A stretch of 64,000 bases of DNA, taken from assembly GCA_001772335.1 (NCBI GenBank), contig METM01000020.1, positions 17,795 through 81,794 on the forward strand, given 5' to 3'. The DNA comes from a candidate division WOR-1 bacterium RIFCSPHIGHO2_01_FULL_53_15 (GTDB taxonomy: Bacteria > Margulisbacteria > WOR-1 > O2-12-FULL-45-9 > XYB2-FULL-48-7). The position numbers and the translations under genes were made by a program. The notes beneath the pieces were generated by a model. That model did no database searches, was not told the origin of the DNA, and was given only the letters and a program-made list of their open reading frames with translations. Position 1 is the first letter of the stretch, and the number at the start of each line of letters is the position of its first letter. Shown here piece by piece: positions 1 through 64,000 of this stretch.

Positions 1-833
1 GTCAACTGGCGCCAGACAAAGAGCATAGGGATAGCGGTCAAAAAGGCCGCCGCTAAAATGCCGGCGATCGTCGGCGGGTCGGCATTCAAGACATACTTGG
101 CAAAGAACGGGATGGCGGCCAGGATCGTCAGAAAACTATACTGGACGAAAAGATTGGCAAAGACAAAGGCCAGGAACGAGCGGTTCTTGAGCGTGGCCAT
201 GAGCGCCTGGCCGATTGGTAATTTCCGATCCCGCTCGTAGGCCGCACTCTCCCGGCTTCCCCAGATGGCAGCGCCCAAAGAGAGAACGATGACCGCTCCG
301 AAGATGCCACCCATCACGCCCCAGCCCCAACGTGAAAATATGAGCGGCGGCAGTGCGATTCCGATCAGTAGTCCGATGAAACCAAAACTTTGGCGGTAAG
401 AGTTGACCTCGGCCCTCTCCTTGAAGCGGGGATACATCTCCGGGAAAAGGGCGGCCCAGTTGAGGATCGTCATCGAATAGAAACCATCGAAGAGGCAGAC
501 AATGACCACAAAATAGATGAAGAGCGGCGCCACCTGCCCCAGGTCGCGGAACGGCGGGACCCAGAGAAGAAAATAGATCAGGCCGAACGGCAGGGCGCCG
601 AGGATGAGATACGGCAGCCGCTTGCCCCAATGGCTGCGGGTGCGGTCGGAGAGATAACCGATGACCGGGTCGTTGATGGCGTTCCAGATCGCGAAGACAA
701 GCATGCCGGCGGCGGCCAGATAGACCGGCATTTTGGCTACATCGACATAGAAAAAAAGGATGTAAGTGGAAAAGGCCTGATAAGAGACGGCGGTGGCCAC
801 CGCGCCCAAACTATAGGCGAGTTTCTTGATCAA
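1..833 (-). CDS. MFS transporter of the GPH (glycoside-pentoside-hexuronide:cation symporter) family. It is partial, with the C-terminus beyond the window start.
   Basis: I translated the minus strand by hand in the frame that is not in the ORF track. The N-terminus reads M/L-IKKLAYSLGAVATAVSYQAF...DPVIGYLSDRTRSHWGKRLPY, the GPH/MelB signature D-x-x-G-x-LSDRT-x-x-x-GKR-x-P, with multiple TM helices. The likely TTG start at 831-833 overlaps the cobO stop. The listed 136..630 ORF is an out-of-frame artefact. Confidence 0.6.
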   Translation of the reverse strand, partial: MIKKLAYSLGAVATAVSYQAFSTYILFFYVDVAKMPVYLAAAGMLVFAIWNAINDPVIGYLSDRTRSHWGKRLPYLILGALPFGLIYFLLWVPPFRDLGQVAPLFIYFVVIVCLFDGFYSMTILNWAALFPEMYPRFKERAEVNSYRQSFGFIGLLIGIALPPLIFSRWGWGVMGGIFGAVIVLSLGAAIWGSRESAAYERDRKLPIGQALMATLKNRSFLAFVFANLFVQYSFLTILAAIPFFAKYVLNADPPTIAGILAAAFLTAIPMLFVWRQL

Positions 834-1339
834 TATTCGATCCCTTTCCTGGCTTGAATTCCGCGGTCAAAGACATGCTTGACCTTTTTGACAACGGAGA
901 CGCCGTCGGCGATCTTATAGAGGCGGGTCGAGGCATGCCGGCCGGTCAGGACGACGTCGACCGACTTCGGGACTTTCTTCAGGAAAGCGATCACATCTTT
1001 TTCGGGGACCATCTTCGCCGCCATGGCCAGGTTGAGTTCATCGAGGATCAATAGATCTGGTTTCGACCTGACCGCTCGCCGGGCGAATTCGAAACCTTTC
1101 CGCGCCAGGGCTTTGTCCGCCTCGTCCGGGTCACGCAGGTTGACGAACCCCGGCCGGCCGAACTGGAATACTTTCAAATATGGTTTCAGCTTTTGGGCAA
1201 TCTTGAACTCGCCGGTATCTTTGCGCCCTTTGAGGAACTGGATCATCACGACTTTGCGCTTCTGCCCAACCGAGCGCAGGGCGAGCCCCAGCGCCGCGAT
1301 GGTTTTGCCGCCGCCTTCGCCGGTGAACAAATAGATCAT
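830..1339 (-). CDS. cobO: ATP:cob(I)alamin (corrinoid) adenosyltransferase, CobO/BtuR family
   Basis: The protein reads MIYLFTGEGGGKTIAALG...LLILDELN, the P-loop and layout of CobA/CobO. The ATG at 1337-1339 overlaps the nrdJ stop (ATGA), so I prefer this start over the upstream in-frame M at 1357. Confidence 0.8.
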   Translation of the reverse strand: MIYLFTGEGGGKTIAALGLALRSVGQKRKVVMIQFLKGRKDTGEFKIAQKLKPYLKVFQFGRPGFVNLRDPDEADKALARKGFEFARRAVRSKPDLLILDELNLAMAAKMVPEKDVIAFLKKVPKSVDVVLTGRHASTRLYKIADGVSVVKKVKHVFDRGIQARKGIEY

Positions 1340-2856
1340 AGCGCGCACTCCGGACAACCGCTGTCCTCGAGGTAGAGCACCTGCTGAGGTTTACTGCCGT
1401 AACGGTAAACGGTTATCCCCTTGCATTTTAACTCATAAGCTAACAAATAAGAACGGCGCACATCGTCGACCGTCGCTTTTTCCGGCAGGTTGATCGTTTT
1501 TGAGACGGCGTTATCGACGTGTTTCTGGAAGGCGGCCTGCATCCTGACGTGCCACTCGGGGGCGATCTCTAGCGCGGCAACAACCGCGTCCTTCTGTTTT
1601 GTGTTGAGTTTGTGGTGGAGCCGGACGCCGCCCAGCACTTCCTTGACAAACTCGGCGGCAAAAAGCGGCTCGATCCCCGACGAGCAGTTGGCAATCAGGC
1701 TGATCGTGCCGGTGGGGGCGATCGTGCAGACGGTATAGTTCCGTTTTGAGCGTTTGCGGGCGTGAGAATAGATGAATGCCATCAATTTCTCGCCGAGGCC
1801 GATGGCTTCCTCCGTATTATAGCGCACCCCCATCTCGATCAGCAGCTCGGCAAAGCCCATGACGCCGAGCCCGATCTTGCGGGTGCGCAAAGTGGCTTTC
1901 TTTATTTCTGGGACAGGATAACGATTCTTATCAATAACATTATCCAAAAATGGGACGGCAATCTTAATTGTCCTTTCAAGTTTTAACCAATCGATTTCTT
2001 GCCCGTTCAGCATTTTCGTTAAATTTATGGAGCCAAGATTGCAACTTTCATAAGGCAACAAAGGCAATTCACCACAAGGATTCGTCGCCTCGATCGTGCC
2101 GAATTTTTTGGCCGGATGGCGGCGGTTGATCTCGTCGATAAAGATGAGGCCGGGGTCGCCGGTCTGCCAGGCGTTTTCGGCGATCTTATCGAACACCTCT
2201 GGCGCCTTGGCATAGGCAACGACCTTTTGCGTGCGCGGATTGATCAGCTCGTATTTCTCACCGTCCTTGACCGATTGCATGAACCGGTCGGTCGCCGCAA
2301 CGGAGATGTTGAAATTAGAAAGCGTCTCCCCTTGCCGCTTGGCGGCGATGAACTCGAGGATGTCGGGATGATGAACCGAAAGTATCCCCATGTTGGCGCC
2401 GCGGCGTTTGCCGCCCTGCTTGATGACATCGGTCGTGGCGTTAAAGATGTTCATAAATGAGACGGGGCCGGAGGCCACGCCGTGCGTGCTTCTCACGATG
2501 TCAGCCTTGGGGCGCAGGTGCGAGAAAGAGAAGCCGGTGCCGCCGCCCGACTGCTGGATGAGCGCCACATGCTTGAGCGTCGTGAAGATCGAGCCGAGGT
2601 CGTCATCAACTGGCAAAACAAAACAGGCCGAGAGTTGTCCCAGCGGCGTGCCGGCGTTCATGAGCGTTGGGGTGTTGGGCAGGAATTCCAGGTTCGACAT
2701 CAGGCCGTAAAAGACCTTTGCCTGCTCTTTGGTTTTCGCCACGCCGCGGGCGACACGGTGAAATAGTTGGTCGGGGGTTTCGATGATGTTGCCGGCGTCG
2801 TCTTTTAAAAGATAGCGTTTCTCGAGGACCGTTAGCGCGTTCGGAGAGAGCTCCAT
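1336..2856 (-). CDS. nrdJ: Class II (adenosylcobalamin-dependent) ribonucleotide reductase NrdJ, compact monomeric type
   Basis: 506 aa, with LPNTPTLMNAGT, SACFV, GGGTGFSFSHLRP and ATNPCGE motifs characteristic of B12-dependent RNR. It ends in a C-terminal CPEC redox tail. Confidence 0.85.
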   Translation of the reverse strand: MELSPNALTVLEKRYLLKDDAGNIIETPDQLFHRVARGVAKTKEQAKVFYGLMSNLEFLPNTPTLMNAGTPLGQLSACFVLPVDDDLGSIFTTLKHVALIQQSGGGTGFSFSHLRPKADIVRSTHGVASGPVSFMNIFNATTDVIKQGGKRRGANMGILSVHHPDILEFIAAKRQGETLSNFNISVAATDRFMQSVKDGEKYELINPRTQKVVAYAKAPEVFDKIAENAWQTGDPGLIFIDEINRRHPAKKFGTIEATNPCGELPLLPYESCNLGSINLTKMLNGQEIDWLKLERTIKIAVPFLDNVIDKNRYPVPEIKKATLRTRKIGLGVMGFAELLIEMGVRYNTEEAIGLGEKLMAFIYSHARKRSKRNYTVCTIAPTGTISLIANCSSGIEPLFAAEFVKEVLGGVRLHHKLNTKQKDAVVAALEIAPEWHVRMQAAFQKHVDNAVSKTINLPEKATVDDVRRSYLLAYELKCKGITVYRYGSKPQQVLYLEDSGCPECAL

Positions 2857-2874
2857 TTAACCCTCCGGGGGCTT

Positions 2875-3048
2875 CTAAATGTTTATCGCTTCGACCGGGC
2901 AGGCGTCGGCCACTTCTTCCAAACTGTGCAGCTCGCACTCGTGCGCGGTCGCCTGCGCCTTCCCTTCTTCGGTGCTGGTAAAGATCTCGGGACACATGTC
3001 GTAGCAGATGCCGCAGCCGGTACATAATGATTGATCTACCGATACCAT
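2875..3048 (-). CDS. Small [4Fe-4S] ferredoxin (57 aa). It is not in the ORF track because it is under 60 aa.
   Basis: Hand translation gives MVSVDQSLCTGCGICYDMCPEIFTSTEEGKAQATAHECELHSLEEVADACPVEAINI. It has a CxxCxxCxxxCP cluster motif plus a distal C...CP. It fills the gap between phoU and nrdJ on the same strand. Confidence 0.7.
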   Translation of the reverse strand: MVSVDQSLCTGCGICYDMCPEIFTSTEEGKAQATAHECELHSLEEVADACPVEAINI

Positions 3049-3054
3049 GATTTA

Positions 3055-3063
3055 ATTATACCA
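3055..3063 (-). promoter_or_regulatory. Extended -10 element (TGGTATAAT on the minus strand) ending 6 nt upstream of the ferredoxin ATG. This implies a leaderless transcript.
   Basis: The minus strand reads TGTGGTATAATTAAATC-ATG. There is no Shine-Dalgarno sequence. The same TGnTA(T/A)AAT-then-ATG pattern is seen upstream of pstS, hydG and ychF. Confidence 0.4.
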
Positions 3064-3066
3064 CAA

Positions 3067-3732
3067 CTATTTCGGGGCGTGCTTGATGACTTTGCCTTCC
3101 ACCATATAGACGACGTCTTCGCCGATATTGGTCGTGTGGTCGGCGATCCGCTCGAGATGCCTGGCGATCAGGATGAGCGGCAGAGCTCGGGAAATGGTGG
3201 ACGGGTCCTTGGTCATGATCCCTACCAATTCGTCATGGATCAGGTCGCGATAGCCGTCGGCTTTTTCCTCATCTGCCCAGAGTCCCCGCGCCATCGCCGC
3301 ATCGCGTTTGACGAAAGAGTCAAGCGCCCGGTGGACCATCTTTTCCGCCAGTTCCGCCATTTTGGGAATGTCTTCGAGCGGCTTGAGGAGCGGCTGTTTG
3401 GAGAGCTCGAAGGCGCGCAAAGCGATATCGACCGCCAGGTCGCCGATCCGTTCGATGTCCGAGGCGATGCGCATGCCGGTCGTAATAAAGCGCAAGTCGA
3501 TCGCCATCGGCTGCTGCGTCGCCAGGAGCTCCAGGCAGAGCTCATCGATCTCCAGCTCGAGCTTGTCGATCCCGTCATCTAATTTAATGACCTGATCGGC
3601 CATTTTGGCATCCGACTTCTTGAGCGCCTCGACCGAATTGAAAATGCTCTTCTCGACCATTCCCCCCATTTTTAAGATGAGGTCGTTCAACTTCGCCAGC
3701 TCCTTTTGAAAGTGCTCCCTCTGTTCTATCAT
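3067..3732 (-). CDS. phoU: Phosphate transport system regulator PhoU
   Basis: 221 aa with two PhoU repeats (DxxIDxLE, ERIGDLAVDIA, ERIADHTTNI). It lies at the 3' end of the pst operon. Confidence 0.9.
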   Translation of the reverse strand: MIEQREHFQKELAKLNDLILKMGGMVEKSIFNSVEALKKSDAKMADQVIKLDDGIDKLELEIDELCLELLATQQPMAIDLRFITTGMRIASDIERIGDLAVDIALRAFELSKQPLLKPLEDIPKMAELAEKMVHRALDSFVKRDAAMARGLWADEEKADGYRDLIHDELVGIMTKDPSTISRALPLILIARHLERIADHTTNIGEDVVYMVEGKVIKHAPK

Positions 3733-4481
3733 TAACCAAACCTCCCTGTGATGTAATCCTCCGTCCGTTTATCAGCCGGGGTCGTGAAGATCTTTTTCGT
3801 GTCGGCAAACTCGACCAGCTCGCCCAGGAGCAGATAGCCGCAATCGTCGGAGATGCGCGCCGCCTGCTGCATGTTGTGCGTCACGATAACGATAGTATAC
3901 TGCTTTTTCAGTTCGATCATCAACTCTTCGATTTTCATGGTCGCAAAGGGGTCGAGCGCCGAACAGGGCTCATCCATCAGCAGGACCTCCGGCGTGACGG
4001 ACAAAAGCCGCGCGATGCAGAGGCGCTGCTGCTGCTCGAGCGAGAGGCCGAGGGCGTTCATTGAGAGCTTGTCTTTTAGCTCATCGAACAGGAGCACGGC
4101 CGACAAACTCTTCTCCGCCGCCTCGGCCAAAACCTGTTTGTTCTTTTCGCCGTGGACGCGCAGGCCATAGACGACATTCTCGAAGACCGAGAGAGGGAAG
4201 GGATTAGGGCGTTGAAAGACCATGCCGATCCTTTTGCGCAGGGTGATCAGGTCAATTTCATGGTCAAGGATCTCCTTGCCCTCGAAATTGACGCTGCCCG
4301 ACATCCTGACACCCTCGATCAGGTCGTTCATCCGGTTAAAGACGCGCAGGAGCGTCGACTTGCCGCAGCCCGACGGCCCGATCAGCGCGGTGATCCGGTT
4401 GCGCTCGATCGCCAGGTCAACATCGATCAGCGCTTGGAATGCGCCATACCATAGGTTCAATTTGTTCGTTTTGATGATCAT
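3732..4481 (-). CDS. pstB: Phosphate ABC transporter ATP-binding protein PstB (copy 2). Walker A, Q-loop and H-loop are canonical, but the signature motif is degenerate.
   Basis: It carries [30 protein letters not shown] and VTHNMQQ. The signature reads [13 protein letters not shown] instead of [13 protein letters not shown]. Confidence 0.9.
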
Positions 4482-5230
4482 TATCCGAATCTCCCGGTAA
4501 TATAATCTTCAGTGCGCTTGTCTTTAGGCACGGTAAAGACCTGTTTCGTCTCGCCGATCTCGATCATCTCGCCCATCAGGAAGAAAGCTGTCCGGTTGGA
4601 GACGCGGGCCGACTGCTTGACGTTGTTGGTTACGAGTATCTGGGTGTAATTTTTCTTGAGCTCCTGCATCGCCTCTTCGACCTTCAGCGTGGAAATAGGG
4701 TCAAGCCCCGAGCACGGCTCATCATAGAGGATAACCTCCGGCTCGACCGCCAACGTCCGCGCAATGCAGAGCCGCTGCTGCTGCCCGCCGGAGAGTTTAA
4801 AGGCATTCGTCTGCAGACGATCTTTGACTTCATCCCAGATAGCGGCGGCTTTCAGCGATTTCTCAACGATTTCAGAGAGCCGCGCCCGGTTTTTTATGCC
4901 ATGCATTCTCGGCCCGTAGGCAATGTTGTCAAAAATGGAAAGAGGGAAAGGAAGAGGAAGCGCAAAAACGATTCCGACCCTTTTTCTCACCGAGTGTTTA
5001 TCGATCTCTTTTATTCTCACTCCGTCCAGAAGGATTTCTCCACTGGTTCTGGAATTTGGATAAAGTTCGTTCAAACGGTTCAGGGCCTTCAGAAACGACG
5101 TCTTGCCGCTGTTGGAAGGGCCGATGATTCCAAGGATATCATGCTCCTTGACCTCCAGCGACAAGTTCTTGACCGCGTGGACGCCCTCAAAGAAGACGTT
5201 CAGGTTCTTAACTTCGATTTTGTTCACCAC
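4481..5230 (-). CDS. pstB: PstB paralog (copy 1). The signature motif is intact but the Q-loop and H-loop are substituted.
   Basis: It carries [22 protein letters not shown] and [11 protein letters not shown]. The Q-loop reads [10 protein letters not shown] (Q to A) and the H-loop reads VTNNVKQ (H to N). Confidence 0.85.
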
Positions 5231-6072
5231 GTCTTCCTCTTTCTAAACCGCGCCCGGATATAAGCAGCGATAACGTTCAGAATAAAGATCATGCCGACCA
5301 GGACGAGAACCGTGCCGTATTGGATCTTGACGCTGACGCCCGGCACCTGGGTTGAGAGAACATATATATGGTACGGCAAAGCCATGGCCTGGTCATAGAC
5401 CGATTGCGGCAGGCGGGGCAGGTAAAAAGCCGCCACCGTAAAGAGGATCGGCGCCGTCTCGCCGGCGGCGCGAGAGAGCTCCAGAATGGTTCCGGTCATG
5501 ATCCCCGGCACGGCATTGGGCAGGACAACGTGGCGCACCGTCTGCCAGCGCGAAGCGCCCAGCGAATAGCTGACTTCACGAAACGAACGAGGCACGGCGC
5601 CGAGCGCCTCGCGGGTGGCGGTGATGATCACCGGCAAGCCCTCGATCGCCAGCGTCAGGGAACCGGCCAGAATTGACGAGCCAAAATTGAGAAAAATGAC
5701 AAAAAGTCCCAGGCCGAACAGGCCGTAGACGATCGAGGGAACGCCGGCCAGATTAATGATGGCCAGCTCGATCAGCCGCGTCAGCCGGCTTTTTGGCGCG
5801 TATTCATTCAGATAGATCGCCGCCAGGATCCCCAGCGGGATGGAAAAAACTGCCGCGCCCAGCACCAGGTAAGTTGTGCCAACGATAGCCGGGAAAATGC
5901 CGCCCGCCCGCATCCCCTCGCGCGGCATACTAAAAATAAATTCCAGCGAAAGACCGGGTAAGCCGCGGAACAGGACTAGCAGGACGATTAGCGCTACCGG
6001 GATGACGATCAGGATCGTGGCTGCTTGCAGACAGGCAAAAGCTATTCGCTGGGTACGATTGGTGTCTCTCAT
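5224..6072 (-). CDS. pstA: Phosphate ABC transporter permease PstA
   Basis: 282 aa polytopic membrane protein with an EAA-like loop (ALGAVPRSFREVSYSLGASRWQT). Its position in the operon fits. Confidence 0.9.
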   Translation of the reverse strand: MRDTNRTQRIAFACLQAATILIVIPVALIVLLVLFRGLPGLSLEFIFSMPREGMRAGGIFPAIVGTTYLVLGAAVFSIPLGILAAIYLNEYAPKSRLTRLIELAIINLAGVPSIVYGLFGLGLFVIFLNFGSSILAGSLTLAIEGLPVIITATREALGAVPRSFREVSYSLGASRWQTVRHVVLPNAVPGIMTGTILELSRAAGETAPILFTVAAFYLPRLPQSVYDQAMALPYHIYVLSTQVPGVSVKIQYGTVLVLVGMIFILNVIAAYIRARFRKRKTW

Positions 6073-6938
6073 CTGGCCGCCTTCCTGTGCAAAAAGAGAT
6101 CGGCCAGCAGGTTAATGACGAAGCTGATAATAAAAAGAACAATGCCGATGGCGAACAGTGCGTAATAATGCTCACTGCCGGAGACCGCCTCCCCCATCTC
6201 GGCGGCGATCGTCGCCGTCAGCGTCCTGACCGGCTGGAGTATGCTCGTCGGCAGGACCGCCGCGTTGCCGGTGATCATGAGGACCGCCATCGTCTCGCCA
6301 ATCACCCGTCCTATACCAAGCATGACGGCCGCCAGGATGCCGGACGAGGCGGCCGGCAGGACAACGCGATAAATAGTCTGCCAGTGGGTGGCCCCCAGCG
6401 CCAACGACCCCTCGCGATAGTTCTTGGGTACGGAGACGATGGCGTCTTCGATGATCGAAACGATCGTCGGCATTGCCATGAAGGCCAGCATGATCGAGCC
6501 GGCCAGCGCGGTCAGCCCGCTCGACAGGTGAAAAACCGATTTTAAAAAGGGCGCCAGGGTCACAATACCGATAAAACCGAGAACGATGCTGGGAAAGGCG
6601 GCCAGAAGCTCAATACCCGATTTGAGGATATCGCGCAATTTGGGCGGCGCCACCTCGGCCACGTAAATGGCCGACGCCAGGCCCAGCGGCACCGCGATCA
6701 CGATCGCCCCCAGTGTTACCAGGAGCGATCCCAGAAATAGCGGCAGGATACCGAAACGCGGCGGATCGGAGATTGGGTACCAGTTCTTGCCAAAAAGAAA
6801 ACCGGTTAAGCTTTCGGTCTGGAAGAGCGCCAGACCTTCCTTGAGCAAAAAGAAAAAGATCAGCACCACGAAAATGATCGAGGCGATCCCCGAAAGGAAG
6901 ATCGCCCGCTCGATCAGGAATTCGAAGGCTCTTTTCAC
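6069..6938 (-). CDS. pstC: Phosphate ABC transporter permease PstC
   Basis: 289 aa polytopic membrane protein with SLALGATHWQT. It overlaps pstA by 4 nt. Confidence 0.9.
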   Translation of the reverse strand: MKRAFEFLIERAIFLSGIASIIFVVLIFFFLLKEGLALFQTESLTGFLFGKNWYPISDPPRFGILPLFLGSLLVTLGAIVIAVPLGLASAIYVAEVAPPKLRDILKSGIELLAAFPSIVLGFIGIVTLAPFLKSVFHLSSGLTALAGSIMLAFMAMPTIVSIIEDAIVSVPKNYREGSLALGATHWQTIYRVVLPAASSGILAAVMLGIGRVIGETMAVLMITGNAAVLPTSILQPVRTLTATIAAEMGEAVSGSEHYYALFAIGIVLFIISFVINLLADLFLHRKAAR

Positions 6939-7786
6939 TTGATAGGCACAAAATCCATTTTGAGCACGACCTTTTGGCCAGCGTCGCTTAAGATATAATC
7001 AATGAAGGCCCTGGCTTCGCCCGACGGCTCGCCGTTGGTGTAAAAGAGAAGCGAGCGGGAGATCGGATACTGGCCGCTGGTCACGGTCTTAACCGAAGGA
7101 ACAACATAGGCCGAGCCGCTGTTTTTCGCCACCGCCAGCGCTTTCTCCTGCGCCGTCAAATAACCGAGACCGACATAGCCGATCGCCGATGTGTTGGCTT
7201 TAACCTCTTCGATGATCGCCTGTGAAGAAGGCATCATCAGGACAGGGGGGGCAAATTCATTGGGGTTCTTTTTTTGAGCTAGCTTGACCACATGTTCAAG
7301 GAAGAATACGTGTGTGCCGGAGTTCCTCTCGCGCGAGAGGGCGACGATCTTTGAGTCCGTCCCGCCCATCTCTTTCCAGTTCTTGATCTTGCCAGTGTAG
7401 ATATCCGAGAGCTGTTGGATCGTCAATTTGCCGACCGGGTTGGCTGGATTGACGACGATCGTGATACCGTCATTGGCCACGTGAATCTCCTGCGGGGATA
7501 TTCCTCTCTTTTTGGCCATGGCAATTTCTTTCGGTTCGATATTCCTTGATGACTCGGCAATGTCGGTCGTTCCCTGGATCATCGCCGCGATCCCGGTCCC
7601 TGAGCCGCCGCCGGTCACTGCGATCGAAATCGCCGGGTTAAGTTTCATAAAATCCTCGGCCCAGGCCTGGCCAAGGTTCACCATCGTGTCCGAGCCCTTG
7701 ATTTGAAGAGCTTTTTTCCCGCCGCCGCAGCCAGCAAGGGCAAAGGCAAGTAAGGATACCGCGAACAGAAACGCAATTTTTTTCAT
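6935..7786 (-). CDS. pstS: Phosphate-binding lipoprotein PstS
   Basis: The signal peptide plus lipobox reads MKKIAFLFAVSLLAFALAGCGGG. The rest is a PBP-like fold with SGTGIAAMIQGTTDIA. Confidence 0.9.
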   Translation of the reverse strand: MKKIAFLFAVSLLAFALAGCGGGKKALQIKGSDTMVNLGQAWAEDFMKLNPAISIAVTGGGSGTGIAAMIQGTTDIAESSRNIEPKEIAMAKKRGISPQEIHVANDGITIVVNPANPVGKLTIQQLSDIYTGKIKNWKEMGGTDSKIVALSRERNSGTHVFFLEHVVKLAQKKNPNEFAPPVLMMPSSQAIIEEVKANTSAIGYVGLGYLTAQEKALAVAKNSGSAYVVPSVKTVTSGQYPISRSLLFYTNGEPSGEARAFIDYILSDAGQKVVLKMDFVPIK

Positions 7787-7793
7787 GCTTCTA

Positions 7794-7846
7794 TTATCGG
7801 CGATGAGAATGAAGGTTTGATGACAGAAATGTTAAAAGCATGTAAA
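7794..7846 (-). promoter_or_regulatory. pstS promoter. Pho-box-like heptamer direct repeats sit at 11-bp spacing, with a -10 (GATAAT) 7 nt before the ATG.
   Basis: The minus strand reads TTTACAT-gctt-TTAACAT-tt-CTGTCAT-caaa-CCTTCAT...GATAAT-agaagc-ATG. The CTGTCAT-type repeats resemble the PhoB binding consensus. Confidence 0.45.
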
Positions 7847-8857
7847 TTATCTTGATGGAAAAACCAGCGTAAACTTCGAGCCCCGGCCGACTTCGCTCTC
7901 CACCCTGACCGAACCGCCGTGGATCTCCATGATGTGCTTGACGATCGAGAGGCCAAGTCCGGTCCCACCCTGGTCGCGCGAACGGGCCTTGTCGACCCGG
8001 TAGAAGCGCTCAAAAAGCCGTGGCAGGTGCTCGGCCGAAATGCCTGCTCCCTGATCCTTGACGCTGACTTCCATAGTTTTCTCTGCCTTGCGGCAGCCGA
8101 TCTCCACTTTGCCGCCAGCCGGCGAATAATTGACGGCGTTATCGACCAGGTTGAGCAGGGCACGATAAATGAGGTTCGCGTCCCCGAACAGGCGGCAGGG
8201 CGCCGGCCGCTCGATCATTATTGCTTTTGTCTTGAGCTTGCCGGCGAGCGTCTCGATCACTCTGTCAATCTCCTGGCCGAGCTCGACTTCGGCGAACGGT
8301 TCCAGCCCTCTCCTGGCTTCTAAGCTTGAGAGCTGGAGAAGGTCGTCGATCAGGGCGGAGAGGTTCTGTGTATTCTTATCTATCTTCTGGAGAAATTCAC
8401 GGTTGTGCGCCTGATCATTGATCGCTCCGTCGATCAGTGTCTCGACATAGCCCCTGATGGCGGTCAGCGGTGTCTTGAGCTCGTGGGAAACATTGGCGAC
8501 GAATTCGGAGCGCAGGTTTTCGAGCTTCTTGATCTCGCTGATGTCGTGGAAGATCAGCGCGATGACGGCCGGCTCGCCCTCTTCGGTTTCGATCAAGCTC
8601 ACCGAGCAGGAAAATATCTTCTCCTCGGGATAGATGACCCTGATCTCTTTCTCAAGCGGCGTATCCGCCTCTCTGGCCGCCGCGGCCAGCTCGGCTAATT
8701 CCGGCAGGCGTATTACCTCGAGTAGGCGCTTGCCGATGACGTCGCCGCGCGAGAGCGAAAAATGATCCAGGAATGATTGATTGGAGTAGATTATCCCGTC
8801 GGCGTCATCGATGACGATCGCGCCGTCGCGCATACCCGATAAGATCGCCTCAAACAT
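7847..8857 (-). CDS. phoR: Soluble sensor histidine kinase (PAS, HisKA, HATPase_c), PhoR-like
   Basis: The H-box is SHELKTPLTAIRGY, and N/G1/G2 boxes are present (DQGAGI, GGTGLGLSIV). There is no TM segment. The likely ATG overlaps the phoB stop (ATGTTTGA). Confidence 0.8.
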   Translation of the reverse strand: MFEAILSGMRDGAIVIDDADGIIYSNQSFLDHFSLSRGDVIGKRLLEVIRLPELAELAAAAREADTPLEKEIRVIYPEEKIFSCSVSLIETEEGEPAVIALIFHDISEIKKLENLRSEFVANVSHELKTPLTAIRGYVETLIDGAINDQAHNREFLQKIDKNTQNLSALIDDLLQLSSLEARRGLEPFAEVELGQEIDRVIETLAGKLKTKAIMIERPAPCRLFGDANLIYRALLNLVDNAVNYSPAGGKVEIGCRKAEKTMEVSVKDQGAGISAEHLPRLFERFYRVDKARSRDQGGTGLGLSIVKHIMEIHGGSVRVESEVGRGSKFTLVFPSR

Positions 8858-9537
8858 GGAATTTATAACCCACGCCGCGCAGGGTCTCGAGATGCCGTCC
8901 GGTTTTGCCCAGTTTATCGCGCAGGCGCCGTATGTGGACATCGACCGTGCGCGTTTCGATCGCCACGTCGATCCCCCAGACCCGGTCAAGGAGCTGTTCG
9001 CGCGAGAAGACCCGCTCTTTGTTCTCGGCCAGATAGTGAAGGAGCTGGAATTCCTTGGCCGTCAGATCGATCTCTTTTCCGGCGGACAACACGATGTGCC
9101 GGTCGGAATCGATCTCCAGGTCTCTGAACTTGAGGGTCGCCTTGGCCGGCTGGCCAACAATTGTTGGCTCATAGCGGCGCAGGATCGTCTTGACGCGGGC
9201 GATCAATTCCTTGACGCTGAACGGCTTTGTAATGTAATCGTCCGCCCCCACTTCCAGGCCGACGATCTTGTCCGTTTCCGACCCTTTAGCAGTTAGCATG
9301 ATGACCGGGATGCCGGATGTTTTGGGATTGCGTTTGAGCCGCCGGCAGACCTCCAGGCCATCCAGCCCCGGCAGCATAAGGTCAAGAATGATGAGTGAAG
9401 GGATCTTGCCCTCCGCCTGCCTTATGCCCTCATTGCCATCATGGGCCTTCATAACCTTCATTCCCTCTTTCTTGAGGTTGTATTCCAGGGTTTCGACGAT
9501 GTCTTTCTCGTCTTCAATAATGAGGATATCAGGCATA
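8850..9537 (-). CDS. phoB: OmpR/PhoB-family response regulator
   Basis: The receiver domain reads MPDILIIEDE...ILDLMLPGLDG...LTAKG. It is followed by a winged-helix domain with VWG and TRTVDVHIRRLR. Confidence 0.85.
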
Positions 9538-9558
9538 TAGAAATTATAGCTTAAAAAT

Positions 9559-9567
9559 GGTAAAATA
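9559..9567 (+). promoter_or_regulatory. Extended -10 element (TGGTAAAAT) 11 nt upstream of the hydG ATG, in the 40-bp divergent phoB/hydG intergenic region
   Basis: Sequence motif only. There is no Shine-Dalgarno sequence before the ATG at 9578. Confidence 0.3.
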
Positions 9568-9577
9568 TACATAAAGT

Positions 9578-10978
9578 ATGCCCTCATTTATCGACGAAAG
9601 TTTGATCCATGCTCTCCTCAAAGAACCAAAGTTCGCCTCGCCCAAGACAGCCGAAAATATCATACAGAAAGCGCTCATGCTCAAAGGGCTCTCCCTTGAA
9701 GAGACTGCCATCTTGCTCAACTGCCAGGACAAGCGGGTCCTCGCCAAATTATTCCGCGCTGCCCGAAAAGTCAAAGAAGCCATCTACGGCCGGCGCCTCG
9801 TCATCTTCGCGCCGCTCTATATCTCAAATTTTTGCGTCAATAACTGTCTCTATTGCGGTTTTCGCCGGGGGAACCTCGCGCTGGCCAGAAAACGGCTGAC
9901 GCTCGATGAAATAAGGGGAGAAGTCCGGGTCCTCGAAGAACAAGGGCACAAACGGATCCTGCTCGAGACGGGCGAAGAGCCGAAGGCCGGCATCGGTTTC
10001 CTGGAAAGAGCGATCAGGGCTATCTACTCGACAAAATACGGGCGCGGCGAGATCAGGCGCCTCAACGTCAACGCGCCGGCCATGTCGGTTGCGAATTTCC
10101 GCCGTTTGAAAAAGTGCGGGCTCGGAACATATCAGCTTTTTCAGGAGACCTATCACCGCGAAACCTACGAAAAAGTCCATCCCTCAGGACCAAAATCAGA
10201 TTTCATCTATCATTTATTCGCCATGCACCGGGCGCAGAAAGCGGGGATCGATGATGTGGGAATCGGCGTGCTCTTTGGTTTATACGACTATAAGTTCGAA
10301 GTTTTAGCCCTCCTCTCCCATGCCCTGGAGCTGGAGCAGCGGTTCGGCGTCGGCCCGCACACCATCTCGGTGCCGAGGATCGAGCCGGCTTCGAACGCCC
10401 CAATTGCCGGCAATCCCCCATACCCCATACCCGATACCGATTTTAAGAAGCTCGTCGCCATCCTGCGCCTGGCCGTCCCCTACACCGGGCTTATCCTCTC
10501 GACGCGCGAATCGGCCAAAATGAGGGATGAAGTGATCGGTCTCGGCATCTCGCAGATCAGCGCGGGATCAAAAACCGTCCCCGGCGGCTACAAAGCGTCG
10601 GAGAATAGGAATAGGAAGAGGAAGAAGGTTAGCGGCCAGTTTTCGATCAGCGACAACCGCTCGCTCGCCGAAGTGATCCGGGATATTTCAAAACGTGGTT
10701 ATTCGCCGAGCTTCTGCACCGCCTGCTACCGGCTGGGGCGCGTCGGTGCGGATTTCATGGATATGGCCAAGCCGGGGTTAATAAAAAACTTCTGTTTGCC
10801 CAATTCACTGCTGACCTATAAAGAATATCTGTTGGATTACGGGGATAAAGCGGCAAAGAAATTAGGAGAGAAAGTCATTAAGCGGCATTTAAAAGACATT
10901 ACAAACCGCAAGATCAAAGAAAAAACAATTGATAAACTGGCCGAACTGGAAACTGGCAACCGGGACCTGTACTTCTAG
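9578..10978 (+). CDS. hydG: HydG-type radical-SAM tyrosine lyase (the CO/CN-generating [FeFe]-hydrogenase maturase family)
   Basis: 466 aa. The N-terminal cluster motif is FAPLYISNFCVNNCLYCGF. A ThiH-like core follows. The HydG-specific C-terminal motif CTAC-x22-C (CX2CX22C) lies at FCTACYRLGRVGADFMDMAKPGLIKNFC. Confidence 0.8.
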   Translation: MPSFIDESLIHALLKEPKFASPKTAENIIQKALMLKGLSLEETAILLNCQDKRVLAKLFRAARKVKEAIYGRRLVIFAPLYISNFCVNNCLYCGFRRGNLALARKRLTLDEIRGEVRVLEEQGHKRILLETGEEPKAGIGFLERAIRAIYSTKYGRGEIRRLNVNAPAMSVANFRRLKKCGLGTYQLFQETYHRETYEKVHPSGPKSDFIYHLFAMHRAQKAGIDDVGIGVLFGLYDYKFEVLALLSHALELEQRFGVGPHTISVPRIEPASNAPIAGNPPYPIPDTDFKKLVAILRLAVPYTGLILSTRESAKMRDEVIGLGISQISAGSKTVPGGYKASENRNRKRKKVSGQFSISDNRSLAEVIRDISKRGYSPSFCTACYRLGRVGADFMDMAKPGLIKNFCLPNSLLTYKEYLLDYGDKAAKKLGEKVIKRHLKDITNRKIKEKTIDKLAELETGNRDLYF

Positions 10979-11010
10979 AAACCGAAAATTTATTAATTTA
11001 TCCCCCTAAC

Positions 11011-11286
11011 TCAGGCAGGCACTAATTCTCTTCGTCTGGTTAATTTTTTCATGCCTTCTGGGCTTAAGATCTTTAGCAACGGCACGTTAAATTGCTTGGC
11101 AAAAGTGTTCAATTCCTTGCCTGACACATGCACGGGGTTAATAAACTCAAACCCAAGAACTTTATTACGTTTGTCCAAATCGACATATATTTCATTTTCA
11201 GAATCCAGCTCAACTGTTTTACTAACCTTGCCTTCACTAACTTGAATATAAAGAAGCCCTTCCGACGCATCTAATGAAATTTGCAT
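11011..11286 (-). CDS. DUF2283-family small protein, a putative antitoxin-like partner
   Basis: 91 aa, reading MQISLDASEGLLYIQVSEGKVSKTVELDSENEIYVDLDKRNKVLGFEF, the DUF2283 pattern. It lies in an AT-rich island. Confidence 0.5.
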   Translation of the reverse strand: MQISLDASEGLLYIQVSEGKVSKTVELDSENEIYVDLDKRNKVLGFEFINPVHVSGKELNTFAKQFNVPLLKILSPEGMKKLTRRRELVPA

Positions 11287-11301
11287 CTTAACCCCTCCTT
11301 G

Positions 11302-11523
11302 TTATGCCCAATATGAAGTAATGATGAGAATAGAGCTGGCTTTCCGTAATTCGTAAACGACCCAAAGCAATTTACCATTCGTATTCCCGCATATCTTATG
11401 TCTCCCTTTTTTCTTTGCCGGGACAGAAGTAGTTTTGTTCTGTAGGGCGATTTTAATCTCGCTGATCTTAATTTTTCTTGAGCTTAATCTCTGCTTAGCA
11501 TGTGGAGTTAAACTGATTTTCAC
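11302..11523 (-). CDS. DUF4258-family small protein, a putative toxin-like partner
   Basis: 73 aa, with HAKQRLSSRKI, GKLLWVVYE and ILIITSYW, typical of DUF4258 paired with DUF2283. Confidence 0.5.
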   Translation of the reverse strand: MKISLTPHAKQRLSSRKIKISEIKIALQNKTTSVPAKKKGRHKICGNTNGKLLWVVYELRKASSILIITSYWA

Positions 11524-11567
11524 ATTTGTATTATATCACACTGCCAAGACATTGGGCGCGGAGAGGG

Positions 11568-12029
11568 TTAGCTATGCACCAGCGAAACTAATTGCATGCT
11601 CGTTTCTTTTAGTTTCAGCGAGATGATCTCCGCTAATTTGTTCATGACGAGGTAGCCCCGCCGGCAGTCGTTCTTGAAGATCTTCTCGACCAGCTCATCC
11701 GCGTTGAGCGTGATCAGCTTGACGTTGTCCAGACACCTGGCGTCGGAGGCAAAGACCTTGGGCTTGGCGAGCGACGGATAGCCGAACATCTTCCCTTTAT
11801 TTTCAGTGTAAACCACGGCCTTTTTATTAGGCCCGATCTCGATTTCGATCGCGACGCGGCCTTCGAGCACGAGATAGATCTTTTCGGCCTTCGCCCCTTC
11901 TTTATAAACGTAGTCGCCCCCCTTGAATTCCTCGACCCTGGAGAGAGCGGCGATATCGCCCAGCTCGTCCAGTTTCAGGAATTCGAACAGGTTCATCCCT
12001 TTGAGTATTTCAGGCGTAACTGCCGGCAT
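11568..12029 (-). CDS. Cyclic-nucleotide-binding domain protein
   Basis: The cNMP-binding beta-barrel pattern is present (FKGGDYVYKEGAKAEKIYLVLEGRV). It is the last gene of the hydrogenase operon. Confidence 0.6.
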   Translation of the reverse strand: MPAVTPEILKGMNLFEFLKLDELGDIAALSRVEEFKGGDYVYKEGAKAEKIYLVLEGRVAIEIEIGPNKKAVVYTENKGKMFGYPSLAKPKVFASDARCLDNVKLITLNADELVEKIFKNDCRRGYLVMNKLAEIISLKLKETSMQLVSLVHS

Positions 12030-12474
12030 AATTGACCTCCTGTTTGATCTTCTCGACAATTTCTGGCATCTTTGCCTCGATCTCCGAACTCAATGACTCC
12101 AAATGCAGAACTTGCTTCGGCTGAACCCCGATGATTATAACATGGCCAAAATCTTCGTTTAAGCTTTGGCCAAGCTTAAGAACCTCGAACAGGCCAAACT
12201 CGTGCAAGGAAAAGTTCCGACTCACCGGCAGCCGCAAAAGTTCTTCGGCGCTGAATCTCGCGATGGCGCCCGGCGCTTTCCCCATCTCGACCGCGTCGAT
12301 CACCACCACTTTTGGAAAGCCTTTGAGTGTTTCAAAGAGCGACAAACCTCCGGTCGCGCCGTTGACCACTTCAACTTCGGGGCCAAGGTCGCCCAATCTA
12401 TCAAGCACCAAAACCCCGATCCCATCATCCCCTAACAAAGTGTTGCCCAGCCCGAGCACCAGGGTTTTAGCCAT
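12010..12474 (-). CDS. hycI: Hydrogenase maturation endopeptidase (HycI/HoxW family)
   Basis: The protein reads LVLGLGNTLLGDDGIGVLV...VVVIDAV, the protease signature. Confidence 0.8.
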   Translation of the reverse strand: MAKTLVLGLGNTLLGDDGIGVLVLDRLGDLGPEVEVVNGATGGLSLFETLKGFPKVVVIDAVEMGKAPGAIARFSAEELLRLPVSRNFSLHEFGLFEVLKLGQSLNEDFGHVIIIGVQPKQVLHLESLSSEIEAKMPEIVEKIKQEVNYAGSYA

Positions 12475-13799
12475 CAGACAAAATCGACTTTGAGCATGTG
12501 GACCGAGCAGGAGATGCAGGGGTCATACGCCCGGACAAGCATTTCCAGAAGCAGGGTTATCTCTTCCTGCGGCCGGTCGAGGATCGTCGGCACGAGCGCC
12601 CGCATGTCGTCCTCAATATTGGCCAGGTTCTGGCCGGTCGGGATGACGCAATTCGCCCACGAGAGGAGGCCGTCGTCATCGATGCGGTATTCGTGGAAGA
12701 GGACGCCGCGCGGCACTTCAACGGCACCCACCCCCCAGCATTTCTTGACCGGCGGCAGTTTGGCCGACCAGCCGGCGATGGTCTGGCGCTCGACCGTCTC
12801 GTCCTTGAGCCCGCGGCGCAGCAGCTCCTCGATCAAATAGATCATCCGCTCGATATTGTGGACCGATTCGACGACCTGCGCCGCCGAGATCAGGTAAGGA
12901 TTATAGTTGGGCGCGGCAAGGCCGAGCTTTTGCGCCGCGGCTTTCGCGGCCGGCATCAGCTGGTCAGAGTTGATATTGAAACGTGAAAGAGCGCCCACCA
13001 TGTACGGCCGGAACGGTCCTTTGGCTTGTTTGGCGGTCGAATGGAGCACCACTTCTTCTTTGACCTTGTTCTTATAATCCCGGTGCCTGGTCTCGCCGGT
13101 TTCCGTAGAATGAATGATCCCGTCGTAATAAGCGTACTCGTCGGGATGTTTGAGGGCGACATAATCGGTCTTTCTCTCAAAAGCAGGGAATTTCAACGAG
13201 GCGAAAAGGTCAAGCGTTGGTGGGACATCATCGGAGAGCATCGTCTTGAGCTGTTTGAGCGCGTCCCGCAGCTGCGCTTCCGTTGGAATATGAGTGAAAC
13301 CGTCGACGACCATCGAGATCGGATGCGGGTGCCGCCCGGCAATGATCGTTACGATATCATCGGCTAATTTCTTCATGCGCAGGGCGCGCTTGACGACATC
13401 GGGATGGCTGGCCGCTAACGGAATGACGCTCGGCACGCTGAAGAAATCAGGTGCGACGAGAAAATAATAGTGCAGGACGTGTGATTGCATGATCTCGGCT
13501 TCCAGCACGGCTTTTCTTAAGAGCAGCGTTTGCTCCGACGGCTCGATGCCGAGAGCGTCCTCGAGCGCCCGCAGTGAGGCGGTCGTGTGGCCGACGGCGC
13601 AGATGCCGCAGATGCGGCTGGTGATCTGGGGCGCTTCGGGAAAGCGCCGGCCGCGCAGCATCGCCTCAAAAAAGCGCGGCGACTCGACGATCTGCAGTTC
13701 CACTTTTTTGAGCTCGCCGCTCTGCACGTCGATGACGATATTGCCGTGGCCTTCGACGCGAGCCACGTGATGGACATTTATATTAATGTCTTTTGACAC
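12474..13799 (-). CDS. hydA: [NiFe]-hydrogenase large (alpha) subunit, group 3b sulfhydrogenase-like
   Basis: The N-terminal motif is RICGICAVGH. The C-terminal motif is DPCISCSVH, followed by a cleavable MLKVDFV tail. Confidence 0.9.
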   Translation of the reverse strand: MSKDININVHHVARVEGHGNIVIDVQSGELKKVELQIVESPRFFEAMLRGRRFPEAPQITSRICGICAVGHTTASLRALEDALGIEPSEQTLLLRKAVLEAEIMQSHVLHYYFLVAPDFFSVPSVIPLAASHPDVVKRALRMKKLADDIVTIIAGRHPHPISMVVDGFTHIPTEAQLRDALKQLKTMLSDDVPPTLDLFASLKFPAFERKTDYVALKHPDEYAYYDGIIHSTETGETRHRDYKNKVKEEVVLHSTAKQAKGPFRPYMVGALSRFNINSDQLMPAAKAAAQKLGLAAPNYNPYLISAAQVVESVHNIERMIYLIEELLRRGLKDETVERQTIAGWSAKLPPVKKCWGVGAVEVPRGVLFHEYRIDDDGLLSWANCVIPTGQNLANIEDDMRALVPTILDRPQEEITLLLEMLVRAYDPCISCSVHMLKVDFV

Positions 13800-14551
13800 T
13801 ACTTGCCAACCTCCATCATCCCATTTAACATGCGGTAGAATTTCAAACTCTCCTCAACAGTCAAACCGGCGCCGGAGAGGGTCTCCTGATGGGCGTTGAG
13901 GTTCGGCTCCTCGACCAGCCCGCGGCAGCCGATGCAGGCGTTGCCGTAGCTCGGGCAGTGGGCGCTGCAACCGGCGCGGGTGACAGGGCCCAGGCAGGTG
14001 ATCGGCCTCTCTTTGTGGAACGTGCAGACGTTCCCCTTCATCTTGCACTGGACGCAGACCGGGAAGTTCGGTATATACGGTTTCTTCCCCTGCAGGATCG
14101 CCGTCACGATCTCGACAAACTCTTCGCCGTCGCGGTTCGGGGGACAGCCGCGCGAATAATAATCGACCTTGACGACGGCGTCGATCGGCTGGGCCAGGAT
14201 CGAATCGAAATTGGCGACCTTATCGCCGTAAACGGATTTTTTGATCTCGAACTGGTTGTCGAAGTTCCTGATGCAATTGATGCCGCCGATATGGGCGCAG
14301 GCGCCGAGCGCGATCAGGATTTTGGCCTGTTGTCTGATCGCGCGGATCTCCTCGATCTCGTGGACGGTGGAGAGGGCGCCTTCGACGATCGCCACGTCGT
14401 AATCCTCGCCCTTGTAGCTTGAGGCCTCGCGGAAGTTGACGACCTCAACGGCGCCGAGGAGATCGAAGAGCTTGTCGGCCATCGAGAGGACGACGAGCTG
14501 GCAGCCCTCGCAGCTCGTGAAACTGAAAAACCCGACTTTCGGTTTACTCAT
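13799..14551 (-). CDS. hydD: [NiFe]-hydrogenase small (delta) subunit
   Basis: It shows the FTSCEGCQ proximal-cluster motif and additional Cys clusters. Its start/stop (ATGA) overlaps the large-subunit gene. Confidence 0.85.
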   Translation of the reverse strand: MSKPKVGFFSFTSCEGCQLVVLSMADKLFDLLGAVEVVNFREASSYKGEDYDVAIVEGALSTVHEIEEIRAIRQQAKILIALGACAHIGGINCIRNFDNQFEIKKSVYGDKVANFDSILAQPIDAVVKVDYYSRGCPPNRDGEEFVEIVTAILQGKKPYIPNFPVCVQCKMKGNVCTFHKERPITCLGPVTRAGCSAHCPSYGNACIGCRGLVEEPNLNAHQETLSGAGLTVEESLKFYRMLNGMMEVGK

Positions 14552-14552
14552 A

Positions 14553-15374
14553 TTAAATACTTTCCGGTATTTTCTTGAGCTCGGCGTAGTTAAAGACCGG
14601 TCCGTCCTGGCAGACGTAGATCTCGTTCATCTGGCAGTGGCCGCACTTGCCGACGCCGCACTTCATCTTGCGTTCAAGCGACATCCAGATATTGGCATCC
14701 GCCAGCCGCCGGGCCTTGAGCTCCTTGATCACGAAACGGTACATGACCGGCGGGCCGACGATGACCGCCTGGGTCTTTTTTTCGTCGATCTCGACGCGGG
14801 GGATGAGCGTCGTGATGACGCCGACGTCGCCCTGCCAGTTCTCATCGCCCAGGTCAACCGTGATCATGCACTCAACAGTGCCGCCGCACTCCCACGATTT
14901 CAGTTCCCCCTTGAACAAGAGATCGCGCGGCGTCTTACAGCCATAGAGGACATTGATCTTGCCGTATTCCGGCCGCCGATTGAGGACTTCAAGGATCAGC
15001 GACCGCAGAGGGACCAGCCCGATCCCGCCCGCGATGAAGAGGATATCCTTGCCCTTGAACCTGGCGATGTCAAAACCGTTGCCGAACGGGCCGCGGATGC
15101 CGATCTTGTCGCCGACTTTCTTCTCGAGTAAGGCGTTGGTAACGTTGCCCACCTTTCTGACGCAGAGCTCGAAAGTCGGCTTGTCGGGCTCCGGCGCGGA
15201 AGAGATGGAGATCGGCGCTTCACCGATACCAAAGATCGAGACCTCGACGAACTGGCCCGGTTTGTGGCCGAGCGTTTTTCTCTCCGTCAACTCAAGCTCA
15301 AAAAAGGTCTCGAGCGGCGTCTGGGGGATGACTTTTTTAATGACGGCCAATTCCGGCGTATAAAGCGTTTTCAT
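14553..15374 (-). CDS. hydG: Sulfhydrogenase gamma subunit-like oxidoreductase with FAD/NAD(P)-binding and a [2Fe-2S] domain
   Basis: A ferredoxin-reductase-like fold is followed by a C-terminal CGVGKCGHCQ motif. The likely start MKTLYTPEL overlaps the beta-subunit stop (ATGA). Confidence 0.8.
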   Translation of the reverse strand: MKTLYTPELAVIKKVIPQTPLETFFELELTERKTLGHKPGQFVEVSIFGIGEAPISISSAPEPDKPTFELCVRKVGNVTNALLEKKVGDKIGIRGPFGNGFDIARFKGKDILFIAGGIGLVPLRSLILEVLNRRPEYGKINVLYGCKTPRDLLFKGELKSWECGGTVECMITVDLGDENWQGDVGVITTLIPRVEIDEKKTQAVIVGPPVMYRFVIKELKARRLADANIWMSLERKMKCGVGKCGHCQMNEIYVCQDGPVFNYAELKKIPESI

Positions 15375-16408
15375 ATTTTCCTCGAATAAATCTCGTTGGC
15401 GATCTCTAAGGGACTGACGATCTTTGTCAGGCAGGCCTTGATGCAGCGGCCGCAGCCGGTGCAGAACGACTCGCCCCATTTATCGAAGAGGTAATTGAGC
15501 TTGCGGTAGGTGCGGTGGCGCAGGCGGTGCGAGCGGTCTTCGCGGAAGTTCTCGCCCGAAGCGACCTTGGCGAATTCTTCGGTCATACAGCCGTCCCAGA
15601 CGCGGCTGCGCACTCCCTTGACCAAACTGACGTGCATGTAATCCTGCACGTCAAAACAATAACAGGTTGGGCAGACCATGTTGCACGAACCGCAGCCGTA
15701 GCAGAGTTTGCCGTGCTCCTCCCAGACCGGATGATCAACGTTCGCTTTCATCAATTTCGGCAGATCCTGATATTTCGGCAGGAGTTTTTTCTCTTTCTTG
15801 TCAAAGATTAAGTTCCGCTTTTTCCTGACGGCCGAAAGTTTCTTCTTATCGGCGGCCTTCGCCGCCACCGCCCCCTCGATCAGCGCCTCGCCTTTCGGTG
15901 TGGCCGCCTCGGCAGAGAATGAATTCCCGATATCGGTCAAAAAGAGATCGAAACGGCCTTTGGGATCGAGGCCGCCCAGGCGCAGGCAGATCGCCTCCGG
16001 CGAACATGGAGTGAGGCAGTCGACGCCGACAAGCGTCATCGCCTTGCGTTTTGCGGGGTAATTCGAGTCGATGTTCTTTTCCGCCCAGACGCGGTCCATC
16101 TGGCCGATAGCATTGAGATCGCAGGGATGGACACCGAAGAGTATCCTCTCTTTGACGGTATTGAGCCCGGTTATTTTGACCTCATCGTTGCTGAATTCAT
16201 AGGCCAGCAGATCCTCTGACTGCGGATATAAGAATTGTTTCGGCGGGATGACGGTTTGCGGCGCGCCCCAGACGATCTGGTCGGGTGAGCTGAGCGGGGC
16301 AAAGGCGGTAAAGTTCTCATGGGCGACCGGGGCGATGACCTCGTTCGTCTTGATCAGGTTTTCGATCAGATCATTGAGCCGCTCTTTTTTGACGATATAG
16401 TTCTTCAT
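15371..16408 (-). CDS. hydB: Sulfhydrogenase beta subunit-like Fe-S protein (AsrA/HydB family)
   Basis: 345 aa with two Cys clusters (CYGCGSCNMVCPTCYC and CTGCGRCIKAC). Confidence 0.8.
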   Translation of the reverse strand: MKNYIVKKERLNDLIENLIKTNEVIAPVAHENFTAFAPLSSPDQIVWGAPQTVIPPKQFLYPQSEDLLAYEFSNDEVKITGLNTVKERILFGVHPCDLNAIGQMDRVWAEKNIDSNYPAKRKAMTLVGVDCLTPCSPEAICLRLGGLDPKGRFDLFLTDIGNSFSAEAATPKGEALIEGAVAAKAADKKKLSAVRKKRNLIFDKKEKKLLPKYQDLPKLMKANVDHPVWEEHGKLCYGCGSCNMVCPTCYCFDVQDYMHVSLVKGVRSRVWDGCMTEEFAKVASGENFREDRSHRLRHRTYRKLNYLFDKWGESFCTGCGRCIKACLTKIVSPLEIANEIYSRKI

Positions 16409-16642
16409 TCACTCTACGCGGATCGACTCGAGCACCAGCTCTTCGCCGCTCGTCGAATCGATCTCCAGCCGGGCGGCTTCGGCCTTGGTTCCCCTCGCCG
16501 CTTCCCTGAAGAGATATTCTATATCATGCGGCCGGGCGTGGCAATTCTCGCCGACCTTCAGACGGACGGCTTCGACTCTTCTCCCCTCACAACGGGCCAG
16601 AACTTCCCTCAAAACGTCAGCGACCAGCTTTAAGCCATGCAT
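16409..16642 (-). CDS. HypA-like N-terminal nickel-binding domain protein lacking the zinc-finger C-terminal domain
   Basis: 77 aa, reading MHGLKLVADVLREVLARCEGRRVEAVRLKVGENCHARPHDIEYLFREAARGTKAEAARLEI, which parallels the HypA N-domain (MHE...). It stops without any CxxC pair. Its stop overlaps the hydB start. Confidence 0.45.
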   Translation of the reverse strand: MHGLKLVADVLREVLARCEGRRVEAVRLKVGENCHARPHDIEYLFREAARGTKAEAARLEIDSTSGEELVLESIRVE

Positions 16643-17914
16643 TTAAATTCCCAGATCGGTCGGCGCCCGGCCCAGGGAATAGAGGAGATCGAGCGTCGCC
16701 TTGATCTGCGCTTCGATCGTTTCTTCGGCGTGAGCGCGGCCGGGATAAATTTCGTAGAGCTTTCGGTATTTGAGCGGCGTCACGTTGAGCATGACGGAGT
16801 TCGCGCCGGCCATCAGACCAAGTTTTTGGGCGCTGGGCTCAAGCGTTTCAAAGCCGGTCGTGACGAGTATCCTCGCGTTTTTCGGATCGACCAGCCGGCT
16901 GACGGCGAGGACTTTAAGGACAAGCTCGGTCTTCGGCCCGTACGGCAGGACCGGACCGAACGAATACATCTCGGCGTTCAGCTCTTTGGTCAATAATATG
17001 TCATCCAGCAAGCTTTCGATCGACTGGCCGGGGAGGCCGATCAAGCCACCGGTCAGGACGAGATAGCCAAGAGAATAAGCGTCTCGTATATTTTGAAGAC
17101 GCTCTTCGAGCTTATCGCCGCAGTGAAGATTGGCATAAAGCTTCGGGTCGCTCGTCTCAAACCTCGTCAGAACGCCTCTCGCTCCGGCGTCATAAAATTT
17201 CTGGAGCCCTTCCCTGCCAACCTCCCCAACCGAAATGAAGATCAAAACTGGATATCGCTTCTTGATCTCCTTGATCACCCCTACGACTCGATCCACTTGA
17301 TATTCTTGATCCTCTCCCGACTGGAGGACTAAAGCCTTAAACCCATGCTTCTCTATCGCCTCCCCCGCCGCCTCAACGATCTCCTCCTCGCTCATCCGAT
17401 ACCTCTTTAAGATCGAATTGCTTTTTCGTATACCGCAATAGACGCAGTCGTGCCGGCAGTAGTTGGAAAATTCAATTATGCCGTGGACACAGCAGGAATT
17501 CGAGAGATATTTCTGGCGCAGGAAGTTGGCCGTCTTAAAGAGCTGGTCGAGCTCGGCCGGCTTTTCGGTGGCCAGGAGTTTTAACAGTTCTTCTCTTTTC
17601 AGCTCACGCCCCTCTGCCGCTTTGTCGAGGATTAGCGAAAGATCATTGCCGATCCCGGTCTCCTCTTTCGGGCGGCGCGAGAGGCGCAGATCCGTCTCGC
17701 GCAGTTCAAAGAATGTTTCTTTCCAGAGCTCGAGCGTGGCCAGCGCCTCTGGCTCGGGCACCACCTTGATCACATAGCCCCCCTGGGCGTAGATGAAGTC
17801 GCCGGCCTTTAGCTCCGCGATCTCATTGATCGCCTTCTTCTTTTCGCCAAAGTATTCGACCGTGACGGTCTTGCTGTTTATTTCGACAACCTGGCCGGGG
17901 ATGGCGTAGCACAT
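16643..17914 (-). CDS. Fusion of a HypC/HupF-like N-domain with a HydE-type radical-SAM enzyme
   Basis: Residues 1-70, MCYAIPGQVVEI...GDFIYAQGGYVIKVV, match the HypC signature (Cys2, MC-x-A-[IV]-P). The rest reads GIIEFSNYCRHDCVYCGIRKSN (CX3CX2C) with a BioB/HydE-like TIM barrel of ~350 aa. Confidence 0.7.
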   Translation of the reverse strand: MCYAIPGQVVEINSKTVTVEYFGEKKKAINEIAELKAGDFIYAQGGYVIKVVPEPEALATLELWKETFFELRETDLRLSRRPKEETGIGNDLSLILDKAAEGRELKREELLKLLATEKPAELDQLFKTANFLRQKYLSNSCCVHGIIEFSNYCRHDCVYCGIRKSNSILKRYRMSEEEIVEAAGEAIEKHGFKALVLQSGEDQEYQVDRVVGVIKEIKKRYPVLIFISVGEVGREGLQKFYDAGARGVLTRFETSDPKLYANLHCGDKLEERLQNIRDAYSLGYLVLTGGLIGLPGQSIESLLDDILLTKELNAEMYSFGPVLPYGPKTELVLKVLAVSRLVDPKNARILVTTGFETLEPSAQKLGLMAGANSVMLNVTPLKYRKLYEIYPGRAHAEETIEAQIKATLDLLYSLGRAPTDLGI

Positions 17915-18477
17915 TAGCGAGGCCCCCGGAGCAATTTGAGGAGGGCCGCCACCGGCAGGCCCACGACGTTGTCAAAATCGCCGTCGATCCGCTCGATGAA
18001 TATCGCCTCGATCTCCTGGATGCCATAGCCGCCGGCCTTATCAAGCGGACTGCCGGTCGCGACATAGTCGGCGATCTCTTTTAACTTCAGTTTTTTCATT
18101 TTGACCTTGGTAATTTCATGGTGGGTCAGCGTCTCACCGCTCTTCGTATCGATCACGGCGATACCGGTGATCACCCGGTGGATCCGGCCCGAAAGCGACT
18201 TGAGTATTCGTACCGCATCTTTTTTGTCCCTGGGCTTGCCGATGATCTTTTTGCCAAGCACGACGACAGTATCGGCCCCGATCACGATCGCGTCCTTGTT
18301 TTTGGCCGCCACCGCCTTCGCCTTGGCCACCGCCGCTTTGACGGCGAAGGCATCCGGCGTCTTCGCTTTTATCTTTGTTTCGTCAACCCGGCTCGGCTTA
18401 ACTTCCAGGTTCTGGATGATGTTTTTCAATAACTCGGCCCGCCGGGGAGAAGCCGAAGCCAGAATAACTCTCATCAT
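17914..18477 (-). CDS. maf: Maf-family nucleoside triphosphate pyrophosphatase
   Basis: The protein reads ILASASPRRAELL...GADTVV...GKP, the Maf signature. Confidence 0.8.
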   Translation of the reverse strand: MMRVILASASPRRAELLKNIIQNLEVKPSRVDETKIKAKTPDAFAVKAAVAKAKAVAAKNKDAIVIGADTVVVLGKKIIGKPRDKKDAVRILKSLSGRIHRVITGIAVIDTKSGETLTHHEITKVKMKKLKLKEIADYVATGSPLDKAGGYGIQEIEAIFIERIDGDFDNVVGLPVAALLKLLRGPR

Positions 18478-19439
18478 CCCACCGCCTCGACCAGCCGGAT
18501 CATATCCTCGTATTTATCGGTGCGGTTGACCTGGTCGCGCCAGTGCGCCGCGCCGTGGAATTTTTTCAAGTACCAGATGGCGACTTTCCTCATCAGGCCG
18601 ACCTTATTTCTGATCCGGCTGTATTCATTAATATATTTAAGATGCCTCTTGAGAACGGCTTTTCTTGTTTCAAAGCCGACATCGGGCAGAAGCTTTCCTG
18701 TCTTAAAAAAGTGCTCGATCTCTTTATATATGAAAGGATTACCCAGGCCGCCGCGCGCTACCATAATACCGTCGCAGCCGGTCAGATCGATCATTTTCTT
18801 GGCCAGTTCGGCCGACATCACATTGCCGGAACCGAAGACCGGGATGCCAACGCTCTGTTTGACGACCTTGATGGCGCCGTAATTGACCGCGCTCTGATAG
18901 AGCTGGGCCGCCGTCCGCCCGTGAATGAAAATGGCGGCGGCGCCGGCCGCTTCGCATTTCTTGACGAGCTTTATGAGCGCTTCCTTATCATATTTTTCGA
19001 AGCCGATGCGCAGTTTGACCGTCACCGGCAGTTTGATTGCCTCGCTTAATTTTTTGATGATCTTTGAGAGGATCGACGGTTTTTGCATGAGGTAAGCCCC
19101 GGCTTTTTTCTTGACGACTTTATTAACCGGACAGGCGGCGTTGATGTCGATAAAAGGGACGCTGATCTGTCCCAGTAGCATTTTAGCCCCCTCGACCATG
19201 GCGCCCGGGTCGGCACCGACTAATTGCGCCGCGATCGGCCGGTCCTGCGCGTTCGTCTGGAGCATTGATTTGATCGTCCTCTCCGAGTTGTGCGTCAGCG
19301 AGTTGCAGTCGATCATCTCAAAGAAACAGAGACTGGCCCCTTCCTCGCGCGCGATCAGGCGAAACGGCAAATCGGTACAGCCCGACATGGGGGCCATGAT
19401 GATATTGCTGTCTAATTGATATGAGCCGATGGTGATCAC
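18474..19439 (-). CDS. dusB: tRNA-dihydrouridine synthase
   Basis: It has the Dus TIM-barrel motifs APMSGCTDLPFR and NAACPVNKV. Confidence 0.85.
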   Translation of the reverse strand: MITIGSYQLDSNIIMAPMSGCTDLPFRLIAREEGASLCFFEMIDCNSLTHNSERTIKSMLQTNAQDRPIAAQLVGADPGAMVEGAKMLLGQISVPFIDINAACPVNKVVKKKAGAYLMQKPSILSKIIKKLSEAIKLPVTVKLRIGFEKYDKEALIKLVKKCEAAGAAAIFIHGRTAAQLYQSAVNYGAIKVVKQSVGIPVFGSGNVMSAELAKKMIDLTGCDGIMVARGGLGNPFIYKEIEHFFKTGKLLPDVGFETRKAVLKRHLKYINEYSRIRNKVGLMRKVAIWYLKKFHGAAHWRDQVNRTDKYEDMIRLVEAVG

Positions 19440-19451
19440 GATTGTAGATAG

Positions 19452-20543
19452 TTAAAAATACCCGCTGACGAGGATGTCTTCTTCGAGGCGCTCGACGTGG
19501 GGCTGCTTGAGCCAGATTGCCTCCGACGGCTTAGCGACGCCTTCTCCCTCAACGCAGGTTTTGGCATCTTTGCCGCCGAAGATTTTTGGAGCGATCACAA
19601 AGATCGCCTTGTCAACCAGTCCGGCTTCAAGGAACGAAGCGTTGACCGCCCCGCCCCCCTCGACCATCACGCTCGTGATGCTCAATTTGACAAGTTCTTT
19701 GGCCAGCCGCTTGAGGTCGATCAGGCCGCCCGGCGCGGGCACGGCCAGAATCTCGGCGCCGCGCTTTTTTAAGGCCTCGACACGCCCCTTTGGCGCCTTC
19801 GGGCCGACGACGATGATCGTGCGGATGCCGCGGGAGAGGACCCGGGCGGAGAGCGGCGTTCGGGCAGAAGCGTCAAGGACAAGCCGGATCGGGTCCTTCA
19901 CTTTCTTGACCAGCCGGACATTGAGCCTGGGGTTGTCGATGAGGACGGTGCCGACGCCGACCAGGATCGAATCATAAATATTGCGCAGGTGGTGCGCGAA
20001 GCGGCGCGAGGCCCCGCCCGCCACCCAGCGGCTGGCCCCGGTGCGCGTGGCGATTTTGCCGTCGAGCGTGATCGCCGATTTCATCAGGATAAAAGGAATC
20101 TTTTTTGTAATAAATTTTATAAAGACCTCGTTCAACTGCCTGGCTTCTTCTTCAAGCAGGCCGGGCCTGACCCGGACGCCGGCTTTTTTTAAAATGGCGA
20201 AACCGCGGCCGTTGACCAGCGGATTGGGGTCTTTCATGGCGCAGACGACTTCCCTGATCCCGGCCCTCACGATAAGATTGGCGCAGGGCGGGTTATTGCC
20301 GTAATGCGAGCAGGGCTCCAGGTTGATGTAGAGCGTTGAGCCGTTGGTCTCTTCCCCCGCCTTCTGGATCGCCCAGGCCTCGGCGTGCGGCGTGGCCACC
20401 TCGCCGTGATAGCCCATTGAAATGATCCGCCCACCCTTGACGAGAACGGCGCCGACCATCGGGTCGGGCGTGGTGCGGCCCTCGGCCGACCTGGCCAGGT
20501 TGAGCGCCTCGCGCATGAACTTGACATCGTCTTCATTCCACAT
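19452..20543 (-). CDS. ribD: Bifunctional riboflavin biosynthesis deaminase/reductase RibD
   Basis: The N-terminal CMP/dCMP deaminase zinc motifs are HAEAWAI and PCSHYG. The C-terminal domain is a RibG reductase. Confidence 0.85.
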   Translation of the reverse strand: MWNEDDVKFMREALNLARSAEGRTTPDPMVGAVLVKGGRIISMGYHGEVATPHAEAWAIQKAGEETNGSTLYINLEPCSHYGNNPPCANLIVRAGIREVVCAMKDPNPLVNGRGFAILKKAGVRVRPGLLEEEARQLNEVFIKFITKKIPFILMKSAITLDGKIATRTGASRWVAGGASRRFAHHLRNIYDSILVGVGTVLIDNPRLNVRLVKKVKDPIRLVLDASARTPLSARVLSRGIRTIIVVGPKAPKGRVEALKKRGAEILAVPAPGGLIDLKRLAKELVKLSITSVMVEGGGAVNASFLEAGLVDKAIFVIAPKIFGGKDAKTCVEGEGVAKPSEAIWLKQPHVERLEEDILVSGYF

Positions 20544-20544
20544 T

Positions 20545-21213
20545 TTATTGTCCTTTTAAACCTTTGATGGCTTGCGCGTAATCTTTTGAACTAAAGATCG
20601 CCGAGCCCGCCACCAATATATCGGCGCCGGCTTTGACGGCTTCTTTCGCCGTTTCAAGGTTGATTCCGCCGTCGATTTCGATCTCAGGTGGTTTATAATT
20701 CCCCACACTTAAGTGTGGGGAATTAGTAATTTTATCTTTCAGCTTTCTAACCTTCCCCAGCGCCTCCGGCATGAACTTCTGCCCGGCAAAACCCGGATTG
20801 ACCGACATGACGAGGACCATCGCAACTTTATCCAGAACGTGAAAGATCTTTTCCACGGGGGTGGCCGGATTGACGACTACCCCCGGCTTGACATTATTCT
20901 GCCTGATCAATTCAATGTCTTCGTCCAAACTTTTCGAGGTCTCGGCGTGGATGGTGATGAGATCGGCTCCGGCTTTGGCAAAATCCGGGATATAGCGGTC
21001 TGGGTTCTCGATCATCAGGTGGACGTCGAGCGGCAGTTTTGTCGCCCGGCGGCAGGCCCTGACAACCAGCGGGCCGATCGTGATGTTGGGGACAAAATGG
21101 CCGTCCATGACGTCGATATGGATGAGGTCGGCGCCGGCCGCCTCGACCTTTTTTATCTCGGCCTCAAGATTTCGGAAATCGGCGGACAGGATCGACGGCG
21201 CGACTTTTATCAT
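20545..21213 (-). CDS. rpe: Ribulose-phosphate 3-epimerase
   Basis: The protein has HIDVMDGHFVPNIT, HLMIE, VNPGFAGQKF and EIDGGIN. It contains an in-frame insertion (see the palindrome feature). Confidence 0.85.
   Translation of the reverse strand: MIKVAPSILSADFRNLEAEIKKVEAAGADLIHIDVMDGHFVPNITIGPLVVRACRRATKLPLDVHLMIENPDRYIPDFAKAGADLITIHAETSKSLDEDIELIRQNNVKPGVVVNPATPVEKIFHVLDKVAMVLVMSVNPGFAGQKFMPEALGKVRKLKDKITNSPHLSVGNYKPPEIEIDGGINLETAKEAVKAGADILVAGSAIFSSKDYAQAIKGLKGQ
20697..20724. repeat. 28-bp perfect palindrome AATTCCCCACACTTAAGTGTGGGGAATT inside rpe. It encodes the extra loop NSPHLSVGNY.
   Basis: I read it directly. The sequence is its own reverse complement. Relative to canonical Rpe, the region between KLKDKI and EIDGG is about 7-9 residues longer. 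Confidence 0.8.
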
Positions 21214-21214
21214 G

Positions 21215-21832
21215 TTATTCTCCTGTTTCTTCGGTCATGACCTCGACCGTGGTCGAGACGAGCAAATCAATGTTTGAGCCGGCCGGCGCCTGCTCGCCCG
21301 GCAGGGGCTCCTGGGCGATGACGGTCCCCTCAGCCATCTCCGGATGCTTTTCAAAACGCACCTCGCCCGGCTGGAACTGGGCCGCCTGCAGGAGGGCCCC
21401 GGCCTGCGAGAGCGGCTGGCCGATCAGGTTGGGCGCCGGGATCTTATTTTCTCCGGAGTTGATCATCAGATTGATGACCCGCCCGACCTTGACATGCCGG
21501 CCGGCTTCGGGCCGCTGGGAGACGACAAAGTCCTCCGGGTATTTTGACTGGTAGACATTGCCGGCTTCCCTGCCCCGCAGGTCGACGGCGGCCAGCAGTT
21601 CTATCGCGGTTGGCAGCGGCCGGCCGGTGACATTGGGGACCACGACCTCCGGCAGGGAGTTAAAATAAACCAGGTAGAGATAGCCGACGAAGAGCGGCGA
21701 GGCGACAAAAATAACAAGCACGGCAATGATCAGCCGCGGCGAAGGCAGTTTAAGCCGGAGCACTAACAGGCCGACCAGCAAGCTGATGACGATAATGAAA
21801 CCGAGATAAACGCTCAAATAACCGGTGATCAT
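21215..21832 (-). CDS. Membrane-anchored PASTA-domain protein (two PASTA repeats)
   Basis: N-terminal TM segments are followed by VVPNVTGRPLPTAIELLAAV and IPAPNLIGQPLSQAGALLQ, which are PASTA-like. The start overlaps the kinase stop (TGATG). Confidence 0.6.
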   Translation of the reverse strand: MITGYLSVYLGFIIVISLLVGLLVLRLKLPSPRLIIAVLVIFVASPLFVGYLYLVYFNSLPEVVVPNVTGRPLPTAIELLAAVDLRGREAGNVYQSKYPEDFVVSQRPEAGRHVKVGRVINLMINSGENKIPAPNLIGQPLSQAGALLQAAQFQPGEVRFEKHPEMAEGTVIAQEPLPGEQAPAGSNIDLLVSTTVEVMTEETGE

Positions 21833-22866
21833 CAGTTATTCCCCAGGAAAAACGCGTAGAGGACGCCAATCGCCACGGCGGCCAAAAGGATCGCCGCCAG
21901 AAGGAAATTGCGGTGCTTTTCCTTGCCCCAGCGCAATTTGAGACGTCCGACATCCTGCAGTGATTCGCTCTCGATGGTGATCTCTTCGCCGCCGTATTGC
22001 GTGACAACGCTCTCAAAGACCCTGGCCAATCCCGGCTCGCCGCGGGCGGTTCGCGGGAGCGCCTTCCGCTCCAGGCTCTGCCGGAATTCGGCGGCGGAAG
22101 CAAAGCGCAAAAGCTGGTCTTTGGCGGTCGCTTTGCTGATTATCTCTTTCAGGTAGCCGGGCAAAGCGGCCAGCTCTTCCTTTGAAAAGACGCCGCCCTG
22201 AAGCTTGCCCAGGTTGCCGCTGATGCCGGCCGCGAGGCGGACCGGTTTGCCGGCCGTCATCTCATAAAGGATGATGCCGAGTGAATAGAGATCGGAGGCG
22301 AACGTGGCCGGCTCGCCCGAGAGCTCTTCCGGCGAGGCGTATTTCGCGTTCTCTACGATCTCCTGAATCCGCTGCGGCAGGGCGCTCTTTATCTCCCCCT
22401 CGATCACAAAATCGGCCAGCTTGACCAGCCCCTGGCTGTCGAGAAAAATATTTGACGGCTTGAGCGCCCCGTGGATGATCCCCTTGGCGTGCGTGACGGC
22501 GAGCGTTTCCAGCGCCTGGTCGGCGATGGCAGCGGCTTTCTCCGCGCCGATCTTCTCGCCGCGCTCAAAAAGCTCCTGAACACTCACCCCGTCGATATAT
22601 TCGCGCACGTAATAGAAGCCCTGCCAGCCGTAGTCGCCGTCAAGCAGTTTGGCGGCGCCGTGATGGGCAAGAAGCGCAAAGTCCTTCACCCTCTGCTTCA
22701 TGCTCTTGATCAGAGATGAGTTGAGCGTGCCGCGCTTGTAGATCTTGACGATGACCGGCTTCTCCGTTCCGATCAAGAACCCCATGTAGGTCACGCTGAA
22801 AGGATTTTCCGAGACCTTCTTGCCAATCCGGTAACGGCTTTTCAGGATGTTTTCCACGCTGGAAAA
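21832..22866 (-). CDS. Hanks-type Ser/Thr kinase homolog with degenerate catalytic motifs (a predicted pseudokinase) and a C-terminal TM anchor
   Basis: VIVKIYK (VAIK-like), ASPEELSGEP (APE) and SDLYSLGIILYEM are present. The catalytic loop reads IHGALKPSN (HRD to HGA) and DFG reads DFV. The Gly-rich loop is degenerate. The start is uncertain and may be a GTG. Confidence 0.55.
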   Translation of the reverse strand, partial: FSSVENILKSRYRIGKKVSENPFSVTYMGFLIGTEKPVIVKIYKRGTLNSSLIKSMKQRVKDFALLAHHGAAKLLDGDYGWQGFYYVREYIDGVSVQELFERGEKIGAEKAAAIADQALETLAVTHAKGIIHGALKPSNIFLDSQGLVKLADFVIEGEIKSALPQRIQEIVENAKYASPEELSGEPATFASDLYSLGIILYEMTAGKPVRLAAGISGNLGKLQGGVFSKEELAALPGYLKEIISKATAKDQLLRFASAAEFRQSLERKALPRTARGEPGLARVFESVVTQYGGEEITIESESLQDVGRLKLRWGKEKHRNFLLAAILLAAVAIGVLYAFFLGNN

Positions 22867-24355
22867 ATTATACCACAAAAAAAGAATGAAATTCTTTCGT
22901 GTGGTGGACGAAATATATTCGCCAATGAAAGCCCAAACGATCGGGACAATTAAGACGCCCGCCCTGCCGCTCAGGTTCGATGGTGATGAGATCCTAGCCC
23001 GGGTCGAAAAATACCAGCGCGGCGGCCCTTTGCACGGCCTGGCTGGCCGGGTCGGCGCCTGGTCGCCGGTCTTGCAGGACCTGGTTGCCCCGACCGGGCT
23101 GGCCCATAAGGACTTAAAGATTGAGCTCAAGAACGGCGTCGTCACGAAAACCGACCCTCATACCAGGTTGGTCAAGGAAGACCACATCTTCAATCTACCC
23201 GGTCTCCGCCTCCCCGGCGGCGAAGAGATCGATTCGTTCACCATGTTCGTCGCCCGCGTCTATCACCGCTTCAAGCTCGATTCAAAGCGGCTCCCGGTCG
23301 TCCTCTGCCACGGCGCCTTCACGAACGGCAACAGCTGGCAGGTCGGCACCGAAGGTCGTAACGTCCGCCACCTGCATAAATACGACTCTTTCGCAAATTT
23401 CCTCGCCAGCAAGGGTTTTGACGTCTATATGCTGAACCTCCCCTACGCCAAGCGGATCTACTCGCGGTATGTTCAGTCGGTCTACGGCGTTCCCTACCGG
23501 CCCGACCCGGACATCGGCTTCGACGAATTGCAAGAGTATGTCCCCTCGGTGATCGATTTTGCCCTGGCGACTCACAATGAGACGATGCGGGCGGAAAACG
23601 ACAAGGAAAAAGGGAAGATCAACTGGATCGGGCACTCCCTCGGCGGCATGCTGATGTACGCCTATTTGAGCCGGCAGGATGAGCGGATCAATGCCGTAGC
23701 GGCACTCGGCAGTCCAATCAGTCTTAATGCTCAGATTCTGCGCTGGGCGTCGAATTTCAATCGGCTGATCGAGCGTTTGGGCAAAGAGGAGCGGCGCACG
23801 CAGGAAGCGGCGGCGCAAAAAGAAGCGCTCGGAGCCGGCTTGAGCCCCGCCAAAAGGCTCGCTCTCGCGATCGTCCCTTTGACGGACGGCCTGTATTTCA
23901 CGCCGAGCCTGGCGATCTCAACTGTTGCCAGGTTCGCGCCGCTGATCGACTACATTTACAACCCCGAAAACGCCGACCCGTACATGATCAAGCCGTTCAT
24001 CCTGAGCGCCGCGGAGCCGATCTATGCCCGGCTTTTTGATTTTTTCCTCCATATGGCCCGACGCAATGAATTCGTTTCGGCCACGCCCGGCCTCGACTGC
24101 GATTATATCGAATTGATGGGACAGATTGAGACGCCGTTATTTCTGGGCGCCGGCGAGAAGGACTGGCTGGCCACCGTCGGTTCGATCAAGAACGCGCGGC
24201 GCTTTATCGCCAACCGCCTGCCGGCCAATGAGCGCGACCATCGCTTCCCCATGCAGGTTTTCAAGAACACCGGCCACGCCGACTTGATCAGCGGCCACAA
24301 CGCGCTGACCGAAGTGGCAAGATCCGTGATCGCATTTTTTGACCGGCATGCCTAA
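22847..24355 (+). CDS. Alpha/beta-fold hydrolase (lipase/esterase-like)
   Basis: It has a GHSLGG nucleophile elbow and an HG oxyanion region (VVLCHGAFTN). The true start may be an internal Met near 22886-22925. Confidence 0.55.
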   Translation: MFSTLEKLYHKKRMKFFRVVDEIYSPMKAQTIGTIKTPALPLRFDGDEILARVEKYQRGGPLHGLAGRVGAWSPVLQDLVAPTGLAHKDLKIELKNGVVTKTDPHTRLVKEDHIFNLPGLRLPGGEEIDSFTMFVARVYHRFKLDSKRLPVVLCHGAFTNGNSWQVGTEGRNVRHLHKYDSFANFLASKGFDVYMLNLPYAKRIYSRYVQSVYGVPYRPDPDIGFDELQEYVPSVIDFALATHNETMRAENDKEKGKINWIGHSLGGMLMYAYLSRQDERINAVAALGSPISLNAQILRWASNFNRLIERLGKEERRTQEAAAQKEALGAGLSPAKRLALAIVPLTDGLYFTPSLAISTVARFAPLIDYIYNPENADPYMIKPFILSAAEPIYARLFDFFLHMARRNEFVSATPGLDCDYIELMGQIETPLFLGAGEKDWLATVGSIKNARRFIANRLPANERDHRFPMQVFKNTGHADLISGHNALTEVARSVIAFFDRHA

Positions 24356-24436
24356 AGTGAAATTTCCGGTGAAACTTGACGATAAAGATATGGGAGAGGG
24401 GAATGAAGGCAGAAGAGGGCAGAAGAAGGCAATAAA

Positions 24437-24628
24437 ATGAGCAACGAAAAAACAGACAGAAATAATTACGATATCGCTTCCATCAGCCACCTCGGCCAGG
24501 AAAAACGCACCAATCATGTGCAGAGCGCGCTCCAAATGGATAAGGTCGAGAAGTCGTCCGGCCAGTTCGTTAAGGTTTTCGCCGATATTTTTCTCAAGCA
24601 CGAAGCCGGTAAAAAGAGCTATTTTTAA
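24437..24628 (+). CDS. Hypothetical small protein (63 aa)
   Basis: It has a strong purine-rich RBS (GGGAGAGGGG...GAAGGCAAUAAA-AUG). Its composition is not low-complexity. Confidence 0.35.
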   Translation: MSNEKTDRNNYDIASISHLGQEKRTNHVQSALQMDKVEKSSGQFVKVFADIFLKHEAGKKSYF

Positions 24629-24639
24629 GAGGCAATAAA

Positions 24640-24858
24640 ATGAATACCCGGGATAACGCCAAGGTCATCGAAACCATTGAGCGCTGCACGCTCTTCAATT
24701 ATTTTGAAAAACTGGTCGACGCCCCCACGCGCAAAGTCACTCTCTTTGGGCTCTTCCCTTACACCGCGGCGGCCAACCTGGCCGACCCGCGCCGCTTCTT
24801 CATGCTTGATGACATCGCGCGGCTGACCAGCTTAAACTGCGGCAATCCGAATAATTAG
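24640..24858 (+). CDS. Hypothetical small protein (72 aa)
   Basis: Its initiation context is nearly identical to the preceding ORF (AGAGGCAAUAAA-AUG). Confidence 0.35.
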   Translation: MNTRDNAKVIETIERCTLFNYFEKLVDAPTRKVTLFGLFPYTAAANLADPRRFFMLDDIARLTSLNCGNPNN

Positions 24859-25616
24859 TTCCCCGACCCGAAACCGAAGGTCTTCCCCACCCTGGCGAAA
24901 AAGCCGTAATCTTTGAGGCGGATGAACCGCGTCTTTAGCTTCGATCGGCTGACCGCGATCTTTTGACCCGCCTTGATCGGCAGCAATTGCTGGCCGTCGG
25001 CCGTCACGCTGACACCTTCGCCGCGTTTGAGAATTATTTCAACCGGGCCGTCAAGGACCAGCGAGCGGTTGCTTAAAGAGTGCGGGCAGATGGCGGAGAC
25101 GATCAAACTCTTTGAATTGGGCGCCAGCAGCGGCCCGCCGGCCGCCAGGTTGTAGGCGGTCGAGCCGGTCGCCGTGGCCACGATCAACCCATCAGCCGTG
25201 TAGCGGCCGATCTCCGATATCTCGAATTTGATCACGCGCGAGATGCCGCTTTTGGCCAGCACAACGTCGTTTAAGGCCAGTAATTTTTTGCCGCCGAGCC
25301 GCGCTTCGAGCATCGCGCGCGCGTCAAGCTTGTAATGGCCGCTTTTCACGCTTTTGAGCGCGGTCGAGAGCTCCGAGAGCTCGATCTCCGACAAAAAGCC
25401 GACCCCGCCCAGATGGACGCCGAGAATGGGAATACCGTCGCCCGCCACCAGCCGCGCCGCCCGCAAAATTGTTCCGTCACCCCCCAGTGTCACGATAAAA
25501 TCTGCTTTTTTGAGATCGACTTTGCAGCCCTGCTGTTTCAGGTCCCTGGCAACCTGGCTCGCTGTCCCGGCGATCAGCTTGTCTTCTTTCTTATATATAA
25601 TGCCGACGGTTGTCAT
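24855..25616 (-). CDS. nadK: NAD+ kinase
   Basis: It has the GGDGT motif (TLGGDGTILRAAR) and the NE/D and DGxxxxTxxGSTAY motifs. Confidence 0.85.
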   Translation of the reverse strand: MTTVGIIYKKEDKLIAGTASQVARDLKQQGCKVDLKKADFIVTLGGDGTILRAARLVAGDGIPILGVHLGGVGFLSEIELSELSTALKSVKSGHYKLDARAMLEARLGGKKLLALNDVVLAKSGISRVIKFEISEIGRYTADGLIVATATGSTAYNLAAGGPLLAPNSKSLIVSAICPHSLSNRSLVLDGPVEIILKRGEGVSVTADGQQLLPIKAGQKIAVSRSKLKTRFIRLKDYGFFARVGKTFGFGSGN

Positions 25617-26050
25617 CAGAACAATTTCACCTGTACCATGAGATAGATTATACCAACAACGATGGCAATAATGAAGAGCGCGCTGAAGAACTGGAAATAG
25701 AAATCAAGCCCGCGCTCGCGGGGGAATTTGAAGCTCACGGTGTGTATCTCTTCCGCCTCCGGATCAACGAGAAGGATGCCGTTCAAGCCGAAAGCCCGCG
25801 CGTATTCGATCAGCTTGCGGCGAAAACCCGGCTCGGTCGGGTCAAAGCTCCCCTCGCCCCGCTTAACTACCACGACGAATTTCTTCCCGCTCCTTTCAAC
25901 AGTGTATTCCGCCTCAAGACTGCTAAGGTGATCTTGTCCGTCAACATTGACGAGGATGGACTCTTTCTGGTTCTTGCCGAGGATCTGATAACCGCGGCGC
26001 CTTAATAAGTTTTCGACCTCATTTTTCAAGCCAGATGAGATATTCAACAT
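25616..26050 (-). CDS. Hypothetical protein, possibly YraN/PD-(D/E)xK-like, with a C-terminal TM helix
   Basis: The match is weak: GYQILGKNQK...VNVDGQD...EAEYTVE...KFVVVVK. The C-terminus is hydrophobic. Confidence 0.3.
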   Translation of the reverse strand: MLNISSGLKNEVENLLRRRGYQILGKNQKESILVNVDGQDHLSSLEAEYTVERSGKKFVVVVKRGEGSFDPTEPGFRRKLIEYARAFGLNGILLVDPEAEEIHTVSFKFPRERGLDFYFQFFSALFIIAIVVGIIYLMVQVKLF

Positions 26051-26588
26051 TGCCTTTTGCTCCTTCGATCGGCGACTGCGTCAAGCCTTTGGCCCTAAAG
26101 CCTATTGCCTCCGCCTGTGCCTTAACTCTCTCGATCGTCTCACTCCGAACTTCTTCACTCCGGACTACTCCGCCTCTCGGCACCTGCTCCCGCCGCGCCT
26201 CAAATTGAGGCTTGATAAGTGCGACGACCTCCGCTTTGTCAGCCAGCAAATTATAAACCGCGGGCAGAACTTTCGAAAGCGAAATGAAAGAAACATCGAT
26301 GGTCGCCAGTCGAATGTCGGAGATCATAAGTCCAAGGTCGTTCAAAGTTAAATAACGGGCGTTGGTGCGTTCGCTAACCTTTACCCGCGGGTCCTGCCGC
26401 AGTTTCCAGGCGAGAACGCCATAGCCGACATCGACCGTGTAGACTCGTGAAGCGCCGTGCTGGAGCAGACAATCGGTGAAGCCGCCGGTCGAGGCGCCGA
26501 TGTCGAGCGCGACTTTGCCTTTGACGTCGAGCTTGAATTCTTTGAGGGCGTGCTCAAGTTTTAGCCCGCCCCGGCTGACATAAGTCAT
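26019..26588 (-). CDS. tlyA: TlyA/FtsJ-like rRNA 2'-O-methyltransferase. It is MTase-only, with no S4 domain.
   Basis: It has GGLKLEHAL, DIGASTGGFTDCLL and DVSFISL. Confidence 0.7.
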   Translation of the reverse strand: MTYVSRGGLKLEHALKEFKLDVKGKVALDIGASTGGFTDCLLQHGASRVYTVDVGYGVLAWKLRQDPRVKVSERTNARYLTLNDLGLMISDIRLATIDVSFISLSKVLPAVYNLLADKAEVVALIKPQFEARREQVPRGGVVRSEEVRSETIERVKAQAEAIGFRAKGLTQSPIEGAKGNVEYLIWLEK

Positions 26589-27598
26589 TCAAAGGGGGTT
26601 TCGCGCAGGAATTTGGCGGCGCTCTCGGGAATGACGGTGTTGATGTAGATGCCCGAGCCGAGCTCAAAGCCGGCCACGGCCGTCACCCGCGGCAGGATCA
26701 TGATATACCAGTGATAATACTCGAGGGAGCGTTCATGGCTCGGCGAAGAAACGATGACGTAGTTGTAATCGGGATTGTTCAGCGAGCGATAGATTTTCTT
26801 GAGAGTCAGGCGCATGACATAGGCCAGCTCCTTGCAGCGCTCGGGCGCTATGGCATCGAAGGTCGAGGCGTGGCTTTTCGGGATGACCATCGTCTCGAAC
26901 GGCGAGCGCGAGGCGAAGGGTTCGAGCACGATAAAATTCTCGGTCTCGGCCACGATCCTGTCGCCGAGCTTCTTCTCCTTTTGTATCATGTCGCAATAGA
27001 CGCAATGGCCGTGGTCGTCGAAATAACGCATGGCCTCCTCGATCCGGTGGCGGATATGGTTGGGGGTGATGGGCGCGGCAATGATCTGCGAGTGCGGGTG
27101 GCGCAGAGAGGTGCCGGCAGCGAGGCCATGGTTCTTGAAGATTATCACCATCTCAAAGCGCGGGTCCTGGCTCAAGGCAATGTAGCGCTCGCGGTAGGCG
27201 AGAAAGATCTCCTCCACCTGCTTCTCGGGCATGGTGGCGATCGTGAGTGTATGCTCGGGCGATTCGATCAGGACTTCGTGCTCGCCGACCCCGTTCATGT
27301 AATGGAAGAGGCCTTCTAACTCAACCCGGTCCGGGCTGCCCTGCGGCAGGAGCGCGGCGAACTTGTTCGGGATAACGCGGATCCACCAGCCGGGGGTGTT
27401 GGGGGCGGTGCCAAAGGAGCGGAAGGAGAATATTTCGTTCGGCGTCGATCTTTCGTGGCCGGCGCAGAAAGGACAGCGCTCTTTTTCATTGGCCGGCGGA
27501 TTGGCGACCCCCAGGCCCATTTCTTCGGGGCGCTTGGCGCGCTCGGTGGCGATGATCACCCATTCCTTGGTCGCGGGATTCTGGCGCAGTTCCGGCAT
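26585..27598 (-). CDS. galT: Galactose-1-phosphate uridylyltransferase (type 1, HIT-like)
   Basis: It has a CPFCAGHE zinc site and the active-site HPHSQI. Confidence 0.8.
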   Translation of the reverse strand: MPELRQNPATKEWVIIATERAKRPEEMGLGVANPPANEKERCPFCAGHERSTPNEIFSFRSFGTAPNTPGWWIRVIPNKFAALLPQGSPDRVELEGLFHYMNGVGEHEVLIESPEHTLTIATMPEKQVEEIFLAYRERYIALSQDPRFEMVIIFKNHGLAAGTSLRHPHSQIIAAPITPNHIRHRIEEAMRYFDDHGHCVYCDMIQKEKKLGDRIVAETENFIVLEPFASRSPFETMVIPKSHASTFDAIAPERCKELAYVMRLTLKKIYRSLNNPDYNYVIVSSPSHERSLEYYHWYIMILPRVTAVAGFELGSGIYINTVIPESAAKFLRETPFE

Positions 27599-27619
27599 AG
27601 GTGATTTGAATTATAACAC

Positions 27620-29728
27620 ATGAAATGCTATAATTTTATTCTCCAGATGCGGCTTTCTATTATCATAATCTTATTTTTGGCCGTCGCCCAAATTAGCTTT
27701 GCCCAGACAGGCGAAGGTTTGGCGGCCAGCCCTGTCCTGGCCGACTACGCCCGGTTTGAGGCCGCCGAAACTTTTTACGCTTCGGCGGAATACGCGGCCG
27801 CCCTGCCCGGCTACGCGCGGCTCAGCGCCGATTTCCCCGGGAGCCTGCTTCTCCCCCGCGCCCAATTAATGGTCGGCAAGAGTTATTTTAATCTCAAGGG
27901 CTACGGCAATGCGATCAAGGCATTTCGCGGCCTGCTGGCTAAATATCCGGAAGCAAAAGAAGCCGCGGAGGCCCGGTATCTTATCGCGCGGGCGCTGGAA
28001 AAGCAAAACAATTGGCGCGGCGCTTATCTGGCCTATGAAGAGACTGATCTTACCTCCCCCTTAAGCTACTTCGGCCGGGAGGCGCGCCTGGCGATCGCGC
28101 GGCTGAAAAAAGCCCACCGGAAAAAACTGCCGAAACTTAAGGTCAGCGCGCAGTCCCTCTTCAAAAAAGGGATGGCCTATTTTGAGCAGGATGATTTCGA
28201 GACCGCTTCGAATATTTTTAACCGCCTGGCCCGCCAGTACCCCAAAAGCAAATATGTGGATGAGGCCTGGCTGATGCTGGGCCGGGCCGAGATGCAGACG
28301 GGATCTCCCGCGGCGATCGGCGATCTTGAGCGGGCGGCGCAAGGCCCGCCCAACCTGGCGGGGCGGGCGACTTATTATCTCGGCCTCGCGCACGGCCGGC
28401 GCGGCTCGTTTGATAAGGCGATCGCGGCCATGAATAAAGTCGTCGACCGCTATCCCGAGTCCGACCTGGCCGACGCAGCCGCCTACTGGTCGGCTTTTTA
28501 CAGGGAAGTGGCTGGCGACGTCGACGGCGCCCTGCAGGGCTATTACGGGCTGATCAAAAAATATCCTTACAGTGAATCCGTCCCGGCCGCGATCTGGCGG
28601 CTCGGCCGGGCTTATTACTGGCGAGGCGACTGGCAGAACGCGTCGACCTCCCTCCATATGGCGCAAATCTATCCGCCGGGCGAAGACACCCCGCGCTGTT
28701 ATTTCTTTGAGGCCAAGGCGCAGGAGCGGCTGGGCAACCGGGCGGCCGCCGCCGCTATCTATGAAAAACTGGCCCAGCGCTTCGACCACTCATACTACGC
28801 GTACCGGGCGAAAGATAAGCTTATGAGCGGCGGCTACGCTTTGGCCGAACAGACGCCTTTTAACGGCGAAGAGTTTTCCGCGGCCTTAAAAGAGATCGCT
28901 GAGACAGGCCAGGAAGAGCTGGCCGCGATCATGGAGATCTGGGAGCAGACCAATAACCGGGCGCTCGAAAGCGAGAGCAGCGAAGAAGCTCGAGCGCATC
29001 TCGCCAAATATAAAGAGCTGATGAATCTCGGTTTTGCCGGCTACGCCGCCGACGAAGCCCGCTACCTGGTCAACCTGACATCCGTTGAGGAAAAAGAATC
29101 GGCGCAGGCCCGGCTGGGGGAGATGCTCATCTCGGCCGGCAATTACAAGACGCCGATCCGCTTCGCCGACCGCCGGGTCAAGGCGGCCGTCATGGCCGGC
29201 AAGCCCGGCGCCGTCTCAAAAAAGGTCTGGCAGTTAGCTTATCCCAAGGGCTACTGGCAGCACGTCGCCAATGGGGCAAAAATTTACGGCCTTGATCCCT
29301 ACCTCGTCCTCGCCGTGATCAGGGAAGAGAGCCGCTTTAACCCGAAAGCGACTTCGCGCTCTAGCGCGCGGGGACTGATGCAAATCATGCCGAAGACCGG
29401 CCGGGGAATTGCCGAGGATCTGGACATTAAGCGTTACCGGACCACGCGCCTGTATGAGCCGAAGCTCAACGTCGAAATGGGGATCTATTACCTCTCCTGC
29501 CTGATCAAGAACTTTAGCAGTAACGCATATCTCGCGCTGGCCGGCTACAACGGCGGCCCCAACAAGATAAAAAAATACGTCAAGAACTGGTATAATGACA
29601 ATCTGGCGACCGTTGATATCGACGAATTCATCGAGAGCATACCGAGCCGCGAGACACGGCTCTACGTGCAAAAGGTGATGGGGAGCTACTTTGAATACAA
29701 ACGACTCTACGAACGAAAAAGAGGCTAA
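27620..29728 (+). CDS. slt: Soluble lytic murein transglycosylase with N-terminal TPR-like repeats and signal peptide
   Basis: The SLT catalytic region is [23 protein letters not shown], followed by YNGGPN. Confidence 0.75.
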
Positions 29729-30710
29729 CGCTTTTGAGGGTCTGCGCCCCCGCCGGTTCGATAATTTCATCGGCCAGGCGCAGATCAAAAAAAATTTAAA
29801 AATACATATCGAGGCCGCCCGCGCCCGCGGCGAATCACTGGAGCACCTGCTCTTCTACGGCCCGCCCGGCCTGGGCAAGACGACGCTGGCCAATATCATC
29901 GCCGGCGAGATCGGCGCCGACATCAAGATCACCTCTGGCCCGGCCATTGAGCGGCCGGGGGACCTGGCCGCCATCTTGACCAATCTCAAAGCCCACGACA
30001 TTCTCTTTATCGACGAGATCCACCGGCTCAATAAAGTAGTGGAAGAGGTGCTCTACCCGGCCATGGAGGACTTTGGCCTCGACATCATCATCGGTAAAGG
30101 TCCCAGCGCCCGCTCGATCCGCCTCGACCTGCCAAAATTTACGCTGATCGGGGCCACGACTCGCATCGGCCTGCTCTCGGCTCCCCTGCGCGACCGGTTC
30201 GGCATCGTGAACCGGCTGGAGTTCTACGCGCCTGAAGAGTTAAAACAGATCATCATCCGCGCGGCCAAGGCCCTGGAGATCGAGATCGACGAGCAGGGAG
30301 CGGTCGAGATCGCCAAGCGCTCGCGGGGCACGCCGCGCATCGCCATCCGCTTCCTGCGCCGCGCCCGCGACTTCGCGCAGGTCAAGGGCTCCGGCAAGAT
30401 CACCAACCAGCTCGGCAAAGAGTGTCTCGATTCGATGGAGGTCGACGAATTCGGCCTCGACAAGATCGACCGCAAGTACCTGATCACCATTATTGATAAA
30501 TTCGGCGGCGGGCCGGTGGGCGTGGAAACACTTTCGGCCGGAATCTCCGAAGAAGTCGAAACCATTGAGGACGTCTATGAACCATATCTCATGCAGTTAG
30601 GTTTTATCGAGCGGACCCCCAGGGGCCGGATGGTCACGCTATCGGCAGCAAACCACGTGGGGCGGAAGTTAAAGATCGACAAGAACAGGCAACAGGAGAA
30701 ATTATTCTGA
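29691..30710 (+). CDS. ruvB: Holliday junction branch migration ATPase RuvB
   Basis: It has [24 protein letters not shown] and the RuvB C-terminal domain. Confidence 0.9.
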
Positions 30711-31336
30711 TGAAAATGAGGCAAATTAAGGTCCACCGAAAAACTAAAGAAACTGACATCAAGATAGAGCTGAATCTCGACGGTTCCGGTAAAAGCAAGA
30801 TCGACTATCCCATCCCCTTTCTCGCCCACATGTTCACATTGTTCGCCAAACACGGACTCTTTAACCTCAAGCTTGCAGCCAAAGGAGATATCGAAGTCGA
30901 CTTACATCATATTATTGAAGACACGGGGCTGACGCTAGGCGAAGCTTTCGCCAAAGCCCTCGGGAAAAAATTGAAGATCGAGCGCTACGGCCACGCCGTC
31001 GTCCCGATGGACGAGTCGCTGGCCGAGGTCAAAGCCGCCGTTGACATCTCCGGCCGGCCGCATTTTACCTTTAAAGCCAAATTTCCCAAAGAACTTATTT
31101 ACGCAGAAATCGGCAGGGAACGGGTCAAGCTCGCGCTTGACGCTGAAATGCTGAGGGAATTCTTTGAGGCCCTTGTTTACAAGGCCGGAATTTCTCTTCA
31201 CATCGATCTCGTCCGCGGCAAAAACACGCACCACAAGATCGAAGCGATCTTCAAAGCGTTTGGCGTGGCCATGCAAAGGGCCTGCGCCATCAACCCGCGG
31301 AAAAAAGGAGTGCCTTCGACCAAGGGAGTGCTGTAA
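30710..31336 (+). CDS. hisB: Imidazoleglycerol-phosphate dehydratase
   Basis: It has RKTKETDIKIELNLDG, FLAHMF and HHIIEDTG. Confidence 0.85.
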   Translation: MKMRQIKVHRKTKETDIKIELNLDGSGKSKIDYPIPFLAHMFTLFAKHGLFNLKLAAKGDIEVDLHHIIEDTGLTLGEAFAKALGKKLKIERYGHAVVPMDESLAEVKAAVDISGRPHFTFKAKFPKELIYAEIGRERVKLALDAEMLREFFEALVYKAGISLHIDLVRGKNTHHKIEAIFKAFGVAMQRACAINPRKKGVPSTKGVL

Positions 31337-32062
31337 TTGGCCTACGAAGAAAGGACTTACCGCAATTACGTCAAAGCCGATAATCTCGTCAAGTTTGAGG
31401 TGATCGAAAAAGAAACTGATCTCCTCATCCTGGCCGAGCAGAATCTCTATGACAAAGCCCTGGCCTTGACCTTGAAATATCGCACCGAGCTGGAAAGCTA
31501 TATCCAGAGAGACCGAAAATTCCTCGAAGCGCTCTCACCGCATCGCATCCAGTACGACGCCCCGCTGATCGTCAAAGAGATGGCTTCAGCCTCCAGGAAA
31601 GTCCGGGTCGGGCCGATGGCGGCGGTCGCCGGCGCCGTGGCAGAATTTGTCGGTAAAGACCTCCGGCAATTCACCGATGAGATCATCGTTGAGAACGGCG
31701 GCGACATTTTCTTAAAGATCAACCAGCCGCGCAAGGTCGGCATCTATGCCGGGGCTTCTCCCTTTTCGGAAAAGATCGCGCTCGAAGTCGAGCCGCGGTC
31801 GAAGCCGTTTTCGGTCTGCACATCTTCAGGAACGGTCGGTCACTCGTTGAGCTTCGGCAAGGCCGACGCCGTGGTCGTCATCGCCGAAAGCGCTTTATTG
31901 GCCGACGCTGCCGCGACCGCTATCGGCAACGCCGTTACGGAAGTCACCGATATTGAAAAAGGGCTGAAATTCGCCAAGAAGATCCGCGGCTTGGATGGCG
32001 TATTAATTATTAAAGACGATCAGATGGGAGCGCTGGGGCGGGTTAAGATTGTGCCCCTTTGA
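31337..32062 (+). CDS. UPF0280-family protein
   Basis: It has GPMAAVAGAVAEFVG and TSSGTVGHSLSFGKADAVVVIA, an archaeal-type family resemblance. Confidence 0.4.
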   Translation: MAYEERTYRNYVKADNLVKFEVIEKETDLLILAEQNLYDKALALTLKYRTELESYIQRDRKFLEALSPHRIQYDAPLIVKEMASASRKVRVGPMAAVAGAVAEFVGKDLRQFTDEIIVENGGDIFLKINQPRKVGIYAGASPFSEKIALEVEPRSKPFSVCTSSGTVGHSLSFGKADAVVVIAESALLADAAATAIGNAVTEVTDIEKGLKFAKKIRGLDGVLIIKDDQMGALGRVKIVPL

Positions 32063-33235
32063 TCAGATCACATGCGGTGTGATCAAAAAGACGATCTCCG
32101 TTTTCTCCTTCTCGGTATTTTTGTTCTGGAATAACAGCCCCAGGACCGGGATGTAGCCAAGAACTGGAACCCTGGTGACATTCTCCCGCTCGCTCTCCGA
32201 CATCAGCCCGCCGATCACGATGCTCTCGCCGTCCTTGACGCGGACCGTGGCGGAGGCGTTGCGCGTCGAGATGACGGGGAAATCGCCGGCGGCGGTCGTG
32301 CGCCACTCGGAGATCGAAGAGACCTCCGGCTGGATAAAGGTTGATATGTAGCCCTCTTGCCCGAGCTGGGGAGTGATCTTCAATTTCACCCCGGCGTCGA
32401 TATAGTCGACCGTCCACTGGGTCGTTGTCCCGGTGGAGACCGGCACGGCGAAAGGGATGCGGCTGCCGATATTGATCTGCGCTTCCTGGTTGTCGAGCGT
32501 GGCGATCCTCGGGCTGGCGATGACATTGGCCCGCCCTTCGGCAATCAGCGCGTTCAACGTGGAATTGATATCCTCCGATAACGAGGTCTTTTTCGTTTCT
32601 TTGCCGGTAATGAACTTGAACGTCCCGTTGCCATAAGAGACGCCTAACTTTTTGGAATCGCTCTGGGAGATCTCCATCACCTTGCTCTCGATAAGAATTT
32701 GCGGCGTTAGTTTGTCGATCGAGTTGAGAAGTTTCTTAACGTCGTCGATCTCCGAATCGCGCCCACGGATGATGAGGGAATTGGCCCGGCCGCCAACCTG
32801 AAAGACGGCTGAGGGAATGATCTTGCCGAGGAGCTCTGCCGCCTTGCCAGCCGAGAGATATTTCAGCGTGATGACCTCGACCGCCGGTTTGTAGGCGGTC
32901 TGGTTGAGGTCCTGCGGCAGGGACGAGACCAGGAGAACCTGGCCTTTCCTTTCATAATTAAAGCCGTTCGTCCGCAGGATATATTCGATCGCCTCTTCCG
33001 GCGTCGCGTCTTTTAAGTGGATAGTGGCTTTCTTGCTCCGGGCGAAAGTTTGATCGCCCGAGACGACCAGATCGAACCCGCCGCTCTTGGCCAGCGCCTG
33101 CACCACATTGATGACCGCCGCGTCTTCAAAGTCGATGCGCGGGATCCTTTCTGACGCGTTGGCTTGAAAGCCAAAATTACAAATAATAAGCAACAAACAA
33201 GCCCAAAATCCCAAACTATTTCTCAAGTACAACAT
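32063..33235 (-). CDS. pilQ: Secretin (PilQ/GspD family)
   Basis: The C-terminal secretin motif is VPVLGYIPVLGLLFQNKN...IVFLITPHVI, and an N0-like domain is present. The start is trimmed to avoid overlap with the upstream lipoprotein. Confidence 0.7.
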   Translation of the reverse strand: MLYLRNSLGFWACLLLIICNFGFQANASERIPRIDFEDAAVINVVQALAKSGGFDLVVSGDQTFARSKKATIHLKDATPEEAIEYILRTNGFNYERKGQVLLVSSLPQDLNQTAYKPAVEVITLKYLSAGKAAELLGKIIPSAVFQVGGRANSLIIRGRDSEIDDVKKLLNSIDKLTPQILIESKVMEISQSDSKKLGVSYGNGTFKFITGKETKKTSLSEDINSTLNALIAEGRANVIASPRIATLDNQEAQINIGSRIPFAVPVSTGTTTQWTVDYIDAGVKLKITPQLGQEGYISTFIQPEVSSISEWRTTAAGDFPVISTRNASATVRVKDGESIVIGGLMSESERENVTRVPVLGYIPVLGLLFQNKNTEKEKTEIVFLITPHVI

Positions 33236-33590
33236 GATCGCTCGCAATCCTAATGATTCTATAAGCATCGATCGTTTCTCCTTCCCCGAGGGCAAGCCCG
33301 CCTCCCGCGATCTCCAAACAGGCCGTCGGCTTTTCGCCGCTGACCACCCCTGCTAACCGCAGATAGCCGGACGGCAGGAGTACGGGCTCGCCCCCTATTC
33401 TTAAAATTAATGTTTTCGGCAGGTCTCGCTGGTTGCCATATATATAGACCGCTTCCCGGCTCGGTGCGATAACGGCTTCGCCCGAAATATCTTCTGCCTC
33501 ATTTCTGATCGTAATTTTTCGTTCAGGCGAGGCACAGCCGGCCAGCGCCAGGCCAAGGATCAATAATATGACGATCGCGAGTTTGTTCAT
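33216..33590 (-). CDS. Lipoprotein (PilP/pilot-like)
   Basis: The lipobox reads LALAGCAS. It sits immediately upstream of the secretin. Confidence 0.4.
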   Translation of the reverse strand: MNKLAIVILLILGLALAGCASPERKITIRNEAEDISGEAVIAPSREAVYIYGNQRDLPKTLILRIGGEPVLLPSGYLRLAGVVSGEKPTACLEIAGGGLALGEGETIDAYRIIRIASDHVVLEK

Positions 33591-33654
33591 GCAATACGCA
33601 CAGCAATTTTATTGCCACGCTCAAGCGAGGGAAAAAGCGGCGAAATTTCGCCAC

Positions 33655-33999
33655 TTAGAGGGGGGTGAACTCTCTTTTCAGCCGTTCAACGATCCGCTGG
33701 CCGATGAATCCGAGGTCGCGCCGCTTGCCTAACAGCTCGAACATGCCGCGCCTGACCTCTTGGCCGGCGGGGGAGTCGTCCTTGCGCCATTTTTCATATT
33801 CGCGGCTGAAGACCTCTTCGGCCTCTTCTTGCATCCGGTCGACCCGCCGCTCTTTTTCTTCAAGCTCCTCGCGCTGGACGGCAGGGTAGAGTTGGCGATC
33901 GAGCGACCGCCGCCATTCCCTGGCCCAGCCGCGCTGGCTCAAGTATTCGCGGGCGATGCGTTTGCCTTCTTCGGTTGGATTGAACTCAGGGTCCGCCAT
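33655..33999 (-). CDS. Hypothetical charged protein (114 aa)
   Basis: The ORF has coding-like composition and I recognise no motif. Confidence 0.3.
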   Translation of the reverse strand: MADPEFNPTEEGKRIAREYLSQRGWAREWRRSLDRQLYPAVQREELEEKERRVDRMQEEAEEVFSREYEKWRKDDSPAGQEVRRGMFELLGKRRDLGFIGQRIVERLKREFTPL

Positions 34000-34000
34000 G

Positions 34001-34636
34001 TTATAAGGTAGTTGTGGGAGGCACCGTCGTGGTCGGCGTGCTTAAGACAAAGTTCTGCGTCGTTGTTTGCCCGATCACAATGGTTACCTCGGCAGAGGCG
34101 GCCTCAGTGTTGCCATGCGCGCTGGCGTCAATGTCGGCCTCATAAGTGCCGGGCGGGATGTAAGAGATCAGGTATTTGCCGGCCGAATCGGTCCCATCGC
34201 CATAGGTTGGGATCTCCTTAAGGTAAACCCTGATGCCAGAGACCAGCGTACCATTTGAATCCGAGACAATACCGCCGAGCCAGCCGGTCGTGGTAACAGT
34301 GACAGCGGCCGAGCCGGAAAGTGAATCGGCGGTCGCGATCACGCTCCCCGTGGCATCGACCGCGCCGGCCGTGAACAAACCGCTGCTGGTAATGCTGCCG
34401 ATATTGCCCGAAACGCTCCAGGTCGGACTGATGGCGATCAATTTGCCGCTGGCATCGCGGCCGAGAGCTGTAAAGAATTGCGTCTGGTTGACGCCGATGA
34501 TCGCCGGCGACGGGCTGATGACAATGCCCCCTACGCCGTCAGTGATGTCGCCACAGCCAGCTGGCAAAATTACCAATGACAAAATCAGAATGACGAAATA
34601 ATAACTAAATCTGAATTTAGTCAACAAGCTTGCCAT
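34001..34636 (-). CDS. Secreted protein with Big_2-like and carboxypeptidase-regulatory-like beta-sandwich domains
   Basis: It has a signal peptide. The rest is Thr/Ser/Gly-rich Ig-like sequence. Confidence 0.45.
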   Translation of the reverse strand: MASLLTKFRFSYYFVILILSLVILPAGCGDITDGVGGIVISPSPAIIGVNQTQFFTALGRDASGKLIAISPTWSVSGNIGSITSSGLFTAGAVDATGSVIATADSLSGSAAVTVTTTGWLGGIVSDSNGTLVSGIRVYLKEIPTYGDGTDSAGKYLISYIPPGTYEADIDASAHGNTEAASAEVTIVIGQTTTQNFVLSTPTTTVPPTTTL

Positions 34637-35912
34637 CTCTTACCACGATCCTGCCGCCAACGATGGTATTGATGACTTTACCTTTTAATTTCCAGCCGCC
34701 AAACGGCGTGTTCCTGCTCTTCGAGGCGAATTTGGCCGCGTCGACCGTCCACTCCGTCTTTGGGTCAACGATCACGACATCAGCGGCGGAGCCCGCTTTG
34801 AGCGTCCCCTTACCGGCCAGGTTGAGTATTTTAGCCGGGGCCGAGGTCAGTTTTTCGACCGCCTGCTTGGCAGTTAATACTTTCGTCTCGACCAGTTTTG
34901 TAATGACCAGCGCCAACGCGGTCTCGAGACCGACCAGGCCGCTCGAAGCCAGGTTGAACTCGATATTTTTCTCCTCGACATTGTGCGGCGCGTGATCGGT
35001 GGCGATCGCGTCGAGCGTGCCATCCTTCAAGCCGCGTATGACTTCTTCGACATCCGCCGATGATTTGAGCGGCGGGTTGACTTTCGCATTCGTGTCATAC
35101 TCCCTGACCGCGCTCTCCGTCAGCGAGAAATAATGCGGGCAGGTCTCGGCGCTGATGCCGATCTTATCTTTTTTCGCCTGGCGAATTAATCTGACCGAAG
35201 CGGCCGAGGAGACATGCGCGATGTGGACGCGGCCGAATTCCCTGGCCAGCAGGATATCGCGGGCGACCATGACCTCTTCGGCGAGCGACGGTATGCCGGG
35301 CAGGCCGATCTCGGTCGAGATCTCGCTCTCGTTCATCGCCCCGCCGGCCGAAAGATACGCGTCCTCGCAGTGGGAGATGACGGGGACGCCGAACTGCCGC
35401 GCGTATTCGAGGGCTCGGCGCATGATGTCGGCTCGCATGACCGGCTTGCCGTCGTCGGAGAAGGCGACCGCTCCTTCGGCAAAACAGCGGCCCATCTCCG
35501 CCAGCGCCTCGCCTTTAAGCCCTTTCGTTATGGCCGCGATCGGCAGGACGTTGACGACCGCCTCATTCTTCGCCTTGGCGACAATATACTCGACCACCGC
35601 CGGATTGTCGATCGGGGGATCGGTGTTGGCCAGACAGCAGATGGTGGTAAAGCCGCCGAGCGCGGCCGCTCTCGCGCCGCTCCTGATCGTCTCCTTGTCC
35701 GGCCGACCGGGATCGCGCAGGTGCGTATGCATGTCGATCAGGCCGGGGAGAACCCACAGCCCTTTCGCATCGATGATCTCTGCCTCTTCTTGCCCCTTGC
35801 CCCTTGCCCCTAATGCCCTTATCTTGCCATCTTCGATCAGTATATCCCTAACTTCATCGACGTTCGCCGCCGGATCAATGACCCGGCCCCCTTTAATCAG
35901 TATGCTTTTCAT
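34617..35912 (-). CDS. pyrC: Dihydroorotase
   Basis: It has DMHTHLRDPG and the DHAPH motif. Confidence 0.85.
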   Translation of the reverse strand: MKSILIKGGRVIDPAANVDEVRDILIEDGKIRALGARGKGQEEAEIIDAKGLWVLPGLIDMHTHLRDPGRPDKETIRSGARAAALGGFTTICCLANTDPPIDNPAVVEYIVAKAKNEAVVNVLPIAAITKGLKGEALAEMGRCFAEGAVAFSDDGKPVMRADIMRRALEYARQFGVPVISHCEDAYLSAGGAMNESEISTEIGLPGIPSLAEEVMVARDILLAREFGRVHIAHVSSAASVRLIRQAKKDKIGISAETCPHYFSLTESAVREYDTNAKVNPPLKSSADVEEVIRGLKDGTLDAIATDHAPHNVEEKNIEFNLASSGLVGLETALALVITKLVETKVLTAKQAVEKLTSAPAKILNLAGKGTLKAGSAADVVIVDPKTEWTVDAAKFASKSRNTPFGGWKLKGKVINTIVGGRIVVRDGKLVD

Positions 35913-36720
35913 CAGGTTTTATTTTTTTCCTCACGCGCGAGATCAAGCCGCGCAGGCCGCCCGGCTCTTTTCTCTCTCCCTTGTGCGCCGGGTGGGCCGG
36001 GGCGCCACCCTTCTCCTCAAGCTTCATGCTCTTGAGCGCCATGGCCGCCGCTCTCTGCTCGGCCTCTTTTTTGTTGCCGCCGCGGCCGAGGCCGTATTTC
36101 TTCCCCCGCACCCTGACCTCGATCCAGAAAACGCGCCGGTGCTTGGGGCCGGTCTCTTTGATGACGCGGTAGTGCGGCAGCTGCTGTTTGTGCTTCTGCG
36201 CGTATTCCTGGAGCGCCGATTTATAGTCGCGGATATAGCCGGCGCGCGAGACCGTCTCGATCTCCTCCCTCAGCCGGTCGATGATGAGGTCGCGGGCCTT
36301 GCCGAGGCCGGCGTCAAGATAGAGCGCGCCGATCAGCGCTTCAAAAGTGTTGGCGAGGTTAGATTTCCGGCGCTGGCCGCCGCTCCGCTTTTCGTTCCCG
36401 GAGAGAAGAAGCATGTCGCCGAGGCCAAGTTTGCCGCCGACCCGGGCGAAGGTCTCGTCGGAGATGACCGTCGCCCTGATCTTGGTCAGGTCGCCTTCGG
36501 CGAGAGCGGGGAATTTGTTGTAGAGGTATTCAGTGGCGGCGAGCTTCAAAACGGCGTCGCCCAGGAACTCCAGACGCTCGTTGTCGGGAAGCCCCCTTTC
36601 GTGGCCGTAAGAGCTGTGGGTCAGCGATTGGTTGAGCAGATTGATGTTCAGGAAGGTGACCCCGAGCTTGACTTGGAAATCGTGCAGTTCTTTTTCGCGT
36701 TCGGGTGAGAGCGGTTCCAT
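35893..36720 (-). CDS. rnc: Ribonuclease III
   Basis: It has the ERLEFLGDAVL signature and a dsRBD. The C-terminal tail is Lys-rich. Confidence 0.85.
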   Translation of the reverse strand: MEPLSPEREKELHDFQVKLGVTFLNINLLNQSLTHSSYGHERGLPDNERLEFLGDAVLKLAATEYLYNKFPALAEGDLTKIRATVISDETFARVGGKLGLGDMLLLSGNEKRSGGQRRKSNLANTFEALIGALYLDAGLGKARDLIIDRLREEIETVSRAGYIRDYKSALQEYAQKHKQQLPHYRVIKETGPKHRRVFWIEVRVRGKKYGLGRGGNKKEAEQRAAAMALKSMKLEEKGGAPAHPAHKGERKEPGGLRGLISRVRKKIKPDEKHTD

Positions 36721-36775
36721 TTGACATTATATTTTACATTAATTATAATCGCTTATCAAGGCAGTTGGAGGTATT

Positions 36776-37693
36776 ATGACAATTCTATCCCCGGTCATGA
36801 GCTATATCGTTGACAAAGAGGTCGGCTTCCCCATCCCGTCCGAAAAAGAAAAGATTAACCGGCTCCTGCGCCGCTACCGCAATATCTTGAGCCAGCACTC
36901 CAGGCGCTCCGACGCCCCCGAGATCATGTTCGGTATCGCTGATCTTCTGGTCGGCCGTGGCGAGCTGGGCGACCACGCCGAAGCGATGAAGATCTACGAC
37001 CAGATCCTCCTGCGCAACCCGCCGGAATACCTCAAGGCGCGCGCCCTCATCGGCAAGGCGGAGCTCTTGATCGGCGTGCCGCAGGACTTCGGCAACGCGA
37101 TCTCCCTCTGCGAAAAGGCCCGCAGCATCCTGGGCAACAACGTCTCCGATTTTTTCGCGGCCAAGACCTTCATCGTCGAGGCCGAACTGCGGCTGGCCCG
37201 CCGCGACAAGGGCGACTGGGCGAGAGCGCTCGAGCTGATCAATGCTGTCGTCAAGGAGAAGAACGCCCACTGGTATTTCCGCGGCCGGGCGCTCCTCTCA
37301 AAATCCGAGATCATCCTCTACCGCAATCCGGACGATCTCGCGCCGGCGCTCAAGACCGTCGATTTCTCGCTGAAAGAAATGGCCTCGCGCCCCGACGACT
37401 ATTTCACGAACAAGGGCAAGATCGTCAAGGCCGAGATTCTGACCCGCCGGGTCAAAAAAGGCGACTTCCAGAAAGCCGAAAAACTGCTGACCGAGGTCAT
37501 CAAGATGTCGCTCAATTACCGCGACCTGATCGCGCGCGCCAAGCTTGATCTGGCCGATATCGCGGCGCACCCGAAGGCGCAAAAACTGCTCAAAGAGGTC
37601 CACGAGATGGAAGGGCTTGACCCCTACCTGATCGAAAAAGCCAGTTTGATCGAAGCAGCTCTCAAGAAGAGAAAGAAGCCGGGCGGTTTTTAA
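36776..37693 (+). CDS. Hypothetical TPR-like helical repeat protein
   Basis: The prediction is a repetitive alpha-helical protein. I recognise no catalytic motif. Confidence 0.4.
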   Translation: MTILSPVMSYIVDKEVGFPIPSEKEKINRLLRRYRNILSQHSRRSDAPEIMFGIADLLVGRGELGDHAEAMKIYDQILLRNPPEYLKARALIGKAELLIGVPQDFGNAISLCEKARSILGNNVSDFFAAKTFIVEAELRLARRDKGDWARALELINAVVKEKNAHWYFRGRALLSKSEIILYRNPDDLAPALKTVDFSLKEMASRPDDYFTNKGKIVKAEILTRRVKKGDFQKAEKLLTEVIKMSLNYRDLIARAKLDLADIAAHPKAQKLLKEVHEMEGLDPYLIEKASLIEAALKKRKKPGGF

Positions 37694-37739
37694 TTCGCCC
37701 CTCCACTAAAGGGGAAAAGAACTAAAGGACAAGGCGCAA

Positions 37740-38837
37740 TTATTTGTCCTCGGCGACGCGGAAGCCAACGAAGTCGAGGCGATCCTTGGGAAGAGCGGCG
37801 CTCCGGTACGCGCTCCGCAAATTGCCGGAATCTTCGTCTTCCCACGACCCGCCACGAATAGCTCTCAATATGCCAGTTTCAGGTCCCTTAGGATCAATCA
37901 AATCTTCAGAATCATACAGGTCATGCCAATCCGCTCTCCATTCCCCAACATTGCCAGAGAGGCCCATAACGCCGAAAAAAAGGCTGGCTCCATCAGGATG
38001 AGCATCTACGGGACTCGTCCTATCGGTATTGAAAGTCACCCTTGAAAGATCAAGTTTGTTGCCCCAGGGATATATTAACCCTACATGTCCTCTTGCCGCG
38101 TACTCGCCTTCGGCTTCGGTCAGCAGCCGTCGCCCGTGCCATAGGGAAAAATTATTGGCATCATCATAGTCAACGCCAACAACTGGATTCTTCGGCTGAT
38201 CTTTTCCAAATTTTTCGTCTTCCCAATATTCCGGCGCGCGATAGCCGGTTTGCCCCATGTATATTCCATATTGTTCATTGGTAACCTCATATTTACCACT
38301 CCTGAAAGCGGAGATTGTCGCTTCCCTCACCGGCTGTTCGGTTGAATCTTCCGTGCTGCCCATCGGGAATTTCCCGGCCGGGATATTAACCGTCTCCAGC
38401 TCGATTTCCGGCATCTGCCATTCCAGCAAAGAAGCGATATCCGATATCTTCACAATAGATAACTTCCCTGCCCTCTCTTTGATCTGACTGCCAAATAATG
38501 CGGTGACATTGGTTATATGCGGCGCGATGACCTGGCCCAAAAGCGCTTTTCGCTTCGCGGCATCAGTAGTCGCCTCAAGCAATTGGCCGGCTTTATTCAG
38601 CCATTCACCGCTCATACTGGCGCGGGCCAGCACCGCTGACGGGAACAACTTCGTTTGTTTGCCCCAAGCTTCGCGCCTGGCCGCGTTGACGCCTAAATAT
38701 TTATTAAACACACCGATACCGGCGGCCTGCTTTACTTTTAATTCGCCGGTCATCACCGCATGGGCGTGAAGCATCGCCCCCGCCAGCATCCGTCCCGAAA
38801 CATTCCCTTTTACCAATAATTGATTTGCCATATTCAT
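37740..38837 (-). CDS. FGE-sulfatase (SUMF1/EgtB-like) domain protein with an uncharacterised ~135 aa N-terminal domain
   Basis: The C-terminal region (YRAPEYWEDE, LSGNVGEWRADW, RGGSW) is typical of the formylglycine-generating enzyme fold. There is no signal peptide. Confidence 0.6.
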   Translation of the reverse strand: MNMANQLLVKGNVSGRMLAGAMLHAHAVMTGELKVKQAAGIGVFNKYLGVNAARREAWGKQTKLFPSAVLARASMSGEWLNKAGQLLEATTDAAKRKALLGQVIAPHITNVTALFGSQIKERAGKLSIVKISDIASLLEWQMPEIELETVNIPAGKFPMGSTEDSTEQPVREATISAFRSGKYEVTNEQYGIYMGQTGYRAPEYWEDEKFGKDQPKNPVVGVDYDDANNFSLWHGRRLLTEAEGEYAARGHVGLIYPWGNKLDLSRVTFNTDRTSPVDAHPDGASLFFGVMGLSGNVGEWRADWHDLYDSEDLIDPKGPETGILRAIRGGSWEDEDSGNLRSAYRSAALPKDRLDFVGFRVAEDK

Positions 38838-38947
38838 CTTCCTCCCGTTTACTATAACCCGAATTCTTGGTACAATTGTTTATCGGCAGGGGTTCCTAGA
38901 AATTTCAGGGGATTTTGGGAAATTGCGGGATTAGGGGGGATCGAAGA

Positions 38948-39286
38948 ATGATTGGAAAGCTGAACGAAATTGAAGAAAAGGCGGTTAAGGAATTTACTCA
39001 TGAATTAAGATCCTTTGCCGGTAGAAGCGTTAAACAGGTCTTGTTGTTCGGCTCAAAAGCCAGGGGCGATTTCAATAAAGAATCCGATCTTGATTTATTT
39101 GTGCTTGTCGGGCAAGCCGATCGCGATTTAAGGCGCAAAGCCGCGCAGATCGTAAATGAAATCCTGCTTAAATACGGCGTTTTGATCTCGCCGAGATTAA
39201 TTCCCGAAATCCGCTATGCTTTCCAAAAACGCCTGGAAACCGGTTTTATAAAAAATGTTGAACGGGACGGCATAGAGATTGAATAA
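38948..39286 (+). CDS. Nucleotidyltransferase (MNT-like) antitoxin component
   Basis: It has the LLFGSKARGDFNKESDLDLFVLV Pol-beta NTase motif. The RBS is AGGGGGGA. Confidence 0.7.
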   Translation: MIGKLNEIEEKAVKEFTHELRSFAGRSVKQVLLFGSKARGDFNKESDLDLFVLVGQADRDLRRKAAQIVNEILLKYGVLISPRLIPEIRYAFQKRLETGFIKNVERDGIEIE

Positions 39287-39686
39287 AGAAACCTTAAAAG
39301 AAAAGATCCGCCTTGAGTTGGAAAGAGGGGATGAATCGCTGAAAAGCGCCGGGCTGAATTTAAGGGAAGCGCTGTTTGACGAGTCAGTTTCCAGCGCTTA
39401 TTACGCGATGTTTCATTCGATCAAAGCCGTTTTATTGACCATCGGACAAGAGCCGGCCACTCATCAGGGGGTTGTCGCCCTTTTTGGCCTGCACTTTATT
39501 AAGCCCGGGCTGATCGAAAAAGAATACAACGCTCTTTTTATCGAGGCCAAAGATGACAGGGAAGACAGTGATTACGATGTCACTAGAAAATTTATCAAAG
39601 CCGAGGCTGAAGAGCGGCTTTTAGCGGCGCAAAAACTTGTTTCCCGAATTCATAAATATTTATCTGAAAAAGATTTTATCAGTTAA
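39279..39686 (+). CDS. HEPN-domain toxin component
   Basis: It shows an all-alpha HEPN pattern (SAYYAMFHSIKAVLL). It overlaps MNT by 8 nt. Confidence 0.65.
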   Translation: MNKETLKEKIRLELERGDESLKSAGLNLREALFDESVSSAYYAMFHSIKAVLLTIGQEPATHQGVVALFGLHFIKPGLIEKEYNALFIEAKDDREDSDYDVTRKFIKAEAEERLLAAQKLVSRIHKYLSEKDFIS

Positions 39687-39692
39687 TAGATC

Positions 39693-40946
39693 ATGGGCAA
39701 AACTATCGCCGAAAAAATACTCTCGAGCCACTCCGGCCGCGACGCCAAAGCGGGAGACATTGTCATTGCCGATCTCGACTTCATGATCGGCCAGGATGGA
39801 ACATCGGGCGTCGCCATCGATTCTTTCCGCAAGATGAACGCCAAGAAGGTCTTTGACCCGAAGAAGATAGCCATCATTATTGACCACAGCTCCCCCTCCC
39901 CCAACGAAGGAGTTTCAGCAATCCATAAAAAGATCCGCGAGTTCTCTAAAGAACAAGGCATCTCTCTCTACGACATCGGCTGCGGCGTCTGCCACCAGAT
40001 CACGCCGGAGCAGGGCCACGTCGTGCCGGGCGATCTGGCCATCGGCGCCGACTCGCACACCTGCACCTACGGCGCCATCAATGTCTTTTCGACCGGCATC
40101 GGCTCGACCGATCTGGCCGCCGGCATGATCTCGGGCAAGCTCTGGTTCAAGGCCCCCGAAACGCTGAAGGTCGTCTTCAAAGGCAATTTCCCTAAAGGCG
40201 TCTATTCGAAAGACCTGATCTTGAACTTTATCGGCAAGATCGGCGCCGACGGCGCGACTTATCTGGCGCTCGAATTTTACGGCGATGTCATCAAGGCGAT
40301 GTCGGTCGACGCCCGCATGACCATCTCCAACATGGCGATCGAGTGCGGCGCTAAGGTCGGCATCATGGAGGCAGACGAGAAAACCCTCGCCTACGAAAAA
40401 CTGCACGCGACGAGGAAGCCCAACCCCGTCTCGGCCGACAAGGACGCTGTCTATAAAGAGGTTATTGAGATCGACATCACAAAGCTCGAGCCGCAGATCG
40501 CCAAGCCCCACACCGTTGACAACGTCTCACCGATCTCGCAAGTCCTCGGCACGCCGATCCAACAGGCCTATATTGGCACCTGCACCAACGGCCGACTCGA
40601 GGATTTCCAGATCGCGGCGAAAATGCTTAAGGGGAAGAAAGTCCATAAGGACTGCCGCCTGATCATCGCCCCTGCGTCAAAGGAAATAATGCTCGATATG
40701 ATCAATGACGGGACCTATCAGACGCTCATTGAAGCCGGCGCGGTCGGCGTCACCCCCGGCTGCGGGCCTTGCGTCGGCACCCACAACGGCGTCCCCTCCG
40801 ACGGCGAGAACGTCATCTCTTCCGCCAACCGCAACTTCAAAGGCCGCATGGGCAATCCCAACGCTTTTATCTATCTGGCCTCGCCGGCCACGGTGGCGGC
40901 TTCGATGCTTGAGGGAAAGATCGCCGACCCGAGGAAATATTTATGA
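39693..40946 (+). CDS. leuC: 3-isopropylmalate/homoaconitate dehydratase large subunit (archaeal-type, 417 aa)
   Basis: It has the aconitase-family Fe-S ligands (CTNGRLED, CGPCVG). Confidence 0.8.
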   Translation: MGKTIAEKILSSHSGRDAKAGDIVIADLDFMIGQDGTSGVAIDSFRKMNAKKVFDPKKIAIIIDHSSPSPNEGVSAIHKKIREFSKEQGISLYDIGCGVCHQITPEQGHVVPGDLAIGADSHTCTYGAINVFSTGIGSTDLAAGMISGKLWFKAPETLKVVFKGNFPKGVYSKDLILNFIGKIGADGATYLALEFYGDVIKAMSVDARMTISNMAIECGAKVGIMEADEKTLAYEKLHATRKPNPVSADKDAVYKEVIEIDITKLEPQIAKPHTVDNVSPISQVLGTPIQQAYIGTCTNGRLEDFQIAAKMLKGKKVHKDCRLIIAPASKEIMLDMINDGTYQTLIEAGAVGVTPGCGPCVGTHNGVPSDGENVISSANRNFKGRMGNPNAFIYLASPATVAASMLEGKIADPRKYL

Positions 40947-41452
40947 AACTGAACGGAAAAGCCCGCCTGCCGCAGAATAAGATCATTAACGACATCAATA
41001 CCGATTATGTCATTTCAGGAAGATACAAGTTTAAGATCCAGGACCCCAACGAGCTGGCCAAGCACGTGATGGAAGACCTTGACCCCGAATTTTACAGCCG
41101 TTTGCAGAAAGGCGATTTTCTCGTCGCCGGACGCAACTTCGGCTGCGGCTCCTCGCGTGAGCAGGCGCCGATGGCGATCAAATACGCCAACATTTCGGCT
41201 GTCCTGGCTAAATCGTTCGCCCGCATCTTCTATCGCAATTGCTTCAACCTGGGCCTCCCCGCCATCGAGGTCGATACCGACCAGATCAACGAGGGAGATG
41301 AGCTGGAGGTCGACCTCGACAACGGCGTCATCCGGAATAAGACAAAAAATACGGAGTTAAAGATCGCTCCCCTGCCAAAAACCATGCAGATCCTCCTGGC
41401 CGACGGCGGCCTGGTCGAGCACTTTAAAAAATACGGTGGATTCAAAGTTTAA
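40943..41452 (+). CDS. leuD: 3-isopropylmalate dehydratase small subunit
   Basis: It has the aconitase swivel domain (GRNFGCGSSREQAP). Confidence 0.8.
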   Translation: MKLNGKARLPQNKIINDINTDYVISGRYKFKIQDPNELAKHVMEDLDPEFYSRLQKGDFLVAGRNFGCGSSREQAPMAIKYANISAVLAKSFARIFYRNCFNLGLPAIEVDTDQINEGDELEVDLDNGVIRNKTKNTELKIAPLPKTMQILLADGGLVEHFKKYGGFKV

Positions 41453-41843
41453 ACCGATCGACCATCCCTCGGATGTCGGCATCATTGCCTACGGCAAATC
41501 CCGCGAAGAGATCTTCGCCAACGCCGCCTACGGCATGTTCTCGTTGATGGCCGACCTCAATACCGTGAGCCCCGATCAGGCGCTTAACGTCAAGGTCGAA
41601 GCTGATGACCTGGATGAATTGCTGGTCAACTGGCTCAATGAACTGCTTTTTATCGAGGAAACGAAAAAACTGCTCTGCAAAGAATTCAAGGTCAAAAAGC
41701 TGACCGATAAATTGCTTGAGGCGGAGGTGGCCGGCGAAGAGATTGATCCTGCCCGGCACACGCTCTATTCGGCCCTCAAGGCCGCCACCTACAACCAATT
41801 GCAGATCAAGCCAGACCAAGCTATAATTATTTTCGATGTCTGA
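41436..41843 (+). CDS. Archease
   Basis: It has the DHPSDVGIIAYG motif (archease HTADVG-like). It is 135 aa. Confidence 0.55.
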   Translation: MDSKFKPIDHPSDVGIIAYGKSREEIFANAAYGMFSLMADLNTVSPDQALNVKVEADDLDELLVNWLNELLFIEETKKLLCKEFKVKKLTDKLLEAEVAGEEIDPARHTLYSALKAATYNQLQIKPDQAIIIFDV

Positions 41844-42267
41844 CTTAATTATCACCGGCAATCTCCTGCTCGCCTTCCTGCTCGGGGGCTTGATCGGCTG
41901 GTTCAGGGAAAAAGAAGGCCGGGCCGCCGGCATGCGCACCCATATCCTCGTTGCCCTCGGCGCCGCTCTCTTCATGACCGCTTCGATCCAGCTGGCGGCC
42001 GCTCACGCGGGAGCTGATCCGGCCCGGCTGGCTGCCGGGGTCGTGACCGGCATCGGCTTTATCGGCGCTGGCTGTATTCTGCAGACCGGGAGCGGCGTGC
42101 GCGGTATTACGACCGCCGCTTCGATCTTTATCACCTCCGCGGTTGGTCTCTCCGCCGGCGCCGGTTTCTATCTCTCCGCGATCACCGGCGCAGTTCTGAC
42201 GGTCGTCGCGCTCGAGGTCATCCGCGAAGTCGAGATCCGCATCATCAAAACCAAGCCGCGGGAATAA
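41836..42267 (+). CDS. mgtC: MgtC/SapB-family membrane protein
   Basis: The N-terminal LLGGLIGWFRE...GMRTHILVALGAALF fits this family. Confidence 0.6.
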   Translation: MSDLIITGNLLLAFLLGGLIGWFREKEGRAAGMRTHILVALGAALFMTASIQLAAAHAGADPARLAAGVVTGIGFIGAGCILQTGSGVRGITTAASIFITSAVGLSAGAGFYLSAITGAVLTVVALEVIREVEIRIIKTKPRE

Positions 42268-42268
42268 G

Positions 42269-42970
42269 ATGAATATCCGCGGCTTCATTGAAACTTCGTT
42301 CCTCGACTGGGACGGCAAGATCAGTTCCGTCGTCTTTTTGCCCTACTGCAACTTCAAGTGCCCGTTCTGCGACAACGGCCTGCTGATCGAAAACCCCGAG
42401 GCCGACCTGCCGGAGGTAAAACTCGAGGCCGTTGACGATTTTATCAAGCGGAGGAAGGATTTTATCGACGGGATCGTCATCAGCGGCGGCGAGCCGACCA
42501 TCCATCCCTGGCTGACCGACCTGATCAGGCACTTTAAAGAAAAGGGAATGCTGGTAAAACTCGACACCAACGGCGCCAGTCCAAACCAACTAACAAACTT
42601 ACTAACCAGCAAACTAATCGACTACATCGCCATGGACATCAAAGCGCCGTTCAATGATAAATACCACGCGGCCGCCGGGCAGAAGATCGATCTCGGCAAA
42701 GTCAGAGAGAGCGTAAAATTAATAATGAATTCCGGGCTCGACTATGAGTTCCGGACGACGGTCGTGCCAACCATTCTTGACGAGCCGGAGATCGAAGCGA
42801 TGGCGCGCTCGATCGCCGGCGCCAAGAAATACGCCCTCCAGCAGTTCGTCCCCGATCACACGCTGGATGAAAGGTTAAGAATGATTGCCCCCCACCCTAA
42901 AGAAAAGATATTGAAAATGGCCGAGATCGCCAAAAAGCACATCGCCAACACCATTGTCCGCGGCGTTTGA
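42269..42970 (+). CDS. Radical-SAM activating enzyme, NrdG-like (anaerobic RNR activase family)
   Basis: It has CNFKCPFCDN (CX3CX2C) and the DGIVISGGEP glycine-rich SAM motif. It is 233 aa. Confidence 0.5.
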   Translation: MNIRGFIETSFLDWDGKISSVVFLPYCNFKCPFCDNGLLIENPEADLPEVKLEAVDDFIKRRKDFIDGIVISGGEPTIHPWLTDLIRHFKEKGMLVKLDTNGASPNQLTNLLTSKLIDYIAMDIKAPFNDKYHAAAGQKIDLGKVRESVKLIMNSGLDYEFRTTVVPTILDEPEIEAMARSIAGAKKYALQQFVPDHTLDERLRMIAPHPKEKILKMAEIAKKHIANTIVRGV

Positions 42971-42988
42971 TTTTGCTATAATACATAT

Positions 42989-43666
42989 ATGTTTTATGAT
43001 CCGACGTTCATTCTTTTGATCCCGGCGTTGCTGCTGGCTTTCTACGCCCAGTGGAAGGTCAAGAGCACCTATGCAAAATATTCCGAGGTTGCCTGTTCAA
43101 GGGGCTACACCGGCGCGCAAGTGGCCCGCTATATTCTCGACGACTTTCGCCTGCAAGATATCGCGATTGAATCAACGCCAGGTGAATTGAGCGACCATTA
43201 TGATCCAAGAGACCGGAAGCTTCGTCTCTCACAGAGAGTTTATGAGAGTAATTCGGTCGCCGCGATCGGCGTCGCCGCCCACGAAGCCGGCCACGCCATC
43301 CAGGACGCCAAGTCCTATGTCCCGCTGAAACTGAGGAACGGCCTTGTCCCGATGACGAATCTCGGCACCACCATGGCTTTCCCGCTCTTTATCCTGGGCA
43401 TGTTCGCCGGCCTGCCCCAGTTGATGGACATCGGGATCGTTCTTTTCTCGCTGGCGGTCGTCTTCTCGGTCGTCACCCTGCCGGTCGAATTCAACGCCAG
43501 CTCCCGGGCGATCAGGGTGCTGGCGGACGGGAATTTCCTGACCGAAAAAGAACTGCCGATGGCCAGGGCCGTCCTCAACGCCGCGGCCTTAACCTATGTG
43601 GCGGCCACGACGATGGCCGTCCTCAACCTGGCCCGTCTGCTGATCATGCGCCAGCAGAGAGATTAG
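42989..43666 (+). CDS. Membrane zinc metallopeptidase (YpfJ/neutral zinc metallopeptidase family)
   Basis: It has HEAGHAIQ (HExxH) and TM segments. Confidence 0.65.
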   Translation: MFYDPTFILLIPALLLAFYAQWKVKSTYAKYSEVACSRGYTGAQVARYILDDFRLQDIAIESTPGELSDHYDPRDRKLRLSQRVYESNSVAAIGVAAHEAGHAIQDAKSYVPLKLRNGLVPMTNLGTTMAFPLFILGMFAGLPQLMDIGIVLFSLAVVFSVVTLPVEFNASSRAIRVLADGNFLTEKELPMARAVLNAAALTYVAATTMAVLNLARLLIMRQQRD

Positions 43667-44562
43667 TGCGCTCGATCGTCCTCCTCGGCCCCACCGCCGT
43701 CGGCAAGACCAAGCTCTCCATCGAACTCGCCAAGGAACTGAACGGCGAAATAATCTCCGCCGATTCGATGCAGGTCTACCGCGGCCTGGACATCGGCACC
43801 GCGAAGCCAACCATGGAAGAGCGGCAAGGCATTCCGCATCACTTGATCGACATTCATAATCCCGATGAAGAGTGGACGGTCTCTGACTTCGTCGAAGAAA
43901 GTCAAAAGTTAAAAGTTAAAATTCAAAATAAAGGTAAATTACCAATTATTGTTGGCGGAACTGGACTCTATCTCTGGTCGCTGCTTGAAGGATTTGCCTT
44001 TCCGATCAGTCCGGCGGATAAAGAGTTGAGGGGACGACTGGAAGAGCTTCCTACCACTACGCTCTACGCTCAACTATCTGCTAGCGATCCGAAAGCCGCC
44101 GAAAAGATTCACGCCAATGATAAGAAGCGGATAATTCGGGCTTTGGAAGTCTTTGAGTTGACGGGGAAACCAATATCAGAATTGCAAGAAAGCCGAAAGC
44201 CGGAAGCAGAAAGCAGAACACGGAATTATACGCTGATCGGGATCAACCTCACCCGAGAAGAACTCTATGAGCGGATCAACGCGCGCATCGACAACATGAT
44301 AGCCCAAGGGTTGATCGGGGAAGTCGAAGGTTTGCTGGCCAAAGGCTATTCCAAGAGCTTAAATTCGTTCCAGGCGCTGGGCTATAAGGAAGTCGTCGAG
44401 TATCTGGACGGCAAGTGGGACAAAGAACAGATGGTCGAAGAGCTAAAAAAACGCACCCGCAATTTCGCCCGCCGCCAGCTAACCTGGTTCCGTCGCTTCA
44501 AGGATGTTAAGTGGTTCCGGCCCGAGGAAAAAGATGCTATAATTGAGTCATGCCAAGGTTAA
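43666..44562 (+). CDS. miaA: tRNA dimethylallyltransferase
   Basis: It has the GPTAVGKT P-loop and the ADSMQVYRGLDIGTAKP motif. Confidence 0.85.
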   Translation: MRSIVLLGPTAVGKTKLSIELAKELNGEIISADSMQVYRGLDIGTAKPTMEERQGIPHHLIDIHNPDEEWTVSDFVEESQKLKVKIQNKGKLPIIVGGTGLYLWSLLEGFAFPISPADKELRGRLEELPTTTLYAQLSASDPKAAEKIHANDKKRIIRALEVFELTGKPISELQESRKPEAESRTRNYTLIGINLTREELYERINARIDNMIAQGLIGEVEGLLAKGYSKSLNSFQALGYKEVVEYLDGKWDKEQMVEELKKRTRNFARRQLTWFRRFKDVKWFRPEEKDAIIESCQG

Positions 44563-44651
44563 GAAAACAGGAAATAAAACGGCGCCAAAAAAGACGAAAA
44601 GAAGTCCTGCGCAAAAAAGGCCTGCTGAAAAAAACGCCGCCAACCTCCCGC

Positions 44652-45854
44652 TCAGCGTCGGCTTAGCTTAGCCACCGCTTCCACGTGCTCCGTCTGCGGG
44701 AACATGTCGACCGGCTGGATCAAATCTATCTTATAATTCCCCGCCAGGGCCTTGAGGTCCCGCGCCAGCGTCTCGGGATTGCATGAGACGTAGATCACTT
44801 TTCGGGCGCCTGATCTTACGACCGATTCCAGCGCTTTCGCCGAACAGCCGCCGCGCGGCGGATCAAGCACGACCACATCGGCCACTTTGGGGAAGACTTT
44901 TTCGATCAACCCGGCCTTCATTGTGATATTGACCATGCTGTTCAATTTAATGTTCTCGTTGGCGTCTTTGACCGCTTCCTCGCGCTCCTCGATGCCGATC
45001 ACGCTCTCGGCTTTGCCCGCCAGCCAGAAGGCGATCGTGCCGATCCCGGCGTAGGCGTCCACGACCACTTCGCCGCCGGCCAGGTCCGCGTACTGCCTGA
45101 CCAGATCGTAGATCTTTTCGGCCTGGACCGGATTAACCTGGAAAAAAGACGGCAGATGGACATGAAAATTATATTTGCCCAGTCGCTCATGCATAAACGA
45201 ACTGCCGAAGAGCTTAGTATTGTGCTGGCCCAGGATCAGATTGCCACGGTTGGTGTTAACATTCTGGACAATCCCCACGATCCTTGGCCTCTTGGTCAGT
45301 TTCGGATAATCATCGTGGCGGGTTGCCAGCCGATGCATCAGCCGCTCCTGTTTTTTGATCTCATCAGCCACGGTAAAGCCGGCGGGCAGTCCCCGCTGGT
45401 TGATCACGATCCCCAATAGTATCTCGTTGGTCCGGAAGCCGCTGCGGCCGATAAAGTGGCGCAGGAGGCCCTGGCCGGTCTTTTCATCATAGGCGGAAAG
45501 CTCCCGCTCCTCAAATATCCCCCTGGCGATCTGCGCGATCTCGGTCAGAAATGGGTCCTGGATGTAGCACTCTTTGATGTTGACGACTTCGTGCGTCTTT
45601 GCCTTAAAGTAGCCCATCTGCAAATGATTGTTCTGGGAGCGGATCGGGAATTGGATCTTGTTACGGTAAAACCAGGGATCTTTCATGCCCAGGGTCGGCT
45701 TAACTTCTATCCCTCCTACTCCCTTCTCCTCCATCTGCTCCCTGACCATCCCTGTCTTCAGATCAAGTTGGTCTTCGTAGGCGAGGTGCTGGAGCTGGCA
45801 GCCACCGCAGGTCCCGAAATAGGGACAGCGGGGTTTGACATGCTTATTGGTCAT
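44652..45854 (-). CDS. rlmD: 23S rRNA (uracil-5)-methyltransferase, RlmD/RumA family
   Basis: It has the N-terminal Cys cluster CPYFGTCGGCQ. The SAM-MTase motifs are DAYAGIGT and DPPRGG. The catalytic motif is SCNP. Confidence 0.8.
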   Translation of the reverse strand: MTNKHVKPRCPYFGTCGGCQLQHLAYEDQLDLKTGMVREQMEEKGVGGIEVKPTLGMKDPWFYRNKIQFPIRSQNNHLQMGYFKAKTHEVVNIKECYIQDPFLTEIAQIARGIFEERELSAYDEKTGQGLLRHFIGRSGFRTNEILLGIVINQRGLPAGFTVADEIKKQERLMHRLATRHDDYPKLTKRPRIVGIVQNVNTNRGNLILGQHNTKLFGSSFMHERLGKYNFHVHLPSFFQVNPVQAEKIYDLVRQYADLAGGEVVVDAYAGIGTIAFWLAGKAESVIGIEEREEAVKDANENIKLNSMVNITMKAGLIEKVFPKVADVVVLDPPRGGCSAKALESVVRSGARKVIYVSCNPETLARDLKALAGNYKIDLIQPVDMFPQTEHVEAVAKLSRR

Positions 45855-45916
45855 AATGACATCTTATCATGTTTTTTAGTTTCGTAGGTCAGGGGGCGGC
45901 CGGATACGAGCTGAAA

Positions 45917-48238
45917 CTACAGAGACAGCGCTTTTCGGAGCCCTTCTTGAATCTCCCATCTAATGAAAGCAGATAATTGCCCGCCTGTCAGTCGATCCCT
46001 GAGATAAAAGACATTGTCTATCCCCTGCTCGGAGGTTGTCACCTTTGCATTTACGATTTCCGCAAGAGAAGAGATCACAGAAACTTGGTCAAAAAGCAAA
46101 AAAAGACGGTCAGCATAGCCGCGAACGGTCAATTTGGTCCCGCCAAGGAATGGAAATTTGCCGTCGGTAAATACAAACCCCGCTTGGTTCATTCGGTCCT
46201 GGGGCGCCCGAAATAAACCAAGGCGCGCCTCTTCGATCAGTTTAACCAGGCCGTCGATCTGCAGTGGCTGTGCCGGGGCATCGGTCGTCAGGAATTCGCC
46301 GAGAACTCGGGACAACGCGCGTAATTCCTTATTCAGCGGGATAAATGACCTCTGCGGATCGACATATAATGTATCAATTGCAATGCCGTCGCGCCGCGTA
46401 AAGATTTCCGCGCCTTGAATATTATAGCCGCACAAACTGCTTGCCCCGACGATAGTTTTCAGCAGATGCGCGCGATCATGGGTGATCACCGTGATCGGCA
46501 GGCCGCGCCCGTCAACCGCTCCTTGGCTCGCCTTGCCCGTCCTCATAATAAAACCGCGCCGCTTCAAATGGGCAAGCGCGCTGATATCGCGTACAATATT
46601 TTTCATTTTGCCCTGATCGGCCACCCAGCCCGCCAGGTAAGTAAAGGGCATGCCGTGTATGTGGCGCACTATCTCTTCATCGAGCCCCTTAAGCAACCGC
46701 ATGTCCAGCAGCCGTTCGATCAACCGTTCTCGCTCAGCGGTTTCCCCTCTGAATCGCTCATCCAGGCGCTTATAAAGTTCCGGCAGTTTGGGGCGGGCGG
46801 TTTCGACTTGTGCCACGATCTGCGATTCCGACGGCCGCAGTTGCGTTCTCATCCCCAGGCCGTCAGCCACGGTCAACAAATAGAGCATTTTTAAAAAATC
46901 TGGATCGCCCAGTTCAAAAGCAATTTCCCCCAAATTGTCTTCGGGCAGTTCTCCAATGTTCACATCTTTTCGCCCGGCGATAGAATTGAGCGCCGTATCA
47001 AGCCGTACCAAGCGGCCCACCCGCTCCGCCTCGCTCTCCAAACCAAGACGCCGGGCGATCGCTTGAGCGATCTGAGCGCCGCTTATGTCATCGTCTTTCC
47101 CTGTGGACTTGCCGATATCATGTAAAAGGGCCGCCAGGAAGAGGGTCAGGGGATTATTAATTTCAGTATAAACGCGGTGTAAATGCCGCCAATTTTCAGG
47201 CAATTCACCCGCTTTGTCCGGCGGGGCGCCGCGGGCTATTCTCTCTATAATGCGCACGACTTCGAGACTATGCGTCCCCACGGTAAAGCGATGAGCGTCA
47301 TCCTGGCGCAGCCTTTCGATGCGGCCAAATTCCTCAATGATTATGCCCAAAATACGGAAATGATCGAGAAATCTCAGTTGCCGATATACGTCCTGTTTGC
47401 CAAAAATCGACAAAAAGGCCTGATTCACGTCCCGCGTATGCCGGACCCGGTTAATCTGCGCTGCCGAGATAGCAGAAAATTTTTGCCAGATACGGTTGCG
47501 GGCTTCATAGGATATGCGCAAGCCCCGAGCAGTGTAGCGCATGAGCTGACGCAGCATTTCCGGCAGCGGTGTTAGCGCTTCAGCCGCCGAAGGATAGTCA
47601 ACCTCGGCGAAGGGCTCTGTTTTAGGTCGAAAGCCTATGTTGCCGCTTTCCGGGATGAAACGGGCGCCGTAAAAACAGTGAATATGAGCGTCTTCCTCGC
47701 GCGGCGCCAGATCGTCTGCCAATGCAAATTTGTAATAATGGTTCAGCACGGAAGCCAGGAAAAATTGTACCTGGCGGCATTTATTGTAATAATCATTCAT
47801 GAAACCCGCGACATCAATGCGGTTCACGCCGCCGCTCTCAATACTCCAGCCGATTTTCTCCGCCAGGAAATCCTGCAAACGGTACCCGAGCACATAGGGC
47901 GCCAGCTTCTCACCCTTATTATAGGAGGGATTGTTGGCCGCCAGGTCAAGGAGTGCGCCAAAATGATCGTACGCCTGGCGCGCCGAACGCGCCCCCGGCT
48001 CGCTTCTCATATTGCCGCCCGCAAAATGCAGCAAGGCCTGCGCGGTTTCAAAATCTTCCACTCCGCCCGGCCCCTGAATGATGTGCGGCCGCTGCAGCGT
48101 GACCGTGTTAAAATTTTGGCGGTAACGATGAGCGGTTCGATCCAATAGATCCGCCAATTCGGCCTCATTGGGTCGGTGCTGCAAACGGAAATAGTTTGCC
48201 GTGTAAAGATTGGAGAGACGATAAAAATTTACCCTCAT
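45917..48238 (-). CDS. GlnD-like protein (HD domain plus two ACT domains) with an apparently degenerate N-terminal nucleotidyltransferase region
   Basis: It has a GlnD-like HRFTVGTHSLE motif and the HD motif LLHDIGK. The C-terminal ACT repeats are intact. I found no GSxxRGE/DxD NTase motif in the first ~240 aa. Confidence 0.55.
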   Translation of the reverse strand: MRVNFYRLSNLYTANYFRLQHRPNEAELADLLDRTAHRYRQNFNTVTLQRPHIIQGPGGVEDFETAQALLHFAGGNMRSEPGARSARQAYDHFGALLDLAANNPSYNKGEKLAPYVLGYRLQDFLAEKIGWSIESGGVNRIDVAGFMNDYYNKCRQVQFFLASVLNHYYKFALADDLAPREEDAHIHCFYGARFIPESGNIGFRPKTEPFAEVDYPSAAEALTPLPEMLRQLMRYTARGLRISYEARNRIWQKFSAISAAQINRVRHTRDVNQAFLSIFGKQDVYRQLRFLDHFRILGIIIEEFGRIERLRQDDAHRFTVGTHSLEVVRIIERIARGAPPDKAGELPENWRHLHRVYTEINNPLTLFLAALLHDIGKSTGKDDDISGAQIAQAIARRLGLESEAERVGRLVRLDTALNSIAGRKDVNIGELPEDNLGEIAFELGDPDFLKMLYLLTVADGLGMRTQLRPSESQIVAQVETARPKLPELYKRLDERFRGETAERERLIERLLDMRLLKGLDEEIVRHIHGMPFTYLAGWVADQGKMKNIVRDISALAHLKRRGFIMRTGKASQGAVDGRGLPITVITHDRAHLLKTIVGASSLCGYNIQGAEIFTRRDGIAIDTLYVDPQRSFIPLNKELRALSRVLGEFLTTDAPAQPLQIDGLVKLIEEARLGLFRAPQDRMNQAGFVFTDGKFPFLGGTKLTVRGYADRLFLLFDQVSVISSLAEIVNAKVTTSEQGIDNVFYLRDRLTGGQLSAFIRWEIQEGLRKALSL

Positions 48239-48289
48239 ATCTATTGTTTTATCGGCCGGAAAGCGGAAGAATTTCAGGGGAATCGTGAC

Positions 48290-49558
48290 CTAAGAAAACC
48301 TGACATCGATCGAGCGGGCGTGGGCGTCGAGCCCTTCGATCTCGGCCAACAGTTTGACGTCCTTCCAGACATTTTTGAGCGCCGGCTTGGTGTAGCCGAT
48401 GATGCTCTGGTGCTTGACGAAATCATAGACCCCTAACGGCGAGGCGAAGCGGGCAGTGCCGCCCGTCGGCAGGACGTGGTTGGGGCCCGCGATGTAGTCG
48501 CCGACGGCGACCGGCGAGTGCGGGCCCAGGAAAACGGCGCCGGCGTTCTTGATCTTCTCTAACACCCGCTGCGGCGAGCCGACCTCAAGCTCCAGGTGCT
48601 CCGGCGCGATCCGGTTCGAGAGCTCGATCGCCTGGCCGATCGTTTCGGTCTGCATCAGCACGATCTCCGCCTCTTCGATAATTTTTTTGCGGGCGAGTTT
48701 CGGCAGCTGCTTAGCCACCTCTTTCTCAACCTTCTCCAGAACTTTTTCGGAATTGGTGATCAAGACAGCCGACGAGCTCGGATCATGCTCGGCCTGGGCC
48801 AGGAGATCGGCGGCGATGAACTCGGCATCGGCGTCGGAGTCGGCGATGATCACGACATCCGAGGGGCCGGCCAAGCTTTCGATGCCAACCGTTCCAAAGA
48901 CCGCTTTCTTGGCCAGCGTCACATAGATATTGCCCGGGCCGACGATCTTGTCGACTTTGGGGACGGTTTGCGTCCCGTAGGCCAGCGCGGCGATCGCCTG
49001 CGCGCCGCCGACCTTATAGATCGCGCTGACGCCGACTTCGGCGGCGGCGACCAGAATATAAGGGCTGATAGGCGGCGGCGAAACGAGAATTATTTCTTTG
49101 ACATCGGCAACTTTGGCCGGGATAACGTTCATGAGGACGGAAGACGGATAGGTCGCCCGGCCGCCCGGCACATAGACCCCCACCCGCGTGAGCGGGATCA
49201 GGCGCTGGCCGAGGACAACATCGAGCGGCAGCGTCTCGAACCACTCGTCGCTTTTTTGCTTGCGATGATAGGCGGTGATATTCTGGATCGCCTTGGTCAG
49301 CGAATCAAAAAAGCCCTCCTTAACCTTCTTGTAGGCCTTTTTGATCTCCTCATCCGTCACCTTCAGTTCGTCGGGCGCGATCTCTTCGCCGTCAAATTTC
49401 TTTGTGTACTCGAAGAGCGCCTCGTCGCCTTTTGCTCTCACCGCCTCGATTATTTCGTTAACGACCTTCTCCTGCGGCAGGTCGGCCGAGATAGTTTTCT
49501 TTTTGATCAGCCGCTCGATCTCGGCTTCGTTCTTCCCCTCGGGAATTATCTTGAGCAT
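48290..49558 (-). CDS. hisD: Histidinol dehydrogenase
   Basis: The zinc/NAD motifs include AEHDPSS and HLEL. Confidence 0.9.
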   Translation of the reverse strand: MLKIIPEGKNEAEIERLIKKKTISADLPQEKVVNEIIEAVRAKGDEALFEYTKKFDGEEIAPDELKVTDEEIKKAYKKVKEGFFDSLTKAIQNITAYHRKQKSDEWFETLPLDVVLGQRLIPLTRVGVYVPGGRATYPSSVLMNVIPAKVADVKEIILVSPPPISPYILVAAAEVGVSAIYKVGGAQAIAALAYGTQTVPKVDKIVGPGNIYVTLAKKAVFGTVGIESLAGPSDVVIIADSDADAEFIAADLLAQAEHDPSSSAVLITNSEKVLEKVEKEVAKQLPKLARKKIIEEAEIVLMQTETIGQAIELSNRIAPEHLELEVGSPQRVLEKIKNAGAVFLGPHSPVAVGDYIAGPNHVLPTGGTARFASPLGVYDFVKHQSIIGYTKPALKNVWKDVKLLAEIEGLDAHARSIDVRFS

Positions 49559-50637
49559 AAAAGCGAACCCCTTTTTATCAGCGAGTGATCGGCCAGGACG
49601 ACGCCGTCGCCGATCGTTACATTATCTTCGATGACGCAGTCAAAGCCGATGATGCAGCCGTTCAGGTTGACATGGCTGCCAATGCGCGTGCCGCGCCAGA
49701 CAACGGCGCGCGAGATGGTCGTTTCGCGGCCGAGCCAGGTCTCGTCGCCAAGCACCGTGTAGTCCTGGACCTTCGTCTCGGCGGCGATCGTGACCCCGCG
49801 GCCGATGATGGCCGGCCCGATCAGTTTGGCGGTCTTATCGAAATTGGCTTCATCGCCGATCCAGACCCGGCCGTCGGAGCGGGCGCCGTAGATCTTGACC
49901 GCGACCTCGCCGCGCAAGATCGCCTCGTGGGCCTGCCGGTACTGCTCGGGCTTGCCGATATCGATCCAGTAGCGGTCGGAGACGAAACCATAGACCGGCT
50001 CCCCCTTTTCCAGCAGGGACGGAAAAAGCTGCCGCTCAAAAGAATACTCAACTCCCTTGGGCACGTCCTTAAAGATCGCCGGCTCGAGCACATAGATGCC
50101 GGCGTTGATCGCGTTGGCGGGCCGCTCTTCGGCGCCAAGATTGGCGACCTGCTCCCAGCTCGGTTTTTCCACAAAACGAGAGACCTTGCCGTTCTCGTCC
50201 ATCAGGACCACGCCGTAATGGGTAGGGTCATCGACGCGCGTCAGCGTGAGCGTGGCCCGGGCCTTTTTCTTTTTGTGATATTCAATGATCTGCGCAATGT
50301 TGATGTCGGTCAGGGCATCGCCGTTAAAGACGACCATCGAGTCCCCATCAAAGAATTCTTCGGCCAGCTTGACCGCCCCGGCCGTGCCCAGCGGATGGTC
50401 TTCAATTGAATATTGGATCTTGACGCCGTATCGACTGCCGTCGCCCAGGACTTTTTTAATCTCCGCCGCCAGATAATGGAGGTTCAAAATGATCTCAGTG
50501 ATGCCGTGCTGGCGCAGAAGCTCGATCTGGTGCAGAACAAACGCGCGGTTGGCGACCGGCACGATCGGCTTGGGCGTGTTGTAGGTAAGCGGGCGCAGGC
50601 GCGTCCCCAGGCCGCCGGCGATGATGACCGCCTTCAT
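49546..50637 (-). CDS. NDP-sugar pyrophosphorylase with C-terminal left-handed beta-helix (likely mannose-1-phosphate guanylyltransferase)
   Basis: The GGLGTRLRPLT NTP-transferase motif is followed by hexapeptide repeats. It is adjacent to PGI/PMI. Confidence 0.65.
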   Translation of the reverse strand: MKAVIIAGGLGTRLRPLTYNTPKPIVPVANRAFVLHQIELLRQHGITEIILNLHYLAAEIKKVLGDGSRYGVKIQYSIEDHPLGTAGAVKLAEEFFDGDSMVVFNGDALTDINIAQIIEYHKKKKARATLTLTRVDDPTHYGVVLMDENGKVSRFVEKPSWEQVANLGAEERPANAINAGIYVLEPAIFKDVPKGVEYSFERQLFPSLLEKGEPVYGFVSDRYWIDIGKPEQYRQAHEAILRGEVAVKIYGARSDGRVWIGDEANFDKTAKLIGPAIIGRGVTIAAETKVQDYTVLGDETWLGRETTISRAVVWRGTRIGSHVNLNGCIIGFDCVIEDNVTIGDGVVLADHSLIKRGSLLCSR

Positions 50638-51704
50638 CGGGCCAGCTCCTTTTTGAGGCGGCTGATCGCCTCGACCGGCGTCGGATCAACCCCGCTCGCG
50701 ATCGCCAGATAGACGCTCAGATAATCGCCATAGAGGACAAGCGAAAGGAGACGGGCGAGCGGCGACTTGCCCTGCGAGGCGATCTCGCTGGCGCCGCCGA
50801 GCTGGCGCACCAGCAGCGACTTGGTGATCTCGATCCTTTTTTTAACCCGCTCGTTGTCGTCTTCGTCGCGCAGGATAAAGAGAGCAAAATTGTGCGCCTC
50901 GCGCTTGAGGGCCGCGAGATTGACGATCTCGTTGTGGTTGAGCTCCGGAAAAACATTGAGGAGCGCGGTCAGCTTGCTGTTTTCGTTGAGCTGGCACTTG
51001 AAGCGCAGGGCGGCCGCGCCGGTCGTGCCGCTCGAGCCGAAGATGATCGGCAGTTTGCCGGCGGTCCGGCTCGCCAGTTGTTTGATCGGGTTGTTGCGCG
51101 CGGGCTTGGCCGGACCGAATTCGTCCCTTAACCGCGTCAGAAGAGAGATCGATTCTTTGATCTCATCCGGCGCGAGCGAGGCGACTTTCAAACGATCCAG
51201 CGCGGTCAGGAGGGGGATCAGCAAATACGGCAGAGCGGCTCTCGGCTGCAGCCCGCCCGGGCTGAGAAAAAGCGGCCAGCTTCGGCTGTCGGAGAGTTCC
51301 TTCAGCTTGCCGCCCGAAGTGACGCAGATGATCTGCGCCTTTTTTTTATCGGCCTCCTTGACCGCGGCCAGCGTTTCCTCGGTATTGCCGGAATAAGATA
51401 TGGCGATGACCAGCGTCTTTTCGCCGACATAATTGGGCAGTGAGTAATTGCGGGAAGCAATGATCGGCGCCGCGGCTTTTTTGAAAAAAAGATCGGCCGC
51501 GATGTCGCCGGCGATGGCCGAGCCCCCCATGCCAAGAACGAGGGCATGGTCATATGGTTTGGCCGCTGGCAGGGAGACATAGGAGGCGAGTTTTTCCGCC
51601 TCGGCGATCATCTCCGGCATGCGCCCGACCGCCTTGAGCATGCCGCTCCGATCGATCTTGCCGAGCTCTTCTTCGCTGTCTAAGAGTTCAACTTTGGCCA
51701 CCGC
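50634..51704 (-). CDS. Bifunctional phosphoglucose/phosphomannose isomerase (archaeal-type, double SIS)
   Basis: It has two SIS domains. The start is trimmed to avoid overlap with ctpA. Confidence 0.6.
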   Translation of the reverse strand, partial: AVAKVELLDSEEELGKIDRSGMLKAVGRMPEMIAEAEKLASYVSLPAAKPYDHALVLGMGGSAIAGDIAADLFFKKAAAPIIASRNYSLPNYVGEKTLVIAISYSGNTEETLAAVKEADKKKAQIICVTSGGKLKELSDSRSWPLFLSPGGLQPRAALPYLLIPLLTALDRLKVASLAPDEIKESISLLTRLRDEFGPAKPARNNPIKQLASRTAGKLPIIFGSSGTTGAAALRFKCQLNENSKLTALLNVFPELNHNEIVNLAALKREAHNFALFILRDEDDNERVKKRIEITKSLLVRQLGGASEIASQGKSPLARLLSLVLYGDYLSVYLAIASGVDPTPVEAISRLKKELAR

Positions 51705-52884
51705 TCCGCTCCTGGATCTTTTTTCTGAGGACCTGAATTGCTTTCTGGAGCTGGATGTCATCAGCTTCCTCGGGCAGCTCATCCGGCGCCGCGGCGGCTT
51801 CCCGCGTCGGCACGACCACCTCGACTTCCGGCGAGATCCCCTTCTTCATGATGTAATCACCGTTGGGGGTCAGGTATTTGGCGATCGTGAGGAGCACCGC
51901 CGAGCCGTCATTTAACTGCCTGACATTCTGGACCGAGGCCTTGCCGAACGAATGCGTGCCGACCAGCGTCGCGATCTTATGGTCGCGCAGGGCGCCGGCC
52001 AGGATCTCCGAGGCCGAGGCCGAGCCCTCATTGATGAGCATGACGACCGGTTTGCTCCAGAGGACGCGGCCGGATGTTTCCAGCTGTTCCTTTTTCTCTT
52101 CCCGGTCGACCGTTTGGACGATCGTGCCGCGGCCGATGAACAGACTGCCGATATCGATCGCGTTCTGCAGGAGGCCGCCGCCGTTATCCCGCACGTCGAT
52201 GATCAGCCCTGGCGTGTCCTTTGACTGGCGCAGGGCTTTCTCAAATTCGGTCGCGGTGTTGAGGTTCTCGAACGTATTGATCTTGATGTAGGAAACGCCT
52301 TCGTAGACCTTGCGGACGACGCTCTTGATCGTGATCTTGGCTCGCATGATCTCGAACTCTTTCGGCTCTTTCCAGCCGTTGCGCAGGATGAGGAGCTTGA
52401 CCTGGGTCCCCGCCACGCCGCGGATCAGGCTGACGGCCTCCTCGAGCGCCATATCCTTCGTATCCTTGCCGTCGATCTTCTGGATGTAGTCGCCGGAGCG
52501 CAGGCCGGCTTTTTTGGCCGGGGTGTCAATGATCGGCGAGATGACGGCCAGCTTGGAATTCTTGATGCCGATATAGATGCCGATCCCCGAATAGGAGCCG
52601 CTCATTCGCGTTTTCATTTCTTTGTACGATTTTGGCTCCATGAAGCGGGTGTACGGGTCGTCAAGCGCCTCGAGCATCCCCCGGATCGAGCCGTAGACCA
52701 GCTTCTGGTCGTCAACGTTCTTCTCAACGTAGTCATTCTTGACGATGTCGAGCACCTGCAAATAGGTCTCAAGCTTTTTCTCCATGCTCTCCGGCTGGGC
52801 GACAACTTTGCCGAGACTGAAAGCGGTGATCGAGAGCAAAAGGATCAGGCCCCACAGCTTGAACCGCTTATTTGTTTTTAACAT
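51688..52884 (-). CDS. ctpA: Carboxyl-terminal processing protease (S41) with PDZ domain
   Basis: It has a signal anchor, a PDZ domain (GDYIQKIDG) and the S41 catalytic region (GSASASEILAGAL). Confidence 0.8.
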   Translation of the reverse strand: MLKTNKRFKLWGLILLLSITAFSLGKVVAQPESMEKKLETYLQVLDIVKNDYVEKNVDDQKLVYGSIRGMLEALDDPYTRFMEPKSYKEMKTRMSGSYSGIGIYIGIKNSKLAVISPIIDTPAKKAGLRSGDYIQKIDGKDTKDMALEEAVSLIRGVAGTQVKLLILRNGWKEPKEFEIMRAKITIKSVVRKVYEGVSYIKINTFENLNTATEFEKALRQSKDTPGLIIDVRDNGGGLLQNAIDIGSLFIGRGTIVQTVDREEKKEQLETSGRVLWSKPVVMLINEGSASASEILAGALRDHKIATLVGTHSFGKASVQNVRQLNDGSAVLLTIAKYLTPNGDYIMKKGISPEVEVVVPTREAAAAPDELPEEADDIQLQKAIQVLRKKIQERSGGQS

Positions 52885-52906
52885 TTATATTTTCCCCTCT
52901 TGCACA

Positions 52907-54013
52907 TTACGGTAAAAACGTTTCAGGATTCTTCGGCACGCCGTTGATGCGAACCTCAAAGTGCAGGTGAGGTCCCGTCGAATAGCCGGTTGTTCCTTCT
53001 AAGCCGATCGTCTGTCCCTTGGCCACCGCGGCGCCGACGCTCGGATAAATGCGCGACAGGTGGGCGTAAACCGTCGCCCTGCCCCGCCCGTGGTCGATGA
53101 CGACCGCCTTGCCGTAACCGTCCCACCAGCCGGCAAAGATCACGTCGCCCGAATCGGCCGCCGCGATCGGCGAGCCGTACGGCGCGGCGATATCGAGCCC
53201 GGTGTGCCGCCCCTGCAGGCGGTGCCGCGCCCCGAAACGCGAAGTGGTCCGGCCCCTGAGCGGCCAGGTCAGCTCACCGGTGCCGGCTGCCTTGATCCCG
53301 GCGCGGCCGCGCTCAACCATCTTCCTCTGGATCAGGAGCTCGAGTTCGCGCGAACTCTTCTCAAGCTCGGCCACCTTGGCCGCGAACTCGGCCTCCCGCG
53401 CCTTGAGCGCCTCAAGCGCCTTCTTTTTCTCATCGGCCTGATCGGCGATCTTCTGCTTGTTCTCGGCGATAACCTGCGCCAGTTCCTTGATCTCGCGGGT
53501 CTTCTCCGAGAGCGCCGCCTTCTGCCTTCTGGAGGCCTGCAGGTCTTCCTTGATCCCCATGATCAGCCCGGCGTCGCGAGCCACGACCTTTTCAAAATAA
53601 TAGAGCCGGTTGAGCAGGTCCGACATCGAGCGCGCGCCGAGCAGGAGATCGAGATAATTGGTCCCGCCGGCCTTCCACGCCTCGCGCACCATCAGCTCAA
53701 GTTTGCTCGCTTTTCGCCCGAGTTCCGCCTCGGTCTGTTTCTGCTCGACGACCAGCTCGCCGATCTTCGTCTCGTTAATCTCGATCTTCGCCTTCGCCTT
53801 GTTCAGAGTGCGGTTGGCTTTTTTGAGCTCCTGGGTGATGACGACCAGCTTGCCAAGCACTGCCTGCCGCTGCACCCGGGCCTGCTTTAGTTTTTCCTGA
53901 CTGGTCTTGAGCTCCTCTTGAATGACTTTTAGCTTTGCCTGCTCGTCAACGCCTTCCGCCCGCACCACTCCCACGGCCAGCAGAATAGCCAGCAGGGCTA
54001 TTATTTGCTTCAT
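52907..54013 (-). CDS. M23-family peptidoglycan metalloendopeptidase with N-terminal coiled coil (EnvC-like)
   Basis: It has a signal peptide and a long coiled coil. The C-terminal M23 motifs are HTGLDI and HLHFEV. Confidence 0.75.
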   Translation of the reverse strand: MKQIIALLAILLAVGVVRAEGVDEQAKLKVIQEELKTSQEKLKQARVQRQAVLGKLVVITQELKKANRTLNKAKAKIEINETKIGELVVEQKQTEAELGRKASKLELMVREAWKAGGTNYLDLLLGARSMSDLLNRLYYFEKVVARDAGLIMGIKEDLQASRRQKAALSEKTREIKELAQVIAENKQKIADQADEKKKALEALKAREAEFAAKVAELEKSSRELELLIQRKMVERGRAGIKAAGTGELTWPLRGRTTSRFGARHRLQGRHTGLDIAAPYGSPIAAADSGDVIFAGWWDGYGKAVVIDHGRGRATVYAHLSRIYPSVGAAVAKGQTIGLEGTTGYSTGPHLHFEVRINGVPKNPETFLP

Positions 54014-54055
54014 GAATTAGCCAATAATAACACAATTATATGGCGCAAACAACGC

Positions 54056-55318
54056 TCACTGAAAAAGCGCTTTCTTTCTCTTTTCGCGGTGGAAAGTGAT
54101 GGCGAAGCGGTGGGCCTCGTCGCGCACGCGCTGGAGAAGCTGGAGAGCGGCCGAGTCCCGCGGCAAGGAGAGCGGCTTGCTCTTATTGGGAAAATAGATC
54201 TCCTCCTCCCGCTTGGCCAGGCCGATGAGCGGGCGGTTGACGCCGGCTTCCTTCAGCGCCTTCTGCCCAAAGCTGACCTGGGCGGGACCACCGTCGACCA
54301 TGACGAGGTCGGGGAGTTCCATTTTTTTAGCGAGGGAGCCGCCGTAGCGGCGTTTGACCACTTCATAGATGGCCTGGACGTCGTTGGGCTTGCCGGAGAG
54401 GCCCATGATCTTGAACCGGCGGTAATCATTCTTGAGCGGCAGGCCGCCGAGGAATGCCACCATTGAGCCGACAATGTTCGTTCCCTGGATGTTCGAGATG
54501 TCAAAGCACTCGATCCGCATCGGTTGTTTTGCTAATTTCAACTCTTTCTGCAGTTCGCCGATCTCGCGCAGGAGCCGCGGTGACGGCGCCTTGGCCAGGT
54601 CGGTCTTGCCCTCCAGCATCTTCTCGAGCATTTTGATCTTGTCGCGCAGGAACGCCGCCTGCTCAAAGTCCTGCCCGGCCGAGGCCTTCTTCATTTCGGC
54701 GCGCAGGCCGTCGATCGCCTTCTCCATTTTACCCTCGAGAAGCATCATTATGCTGTTGATGAGCGCCAGGTAATCATTGTGGGAAATATTGCCGGTGCAG
54801 GGGGCGGCGCAACTGCCGATGTGATAATAGAGGCACGGCTGCTGCCGCATCTTGAGCGGCGTTTCCTTGCACCAGCGGATGGGGAAGAGTTTTTTCGCCA
54901 GCCGCAGGACCGCCCGCACCATCCCGCCCTGGTAGCGGCCGAAGTAGAGCGCGCCGTCATTTTCTTTGCGCCGCGCCAGGATCAGCCGCGGCCACTTCTC
55001 ATTGATCGTCAATTTCAAGAATGGGTAGGCCTTGTCGTCGCGCTGGGCGACGTTGTATTTCGGTTTATATTTTTTGATCAGGTCGTCTTCTAAGAGGAGC
55101 GCGTCGAGCTCCGTGCCGGTGACGATGTAGTCAATGTCGTGGAGGCGCTCGATGAGAATGCTGGTCTTGAGCTCCGGGCGGGGCTTGAAATACGAGGCGA
55201 CCCGCTGGCGCAGGGACTTGGCTTTGCCGACGTAGATGATGACCCCTTTTTTGTCCTTAAAGAGATAGACGCCCGGCTTGGCCGGCAGGGAGGCAAGCTT
55301 CTCTTTGAGAGGGCTCAT
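54056..55318 (-). CDS. uvrC: Excinuclease ABC subunit C, compact form lacking the C-terminal (HhH)2 domain
   Basis: It has GIY-YIG (GVYLFKDKKGVIIYVGKAKSLRQR), Cys-rich, UVR and RNaseH-like endonuclease domains. It is 420 aa, against about 600 typical. Confidence 0.7.
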   Translation of the reverse strand: MSPLKEKLASLPAKPGVYLFKDKKGVIIYVGKAKSLRQRVASYFKPRPELKTSILIERLHDIDYIVTGTELDALLLEDDLIKKYKPKYNVAQRDDKAYPFLKLTINEKWPRLILARRKENDGALYFGRYQGGMVRAVLRLAKKLFPIRWCKETPLKMRQQPCLYYHIGSCAAPCTGNISHNDYLALINSIMMLLEGKMEKAIDGLRAEMKKASAGQDFEQAAFLRDKIKMLEKMLEGKTDLAKAPSPRLLREIGELQKELKLAKQPMRIECFDISNIQGTNIVGSMVAFLGGLPLKNDYRRFKIMGLSGKPNDVQAIYEVVKRRYGGSLAKKMELPDLVMVDGGPAQVSFGQKALKEAGVNRPLIGLAKREEEIYFPNKSKPLSLPRDSAALQLLQRVRDEAHRFAITFHREKRKKALFQ

Positions 55319-55324
55319 AAAGAG

Positions 55325-55750
55325 CTATTTGGGCAGGACTTTGATCTTCGGCGCCGCGACGATATCCTGATAGAGCTTGATGTGGATGGTGTAGTCGCCG
55401 ACGACCTTGATCGGCTCTGTCAGGTCGATCTTTCTTCTGTCGATATCGAGACCGGAGGCCTGTTTGAGGGCGCGGGCGATATCGGCGGTCGTGACCGAGC
55501 CGAAGAGCTTGCCGCCCTCGCCGACATCGGCGGTGATGGCGACCTCGAGCGCGCCGAGTTGTTCGGCCGACGCTCTCATCTCCTGCTTTTTCTTTTCGAT
55601 CTCGGTCTGCTTTTTCTCCCTGCGCTTCTCGACCGCGGCGATCGCGGCCGGCGTGGCCAGGGCGGCCAGGCCGCGCGGCAGGAGGAAGTTGCGCGCGTAA
55701 CCGTCGGAAACGTTCTCGACCCGGTCGTCTTCTAAAATAATTACTTTCAT
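55325..55750 (-). CDS. rplI: 50S ribosomal protein L9
   Basis: The N-terminus reads [29 protein letters not shown]. Confidence 0.85.
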
Positions 55751-55754
55751 ATTA

Positions 55755-56009
55755 TTAATCCACCACGTACGGCACGGCGCCGATCTGGCGCGCGCGCTTG
55801 ATCGCCTTGGCGACCATGCGCTGGTGCTCGGCGCAGCAGCCGGAGAGCCGGCGCGGGGCGATCTTGCCCCGGTCGGTCATAAAGCGCCGGACAAAGCCGG
55901 CATCTTTATAATCAAGGTTCGTCTGCTCGATGCAGAAGAAGCACGGCTTCCTTTTTCTTTTCTTGAACTGGCCCGGTTTTGTTTTCGGCTTTCTGGCTTC
56001 TCGCGTCAT
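55755..56009 (-). CDS. rpsR: 30S ribosomal protein S18
   Basis: It has the S18 signature (FCIE...DYKD...LRRFM-like). Confidence 0.85.
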
Positions 56010-56022
56010 TTACGCACCTCTT

Positions 56023-56442
56023 TTAAAATGGTATCTCGTCTTCGGCTGCTTGTGGGTCTTGAGTTTGAGTCTTGGGTCTTGAGTCTTGAGCCGCGCTCTC
56101 GGGTCTCCCGCCTAACATCTGCATGCCGTCGGCCACCACTTCCGCCATCGTCTTCGGCTGGCCGTCCTTGCCGGTATAACTTCTGATCTGCAGGCGGCCT
56201 TCGATGGCGACCGGCCGGCCCTTTTTCAGATACTCGCCGCAGATCTCAGCCAGCCGGCGCCAGGCCACGATATTAATAAAATCAACAGCCTGCGCTGAGT
56301 TTGACCCCGCCCCGGCTTCATCGGTTTTCTTCTTGAAGCGGTTGACCGCGATGGCGAACGAGGCGACCGGGATGCCGCTCGTCGTAAAGCGCAGTTCCGG
56401 GTCGCGCGTCAGGTTGCCGATCAAAAATACCTTGTTATACAT
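56023..56442 (-). CDS. ssb: Single-stranded DNA-binding protein
   Basis: It has an OB fold (VFLIGNLTRDPELRFT), a Q/P-rich linker and an acidic tail ending DEIPF. Confidence 0.85.
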   Translation of the reverse strand: MYNKVFLIGNLTRDPELRFTTSGIPVASFAIAVNRFKKKTDEAGAGSNSAQAVDFINIVAWRRLAEICGEYLKKGRPVAIEGRLQIRSYTGKDGQPKTMAEVVADGMQMLGGRPESAAQDSRPKTQTQDPQAAEDEIPF

Positions 56443-56445
56443 AGC

Positions 56446-56853
56446 TTAAAACGGCAAGTCGCTTTCCAACTCCGAATCATCAATGATCTCTTCTTTAACT
56501 TGCGAACCGGCAACCGGCGAACTGTTAGGCGAACCGTCCAGCCTCGTCATATTCTTCGCCACGACCTCCGTCACCCAGCGGCGCTGGCCGCTTTGGTCTT
56601 CGAACGAGCGATTCTGGATGCGCCCCTCAACAAGCGCCAACCGTCCCTTTTTCAAATCCTGGCCGCAAACCTCGGCCAACCGCTGCCAGGCCACCACGTC
56701 GATCAGGTCGATGCTGTCATCGCGCCGGGCGCCGGCCACGGGCCGGTCGACCGCCAGGCGGAATTTCGTGACGGCCGTGCCGTCGGTGGTGGTGCGGGCT
56801 TCGGGGTCGGCCGTCAGCCGGCCCACGAGAATGATCCTATTGAGATTCGCCAA
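56446..56853 (-). CDS. ssb: Second SSB paralog in tandem
   Basis: The OB fold reads IILVGRLTADPEAR. The acidic tail ends DLPF. Confidence 0.7.
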   Translation of the reverse strand: MANLNRIILVGRLTADPEARTTTDGTAVTKFRLAVDRPVAGARRDDSIDLIDVVAWQRLAEVCGQDLKKGRLALVEGRIQNRSFEDQSGQRRWVTEVVAKNMTRLDGSPNSSPVAGSQVKEEIIDDSELESDLPF

Positions 56854-57241
56854 GGGGTTTGCCTTTTATTTCGCCGATCTCGACCGCTTCGGGCGCGGCC
56901 GGGGCGGCTCCGGGCGCCGTCCTTTTTGACGAGGTGCCCGGCAAGACGACGACGGCCCGGGTGAGGAAATAACGAACGATATTCTCGGAGACCTTGAGGA
57001 AGGACTTGAGCTCCGCCGGCACGCTGGCCGGGCTCTTGAAGCGGACGAGGACATAATAGCCCTGGGTCATGGCTTTGGCCTTTTTCATCATCGAAGCGAG
57101 GCGCCGCACACCCCACTTGTCGACCTTCTCGATCTCGCCGCCAAGGGCTTTGATCTTTTCCTCGACCTTGCCGACCATGGCGCCGGTCTTTTCTTCGCCG
57201 AAATTGGGGTCAAAAATAAGTATTAATTCATAGTTGTTCAT
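56837..57241 (-). CDS. rpsF: 30S ribosomal protein S6
   Basis: It has an S6-like N-domain (YELILIFDP...GGEIEKVDKWGVRRLA...YYVLVRFKS) with a C-terminal extension. The start is placed at MNNYEL. Confidence 0.75.
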   Translation of the reverse strand: MNNYELILIFDPNFGEEKTGAMVGKVEEKIKALGGEIEKVDKWGVRRLASMMKKAKAMTQGYYVLVRFKSPASVPAELKSFLKVSENIVRYFLTRAVVVLPGTSSKRTAPGAAPAAPEAVEIGEIKGKPLGESQ

Positions 57242-57248
57242 GAGTAAA

Positions 57249-58333
57249 TTATACACCAAAGCGGATCAGAAGTAAATCCCCGTCCTCGACCGCATATTCC
57301 TTCCCTTCGGTGTGGACAAGCCCCTTTTCTTTGGCTTTGGCCATCGTGCCGGAGGCGATAAAATCATGGTAGTGGACAACCTCGGCGGCGATATAGCCGC
57401 GTTCCATGTCGGAGTGGATCCTGCCGGCCGCCTGCGGCGCTTTGGCGCCGCGGGTGATCGTCCAGGCGTGGGAATCCTTCTCGCCGGCGGTAAAAAACGT
57501 GATCAGGTTGAGCAATTCGTAACCGGCGCGGATCAGTTTAGCGAGCGCCGCTTCCTTGACCCCCAGCTCGGCCAGGTAGGCCTGCGCGTCCTCGGGAGTG
57601 AGTTCGGCCAGCTCGGCCTCGAGTTTGGAGGAGATGGTCACCACGCGAGCATTCTCTTCTTTGGCGATCGCCCGGATGATCTCGACCTGGTCGTGGTCCC
57701 CCGATTCGTCGACGTTGGCGGCATAGAGGACCGGCTTGACGGTCAAAAGCGAGAGCTCCTTCAAGAATTCCCGGTCCTTGTCCTCGATGTGGAAGTTACG
57801 GGCCACTCGCCCGGCTGCCAGCCAGTCATAGAGCTCCAGCAAAAAAGCGTTCTCTCGGACAGCGCGCGGGTCGCCGGTCTTGACCCTTGGCTTGATATAA
57901 GTCATTCTCTTATCGGCCTGCGACATGTCGGCCAAACTTAATTCCAGGTTAATGATCTCGATGTCGCGTTTGGGGTTAACTTCCCCCTCAACATGGACAA
58001 TCTCCTCGCTCTTGAAACAGCGCACCACGTGGAGGATGGCGTCAACCTCGCGGATGTTGGCCAAAAACTTGTTGCCCAGCCCTTCCCCCCGGCTTGCCCC
58101 CTTGACCAGCCCGGCGATATCGTAGAACTCGATGATGGCCGGCACGATCTTCTTGGAGCTGAACATTTTGGCCAGCGTCTGCAGCCGCTCATCCGGCACC
58201 TCGACCACGCCGATGTTCGGGTCGATGGTGCAGAACGGATAGTTCGACACGTTCGCCTTCGCCCGAGAGAGCGCGTTAAAGAGCGACGATTTGCCGACAT
58301 TGGGAAGGCCGACGATACCGAGGGAAAAGCTCA
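57249..58333 (-). CDS. ychF: Ribosome-binding ATPase YchF
   Basis: It has [12 protein letters not shown] (G1), the TGS domain and the YchF C-terminus. The start is placed at [11 protein letters not shown], preceded by TGCTATAAT 6 nt upstream (leaderless). Coordinates are +/-1 nt. Confidence 0.85.
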
Positions 58334-58349
58334 TGTAAAGATTATAGCA
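58269..58349. repeat. Direct repeat copy 1 (~81 bp), the native ychF 5' end plus promoter
   Basis: I read it directly. It is near-identical to 59022..59102, with 3 substitutions and one 2-bp indel. Confidence 0.8.
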
Positions 58350-58381
58350 TATACGCTCTGGGACCCTGCTATAATTGCTGT

Positions 58382-58747
58382 ATGTCCGACAAAAAGGAAG
58401 TTTATATTGTTGGCGGCCCGAACGGCGCGGGGAAGACAACCTTTGTTGCGCAATTCCTTCCAAAATATGTGAACGTTTCCAATTTCATTAATGCCGATAA
58501 TATTGCCAAAGGGCTCTCTCCGCTTGGCGCCCCGCTAATGGACATCACTTCAGGCAAACTGATGCTAAAATTGATCGACAAATATCGTAATAAAGGAGAA
58601 AACTTTGCTTTTGAAGAAACTTTAGCCGGCAAGACGTTGGTCTCGAGCAAGACACCGGAGCTGATCGCCAATAATATCGCCGGAGAATTAAAAGTGATCG
58701 ACCCGAAATATTTGAAAATTTTTGAAGATACTTTAGGTGAGAGATAA
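58382..58747 (+). CDS. Zeta-toxin/AAA-like P-loop protein, probably a C-terminally truncated remnant
   Basis: The protein reads YIVGGPNGAGKTTF. It is 121 aa where the family typically runs ~190-250 aa. It lies between the direct repeats. Confidence 0.45.
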   Translation: MSDKKEVYIVGGPNGAGKTTFVAQFLPKYVNVSNFINADNIAKGLSPLGAPLMDITSGKLMLKLIDKYRNKGENFAFEETLAGKTLVSSKTPELIANNIAGELKVIDPKYLKIFEDTLGER

Positions 58748-58752
58748 ACAAT

Positions 58753-58950
58753 ATGGTGCCGCGCGATAAAACCGATAAGCTTGGACAAATGGCGGAGAAG
58801 GCCCTGAAAGAAGCCGTCAAGGGAGCGCTCGAACAGCATCGCCGCATGAAAGTCCCCGCTGTTTACATGCGAAACGGCAGGATCGTTTATTTAATGCCGG
58901 ACGGCAGGGTGGTCAATAAGCCCAATGACCGCAAAAGCGCAAAGAAGTAG
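58753..58950 (+). CDS. Hypothetical small basic protein (65 aa)
   Basis: The ORF sits immediately downstream of the P-loop gene and inside the repeat-bounded cassette. Confidence 0.3.
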   Translation: MVPRDKTDKLGQMAEKALKEAVKGALEQHRRMKVPAVYMRNGRIVYLMPDGRVVNKPNDRKSAKK

Positions 58951-59021
58951 CTTTCCTCTCCCCTCCCCTCTCCTGCCTTGACTCTGACTTTCCTATAGGA
59001 CTACTGCAAATTAGTCAAGAC

Positions 59022-59102
59022 AGCGCGTTAAAGAGCGACGATTTGCCGACATTGGGGAGGCCGACGATCCCGAGGGAAAAGCTCATAAGATTATTATAGC
59101 AT
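59022..59102. pseudogene. Direct repeat copy 2, a duplicated ychF promoter plus the first 23 codons ([23 protein letters not shown]) with no downstream continuation
   Basis: Its reverse complement contains TATAAT, an ATG and a ychF N-terminal fragment that ends abruptly. Confidence 0.7.
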
Positions 59103-59163
59103 GACAGAAACTTGAAGACCCTTCTGATATTCTGATATACTGATATTCTGAATAACCTGACAC

Positions 59164-59235
59164 GGCCCCATCGTCTAGGGGTTAGGACACCAGCTTTTCA
59201 AGCTGAGAACCGGGGTTCGATTCCCCGTGGGGCTA
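59164..59235 (+). tRNA. tRNA-Glu (anticodon UUC)
   Basis: I folded the cloverleaf by hand. The acceptor is GGCCCCA/TGGGGCT and the T-arm has GGTTCGATTCC. The anticodon loop is TTTTCAA with TTC at positions 34-36. No CCA is encoded. Confidence 0.8.
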
Positions 59236-59267
59236 ATTTTTCTCTTGGTCTTAGAGTAATCAAATTT

Positions 59268-61505
59268 ATGTTGAAACCCGTATTCAATATCGCTTTTGTT
59301 GGTAATTATTCCCCGCGCATTTGCGGGATCGCCACTTTTACGACCGATCTTTGCGAGGCGACCGCTAAACTCCTTTCTCCCCGGTCGAATGTCTTTGCGC
59401 TCGCCGTCAACGACACGGATCAAGGGTGCGCTTATCCGCGCCGGGTGGAATTCACCCTGCAAAAGAACCAGCAGAGGGATTATTATGAAGCGGCTAATTT
59501 TATCAATGCCAGCAATGCCGATGTGGTTTGTATCCAGCACGAATACGGGATCTACGGCGGTTGGGACGGCGTTTATATCCTCTCTTTGATCTCCAGCCTC
59601 AGCGTACCGGTGGTAGTGGTGCTGCACACGGTGCTCAAAAATCCCACCCCCAACCAGAAAAAGATCATCCAGGAGATGGCCCAGCGGGCCAGCCAGCTGG
59701 TGGTGATGAGTAATCTGGCCATAACTATATTGCAGGAGGTTTACGCCATACCGGCCGAGAAGATCAGGATGCTCTATCACGGCACGCCCGATTTTACTAC
59801 GCTCAATAACAGCCACTATAAAAAACGTTTCCAGGTTGAAGGGAACCAGACCCTGTTGACCTTTGGCTTGCTCAGCCCGAACAAAGGGATCGAGACGGTC
59901 ATTAAAGCTCTCCCCAAAATAGTCCGGGAATTTCCCAGGTTGATATATATTGTTCTGGGAAAAACCCACCCCAATGTCCTTAAGGAATACGGCGAGAAAT
60001 ACCGGACCGGTCTGGTCGCGCTGGTCGATGAGCTGGGACTGCAGGAGCATGTGATCTTTGATGACCGCTTTGTCAGCCTGGAAGAGCTCTATGCCTGGCT
60101 CATGGCGGCGGATATCTATATCACGCCATATTTGAACGAGGCGCAGATCGTCAGCGGGGCCCTCTCTTACGCGATCGGGGCGGGAAACGCCATAATCTCC
60201 ACCCCTTACTGGTATGCCAAAGAGATGCTCGCCGAAGGAAGGGGACGATTAATAAACTTTGGGGACGCCGAAGCGCTGGCCGCGGCTCTGCGCGACCTCT
60301 TGTCGAACAAAGCGACGCTAAAGTCGCTGCGCGATAAAACCTATAAATTTGGGCGGCAGATGCGCTGGGAAAAAGTGGCGGAAAAGTATTTGGGAATATT
60401 CAAGCAAACCGCGTCTACCGCGGCCAAAAGATCTTTAGCGCTAAAAACCCCCGTCCTGCTTTTGCGCGAACCGCTATTCGATCTGACGCACTTGAAGCGC
60501 CTGACCGATGATACCGGACTGATCCAGCATGCCAAGTATATTGTGTCCGACCGGCATACGGGTTATTGCCTGGACGATAACTCCCGCGCGCTGATGTTGT
60601 GCGCTTGGGCGTTTTTCCTGCTGCAGAGCGACGATGCCAAGGAGTTAATTTCCACTTATTTCAGCTTTACCCATTTTATGCAAAATTCCGACGGGCGTTT
60701 TCGGAATTTTATTGATTACCAGCGCCACTTTCTTGATGAAATCGGCTCGGACGACGCGTGCGGACGGGCGCTGTGGGCTTTGGGCTATATAATATGGCGG
60801 CCGCCGCGCGATGCCTATCGCTCCCTGGCTTATGAGTGTTTTAAGAAGGCGTTGCCCCACGTGAGCGGCTTGAACCTGCGCGGAAAAGCCCTGGCCATGT
60901 TGGGTTTGGCATCCTATCTGCGCTGCTACCAGGGGGATGAGAGCGTCGCCGCGCAGCTTCGCGAATGCGCTGACTATCTTTTGGCTTTATATAAAGATGT
61001 GGCTGATGATAATTGGCGCTGGTTTGAAGATATCATTTGTTACGATAACGGGATCATGCCGATGGCGCTATTCCAAACCTATTCCATTCTCCGCGAAGAA
61101 AAATATTTGCAGATCGCCAGAGAGTCTCTGGGCTTCCTCGAAAAGAACATAGTCCATAATGACCGCCTTTCGATCGTTGGCAGCCGCGGCTGGTATAAGA
61201 GAGGCGGGGAGAGGGCGCAGTATGACCAGCAGCCGATCGACGCGGCGGCCATGGTCCTGGCTTATCAATCGGCTTACCGGGTTACCCGGGAGAAAGATTA
61301 CTTAATAAAGATGCGGCGGGCGTTCGGCTGGTTTCTCGGCGAGAACGATATGGGGATGTCTTTGTACGATCACGAGACCAAGGGCTGCGCCGACGGATTG
61401 CTGCCGGAGGGGGTCAGCTTGAACCAGGGGGGCGAAAGTACGGTCTCTTTTCTGATGGCGCTTTTGGCCATGAACGAAGAGTATGAAATAGCAAGCGCGG
61501 TTTAG
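59268..61505 (+). CDS. GT4-family glycosyltransferase fused to a C-terminal (alpha/alpha)6-like glycosidase-type domain
   Basis: The N-terminal ~380 aa have the GT-B fold and GT4 motif (EGNQTLLTFGLLSPNKG). I infer the six-hairpin character of the C-terminal ~350 aa from aromatic/acidic repeat motifs. Confidence 0.6.
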   Translation: MLKPVFNIAFVGNYSPRICGIATFTTDLCEATAKLLSPRSNVFALAVNDTDQGCAYPRRVEFTLQKNQQRDYYEAANFINASNADVVCIQHEYGIYGGWDGVYILSLISSLSVPVVVVLHTVLKNPTPNQKKIIQEMAQRASQLVVMSNLAITILQEVYAIPAEKIRMLYHGTPDFTTLNNSHYKKRFQVEGNQTLLTFGLLSPNKGIETVIKALPKIVREFPRLIYIVLGKTHPNVLKEYGEKYRTGLVALVDELGLQEHVIFDDRFVSLEELYAWLMAADIYITPYLNEAQIVSGALSYAIGAGNAIISTPYWYAKEMLAEGRGRLINFGDAEALAAALRDLLSNKATLKSLRDKTYKFGRQMRWEKVAEKYLGIFKQTASTAAKRSLALKTPVLLLREPLFDLTHLKRLTDDTGLIQHAKYIVSDRHTGYCLDDNSRALMLCAWAFFLLQSDDAKELISTYFSFTHFMQNSDGRFRNFIDYQRHFLDEIGSDDACGRALWALGYIIWRPPRDAYRSLAYECFKKALPHVSGLNLRGKALAMLGLASYLRCYQGDESVAAQLRECADYLLALYKDVADDNWRWFEDIICYDNGIMPMALFQTYSILREEKYLQIARESLGFLEKNIVHNDRLSIVGSRGWYKRGGERAQYDQQPIDAAAMVLAYQSAYRVTREKDYLIKMRRAFGWFLGENDMGMSLYDHETKGCADGLLPEGVSLNQGGESTVSFLMALLAMNEEYEIASAV

Positions 61506-63070
61506 CGCTGTTTTAAAAGCTTTTCGAGCAGTTCGTCCACCGGGATGCTGGCCACATGCGATTCCGAGTCGGAAATGGCGTAAGGGATGATCAATTCGCT
61601 GTTGAGTATGATAGAACCGCAGCTGTAAACCACGTTGGGCACATAGCCCTCGCGCTCCTCTTCCCGCGGCATAAGCAGCGGCTCTTCCAGCCGCCCGATT
61701 ATTTTCGAGGGATCTTTCAGGTCTAAAAGCACAACGCCAATGCAGTATTTGCGCATCGGCCCCACACCGTGGGTTAGCAGTATCCAACCTTTTTTGGTTT
61801 CGAGCGGTGACCCACAATTGCCTATCTGTACCAGTTCCCAGCTTTTTTCCGGCGCTTCAATCTTACCCCCTTCAAACCAGAAATGGATATTATTGGAATA
61901 GCTTAAGTAAAGGTTTTCCCCGTCGCTGCGCGTGATCATGGCATATTGTCCGTTGATCTTGCGCGGGAAAAGAGCCATCCCCTTATTGCGCGCCAGGGGA
62001 CCGTTGAGGGTTGAGATCTTGAAATGGTGGAAATCTTTTGTTTCGATCAATTGAGGCAGTATTTCCCGGCCGTTATAAGCGGTATAGGTCGCATAGTAGG
62101 CAACACTGCCGTCTTCGTCAACAAAACGGACAAAACGCGCGTCTTCCACCCCGTTGCTTTCGTTTTGCGAGAGAGGAAAAATGACCCTTTCCGAGATCAA
62201 TTGTCCGTGCGGGAAAAAGACCTCATAATTTGATTCCGCCAGCCACCTGATGTGGACGATGGTGTCATCCAGGTCGCTGGAGGTAAAGGAGTTGCTATTG
62301 CGGATGGTGTTGATCGCCTGGCCCATTTCTTCCAGATTGAAGCTCTCCTTCAATTGCTGGTAGATCGCCTTTGCCGCTTCGCTGAACTGTCCCATTTCCT
62401 CAAGTTTGGCCTTGAACAGCTCCCGGTCGTAAGTCGCATTCAAAACGATCTCGGGTGTGCCCAAAAATGGGCTGACCGATTCCAGAAAAATTGAATTATC
62501 TTTGTCAATAATGGCGCTGCGGAAAACGATCGAGGAGATATGCCCTTCGCCGGTGGCGCGGAAGCTGAAGATCGCGCGGGTTTGCCCCTTCTTCATCTGG
62601 TTCTGTTTGGGATAGATGACGATCGAAGGATTAAAAAGGGCGGCCGATTCGATAGAGTATTCCATCGTAAAACAGGCGCCGAGCAGGAGTTTTCTTTCCT
62701 CTGACAGGGTCGCCGGCTCCTTGATGTTTCCCTCGATCTTCCGGTAATTACTCATCAGGATAGTTTGAATATCCTTGTGGCGGTGCGCAAATTCTTTGAG
62801 CGTTTGCTTGAGCAGCTCTTTTGCTCTCGGTTCGTCCAGCGCCAGGATGCGGCTGATGATGTTTGTCATGTGGTTTTCGCTGCGGGGGTGGAAAGGCCGC
62901 GTAATTACTCTTCTCTTGTCCGGGCGGATATTTTTTAAGGTTTTATTGGTGATGCGCTTAAATAGGCGCGAAATAATGACCGGATCATGGAGCGCGGATT
63001 TGCCCAGTTGCTTATGGGCGATCAAAACCTCCGCGTTTTTTCCAAAAGGAACTTTCTGCTCTTTAGCCAT
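61502..63070 (-). CDS. GH130-like beta-mannoside phosphorylase-family protein with a ~220 aa N-terminal extension
   Basis: The C-terminal region (EDARFVRF, YYATYTAY, beta-propeller) is GH130/DUF377-like. Confidence 0.55.
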   Translation of the reverse strand: MAKEQKVPFGKNAEVLIAHKQLGKSALHDPVIISRLFKRITNKTLKNIRPDKRRVITRPFHPRSENHMTNIISRILALDEPRAKELLKQTLKEFAHRHKDIQTILMSNYRKIEGNIKEPATLSEERKLLLGACFTMEYSIESAALFNPSIVIYPKQNQMKKGQTRAIFSFRATGEGHISSIVFRSAIIDKDNSIFLESVSPFLGTPEIVLNATYDRELFKAKLEEMGQFSEAAKAIYQQLKESFNLEEMGQAINTIRNSNSFTSSDLDDTIVHIRWLAESNYEVFFPHGQLISERVIFPLSQNESNGVEDARFVRFVDEDGSVAYYATYTAYNGREILPQLIETKDFHHFKISTLNGPLARNKGMALFPRKINGQYAMITRSDGENLYLSYSNNIHFWFEGGKIEAPEKSWELVQIGNCGSPLETKKGWILLTHGVGPMRKYCIGVVLLDLKDPSKIIGRLEEPLLMPREEEREGYVPNVVYSCGSIILNSELIIPYAISDSESHVASIPVDELLEKLLKQR

Positions 63071-63170
63071 GGTGTTATTATATTATGCTTAATGCGGCGA
63101 AAAAGCAATGAGCGCGCGCCGGTCGGTTAGCCCCGCTGAAATATTCTCTCATGCTTGCCGATAAACATCC

Positions 63171-63632
63171 ATGATCAGGATCAACTTGTTATCGCCGGTG
63201 AGGATGCGTCTGGCCCCCATCGACAACGACGAGCGGTTCATCTTTACTAACCTGCAAAACTTCCGCGCCATGTCCTTTTGGTCTTTTCACAAGGAAATGC
63301 TCCGGGTAAAAAGCGATTGGCAGCTTGAGGTAGCGCGGGACTGGCATTCGGAAAAGGCAAGCGCCCCAAAAGAAACCGTTAATACTCTCATTAATGATTT
63401 TGGCGCTTATATCCAGCGGCAGTTGGCGGCAAAGCTGATTGAAGCTGACGCGCTCATCGTCAGTTCTGGCAATAAAGACGTCCTCTCAATGAGGCAAAAC
63501 GCCCTCTCGCCTCATGTTTTCAGCGCTTACCTCAAAGCCCAGCTCCGAGACTCTGTCCGGGGATTTGACAATAAATTCAACATAAGCGATCTTCATTCGC
63601 TCTTCGCGCGAATCGAAAATTTATTGTGGTGA
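63171..63632 (+). CDS. Hypothetical protein (153 aa)
   Basis: It is an ORF only. Confidence 0.3.
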   Translation: MIRINLLSPVRMRLAPIDNDERFIFTNLQNFRAMSFWSFHKEMLRVKSDWQLEVARDWHSEKASAPKETVNTLINDFGAYIQRQLAAKLIEADALIVSSGNKDVLSMRQNALSPHVFSAYLKAQLRDSVRGFDNKFNISDLHSLFARIENLLW

Positions 63633-63646
63633 CGCGGTTCTAGGGT

Positions 63647-64000
63647 TTACGTCTTTAATAGCGCCTCAAGCGTCGAAATCCCCTGCTTCTCTAACATCTC
63701 GATCAACTTTAACCATAATTGATAGGTGATCTCGACATCCCCCGGGGCACGGTGGGTAAGCGGTGTAGGAATTTGGAAGTGGGCGGCGACTTTGGCCAAT
63801 TTGTGAGACGGCAAACCCGGCAGGAGGCGGCGTGAGAGCTTGAGAGTGCAGATCGTTGGATTCGGCAGTGTCTGCCCCAAGGTTTCCCCCAGGTGCCGGT
63901 TGAGGAACGGCAGGTCGAAGTCGACATTGTGGGCGACGAGGGGCGTGTCGGCGGCAAAGGCGTGGAGTTTTTCCATGACCGCGAATTTATCTTCACCGTC
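63647..64000 (-). CDS. DnaQ-like 3'-5' exonuclease domain protein. It is partial, with the N-terminus beyond the window end.
   Basis: It has Exo II (HNVDFDLPFL) and Exo III (HRAPGDVEITYQL) motifs of the DEDDh family. The reading frame continues past 64000. Confidence 0.6.
   Translation of the reverse strand, partial: DGEDKFAVMEKLHAFAADTPLVAHNVDFDLPFLNRHLGETLGQTLPNPTICTLKLSRRLLPGLPSHKLAKVAAHFQIPTPLTHRAPGDVEITYQLWLKLIEMLEKQGISTLEALLKT

Follow-up and report, generated by a model that had tools for sequence, protein, structure and literature searches.

Hydrogenases of the [NiFe] and [FeFe] types are unrelated enzymes, yet the iron sites of both bear CO and CN, an unusual pair of ligands. According to the textbooks the machineries that supply these ligands are also unrelated, the [NiFe] ligands coming from carbamoyl phosphate through HypEF on the HypCD scaffold and the [FeFe] ligands from tyrosine through HydG, HydE and HydF. 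What, then, is to be made of a gene in a [NiFe] hydrogenase operon that encodes, in one reading frame, the HypC of the first system and the HydE of the second? The gene lies in a 64,000-nucleotide stretch of a candidate division WOR-1 bacterial contig (METM01000020.1), the whole of which is referred to here as the window. Our answer, to which we would give a probability of roughly 55% on the strength of domains and gene neighbourhoods, is that a [NiFe] hydrogenase is matured by a hybrid module with this gene at its core. The identities of the two domains, the conservation of their fusion and its linkage to HydG and [NiFe] genes, with HydF and HypD/E/F missing from the neighbourhood, are observations; the chemical steps, the hand-over to Cys2 and the dispensability of HypD/E/F are what we infer from them.

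The open reading frame (16643..17914, minus strand) is intact, and its 423-residue product joins a HypC/HupF domain to a HydE-type radical-SAM barrel. As read from the sequence, the protein begins MCYAIPGQVVEINSKTVTVEYFG and has GDFIYAQGGYVIKVV and GIIEFSNYCRHDCVYCGIRKSN within it. Its parts are:

17681..17914, minus strand: HypC/HupF-like N-terminal domain (residues 1-78), with a Met-Cys start, a five-stranded barrel and a C-terminal helix
17633..17680, minus strand: linker of the fusion (residues 79-94)
16646..17632, minus strand: HydE-type radical-SAM TIM-barrel domain (residues 95-423; stop codon 16643-16645)
17435..17458, minus strand: codons of the CX3CX2C radical-SAM cluster (C153, C157, C160), read from the sequence
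16967..16969, minus strand: Met316, equivalent of Met224 in Thermotoga maritima HydE (TmHydE), mapped via alignment to TmHydE
16790..16792, minus strand: Met375, equivalent of TmHydE Met291, mapped in the same way

An initial, sequence-only reading of the locus had assigned the N-terminal domain to HypC/HupF, and that assignment has stood up against other small barrels. The Pfam profile HupF_HypC (PF01455) matches residues 1-64 with 46.5 bits (E 4e-12; gathering cut-off 28.5), the NCBIfam profile hypC_hupF (TIGR00074) scores 44.5 bits, just under its cut-off of 48, and the solved HypC structures matched by sequence are 2z1c (E 3.6e-8), 3vyr and 3d3r, the best relatives being T. kodakarensis HypC 2z1c and 3vyr. 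An AlphaFold2 (AF2) model of the domain has five strands (residues 7-52) and a helix (residues 54-78), at a pLDDT of about 90, which is the small beta-barrel with a C-terminal helix of the HypC/HybG/HupF chaperones (E. coli HypC; T. kodakarensis HypC, 2Z1C). The fusion also has the MC-x-x-[IV]-P N-terminus and invariant Cys2 of these chaperones: the window protein starts MCYAIPG, in keeping with M-C-x-x-[IVL]-P, and none of the 33 aligned fusion N-domains, those with GTG starts included, departs from Cys2 and Pro6. Unlike this domain, a HypC chaperone is a free protein of about 80 residues.

The choice of HydE for the second domain, rather than PylB, BioB or ThiH, was likewise upheld, by profiles, solved structures, the predicted fold and a neighbour-joining tree. 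Radical_SAM (PF04055) covers residues 147-305 with 69.2 bits in Pfam, and the top NCBIfam profile is HydE (TIGR03956; E 1e-68, residues 96-398), whose 232.1 bits in the window protein fall just under the equivalog cut-off of 254.6; an Omnitrophota orthologue (in locus L003) scores 267.4 bits and passes it. The rival profiles reach 139 (PylB), 93 (BioB), 72 (ThiH) and 66 bits (HmdB), and all of these identities were rejected on profile scores, solved-structure comparison and fold. TmHydE (PDB 3CIW, 5FEW, 7O1O), a full-length radical-SAM TIM barrel with 38-40% identity to the fusion's domain, aligns over its residues 16-344 with an E value of 4e-66, and Foldseek superposes the predicted fold on it with an rmsd of 1.5-1.8 A over about 340 residues (target TM 0.90-0.93), compared with an rmsd of 3.7 A for PylB. 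The CX3CX2C motif common to the two proteins (C153, C157 and C160 here) is invariant in both fusion alignments (A1 and A2), as are Met316 and Met375. The TmHydE counterpart of Met316, M224, binds Fe(I)(CO)2(CN)S, and that of Met375, M291, is the second methionine that holds Fe(I) (PMC11826987). The equivalent of TmHydE K309 is R393 in the window protein, and K or R family-wide. What sets the fusion apart from TmHydE is the added N-terminal HypC domain and the absence of C-terminal auxiliary-cluster cysteines.

In the bootstrapped neighbour-joining tree of radical-SAM domains, which was built with capped distances, the fusions form one clade with two unfused HydEs (L044 and P0139; 70% bootstrap), and the HydF-linked HydEs, together with TmHydE, fall outside that clade in 91% of replicates. 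The fusions alone have low bootstrap as a clade (17%). Both unfused relatives have [NiFe] surroundings of their own: L044 adjoins a 3b operon, and the start of P0139 overlaps the end of a [NiFe] large-subunit gene.

Could the union of hypC and hydE be an artefact of assembly or gene calling, with the two genes joined by a sequencing error? A metagenome contig of low coverage (L021, coverage 2) does have an in-frame stop in the linker, and the unfused relatives just mentioned exist, but the explanation is refuted by the conservation of the fusion and its probability is negligible. Both PF01455 and PF04055 are present, in an uninterrupted fusion, in 118 of the 120 best-matching 90%-identity clusters (64-100% identity; several phyla), whose source assemblies in NCBI, JGI, ENA and Logan represent independent projects and assemblers. 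More fusions occur at 37-60% identity in other phyla, extending the range of the family to 37-100%. In three cases the fusion is extended by HydG, each in a different lineage, giving HypC-HydE-HydG triple fusions of 906 aa (P0124), 881 aa (P0132) and 920 aa (L029); a 779-aa 'fusion' in L004 was discarded as an artefact in which a masked run of N joins two genes. The search of public assemblies settled one reservation of the sequence-only reading, that the fusion might be assembly-created, and the predicted two-domain structure was also obtained, as AF2 models a HypC barrel and a HydE-like TIM barrel in one compact unit with a pTM of 0.92. Confidence in the model is lowest in the linker (pLDDT about 75), the length of which differs among homologues and which the Omnitrophota protein of L003 lacks.

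HypC chaperones and the fusion alike sit in [NiFe] operons beside HypA, HypB and an endopeptidase, and the neighbours of the window's fusion are closely packed. Upstream, the stop of maf overlaps the fusion start as TAATG; downstream, the TAA stop of the fusion is followed at once by the ATG of a 77-aa HypA-like gene, and the TGA of that gene at once by the ATG of a hydrogenase beta subunit. The genes, with the HydG gene that lies beyond them, are:

16409..16642, minus strand: mini-HypA, 77 aa (Pfam HypA 35.6 bits, profile positions 1-68 of 112)
15371..16408, minus strand: group 3b-type hydrogenase beta subunit (AsrA/HydB-like, Fe-S; sulfhyd_HydB 181, ShyB 172 bits; Fer4_22)
14553..15374, minus strand: gamma subunit, FAD/NAD(P)-binding (AsrB 257, cytochrome-c3 hydrogenase gamma 251 bits)
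13799..14551, minus strand: delta (small) subunit of the [NiFe] hydrogenase (sulfhyd_HydD 198.5 bits; Pfam Oxidored_q6)
12474..13799, minus strand: [NiFe] large (alpha) subunit (sulfhyd_ShyA 278, HydA 252 bits; Pfam NiFeSe_Hases)
12010..12474, minus strand: hydrogenase maturation endopeptidase, HycI/HybD type (TIGR00072 123.4 bits, cut-off 47.45; Pfam HycI)
11568..12059, minus strand: cNMP-binding-domain protein, last gene of the operon (Pfam cNMP_binding 46.7 bits)
9578..10978, plus strand: HydG, a radical-SAM tyrosine lyase and Fe(CO)2(CN) synthon synthase, convergent with the operon (TIGR03955 539.2 bits, cut-off 312)

The coupling of the fusion to a HypA-like gene, which had been claimed from the sequence, is therefore confirmed by the abutting stop and start codons, with the amendment that the neighbour is a truncated 'mini-HypA' and not a full HypA: it consists only of the N-terminal nickel-binding half (starting MH..), without the zinc-finger half. 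By Pfam, similar versions of 80-84 aa occur in L002 (60.4 bits), L012 (31.5) and, weakly, L003 (23.2); tblastn with the 77-aa protein of the window as query gave no counterpart in other loci. The mechanically called frame of the gamma subunit extends to 15479, and the likely start, Met36 of that frame at nt 15374, directly adjoins the stop codon of beta. The claimed coupling to a group 3b-type [NiFe] operon also holds. The genes at 12474-16408 have the beta-gamma-delta-alpha architecture, and sulfhydrogenase subunits are the best NCBIfam match for all four, at scores far below the equivalog cut-offs set by the characterised Pyrococcus enzymes (e.g., ShyA 278 vs 700); the enzyme has been called 'putative group 3b' (PMC6349859). 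The large subunit has the L1/L2 CxxC motifs, as RICGICAVGH and DPCISCSVH, and a 7-residue C-terminal extension. The window's HydG, 6 kb from the fusion, has the CX3CX2C motif and also the C-terminal CX2CX22C motif CTACYRLGRVGADFMDMAKPGLIKNFC, which distinguishes HydG from ThiH.

The setting of the fusion was compared across 35 unique fusion loci comprising 483 kb (10 kb on either side of each fusion). HydG is near the fusion in 20 of the 35, apart from the three cases in which it is fused on, and nearly all HydGs that adjoin fusions keep the C-terminal CX2CX22C site needed for synthon building; like HydE, then, the fusion is partnered by a bona fide HydG, as judged by genomic linkage. A [NiFe] large subunit, mostly group 3b-like, is near the fusion in 18/35 (12 clear, 6 weak). 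Gene orders vary around this theme. The Omnitrophota locus L003 reads beta-gamma-delta-alpha, protease, HydG, fusion, with overlapping stop and start codons; L009 has the window's gene set and terminates in a triple fusion; and L015 has a nickel/cobalt transporter (NicO) gene, a 3b operon, the protease and the fusion. In two triple-fusion loci, L009 and L029, the cNMP-binding gene again comes after the protease (tblastn 80 bits). Within 10 kb of the fusion in L007/L008, L013 and L036, no hydrogenase was found, which speaks against the hybrid module.

The loci most like the window (L001, L006, L019, L020, L032 and L033) have AsrA/AsrB-like genes directly after the fusion and then a formate-dehydrogenase/group 4-type cluster. 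This order is one ground for considering that the HydG and HydE-HypC trio might make some other iron-organometallic or sulfur cofactor, or serve another Fe-S/flavin subunit, such as an AsrA/AsrB-like beta-gamma pair, instead of the [NiFe] site. Another ground is that other HydE clades have an N-terminal Se_S_carrier domain (PF11823) fused in place of HypC, from which it follows that the partners of HydE are variable. Even so, we regard a different product or target as improbable: a [NiFe]-type large subunit is present in every one of the AsrA/AsrB-like and group 4-type clusters, the synthon site of HydG is kept, and HypC is not known in any role other than bringing the iron unit to [NiFe] large subunits.

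A second alternative is that the fusion is an ordinary HydE in which a HypC-like domain stands in for HydF, that the [FeFe] hydrogenase it matures is encoded elsewhere, and that adjacency to [NiFe] genes amounts to co-regulation of hydrogen metabolism. Some NCBI records do name members '[FeFe] hydrogenase H-cluster radical SAM maturase HydE', the L003 orthologue is above the HydE equivalog cut-off, and both conserved methionines, M224 and M291 in TmHydE, have been proposed to aid dimerisation to a [2Fe] product, such that an [FeFe]-type product would fit their conservation equally well. Linkage tells a different story. No HydF was found within 10 kb of the fusion in any of the 35 loci, and in control loci drawn from the same scan HydF is present in 5/6 with unfused HydE and HydG, compared with 0 of 20 fusion loci (p = 9e-5), the sole HydE and HydG control locus without HydF being that of L044. 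The links that the fusion does have are to a [NiFe]-specific endopeptidase, HypA, HypB and the large subunit, with overlapping stop and start codons. In the loci examined, the fusion differs from the HydEs of [FeFe] systems in having no HydF linkage and in its place in [NiFe] hydrogenase/Hyp operons. A HydA motif scan had no match in the 483 kb of fusion loci and is uninformative, because the canonical HydEFG control loci gave no match either. One Saganbacteria genome (HO1A, 98% complete) has a fusion protein 100% identical to the window's, and for it and seven other representative Saganbacteria genomes no [FeFe] hydrogenase is listed, the hydrogenases given being of the [NiFe] type throughout, either 'putative group 3b' or group 4 (PMC6349859, Supplementary Data 1 and 22). 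Ordinary [FeFe] maturation is, on this evidence, very improbable.

The fusion loci also differ from those of ordinary HypC chaperones. HypD, HypE and HypF are absent within 10 kb of the fusion in all 35 loci, and also from the 10 kb past either end of the window (84 kb covered), whereas at least one of them is present in 20 of 32 standalone-HypC control loci (Fisher p = 4e-9), in 17 of which HypD directly adjoins HypC. In L014 and L035 the order is hypA, hypB, fusion, hydG, and the HydE/HydG genes thus take the place where hypD and hypE normally come after hypC. The HypC domain itself has changed at the position of E. coli His51, which we take to hold the iron unit together with Cys2 on HypC-HypD. 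Gln is found there in the window protein, and across 33 fusions there are 24 Gln, 9 other residues and no His; His51 is kept in 27 of 33 standalone HypCs and in all 20 of those that adjoin HypD/E/F. The loss of His51 from the fusions, and its retention in the HypCs adjacent to HypD/E/F, would be in keeping with a HypC domain that has ceased to act on the HypD scaffold.

These differences bear on a third alternative, in which the role of the fusion is auxiliary: HypD/E/F encoded elsewhere provide the cyanides and the scaffold, and HydG and the HydE domain supply only CO, or pre-carbonylated iron, to a HypC that joins HypD as usual. Hyp genes are frequently scattered in genomes, HydG is a proven CO generator, and we know of no established source of CO in anaerobic [NiFe] maturation; furthermore, HypA, HypB and the protease are retained. 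An auxiliary role would also resolve a discrepancy that counts against the hybrid module, namely that HydG/HydE chemistry leads to Fe(CO)2(CN), with one CO too many and one CN too few for the Fe(CO)(CN)2 of canonical [NiFe] sites (2 CO:1 CN as opposed to 1 CO:2 CN). We nonetheless consider it unlikely, given the lack of HypD near the fusions when set beside its adjacency to HypC in the control loci, the substitution of a histidine that every HypD/E/F-adjacent control HypC keeps, and the occupation of the hypD/hypE slot in L014 and L035.

The hybrid module that we favour would operate as follows, the HydG and HydE steps being inferred from the known roles of those families. HydG would cleave tyrosine and, at its C-terminal cluster, assemble [Fe(Cys)(CO)2(CN)] as a synthon, and the HydE domain of the fusion would use SAM radical chemistry to remove cysteine from the synthon, leaving an Fe(I) carbonyl/cyanide species seated on the two conserved methionines. 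HydF is the scaffold that receives the product of HydE in [FeFe] systems; in the module proposed here, the Fe(I) species may instead be taken up by the N-terminal Cys of the attached HypC domain. As a canonical HypC does, this domain would then dock on a large subunit in its apo form, that of the group 3b-type [NiFe] hydrogenase or, in some relatives, a group 4-type one, and deliver the iron unit. Nickel insertion would presumably be aided by the mini-HypA, plus HypB where present, and the co-encoded endopeptidase would trim the C-terminus of the large subunit. To accommodate the stoichiometric mismatch, either one more ligand exchange or an active site out of the ordinary would be needed. In its boldest form, which we put forward tentatively, the proposal is that the [NiFe] site is built without HypD/E/F altogether, that all diatomic ligands come from tyrosine via HydG, that the HydE domain processes the synthon, and that the His-less HypC replaces both HydF and the HypCD scaffold. 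The sequence-only reading had suggested, conditionally, that such a fusion would bridge two maturation systems; the finding of HydG 6 kb away, the triple fusions and the recurrence of the module beside [NiFe] hydrogenases in several phyla have strengthened that view, with the bridging function itself still a matter of what the genes suggest.

There are partial precedents for such an arrangement. Chlamydomonas HydEF is a fusion protein of [FeFe] maturases, and both HydEF and Se_S_carrier-HydE set a precedent for covalent attachment of HydE to whichever protein deals with its substrate or product, but they stay within the [FeFe] system, whereas HypC-HydE joins two systems held to be separate. 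HypX, the aerobic source of the CO ligand of [NiFe] hydrogenases, is found only in aerobes and uses formyl-tetrahydrofolate chemistry; like the proposed module it is a dedicated accessory enzyme that gives a diatomic ligand to the Hyp machinery, although its enzyme family is unrelated to HydG and HydE. Greening et al. (Cell 2024; PMC11216029), who argued that unknown alternative maturation routes must exist, described archaeal complexes that are likewise hybrids, with [FeFe] and [NiFe] hydrogenase components encoded in one gene cluster. Those components, however, are structural subunits, in archaea mostly without HydEFG, and the paper mentions neither HypC-HydE fusions nor HydG beside [NiFe] operons. 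Neither the fusion nor HydG/HydE beside [NiFe] operons is described in PMC6349859, PMC9431212 or PMC11216029, or in the searchable full-text literature, which holds few subscription journals.

Database annotations of the family do not agree ('biotin synthase', 'radical SAM protein', '[FeFe] maturase HydE' and 'HypC chaperone' all occur), and because of this inconsistency surveys that score HydE and HydG as markers of [FeFe] hydrogenases will misread fusion-bearing lineages. The genes around the fusion point to '[FeFe]' chemistry as the source of the iron-carbonyl/cyanide unit of a [NiFe] hydrogenase in some anaerobic bacteria, and if this is true, two hydrogenase-maturation pathways have been cross-wired in nature. 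The fusion module makes the question of the CO source in anaerobic [NiFe] maturation directly testable, and a compact set of two or three maturation genes could simplify the heterologous production of [NiFe] hydrogenases. Should the reading without HypD/E/F also prove true, it would amount to a third, hybrid hydrogenase-maturation pathway, with a defined anaerobic source of CO for a [NiFe] enzyme and a site that may have a non-canonical CO/CN ratio.

The ORF at 16643..17914 (-) is unbroken and encodes 423 residues starting with MCYAIPGQVVEINSKTVTVEYFG, and the two strings quoted from it in the sequence-only reading, GDFIYAQGGYVIKVV and GIIEFSNYCRHDCVYCGIRKSN, are both present in its translation. 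That reading, a HypC domain joined to a HydE-type radical-SAM enzyme, was borne out for both halves. Pfam scored HupF_HypC at 46.5 bits on residues 1-64, over a cut-off of 28.5, and placed Radical_SAM at residues 147-305, and in a comparison of sequence with solved structures residues 1-67 matched T. kodakarensis HypC (E 3.6e-8); the NCBIfam model hypC_hupF scored 44.5, under its cut-off of 48. The top NCBIfam match was HydE (TIGR03956; 232.1 bits over residues 96-398, slightly under the equivalog cut-off of 254.6), with PylB (139), BioB (93), ThiH (72) and HmdB (66) far lower, and residues 95-418 aligned with residues 16-344 of Thermotoga maritima HydE (TmHydE) at E 4e-66, against 6e-24 for PylB. 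AlphaFold2, given an alignment of 52 sequences, produced a model that was confident along its full length (mean pLDDT 93.3, pTM 0.92), with an N-domain of five strands and a helix, a linker at lower confidence (79-89), and a barrel that lies 1.5-1.8 A from TmHydE across ~340 residues and 3.7 A from PylB.

Orthologous fusions, proposed earlier as something to look for in public data, were found widely. Both Pfam domains are found together in 118 of the 120 best-matching clusters at the 90% identity level (64-100% identity), which come from many independent assemblies and rule out an assembly artefact as the source of the fusion. Searching 1.84 billion cluster representatives (50% identity) added ~20 more fusion clusters, as low as 37% identity. 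Among the source labels are Margulisbacteria/Saganbacteria and Omnitrophota, and some MAGs bear the names Deltaproteobacteria and Pseudomonadota; database annotations of the homologues disagree ('biotin synthase', 'radical SAM protein', '[FeFe] ... HydE', 'HypC/HybG/HupF chaperone'). One homologue (L021:428-1723, on a 2.2-kb contig at coverage 2) has an in-frame stop in its linker (..WKETFF*LQEKD), probably a sequencing error and possibly a split gene. A 779-aa ORF in locus L004 (~11060-11170) was rejected as spurious, a masked N run in the GTDB record merging the fusion ORF with a downstream DUF362/4Fe-4S gene.

In the window, the maf stop codon overlaps the fusion start codon (TAATG). The stop/start coupling first described is there too: the fusion TAA runs straight into the start codon (ATG) of a HypA-like gene of 77 aa, whose own TGA is followed directly by the ATG of the beta-subunit gene of the hydrogenase. 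The same-strand genes 3' of the fusion, with abutting or overlapping codons, encode mini-HypA, beta, gamma, delta, alpha, a HycI/HybD-type endopeptidase and a cNMP-binding protein. The four subunits best match those of sulfhydrogenase (group 3b), at scores far under the equivalog cut-offs, and because the RICGIC and DPCISCSVH motifs are present in the large subunit, along with a short extension at its C-terminus, its nickel-site ligands and proteolytic processing are expected to be ordinary. The mechanical calls for gamma (14553-15479, -) and the cNMP-binding protein (11568-12059, -; 142 aa in public record L104) overrun the preceding genes; gamma likely starts at Met36 (nt 15374), right next to the beta stop codon, and the cNMP-binding protein at an internal Met. 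The HypA-like call stood as to its profile match and coupling, but only for the N-terminal nickel-binding half (profile positions 1-70 of 112), the zinc-finger half being absent from all such genes (77-84 aa, by HypA profile):
Window 16409-16642 (-), mini-HypA
L002:9644-9886, mini-HypA
L012:18951-19205, mini-HypA
L003:3536-3778, mini-HypA

A genuine HydG is encoded at 9578-10978, convergent with the operon; it scores 539 bits against a cut-off of 312 and contains the radical-SAM motif as well as the CX2CX22C motif at the C-terminal end. Between the two lies:
Window 11011-11523 (-), pair of small DUF4258/DUF2283 genes (73 and 91 aa)
This pair has a toxin-antitoxin-like look and coincides with the GC minimum of its region (0.49 against ~0.56); other dips lie at 38001-40000 and 58001-64000 (0.48-0.51 against ~0.56-0.59 elsewhere). 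HypB/D/E/F, HydF and HydA were absent from the ~30 largest window ORFs scanned, and tblastn found no HypD/E/F or HydF across the whole window; none appears in the 10 kb past either end.

We assembled 35 non-redundant fusion loci (483 kb) from one GTDB genome scan, one JGI metagenome scan and individual protein look-ups, with 23 unfused-HydE and 32 standalone-HypC loci from the same metagenome scan as controls, and screened all by tblastn with window proteins, E. coli HypA-F (NC_000913) and HydF from a control locus. HydG is near the fusion at 20 of 35 loci and is often translationally coupled to it, upstream in L003 and downstream in L014, while HypC-HydE-HydG triple fusions (881-920 aa) occur in three lineages. 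A [NiFe] large subunit is nearby at 18/35 loci, and at 14 of the 18 with at least 3 kb on each side. Gene orders include:
L003 (Omnitrophota): beta-gamma-delta-alpha, protease, HydG, fusion
L002 (Omnitrophota): beta-gamma-delta-alpha, protease, mini-HypA, fusion, Rex, HydG
L009: beta-gamma-delta-alpha, protease, cNMP protein, triple fusion
L014: protease, HypA, HypB, fusion, HydG
L035: HypA, HypB, fusion, HydG

In the last two, HydE/HydG genes fill the slot where hypD and hypE normally come after hypC. The Rex-type redox-sensing protein (Put_DNA-bind_N + CoA_binding; L002:11411-12079, between fusion and HydG) and the cNMP-binding protein, the last operon gene in the window, L009 and L029, may be dedicated regulators. 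In the Saganbacteria-like loci most similar to the window, genes resembling AsrA/AsrB come after the fusion, along with a formate-dehydrogenase/group 4 [NiFe] cluster; in two of these loci the fusion has no hydrogenase within 10 kb. That some fusion loci are without a close hydrogenase is a weakness of a [NiFe] role. A module making a different cofactor is among the less likely readings.

HypD, HypE and HypF were found at none of the 35 fusion loci, against 20 of the 32 standalone-HypC controls (Fisher p = 4e-9). HydF was likewise absent from all 35 by tblastn over the 483 kb; it accompanies five of six unfused HydE+HydG pairs and none of 20 fusions (p = 9e-5), and the sixth pair (L044) itself has a 3b operon 6 kb away. 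What is shown, the identities with their conservation and linkage, is most simply explained by recruitment of HydG and a HydE-type enzyme into [NiFe]-hydrogenase maturation. By the chemistry of the characterised families, the fused HypC would be acceptor and carrier of an iron-carbonyl/cyanide unit in HydF's place, and would probably also stand in for the HypCD scaffold and its HypEF cyanide supply. The chief rival has HypDEF encoded elsewhere in the genome and the fusion module providing CO alone. Two main weaknesses of the recruitment account are that the HypD/E/F absence is a result for local neighbourhoods and that HydG/HydE chemistry leads to 2 CO:1 CN, whereas the canonical [NiFe] site has 1 CO:2 CN.

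The HypC domain bears on the recruitment account as well. Cys2 and Pro6 are kept in 33/33 fusion domains, and the E. coli His51 position is never His (Gln in 24, other residues in 9), whereas 27 of 33 standalone HypCs have His51, including all 20 adjoining HypD/E/F. For the five standalone HypCs that have Gln or Asn at this position, the neighbourhood contains no HypD/E/F, nor is HydE or HydG within reach, and three of the genes are next to 3b-type subunits:
L068:10001-10204, standalone HypC
L076:4069-4263, standalone HypC
L086:639-842, standalone HypC
L072 and L093, standalone HypC

The fusion HydE domain keeps the cluster cysteines and both methionines (M316/M375) equivalent to TmHydE M224/M291, the proposed holders of Fe(I)(CO)2(CN)S intermediates, and has Arg or Lys at the position of K309 (PMC11826987 for the residue roles). 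Conservation of methionines implicated in [2Fe] dimer formation is a weakness of the recruitment account and would fit an ordinary [FeFe] role. This is less likely: Matheus Carnevali et al. (PMC6349859), whose discussion leaves maturation genes aside, describe the window's genome as Saganbacteria HO1A (1.56 Mb, ~98% complete), with a 'putative group 3b' [NiFe] enzyme as sole hydrogenase and [FeFe] hydrogenase in 0/8 representative Saganbacteria genomes, and by their listing these genomes have no [FeFe] hydrogenase for the module to serve.

In a neighbour-joining tree (91 sequences, 308 columns) all 38 fusion domains cluster on the full data, with a bootstrap of only 17%; adding two unfused [NiFe]-adjacent HydEs (L044 and representative P0139) gives a clade with 70% support, and HydF-linked HydEs and TmHydE fall outside it in 91% of replicates. 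The start of P0139 lies within the final codons of the gene for a [NiFe] large subunit (..DPCMSCAAHFLKVRWNEA*), with HydG next, a context checked after tree placement; the next-nearest unfused representative, P0143, has a canonical-looking one. Unfused HydE+HydG pairs linked to [NiFe] genes lie at L044:9989-12434 and L100:147-2693, the latter with its HydE start overlapping the large-subunit stop, and neither has HypC nearby in the available sequence. Small carrier-type N-domains seem to have been gained by HydE repeatedly, since a separate clade (P0164, P0168, P0173, P0175) has an N-terminal PF11823 'putative Se/S carrier protein-like' fusion and a third group (P0151, P0181, P0208) a ~100-aa N-domain without family assignment.

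Neither NCBIfam nor Pfam has a curated model for the HypC-HydE fusion, and a full-text literature search, whose reach excluded most subscription journals, found no description of it. There is a substantial chance, about one in three, that the module makes the [NiFe] site by a genuinely distinct pathway that does not depend on HypDEF. Its parts belong to known families; it is their arrangement in this module that is new.

Follow-up and report, generated by a model that had tools for sequence, protein, structure and literature searches.

A perfectly palindromic hairpin within the rpe gene of a WOR-1 bacterium, probably a copy of a dispersed REP-type element

REP/RAYT systems (REP, repetitive extragenic palindrome; RAYT, REP-associated tyrosine transposase) have been described chiefly in Proteobacteria, a REP family usually being confined to one lineage, and opinions still differ on whether they act as parasites or as domesticated partners. 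The mechanism proposed for REP/REPIN-RAYT, as for IS200/IS605, is the mobilization in trans of single-stranded DNA (ssDNA) hairpins. A conserved tetranucleotide, GTAG or CGTC, marks one end of a REP; REPs are reported to be located mainly downstream of coding sequences, where they are plausibly transcribed, and have also been documented inside genes (PMC3733652). The class of CGTC-tagged REPs includes two short Rickettsia palindromic elements, RPE-4 and RPE-6 (PMC3733652). It has been argued that RAYTs are domesticated genes whose role in the host is unknown, and a further class, “IS200 Group 3”, combines an IS200-like sequence with RAYT-like behaviour (Bertels et al. 2017, PMC5581495). Short in-frame hairpin DNA within conserved protein genes is also found among the mobile GC clusters and hairpin elements of mitochondria and the coding palindromes of Nematomorpha (PMC6649704).

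The 64-kb stretch of candidate-division WOR-1 (Saganbacteria/Margulisbacteria) DNA analysed here (the window) holds one copy of a palindrome that had been described as the self-complementary 28-mer AATTCCCCACACTTAAGTGTGGGGAATT at window 20697–20724, and we found both position and sequence to be exact. Repeat search and self-complementarity extend the perfect palindrome by one base on each side, to 30 bp (TAATTCCCCACACTT|AAGTGTGGGGAATTA, that is, TAATTCCCCACACTTAAGTGTGGGGAATTA, window 20696–20725, no strand assigned). As ssDNA, this 30-mer forms a stem of 13 bp closed by a 4-nt loop (−12.6 kcal/mol, z = −6.6), and within it lies a 20-nt core hairpin, CCCCACAC-TTAA-GTGTGGGG (20701–20720, likewise unstranded), which is the part common to all copies and phyla. 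The earlier note called such a sequence vanishingly unlikely by chance. Our own arithmetic (4^-15 × 64,000 centres) gives about 6e-5 expected perfect palindromes with 15-bp arms per 64 kb, and when the window was shuffled 100 times with dinucleotides preserved, no match arose, even with three mismatches tolerated. The rpe copy is also the only hairpin of the form CCCC-N4-loop-N4'-GGGG in the window. Since the rpe insert recurs, between flanks that have diverged, in at least nine assemblies made independently by different projects, an assembly or adapter artefact was rejected; that long ORFs stay open in two frames speaks against it as well.

The host gene is rpe (20545–21213, minus strand), encoding a ribulose-phosphate 3-epimerase of 222 aa (Pfam PF00834, on the identical protein P0001), in the gene order Ser/Thr kinase, PASTA protein, rpe, ribD, which recurs in at least eight related loci. 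The palindrome lies in frame in this gene, as the earlier note had it; it spans the third base of codon T163 through the second base of codon Y173, with N164-SPHLSVG-N172-Y173 as the encoded peptide. Codons N164-SPHLSVG-N-Y-K-P-P176 (20686–20724, minus strand) belong to the enlarged loop, which has 16 residues versus 9 in 104 of the 117 closest homologues with a readable loop. Compared with solved Rpe structures the gain is seven residues, in keeping with the seven to nine estimated previously. The insert site is the loop from helix 6 to strand 7, which an AlphaFold2 model places between helix 150–164 and strand 177–181, with a block-mean pLDDT of about 80–82 versus 91 overall.

A search for further copies, suggested in the earlier note, located the 20-nt core CCCCACACTTAAGTGTGGGG at about 126 distinct loci in metagenome-assembled genomes (MAGs) and metagenomes: exact matches occur in 42 stretches of the genome collection and 91 metagenome stretches (133), corresponding to 124–126 unique contexts. 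The combination of a sequence with no other copy anywhere and a loop of normal length for the clade, which had been named as speaking against an insertion, is thus not what we observe. Related MAGs hold from 1 to 11 or more copies; a Saganbacteria MAG may carry up to 11 exact ones, plus variants, and in one MAG they are spread over at least nine contigs. Labels of MAGs that contain this 20-mer include Saganbacteria, Chloroflexi, Bacteroidota, Ignavibacteriota and Nanoarchaeota. We found no report of the core sequence or its encoded peptide in the literature collection that was searched. A phage or plasmid vector was rejected as a carrier, given that the core has no match in IMG/VR contigs and the 30-mer none in plasmid and phage collections.

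No gene context is common to the copies, which are found in variable loops and spacers that are unrelated to one another. All-against-all clustering of 1,699 locus ORFs returned only orthologous insertion sites, and no accessory gene was shared near the copies. In 48 of the 126 contexts (about 38%) the element is in frame inside a long ORF, read as PHLSVG in 40 cases and PTLKCG in 8; the other 78 are outside long ORFs. These in-frame copies, together with the lineage-variable rpe insert, support the earlier reading, in which a palindromic element integrates into coding genes in frame. The central TAA serves as the stop codon (..PHT*) of up to eight long ORFs, LeuRS in locus L048 being the clearest case and some being possibly spurious. 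Hosts include LeuRS, MutS, MiaA, GltB, PdxJ, RecJ, PurL and L-aspartate oxidase (NadB); most of the hosts checked with Pfam are housekeeping proteins. Compared with solved homologues and with insert-free orthologues, the inserts fall in gaps or variable loops, and host loops are 5–7 residues longer than in homologues; against distant PDB homologues the net insert length in the other genes ranges from no gap to 6 residues, a measure that does not define element size. The odd 5–7-residue “SPHLSVG” and “PTLKCG” inserts seen in many housekeeping proteins of these lineages are now explained. Many intergenic copies are located between co-directional genes, a few tens of nt before a ribosome-binding site and start codon (L008, L012, L026, L027). 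Variant hairpins also form doublets 7–42 nt apart (L001, L008, L024, L028, L067), L145 has an inverted doublet, and alignment A2 contains multi-hairpin arrays.

Members of the family are built alike, as Watson–Crick hairpins with CCCC/GGGG at the base, an inner stem that co-varies, a loop of 4 nt and an outer stem that is rich in A/T and variable. Palindrome length varies from 20 to 36 bp among copies, with modes at 20 and 26–30. In the pooled flanks of 124 contexts, sequence conservation reaches only 3 nt past the core, as A-T-W placed symmetrically on both sides, and neither a GTAG nor a CGTC tag is seen. It is the pairing that is kept in near-copies with 1–4 mismatches: 15 of 20 retain all eight stem pairs, double-sided stem changes number 16 versus 5.7 expected, and the stem covariation score is 0.212 versus 0.092, a value reached by none of 500 shuffles. 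One-sided changes of the G-U or wobble type are absent from all 220 pair cells. Direct-repeat flanks, the mark of target-site duplication, are no commoner than in permutations (k = 3: 1 vs. 2.8; k = 4: 0 vs. 0.9). MITEs are understood here as terminal inverted repeats around an internal segment, about 50–500 bp in all, with a target-site duplication; a DDE-type MITE was rejected on the grounds that the element has 20–30 bp, no internal segment and no such duplication. A CRISPR repeat was discarded too, nearly every locus being single-copy and the two-copy loci lying 448–3210 bp apart without arrays, as was a known RNA family, after a scan of the window and ten loci at the Rfam gathering thresholds returned only a tRNA.

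Only two Y1_Tnp genes are present in 974 kb of fetched DNA (loci L066 and L048), and both adjoin the element. They came up only in a targeted tblastn search that used an IS200 TnpA sequence as the query, and were then confirmed by Pfam (PF01797, E-values 1e-24 and 1e-32), NCBIfam and a purpose-built HMM. In L066, from a metagenome, tnpA (10335–10736) lies between perfect copies at 10283–10313 and 10754–10786, with degenerate copies further out; in L048 a copy is found 32 nt upstream of tnpA, on one side only. The two loci belong to unrelated organisms, neither of which is the organism of the window. Both proteins score above the cut-off of 55 for transpos_IS200 (NF033573; 83 and 98.6 bits) and below the cut-off of 80 for the RAYT model REP_Tyr_transpos (NF047646; 33.7 and 39.3 bits). 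A third locus, L145, encodes a TnpA 58% identical to that of L066 at the same ilvC-tnpA-leuA position, the two loci sharing the order ilvBN-ilvC-tnpA-leuA with neighbouring proteins about 66% identical, and its upstream hairpins are related but different. Single copy and vertical inheritance are RAYT behaviour (PMC5581495), and the matching position in L145 and L066 may reflect it. No second Y1 gene was found in the 974 kb of locus DNA, no tnpB was seen at the transposase loci, and neither the 64-kb window nor any fetched Saganbacteria or Margulisbacteria locus contains a Y1 transposase gene; homologue searches with the two TnpA proteins gave few matches, none labelled Saganbacteria or Margulisbacteria. 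The earlier suggestion of a recombination site is also partly right, in that the element flanks IS200-type Y1 transposase genes, and because of this flanking position the element is most likely, as a prediction, the recognition hairpin of the Y1 transposase.

The layout of L066, L048 and L145 is that of a REP/RAYT locus (“REPtron”), and the element is a REP-like hairpin, an untagged and perfectly palindromic variant of a class in which intragenic members had already been described. Like REPs, it is a stem-loop repeat of 20–40 nt dispersed as singles, inverted doublets and clusters, it makes no target-site duplication, and copies flank a Y1/HUH gene (L066) that is apparently single-copy and is syntenic while its flanking hairpin differs (L066 vs. 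L145). As reported for REPs (PMC3733652), some copies are in frame within genes, those for tRNA synthetases and repair proteins among them. With an 8-bp core stem and a 4-nt loop, it also comes close to CGTC REPs, with stems of 8–9 bp and loops of 4–5 bp; those REPs have no associated transposase (PMC3733652), whereas the family of the window element has one. Unlike REPs, the element lacks a GTAG or CGTC tag, is a perfect rather than an imperfect palindrome, has a low copy number (no MAG with more than 11 exact copies, and a single one in the 64 kb analysed), is intragenic in about 38% of contexts, and adjoins transposases that score as IS200 and below the RAYT cut-off; its hosts are uncultured candidate phyla. 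Several phyla, moreover, have the 20-mer in common, which simple vertical REP/RAYT co-evolution does not predict. The missing tag, the IS200-type scores and the low copy number are points against the REP reading. A strengthened palindrome abolished RAYT cleavage of E. coli REPs (PMC3733652), and the window element is a perfect palindrome.

Among other systems, IS200 Group 3 is similar in its IS200-type transposase, with no sign of duplication, and in a flanking short sequence repeated elsewhere in the genome, a likeness drawn from the published description; copy number and flank type there may differ. IS200/IS605 elements have in common with ours a Y1 HUH TnpA, hairpins on both sides of tnpA and the absence of target duplication; however, L066 has one perfect palindrome on both flanks, where those elements have an imperfect hairpin at the left end and a different imperfect one at the right end, each organism showed a single gene, in a syntenic position, instead of multiple identical full-length copies, and solo hairpins far outnumber it. 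The parallel with Rickettsia palindromic elements drawn in the earlier note stands only as an analogy with the long RPE-1, and REP-type hairpins are the closer match. In its long form RPE-1 is much longer than the window element. Rickettsia elements are likewise in-frame palindromes in many housekeeping genes, tolerated in surface loops; the window element differs from them in having no CGTC tag, apparently no sequence similarity, and WOR-1/Saganbacteria and other hosts, a comparison made by tag and host. The mitochondrial GC clusters and Nematomorpha palindromes, in contrast, are organellar, have no known transposase and differ in sequence and size (PMC6649704).

We consider it probable that the palindrome in rpe is a resident copy of a REP-type family of very short (20–30 bp) hairpin elements, a mobile hairpin in a surface loop of an essential enzyme of sugar metabolism. 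Elements of this kind would be copied or moved in trans as ssDNA hairpins by a Y1 transposase. One copy would have inserted into the loop between helix 6 and strand 7, probably on the TIM-barrel face opposite the active site, where its open frame (SPHLSVG) may have added seven tolerated residues to Rpe, and the insert would then have been inherited through a clade of WOR-1/Saganbacteria. The range of REP-like systems would thereby be widened by an untagged, perfectly palindromic family in WOR-1/Saganbacteria and several groundwater and sediment phyla.

An alignment of rpe orthologues, which the earlier note had called for, revealed an insert that is lineage-variable. We looked for orthologues encoding the same loop without palindromic DNA, a result that had been named as counting against the insertion, and all orthologues with this loop carry palindromic DNA: nine have an identical core, two have perfect palindromes with compensatory changes and one has a single broken pair. 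The two (L138 and L141) contain one and two compensatory pair changes, respectively, each at the cost of amino-acid changes, with S-to-N and G-to-E replacements being accepted. In the nine orthologues, at 70–89% amino-acid identity and scoring pairs of codons for identical residues, pairwise synonymous differences are 0 of 280 inside the palindrome versus 3000 of 5749 (52%) outside, and columns with a single codon are 7 of 7 inside versus 5 of 103 outside; for the lack of synonymous change, P is about 6e-10. With no synonymous change and only paired changes while the rest of rpe varied freely, the hairpin itself is constrained or continually renewed, unlike the drift of dead selfish DNA, and the pattern is direct evidence of action on the hairpin itself within an essential gene. 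Transposition by itself gives no reason for zero synonymous change in a resident intragenic copy. A single intragenic copy that can be traced through orthologues at this level of divergence is a test case for selection, and the choice between a selfish relic and a selected element becomes a testable question.

It is possible, though we hold it less probable than a mobile copy as such, that the hairpin, whatever its origin, now has a cellular function and is kept inside genes by purifying selection, for example as an ssDNA site at replication forks for a domesticated Y1 enzyme or as a structural or processing signal. Such a function is compatible with a transposon origin and is favoured by the synonymous freeze in nine diverged orthologues, by compensatory pairs accepted despite replacements, by the identity of the 20-mer across several phyla, by the apparently single-copy Y1 gene that is syntenic between organisms with about 66% identical housekeeping proteins, and by the argued domestication of RAYTs (PMC5581495). 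Against it, copies have no common gene context and vary widely in number among related MAGs; the close relative P0012 has no rpe insert, yet its MAG has four copies elsewhere, and the rpe copy is degenerate in the MAG with the most copies (L140). Hairpin-templated self-correction, moreover, could give paired substitutions without selection. A more specific version, which we regard as rather unlikely, is that the hairpin is a selected ssDNA (or RNA) signal read by a domesticated IS200-type Y1 enzyme or another host factor, kept base-for-base in essential genes and with its core shared across distant subsurface phyla. If true, this would be a community-wide, functionally maintained REP-like system in which coding copies are under dual constraint, from protein and from hairpin. 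An element acting on RNA, that is, an mRNA stem-loop serving as stabilizer, nuclease or processing site, or translational pause, would fold alike whichever strand is transcribed because the element is a perfect palindrome. The covarying stem, the many intergenic copies just before a ribosome-binding site and start and the plausible transcription of REPs downstream of genes (PMC3733652) are in line with it, but all pair changes go from Watson–Crick to Watson–Crick, as for DNA pairing on both strands, no Rfam family matches and the association with a DNA transposase is direct; we find this account doubtful.

The conservation could also be only apparent, if the rpe copies were young and had been acquired repeatedly and independently at the same loop, or spread by recombination. 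Two further independent inserts, of another palindrome family (CCTGCCGGCAGG), do occupy the same Rpe loop (P0090 and P0062), insert-bearing and insert-free alleles are interleaved in a rough tree in which P0004 (with the insert) is nearest to P0012 (without), and nucleotide identity between these two falls to 0.685 in the 20 codons upstream of the insert versus 0.80–0.86 in three other regions. However, the tree is a fast neighbour-joining one built from 28 sequences, and the mosaic signal comes from 60 nt, too weak to call local recombination; this pair does not fix the insertion boundaries either, as the whole loop differs, beyond the palindrome. All insert alleles, moreover, share the residues ITN...N-[YN]-x-P-P outside the palindrome, which insert-free alleles lack, and the enlarged loops are therefore homologous. 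Codons flanking the palindrome do vary synonymously, and no empty “KITN-NYKPP” allele exists among 120 rpe homologues, so we judge repeated acquisition an unlikely source of the pattern. parS sites cluster near the origin, are few per genome and in some cases are inside genes, and a binding site for a symmetric double-stranded DNA-binding protein (an operator, a parS-like or a nucleoid-protein site) that arose by substitution would share with our element the perfect two-fold symmetry, the cross-phylum conservation and the handful of copies per genome, some of them in genes. We consider such a site very improbable: the lengthened loops point to insertion and not substitution, the co-variation preserves pairing and not a half-site sequence, which also disfavours the protein-binding operator proposed earlier, and copies are scattered over at least nine contigs of one MAG. 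A parS-like site in particular was rejected on the same observations and on a canonical parS (TGTTTCACGTGAAACA) in fetched locus L076, which indicates that the canonical site is in use in that sample.

The 20-mer may be used as a marker for finding elements of the REP-type family that we favour. The flank pair of the window copy, TAATT/AATTA, is the commonest in the data set (9 of 124 contexts), and ten loci in one metagenome share the same (C)TATA flanks.

The palindrome that the earlier note placed at 20697-20724, inside the gene for ribulose-phosphate 3-epimerase (rpe; 20545-21213, minus strand, 222 aa), is present there and is perfectly self-complementary, but it is not limited to 28 bp: it extends by one base on each side, to 20696-20725 (TAATTCCCCACACTT followed by AAGTGTGGGGAATTA; 20-nt core, CCCCACACTTAAGTGTGGGG). 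A chance origin is indeed unlikely, with 0 matches in shuffles of the window when up to three mismatches were allowed. The palindrome begins with the last base of the T163 codon, ends on the second base of the Y173 codon and is read in frame as N-SPHLSVG-N-Y, the peptide proposed before. The enlargement of the loop, put earlier at about 7-9 residues, appears as a 7-residue gap against solved Rpe structures; the loop counts 16 residues in this candidate division WOR-1 (Saganbacteria/Margulisbacteria) bacterium versus 9 in 104 of the 117 closest homologues with a readable loop. In an AlphaFold2 model (mean pLDDT 91), the extra residues (block means around 80-82) lie between helix 150-164 and strand 177-181, a connection which, from the fold, we take to be on the face of the TIM barrel opposite the active site.

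The DNA of the insert is frozen. Among rpe orthologues picked by protein similarity and not by the palindrome, nine (70-89% amino-acid identity) carry the identical CC CCA CAC TTA AGT GTG GGG AAT. In the amino-acid-invariant degenerate codon columns of rpe, a single codon is used in 7/7 columns of the palindrome versus 5/103 elsewhere. Pairwise synonymous differences amount to 0/280 inside versus 3000/5749 outside. Other orthologues (L-numbers denote DNA loci fetched from MAGs and metagenomes, with locus-internal coordinates) show one (L138) or two (L141) compensatory pair changes that leave the palindrome perfect, each at the cost of an amino-acid replacement, and L140 has one broken pair. 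It is thus the nucleotide sequence that is maintained, not the peptide. The TTTAAA-centred variant is also found between genes, in an independent copy from a Saganbacteria MAG (L036).

Such a frozen copy may reflect selection on the hairpin, renewal by a transposase or repeated re-insertion. Exchange or turnover of alleles is suggested by a rough tree in which insert and insert-free alleles are interleaved, the insert-bearing homologue P0004 being closest to the insert-free P0012; the local mosaic signal is weak. Simple re-insertion, however, is at odds with the loop residues ITN...N[YN]xPP, which all insert alleles share and insert-free alleles lack; no empty allele of this loop type was seen among the homologues examined. 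The insert would go back to one ancient insertion into rpe and would have been tolerated because the loop is peripheral.

The core is not confined to rpe. Exact matches were found in 42 stretches of a one-genome-per-species collection and 91 metagenome stretches, and none in viral contigs; 124-126 distinct contexts are left after duplicate removal. Several MAGs hold more than one copy (11 in the Saganbacteria MAG Zod_Metabat.143, 8 in DeMMO3_43 and 5 in STF1_193), and MAGs with the labels Chloroflexi, Bacteroidota, Ignavibacteriota and Nanoarchaeota also contain the core. Conservation ends three bases beyond the core (A-T-W / W-A-T). The bases outside it form inverted and not direct repeats, and a search for target-site duplications at the core contexts found none. 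The outer stem varies by lineage: Saganbacteria have (T)AATT, one GC-rich organism has (C)TATA, Chloroflexi have GATA and Bacteroidota have TAA; the flank pair of the window copy, TAATT/AATTA, is the commonest in the whole data set.

The conserved feature is a Watson-Crick hairpin. In 20 near-copies, defined by at most four mismatches to the core with no pairing required, all eight core pairs are kept in 15, the differences being in the loop or paired. Double-sided stem changes number 16 against 5.7 expected, and the covariation score (0.212 versus 0.092) was reached by 0/500 shuffles, with slid controls also low. One-sided, wobble-type pairs are absent from the near-copies, which in this modest sample suggests DNA pairing on both strands rather than an RNA helix. 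Variant hairpins with asymmetric loops also form close doublets in intergenic DNA, inverted in the case of L028.

The element resides within long ORFs in 48/126 contexts, read as PHLSVG (n = 40) or PTLKCG (n = 8). The third frame contains TAA and provides the stop codon of up to eight ORFs of at least 150 aa, all ending ...PHT* and some possibly spurious; the clearest case is leuS in L048 (LeuRS, 817 aa from ATG to stop, ending ...KPHT*, core at L048:3830-3849), leaving up to seven others. Hosts include LeuRS, MutS, MiaA, GltB, PdxJ, RecJ, PurL, L-aspartate oxidase, PrmC, an SMC-like ATPase and a chorismate-binding enzyme. Several lineages share the insertion site in rpe, mutS, leuS, miaA and gltB, and insertion sites correspond to gaps or variable linkers in element-free orthologues and solved homologues. 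The earlier reading of a palindromic element that inserts in frame is supported by a dispersed family with in-frame members in numerous genes.

Only two Y1 transposase genes were detected in 974 kb of fetched DNA, using tblastn with an IS200 TnpA sequence and then a purpose-built HMM, and both adjoin the element, in organisms other than that of the window. In L066, tnpA (10335-10736) has perfect copies on either side (10283-10313 and 10754-10786) with degenerate copies beyond them; in L048, tnpA is preceded by a copy at a distance of 32 nt. The two proteins, 32% identical, match Pfam Y1_Tnp and exceed the NCBIfam transpos_IS200 cut-off. A TnpA 58% identical to that of L066 is encoded in L145, in the common gene order ilvBN-ilvC-tnpA-leuA, while neighbouring proteins of the two organisms are ~66% identical; upstream of the L145 gene are two related but different hairpins in an inverted doublet. 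A single-copy syntenic Y1 gene, a flanking hairpin that changes between relatives and genome-wide dispersal of the hairpin are the REP/RAYT pattern. By analogy, the hairpins would be mobilised as single strands by a Y1 enzyme.

The description that fits best is that of a REP-like hairpin element accompanied by an IS200-type Y1 transposase. REPs are defined by a GTAG/CGTC tag and by the RAYT model score, whereas our element has no tag and both adjoining transposases score under the NCBIfam RAYT cut-off; for these two reasons we do not file it in the REP family. An IS200-type group with REP/RAYT-like behaviour was described by Bertels et al. (PMC5581495). Intragenic REPs, with repair genes and tRNA synthetases as notable hosts, were reported by Di Nocera et al. 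(PMC3733652), who also classed the short Rickettsia elements RPE-4 and RPE-6 as REPs. The kind of element is already known, intragenic copies included; what was not expected is that an essential gene conserves a copy base for base and that the 20-mer is identical across phyla.

Some loci hold repeated copies or parts of copies. One 1040-aa ORF without a Pfam match contains two copies in frame (L086:1480-1499 and 2368-2387); their extended flanks are identical (TTAG-core-GAAAAGG), they encode SPTLKCGGKG, and the ORF may code for a repeat protein based on the element. Half-elements lie as partial tandem duplications beside full copies (L073:11640-11700, L053:430-475, L117:2715-2775), e.g., LeuRS NSPHNMTD-SPHLSVGN from TCCCCACA, a 14-nt spacer and the core, a pattern that points to slippage at the hairpin or to an insertion nested in it.

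Other hairpin families were noticed as well. A second 20-nt palindrome, CCTGCCTGCCGGCAGGCAGG (core TGCCTGCCGGCAGGCA), was independently inserted twice in the same Rpe loop, adding seven residues each time, and is read in two frames, NLACRQAG in P0090 (L142:569-584) and MPAGRQA in P0062. It is found in other Margulisbacteria MAG loci (L013:1006, L018:5973, L036:3209, L038:2169, L120:14080), directly adjoining the main element in L013. Between genes of Bacteroidota and Ignavibacteriota MAGs, the core belongs to a three-hairpin module, GGGCTAAAGCCC, ~21 nt, core, ~23 nt and GGACTTTAGTCC, whose small outer hairpins are mutually inverted and whose spacers are not conserved (L006:3860-3970, L020:4895-5000, L030:3810-3905, L031:965-1065, L040:2365-2470, L041:800-895); a longer inverted repeat encloses the module of L020. 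In a Chloroflexi MAG, GTAG-tagged REP-like hairpins, GTAGCCCCAGGCTTTAGCCTGGGGTAT, are read in frame as repeated PGFSLGY peptides (L015:4990-5090, L009:6830-6920) adjoining the main element (TPHLSVGY), close to where a PKD/beta-helix protein of 1069 aa has its N-terminus, with GTAGGGGCGCAGCATGCTGCGCCCCTAC palindromes close by. Contigs of one metagenome (Ga0315314; L051, L054, L062, L075, L081 and L085, alignment A2) share a conserved array of the core, ACAGGCAGCCTGCCTGT and a stem containing CCCCGCGTACGCGGGG, the last also solitary elsewhere in these contigs. The element-bearing metagenome locus L076 has two canonical parS sites, TGTTTCACGTGAAACA, 1.6 kb apart (867-882 and 2476-2491).

Finally, three 2-kb regions of the window have a low GC content (~0.48-0.49 versus ~0.56 elsewhere). 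Two contain a pair of small genes each, whose domains are toxin-antitoxin-like (11011-11523, minus strand; 38915-39686, plus strand), one pair being DUF2283 with DUF4258 and the other a nucleotidyltransferase (NTP_transf_2) with a HEPN protein. The third contains a tRNA gene (59164-59235, plus strand; Rfam, 59.6 bits), followed ~700 bp downstream by an imperfect AT-rich palindrome (59926-59967, 76% complementary).

Follow-up and report, generated by a model that had tools for sequence, protein, structure and literature searches.

A degraded zeta-toxin-type cassette upstream of ychF is flanked by a long duplication of the gene start, a structure that recurs at many other gene ends

It has long been asked by what means toxin-antitoxin and restriction-modification modules in chromosomes can move when they carry no mobility genes. 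Integrase-borne islands carry long imperfect direct repeats that restore the end of the target gene, for example at the 5' end of dusA. In the AvrRxo1 system the toxin gene comes first, as it does in the cassette described here. Free-standing mobile ORFs of fungal mitochondria, studied by Paquin and colleagues in 1994, reportedly bring along the 3' end of a foreign gene and leave the resident end behind as a downstream relic. Insertion with long target duplication is known for restriction-modification gene complexes (Furuta, Abe and Kobayashi 2010, PMC2853133), and an earlier description is cited in that paper (Nobusato et al. 2000, Gene 259:99). The direct repeats around restriction-modification inserts measure 30 to about 420 bp, and the insertions were tentatively ascribed to DNA breaks made by the enzymes themselves (PMC2853133).

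We analysed a 64-kb stretch of DNA from a candidate division WOR-1 bacterium (the window), in which a two-gene cassette lies between two copies of the start of ychF. The features of the locus are as follows.

57249-58334, minus strand: ychF, intact, 361 aa (TIGR00092, 448 bits, E = 2.6e-134)
58266-58350: direct repeat copy 1, comprising ychF codons 1-23 and 16 nt upstream, including the extended -10 box
58351-59017, plus strand: inserted DNA, 667 bp, GC 0.47, between the repeat copies; missing upstream of ychF in the related loci L048-L052
58370-58375, plus strand: the cassette's own -10 box, TATAAT after TGC, followed by 6 nt and the toxin ATG
58382-58747, plus strand: remnant of a predicted zeta-toxin-family gene, 121 aa, P-loop; Walker A kept, deletion junction near 58642
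58753-58950, plus strand: partner gene, putative antitoxin, intact, 65 aa, basic
58951-59017, plus strand: C/T-rich tail of the insert, 67 nt, not in other cassette copies
59018-59102: direct repeat copy 2, relic ychF start with its ATG at 59086 on the minus strand, then 23 codons
59164-59235, plus strand: tRNA-Glu(UUC), intact (ARAGORN; Rfam tRNA, 59.6 bits)

The two copies form an 85-nt direct repeat (58266-58350 and 59018-59102) that aligns without gaps at 91% identity with a spacing of 752 bp, and BLAST of the left against the right flank of the insert returned it with E = 8e-25. The first-pass annotation had placed the copies at 58269-58349 and 59022-59102, within 4 nt of the computed ends. 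Its reading that the repeat is not a generic motif also holds, and a scan of the whole window yielded this single close direct repeat of such kind, the other match being a paralogue pair at 58%. The repeat spans positions -16 to +69 relative to ychF, and copy 1 thus contains the first 69 nt of the gene. As had been proposed, copy 1 is the functional start: the full 361-aa gene begins there, and the duplication leaves ychF intact. Its extended -10 box reads TGCTATAAT on the minus strand, with TATAAT at 58341-58346. Copy 2 retains ATGCTATAAT followed by 6 nt and an ATG, and its reading frame of only 23 codons, with the TATAAT kept as earlier noted, ends at a TGA (59015-59017) just beyond the repeat. 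The extended -10 box of this relic is directed antisense into the cassette, and its promoter can fire in that direction. Copy 2 is continuous with native DNA upstream of the tRNA, since 59107-59146 matches the related locus L049, and the tRNA-Glu gene starts 61 bp past it, close to the 60 bp first reported.

The inserted DNA has a lower GC than ychF (0.47 vs 0.585), in keeping with the foreign origin suggested for it, and was an estimated 886 bp or so in length before the deletion in the toxin gene. Only 58366-58960 is common to the cassettes of other loci. Both open reading frames lie on the plus strand, opposite to ychF, with 5 bp between them, consistent with the near-zero spacing originally noted. 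The toxin ATG follows the -10 box by 6 nt, which implies a transcript without a leader, and the same arrangement, (T)G(G)TATAAT with 6-7 nt to the ATG, is seen at the other cassette loci displayed. No inverted repeats were found at the ends of the insert, and a terminator scan found none. The Rfam search gave the tRNA as its sole match, and the PADLOC defence-system models returned P-loop noise only.

The exact YchF protein occurs on 13 contigs. At the six listed places of these contigs, which come from several samples and assemblers, the cassette is always present, and the contigs that span the region are base-for-base identical to the window. The ychF-repeat-cassette structure is not an assembly artefact. 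Among the same 13 contigs and six listed places, which represent the window's own population, there is neither an empty site nor a circular junction. The annotation had called for a comparison with relatives lacking the insert. Relatives with 84-91% identical YchF keep the order ychF-rpsF-ssb-ssb-rpsR-rplI without the cassette, and L048-L052 each have a single ychF start. In L052, the tRNA-Glu gene stands divergent from ychF at a distance of 164 bp with no cassette between them, which is the empty site. The two ssb genes near the locus are tandem paralogues with a 72% repeat.

The 121-aa protein had been described as truncated relative to zeta-toxin relatives. Alignment with the 194-aa relatives shows instead that about 73 codons are missing in frame from the interior of the gene, with both protein ends, including the C-terminus, conserved; tblastn matches query residues 1-87 and 161-193. 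The deletion removes residues ~88-160, and with them the invariant R116, R120, G124 and G125 and the nearly invariant H126. The protein retains Walker A (GGPNGAGKT) but not the complete P-loop kinase fold of Walker A, lid and catalytic segment. In the profile search that had been suggested, the protein scored 18.8 bits against Pfam Zeta_toxin (PF06414), below the gathering cut-off of 22.3, whereas its 194-aa relatives pass with 37.8-53.4 bits. The structure model of these relatives (pLDDT 92.7) matches AvrRxo1-ORF1, PezT and zeta, and Foldseek aligned the full-length relatives to zeta-type toxins with E = 2e-8 to 2e-6 and TM 0.6-0.74. A sequence search of solved structures with both cassette proteins gave P-loop or chance matches only. 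Judged from its sequence, the 121-aa protein is a remnant of a zeta toxin family member. A search for a pre-deletion version of the window's gene gave as its closest variant P0122, which is the same locus.

The 65-aa partner has 18 homologues with 24 invariant columns, and its AF2 model shows a helix, a beta-hairpin and a basic tail. It had no match in Pfam, NCBIfam or solved structures, and the fold search gave no significant match. The small gene lies directly downstream of the zeta gene in most loci with a tblastn match, and the same zeta-then-small order is found on Synechocystis pSYSG and on a Geminocystis plasmid. The small genes there are homologous to the 65-aa gene (hhalign 92% and 87%), a relationship that emerged only by profile comparison, as tblastn of the 65-aa protein against plasmids and phages gave no match. 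At the cassette loci the small gene persists, and the toxin gene is in many cases missing or disrupted by a deletion or frameshift. A toxin-antitoxin-type addiction module is the most likely identity of the cassette, with a putative toxin first and a small, presumably neutralising partner second; the cues are indirect, namely a two-gene operon that is conserved, carriage on plasmids, and toxin genes that frequently decay next to a retained partner. The idea of a degraded zeta-toxin-type, addiction-like cargo is supported. An epsilon- or PezA-like antitoxin gene upstream of the toxin is absent from the window's cassette, where the partner lies downstream; the 47 bp between the ychF ATG and the toxin ATG leave no room for one.

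The same structure was found at other loci of the cassette family, whose hosts are uncultured Saganbacteria/Margulisiibacteriota as well as deltaproteobacterial and Omnitrophota MAGs. Close flanking direct repeats were present at 10/29 testable metagenomic cassette loci, in sharp contrast to 4/176 random control positions (Fisher P = 5e-7). The four controls with repeats are weak, three at 65-70% identity and one of 28 nt only, and are not cassettes. Four further repeat-flanked cassettes came from 13 genome-collection loci, while about two thirds of cassette loci have no detectable flanking repeat. The flanking repeats in the family measure 20-118 bp. At the loci where the repeated DNA could be assigned, it comes each time from the beginning or the end of a different adjacent gene (ychF 5', SixA-like 5', asd-like 3', membrane protein 3', convergent pyrG/pyrD-like ends and others). 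Both 5' and 3' ends are occupied, and the cassette may point with or against its target gene. The same footprint is seen at more than ten independent gene ends.

At these other loci the repeats enclose just the two-gene unit of ~0.8-0.9 kb, which argues that the unit itself is the mobile thing and against the remnant of a larger integrative element that had been considered. The cassette ends are consistent and minimal, running from the -10 box to 0-10 nt beyond the stop of the small gene. At L060 and L064 the left repeat copy is not directly adjacent to the cassette, and at L032 and L058 microhomology joins are located at the stop codon of the small gene. Three repeat copies are present in L001 and four in L024. 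In the L001 and L015 lineages, the gene fragment and cassette are collinear at 85% identity, and one locus offers a series of three lineages. The L015 contig closes on itself as a 1204-bp unit. The loop could represent identical long repeats collapsed in assembly, in which case the repeat copies share at least 127 nt of perfect identity.

We then compared the repeat copies with each other. The 69 coding nucleotides agree at 66/69 positions, which matches the identity of ~95% given earlier; this figure does not extend to the 16 nt upstream, of which 5/16 are mismatched in the gapless alignment. The difference between the two parts, 3/69 against 5/16, is significant (P = 0.005), and the -10 box and its spacing are kept, with the 6-nt spacer replaced. 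Synonymous and non-synonymous differences stand at 3:0 for the window's copies, 6:0 for L018 and 10:4 for L001. When these are pooled, with L021 left out, 19/23 are synonymous, where decay in place would predict a share of 0.40 (P = 4e-5). With synonymous changes in the majority, the copies resemble a pair of functional alleles and not a decayed duplicate. The suggestion that the incoming DNA regenerated the 5' end of its target fits this pattern, given that all three coding differences in the window are synonymous and the -10 box is kept.

Set beside the restriction-modification insertions, the locus shares most of the structure. The published definition (PMC2853133) asks for a duplication longer than 30 bp as direct repeats, and here it is 85 nt at 91%. 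The repeat is to be single-copy in an insert-free relative, as it is in L048-L052, with ychF beside tRNA-Glu in L052. The insert is to be shorter than 20 kb without other mobility genes, and it is 667 bp with two genes. In place of the restriction and modification cargo, the window carries the apparent zeta-family kinase remnant and the 65-aa protein. We judge the feature to belong to the long-target-duplication structure class with a different cargo. Both kinds of insertion involve a small addiction-type unit without transposase or integrase, flanked by long direct repeats of variable length that are single-copy in insert-free genomes and often cover gene ends, with an insert GC that differs from its surroundings. 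The cassette family differs in carrying a kinase-type toxin and a small partner, not a nuclease and a methylase, so the published idea of double-strand breaks made by the element cannot apply. It differs too in repeats that diverge like functional alleles and in its Saganbacteria/Margulisiibacteriota, deltaproteobacterial and Omnitrophota hosts. In the collection of papers searched, there is no report of a toxin-antitoxin cassette with long target duplication or of zeta toxins from Saganbacteria.

The cargo resembles epsilon/zeta, PezAT and AvrRxo1-ORF1/ORF2 in the zeta P-loop kinase fold of the full-length relatives, the two-gene operon and the plasmid-borne relatives. Compared with the solved zeta-type toxins, the family is only 12-20% identical and shorter, at ~194 aa vs 240-420 aa. 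Unlike in epsilon/zeta and PezAT, the partner is downstream; in the searches of Pfam, NCBIfam and solved structures it matched nothing. The window's toxin copy is without its catalytic half. Integrase-borne islands, at tRNA 3' ends or at the dusA 5' end, likewise keep the target functional through a duplicated gene end and leave a relic at the far junction; the cassette, by contrast, has no integrase or conserved core, uses many targets in either orientation and comprises ~0.9 kb only. As in the fungal mitochondrial elements, the duplicated end of the gene would be a foreign allele beside a small selfish ORF and the resident end a pseudo-copy. Those elements encode homing endonucleases that cut their target, whereas the cassette has no recognisable nuclease.

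We propose, at a probability of roughly 0.6, that a recombinase-free cassette entered 16 bp ahead of the ychF start codon, that it travels with a piece of the gene, and that host recombination installs it. What we observe is an inserted cassette, a duplicated gene start, the same footprint at many gene ends, copies that differ as alleles do, and neither a recombinase gene in the gene tables nor a common core; toxicity, neutralisation and the recombination route by which the cassette is inserted are what we infer. The target before insertion would have been the spacer between the divergent ychF and tRNA-Glu genes, and the cassette would move as DNA together with a piece of the neighbouring gene. 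Host recombination could install it by a homologous exchange within the gene end on one side and a microhomology join on the other; alternatively, recombination between repeats could form a circle that then integrates by a single crossover. Gene ends would be the places where such events spare every gene. Copy 1 maintains ychF with its extended -10 promoter, and copy 2 would be the resident's original start, left as a relic. Post-segregational killing may hold the cassette until the toxin decays; in the window, the putative toxin was later inactivated by the in-frame 73-codon deletion of the lid and catalytic region, with the partner gene surviving. The one-sided homologous route copies an existing location, and arrival at new target genes is not explained by it. 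A bolder version, which we entertain only tentatively, is that the zeta kinase and its small partner form a selfish element that needs no recombinase, sustains itself and passes through a virus-like cycle. Such a unit would duplicate a long stretch of a gene end on entry, loop out or amplify through the repeats as a circle with one target copy, as the 1204-bp L015 unit might be, and re-enter related genomes by host recombination, while the toxin would hold it in place.

The duplication might instead be made de novo, by a break staggered by ~20-120 nt or by replication-coupled template switching, with fill-in giving two identical copies. The sharp repeat boundaries, the consistent minimal cassette ends, the many different targets and the perfect identity of at least 127 nt implied by L015, if collapsed, would all suit such an origin, and restriction-modification genes provide a described example of this structural class (PMC2853133). 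The present differences would then reflect later allelic replacement of the functional gene by recombination with other strains, and the synonymous pattern could indeed also arise from a true target duplication followed by ordinary allelic replacement. However, every diverged locus would need a second event to account for mostly synonymous differences and a replaced promoter spacer, and no nuclease or transposase is encoded to make the staggered cuts. In addition, the outer repeat boundary tends to fall exactly on a start or stop codon (L001, L013, L018), which resembles fading homology between alleles and not a cut site. We consider this origin unlikely. An insertion sequence or transposon was rejected on the basis of the missing terminal inverted repeats and the variable length of the duplications (20-118 bp), and up to 4 kb from the site in the window the gene tables list no transposase family.

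Integration by a tyrosine or serine recombinase, with an integrase lost from a larger island or supplied in trans to a small, non-autonomous element with an att site that mimics the ychF start, is in our view improbable. It would draw on the long imperfect direct repeats restoring a gene end that are typical of integrase-borne islands, and on the three and four repeat copies in L001 and L024, as from tandem accretion. Yet the gene tables, covering up to 4 kb from the site in the window and up to 8 kb at three further loci, list no recombinase gene, and at least 10 different target sequences are used without a common core: the repeats of 11 loci share no attachment core, with a mean longest shared word of 6.2 nt vs 5.85 nt when shuffled. 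The cassette also lies in either orientation at 5' and 3' ends, its repeats enclose the two-gene unit only, and no tRNA sequence is duplicated. The site-specific integration at a tRNA-proximal site put forward in the first-pass annotation accordingly lacks a tRNA duplication, a recombinase and a shared core. The tRNA-Glu gene was rejected as insertion target, being intact and outside the repeat with no part duplicated, and no tRNA was found in a scan of L001-L005. In a comparison with integrons, the repeats are host gene ends and the gene tables hold no integrase family. We give very little credence to the idea that no mobile unit is involved, whether because slippage or unequal crossing-over duplicated the ychF start locally in tandem and unrelated DNA lodged between the two copies afterwards, or because the assembly is chimeric. 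Tandem paralogues do occur nearby, namely the two ssb genes with their 72% repeat, but repeats surround this cargo at many unrelated loci, at a rate far above that of random positions, and the insert GC is unlike that of the host. The six listed places of YchF contigs, from several samples and assemblers, moreover share the structure, those that span it matching exactly.

Taken together, the allele-like copies, the microhomology joins, the self-closing contig and the series of three lineages point to host recombination combined with addiction, and not to a nuclease of the element. For annotation, short relic gene starts or ends next to small two-gene modules flag such insertions. The cassette family offers many natural replicates of the insertion for working out the mechanism. 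If the unit does prove to be a selfish element with a cycle of its own, mobility with long target duplication would be general to addiction modules and independent of any element-encoded nuclease.

The two genes between ychF and tRNA-Glu in the window are bracketed by a direct repeat of 85 nt, 91% identical without gaps and with its copies 752 bp apart. BLAST comparison of the 1.5 kb to the left with the 1.5 kb to the right of the enclosed genes gave E = 8e-25, and self-comparison of the 64-kb window revealed no other close direct repeats of this kind, which bears out the duplicated ychF start described in the first-pass annotation. The features of the region are:

57249-58334, minus strand, ychF (TIGR00092, 448 bits)
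58266-58350, copy 1 of the direct repeat
58370-58375, plus strand, cassette -10 box, read before the toxin ATG
58382-58747, plus strand, P-loop ORF of 121 aa between the repeat copies
58753-58950, plus strand, basic ORF of 65 aa between the repeat copies
59018-59102, copy 2 of the direct repeat
59164-59235, tRNA-Glu(UUC), beyond copy 2

Copy 1 consists of the first 69 nt of ychF and 16 nt upstream, and copy 2 of the same 23 codons followed by TGA; a ATGCTATAAT box is common to both and lies 6 nt before the ATG in copy 2. GC content is 0.47 in the inserted DNA (58351-59017) versus 0.585 in ychF. The exact YchF of this candidate division WOR-1 (Saganbacteria) bacterium, RIFCSPHIGHO2_01_FULL_53_15, was found on 13 contigs, and those spanning the region among the six places displayed match the window exactly. 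Since the identical structure recurs in these six places, across several samples and assemblers, an assembly artefact is excluded. Scaffold L008 departs from the window only over 55-59 nt inside the small gene (5454-5508, equivalent to window 58896-58954), and contig L011 terminates at the same point (window 58895); either a gap in scaffolding or a variant in the population that disrupts the small gene may be the cause. Elsewhere in the window, tandem ssb paralogues (56023-56442 and 56446-56853, minus strand; 139 and 135 aa) have an 82-nt stretch in common at 72% identity, the pair being kept in all relatives examined (cassette-free loci L048-L052), and a 228-nt direct repeat of 58% identity (5443-5670 and 6279-6506) is taken to be two tandem paralogous genes.

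We compared the locus with its relatives, as the first-pass annotation had proposed. Genomes with 84-91% identical YchF carry no cassette upstream of the gene, and the downstream order ychF-rpsF-ssb-ssb-rpsR-rplI is conserved. At the cassette-free locus L052, tRNA-Glu(UUC) is divergent from ychF at a distance of 164 bp, and window 59107-59146, between copy 2 and the tRNA, matches the sequence upstream of tRNA-Glu at L049, another such locus. Together, this arrangement and this match indicate that copy 2 is probably the resident's original ychF start. The cassette insertion point is 16 bp upstream of the ychF ATG. The tRNA-Glu gene was rejected as the target; it is a mere neighbour, and no part of it is duplicated. 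A promoter-like site (59112-59141, plus strand), in which 18 nt separate TTGAAG from a TATACT preceded by TG, is situated 23 nt ahead of tRNA-Glu and overlaps the stretch conserved upstream of the L049 tRNA. At 59015-59102 (minus strand), the relic ychF start retains a 23-codon ORF and an extended -10 promoter that seems intact; this start points towards the cassette, and RNA antisense to the small gene and toxin remnant could result.

The differences between repeat copies are informative about their origin. In the window, 3 synonymous and 0 non-synonymous differences separate them; the repeats at two other cassette loci, L018 and L001, show 6 and 0, and 10 and 4, respectively. Pooled, 19/23 are synonymous, where a share of 0.40 is expected if one copy drifts freely (P = 4e-5). 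The repeat at a further locus, L013, retains its frame and stop codon despite 26% divergence. Within the window copies, 3/69 coding versus 5/16 upstream positions differ (P = 0.005), the -10 box and 6-nt spacing are conserved while the spacer sequence has been replaced, and the variants seen in copy 2 are found in the relatives' functional ychF genes as well. Given these mostly synonymous differences, the conserved promoter and the relatives' variants, the copies resemble a pair of functional alleles derived from diverged lineages rather than a duplicate that has decayed where it stood. The repeat's outer edge often coincides exactly with a start or stop codon, as is expected from fading homology between alleles.

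We then characterized the cargo, which the first-pass annotation had viewed as a possible addiction module with a regenerated gene start, a reading that the zeta-family gene, its partner and the allele-like copies uphold. Its description of the 121-aa protein as truncated needs correction: its first 87 residues and its last 33 align with 194-aa proteins at 75-80% identity, both ends being conserved around an in-frame internal deletion of ~73 residues. The Pfam Zeta_toxin cut-off is exceeded by the full-length relatives. A confident model of the full-length relatives (pLDDT 92.7) has a zeta-type P-loop kinase fold, with AvrRxo1-ORF1, PezT and zeta as best structural matches. Because the deletion takes out the segment with the invariant Arg116, Arg120, Gly124 and Gly125 and the nearly invariant His126, the window's toxin copy is presumably dead. 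Other in-frame internal deletions occur in the zeta genes of P0037, a family protein of 150 aa, and of locus L017 (4137-4557), and repeated toxin inactivation by deletion, with both ends retained, appears across family members.

The 65-aa protein is a member of a narrow, well-conserved family, and in most tblastn-match loci its gene directly follows the zeta gene. Its predicted structure comprises a long helix, a beta-hairpin and a basic tail, and a fold search with this model returned no match. Distant zeta relatives (43-45% identity) reside on Synechocystis pSYSG and a Geminocystis plasmid, each followed by an overlapping gene for 59-62 aa that is homologous to the 65-aa family by profile comparison. 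At many loci, gathered by searching with the small gene, the zeta gene is deleted, frameshifted or absent while the small gene is intact. Taken together, the zeta homology, partner family, plasmid relatives and toxin decay fit a predicted toxin-first, toxin-antitoxin-type addiction module. It is not epsilon/zeta or PezAT, since the partner gene is the downstream one and its product matches neither a known family nor a solved structure. The window's cargo, the remnant of a zeta-toxin-family member, is a decaying relic.

In every cassette copy displayed, a -10 box lies 6-7 nt before the toxin ATG, too close to leave the message a leader. The clade's ychF (window and L048-L052) likewise has TATAAT, often preceded by TG, at 6-7 nt from its ATG, and neither gene has a Shine-Dalgarno sequence, which suggests that both messages are leaderless. 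The two window promoters (58341-58346, minus; 58370-58375, plus) stand back to back within 47 bp.

The cassette recurs widely. A metagenome-contig scan with the small-protein family yielded 36 loci, and a scan of one genome per species added 13, mostly from Saganbacteria and Margulisiibacteriota; distant copies were also found in MAGs of deltaproteobacteria and Omnitrophota. Close direct repeats of 20-118 bp flank it at 10/29 loci with sufficient flank, versus 4/176 random 780-bp positions within the same loci (Fisher P = 5e-7). The matches at control positions are weak (three 65-70% identical, one of just 28 nt), and a chance origin is unlikely. Where readable, the repeats are the ends of differing genes:

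L001, 5' end of a SixA-like gene
L012, 5' end of a 241-aa gene
L013, 3' end of a membrane-protein gene
L018, 3' end of an asd-like gene
L021, 3' end of a 513-aa gene
L058, overlapping ends of convergent pyrG and pyrD-like genes
L060, 5' end of a 72-aa gene

One complete target-gene copy is retained in each case read in detail, and the cassette takes either orientation relative to it. Homology between cassettes is limited to the span from the -10 box through the small gene's stop (window 58366-58960); in several loci the cassette ends 0-10 nt beyond that stop, and in L032 and L058 the junction falls within a few bases shared at the stop codon. At locus L024, a 90-140-nt non-coding repeat in four copies (1068-1205, 2431-2527, 3602-3739, 4596-4699) separates unrelated genes (375 aa, 204 aa, the zeta cassette) and looks like an array from repeated insertion at one site; L023 is related.

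The SixA-like gene is associated with the cassette in three lineages. In L069 only 4 nt separate the cassette from the intact gene downstream of it, and the upstream gene fragment is reduced to a short remnant. L001 has the full 73-nt fragment upstream; downstream come 75 nt left over from an L069-type gene start and then a second allele, which is intact. L015 is a metagenome contig of 1331 bp with an overlap of 127 nt between its two ends. The unit of 1204 bp contains a SixA-like 5' fragment and the cassette, both collinear with L001 at 85% identity, together with the gene's upstream region, an inverted-repeat region and a basic ORF of 50 aa. The contig may represent a circle, a tandem amplification, or long identical repeats that the assembly collapsed. 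The conserved region upstream of the gene (L001 8281-8392, L015 1080-1190) has long A/T-rich inverted repeats (AAAGTCAAAA... / ...TTTTGACTTT) around a TTATAATA box.

Most likely, the cassette travels together with a piece of the neighbouring gene and is inserted by host recombination, which would proceed either through a single homologous exchange within the gene end combined with one join at microhomology, or through a single crossover that integrates a circle bearing one repeat copy. Insertions would persist only where every gene stays whole, and in compact genomes such places are gene ends; the toxin would penalise cassette loss until it decays, as in the window. The principal alternative is a genuine duplication of a long target, after which the functional gene underwent allelic replacement. 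It accounts better for new targets but requires an extra step at every diverged locus. Simple target duplication is inconsistent with L060 (2616-2680 / 4221-4285) and L064 (3108-3224 / 4246-4363), where the rest of the gene and further sequence separate the left repeat copy from the cassette. The tRNA-directed, integrase-type integration favoured by the first-pass annotation is contradicted by the unduplicated tRNA, by gene tables around examined cassette loci with no recombinase gene and by the lack of a core common to the repeats of 11 loci; no inverted repeats were found at the ends of the window's insert. An integrase acting in trans is likewise unlikely.

[quoted passage not shown] The authors tentatively tied it to DNA breaks made by the restriction enzyme and observed that naturally competent species supply most of the cases. 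A review of toxin-antitoxin and restriction-modification systems gives this mode for the latter only (PMC3874152), and our literature search, of incomplete coverage, found no report of long target duplication of a toxin-antitoxin cassette. The cassette family provides numerous natural replicates of a recombinase-free mode of gene insertion that is still poorly understood.
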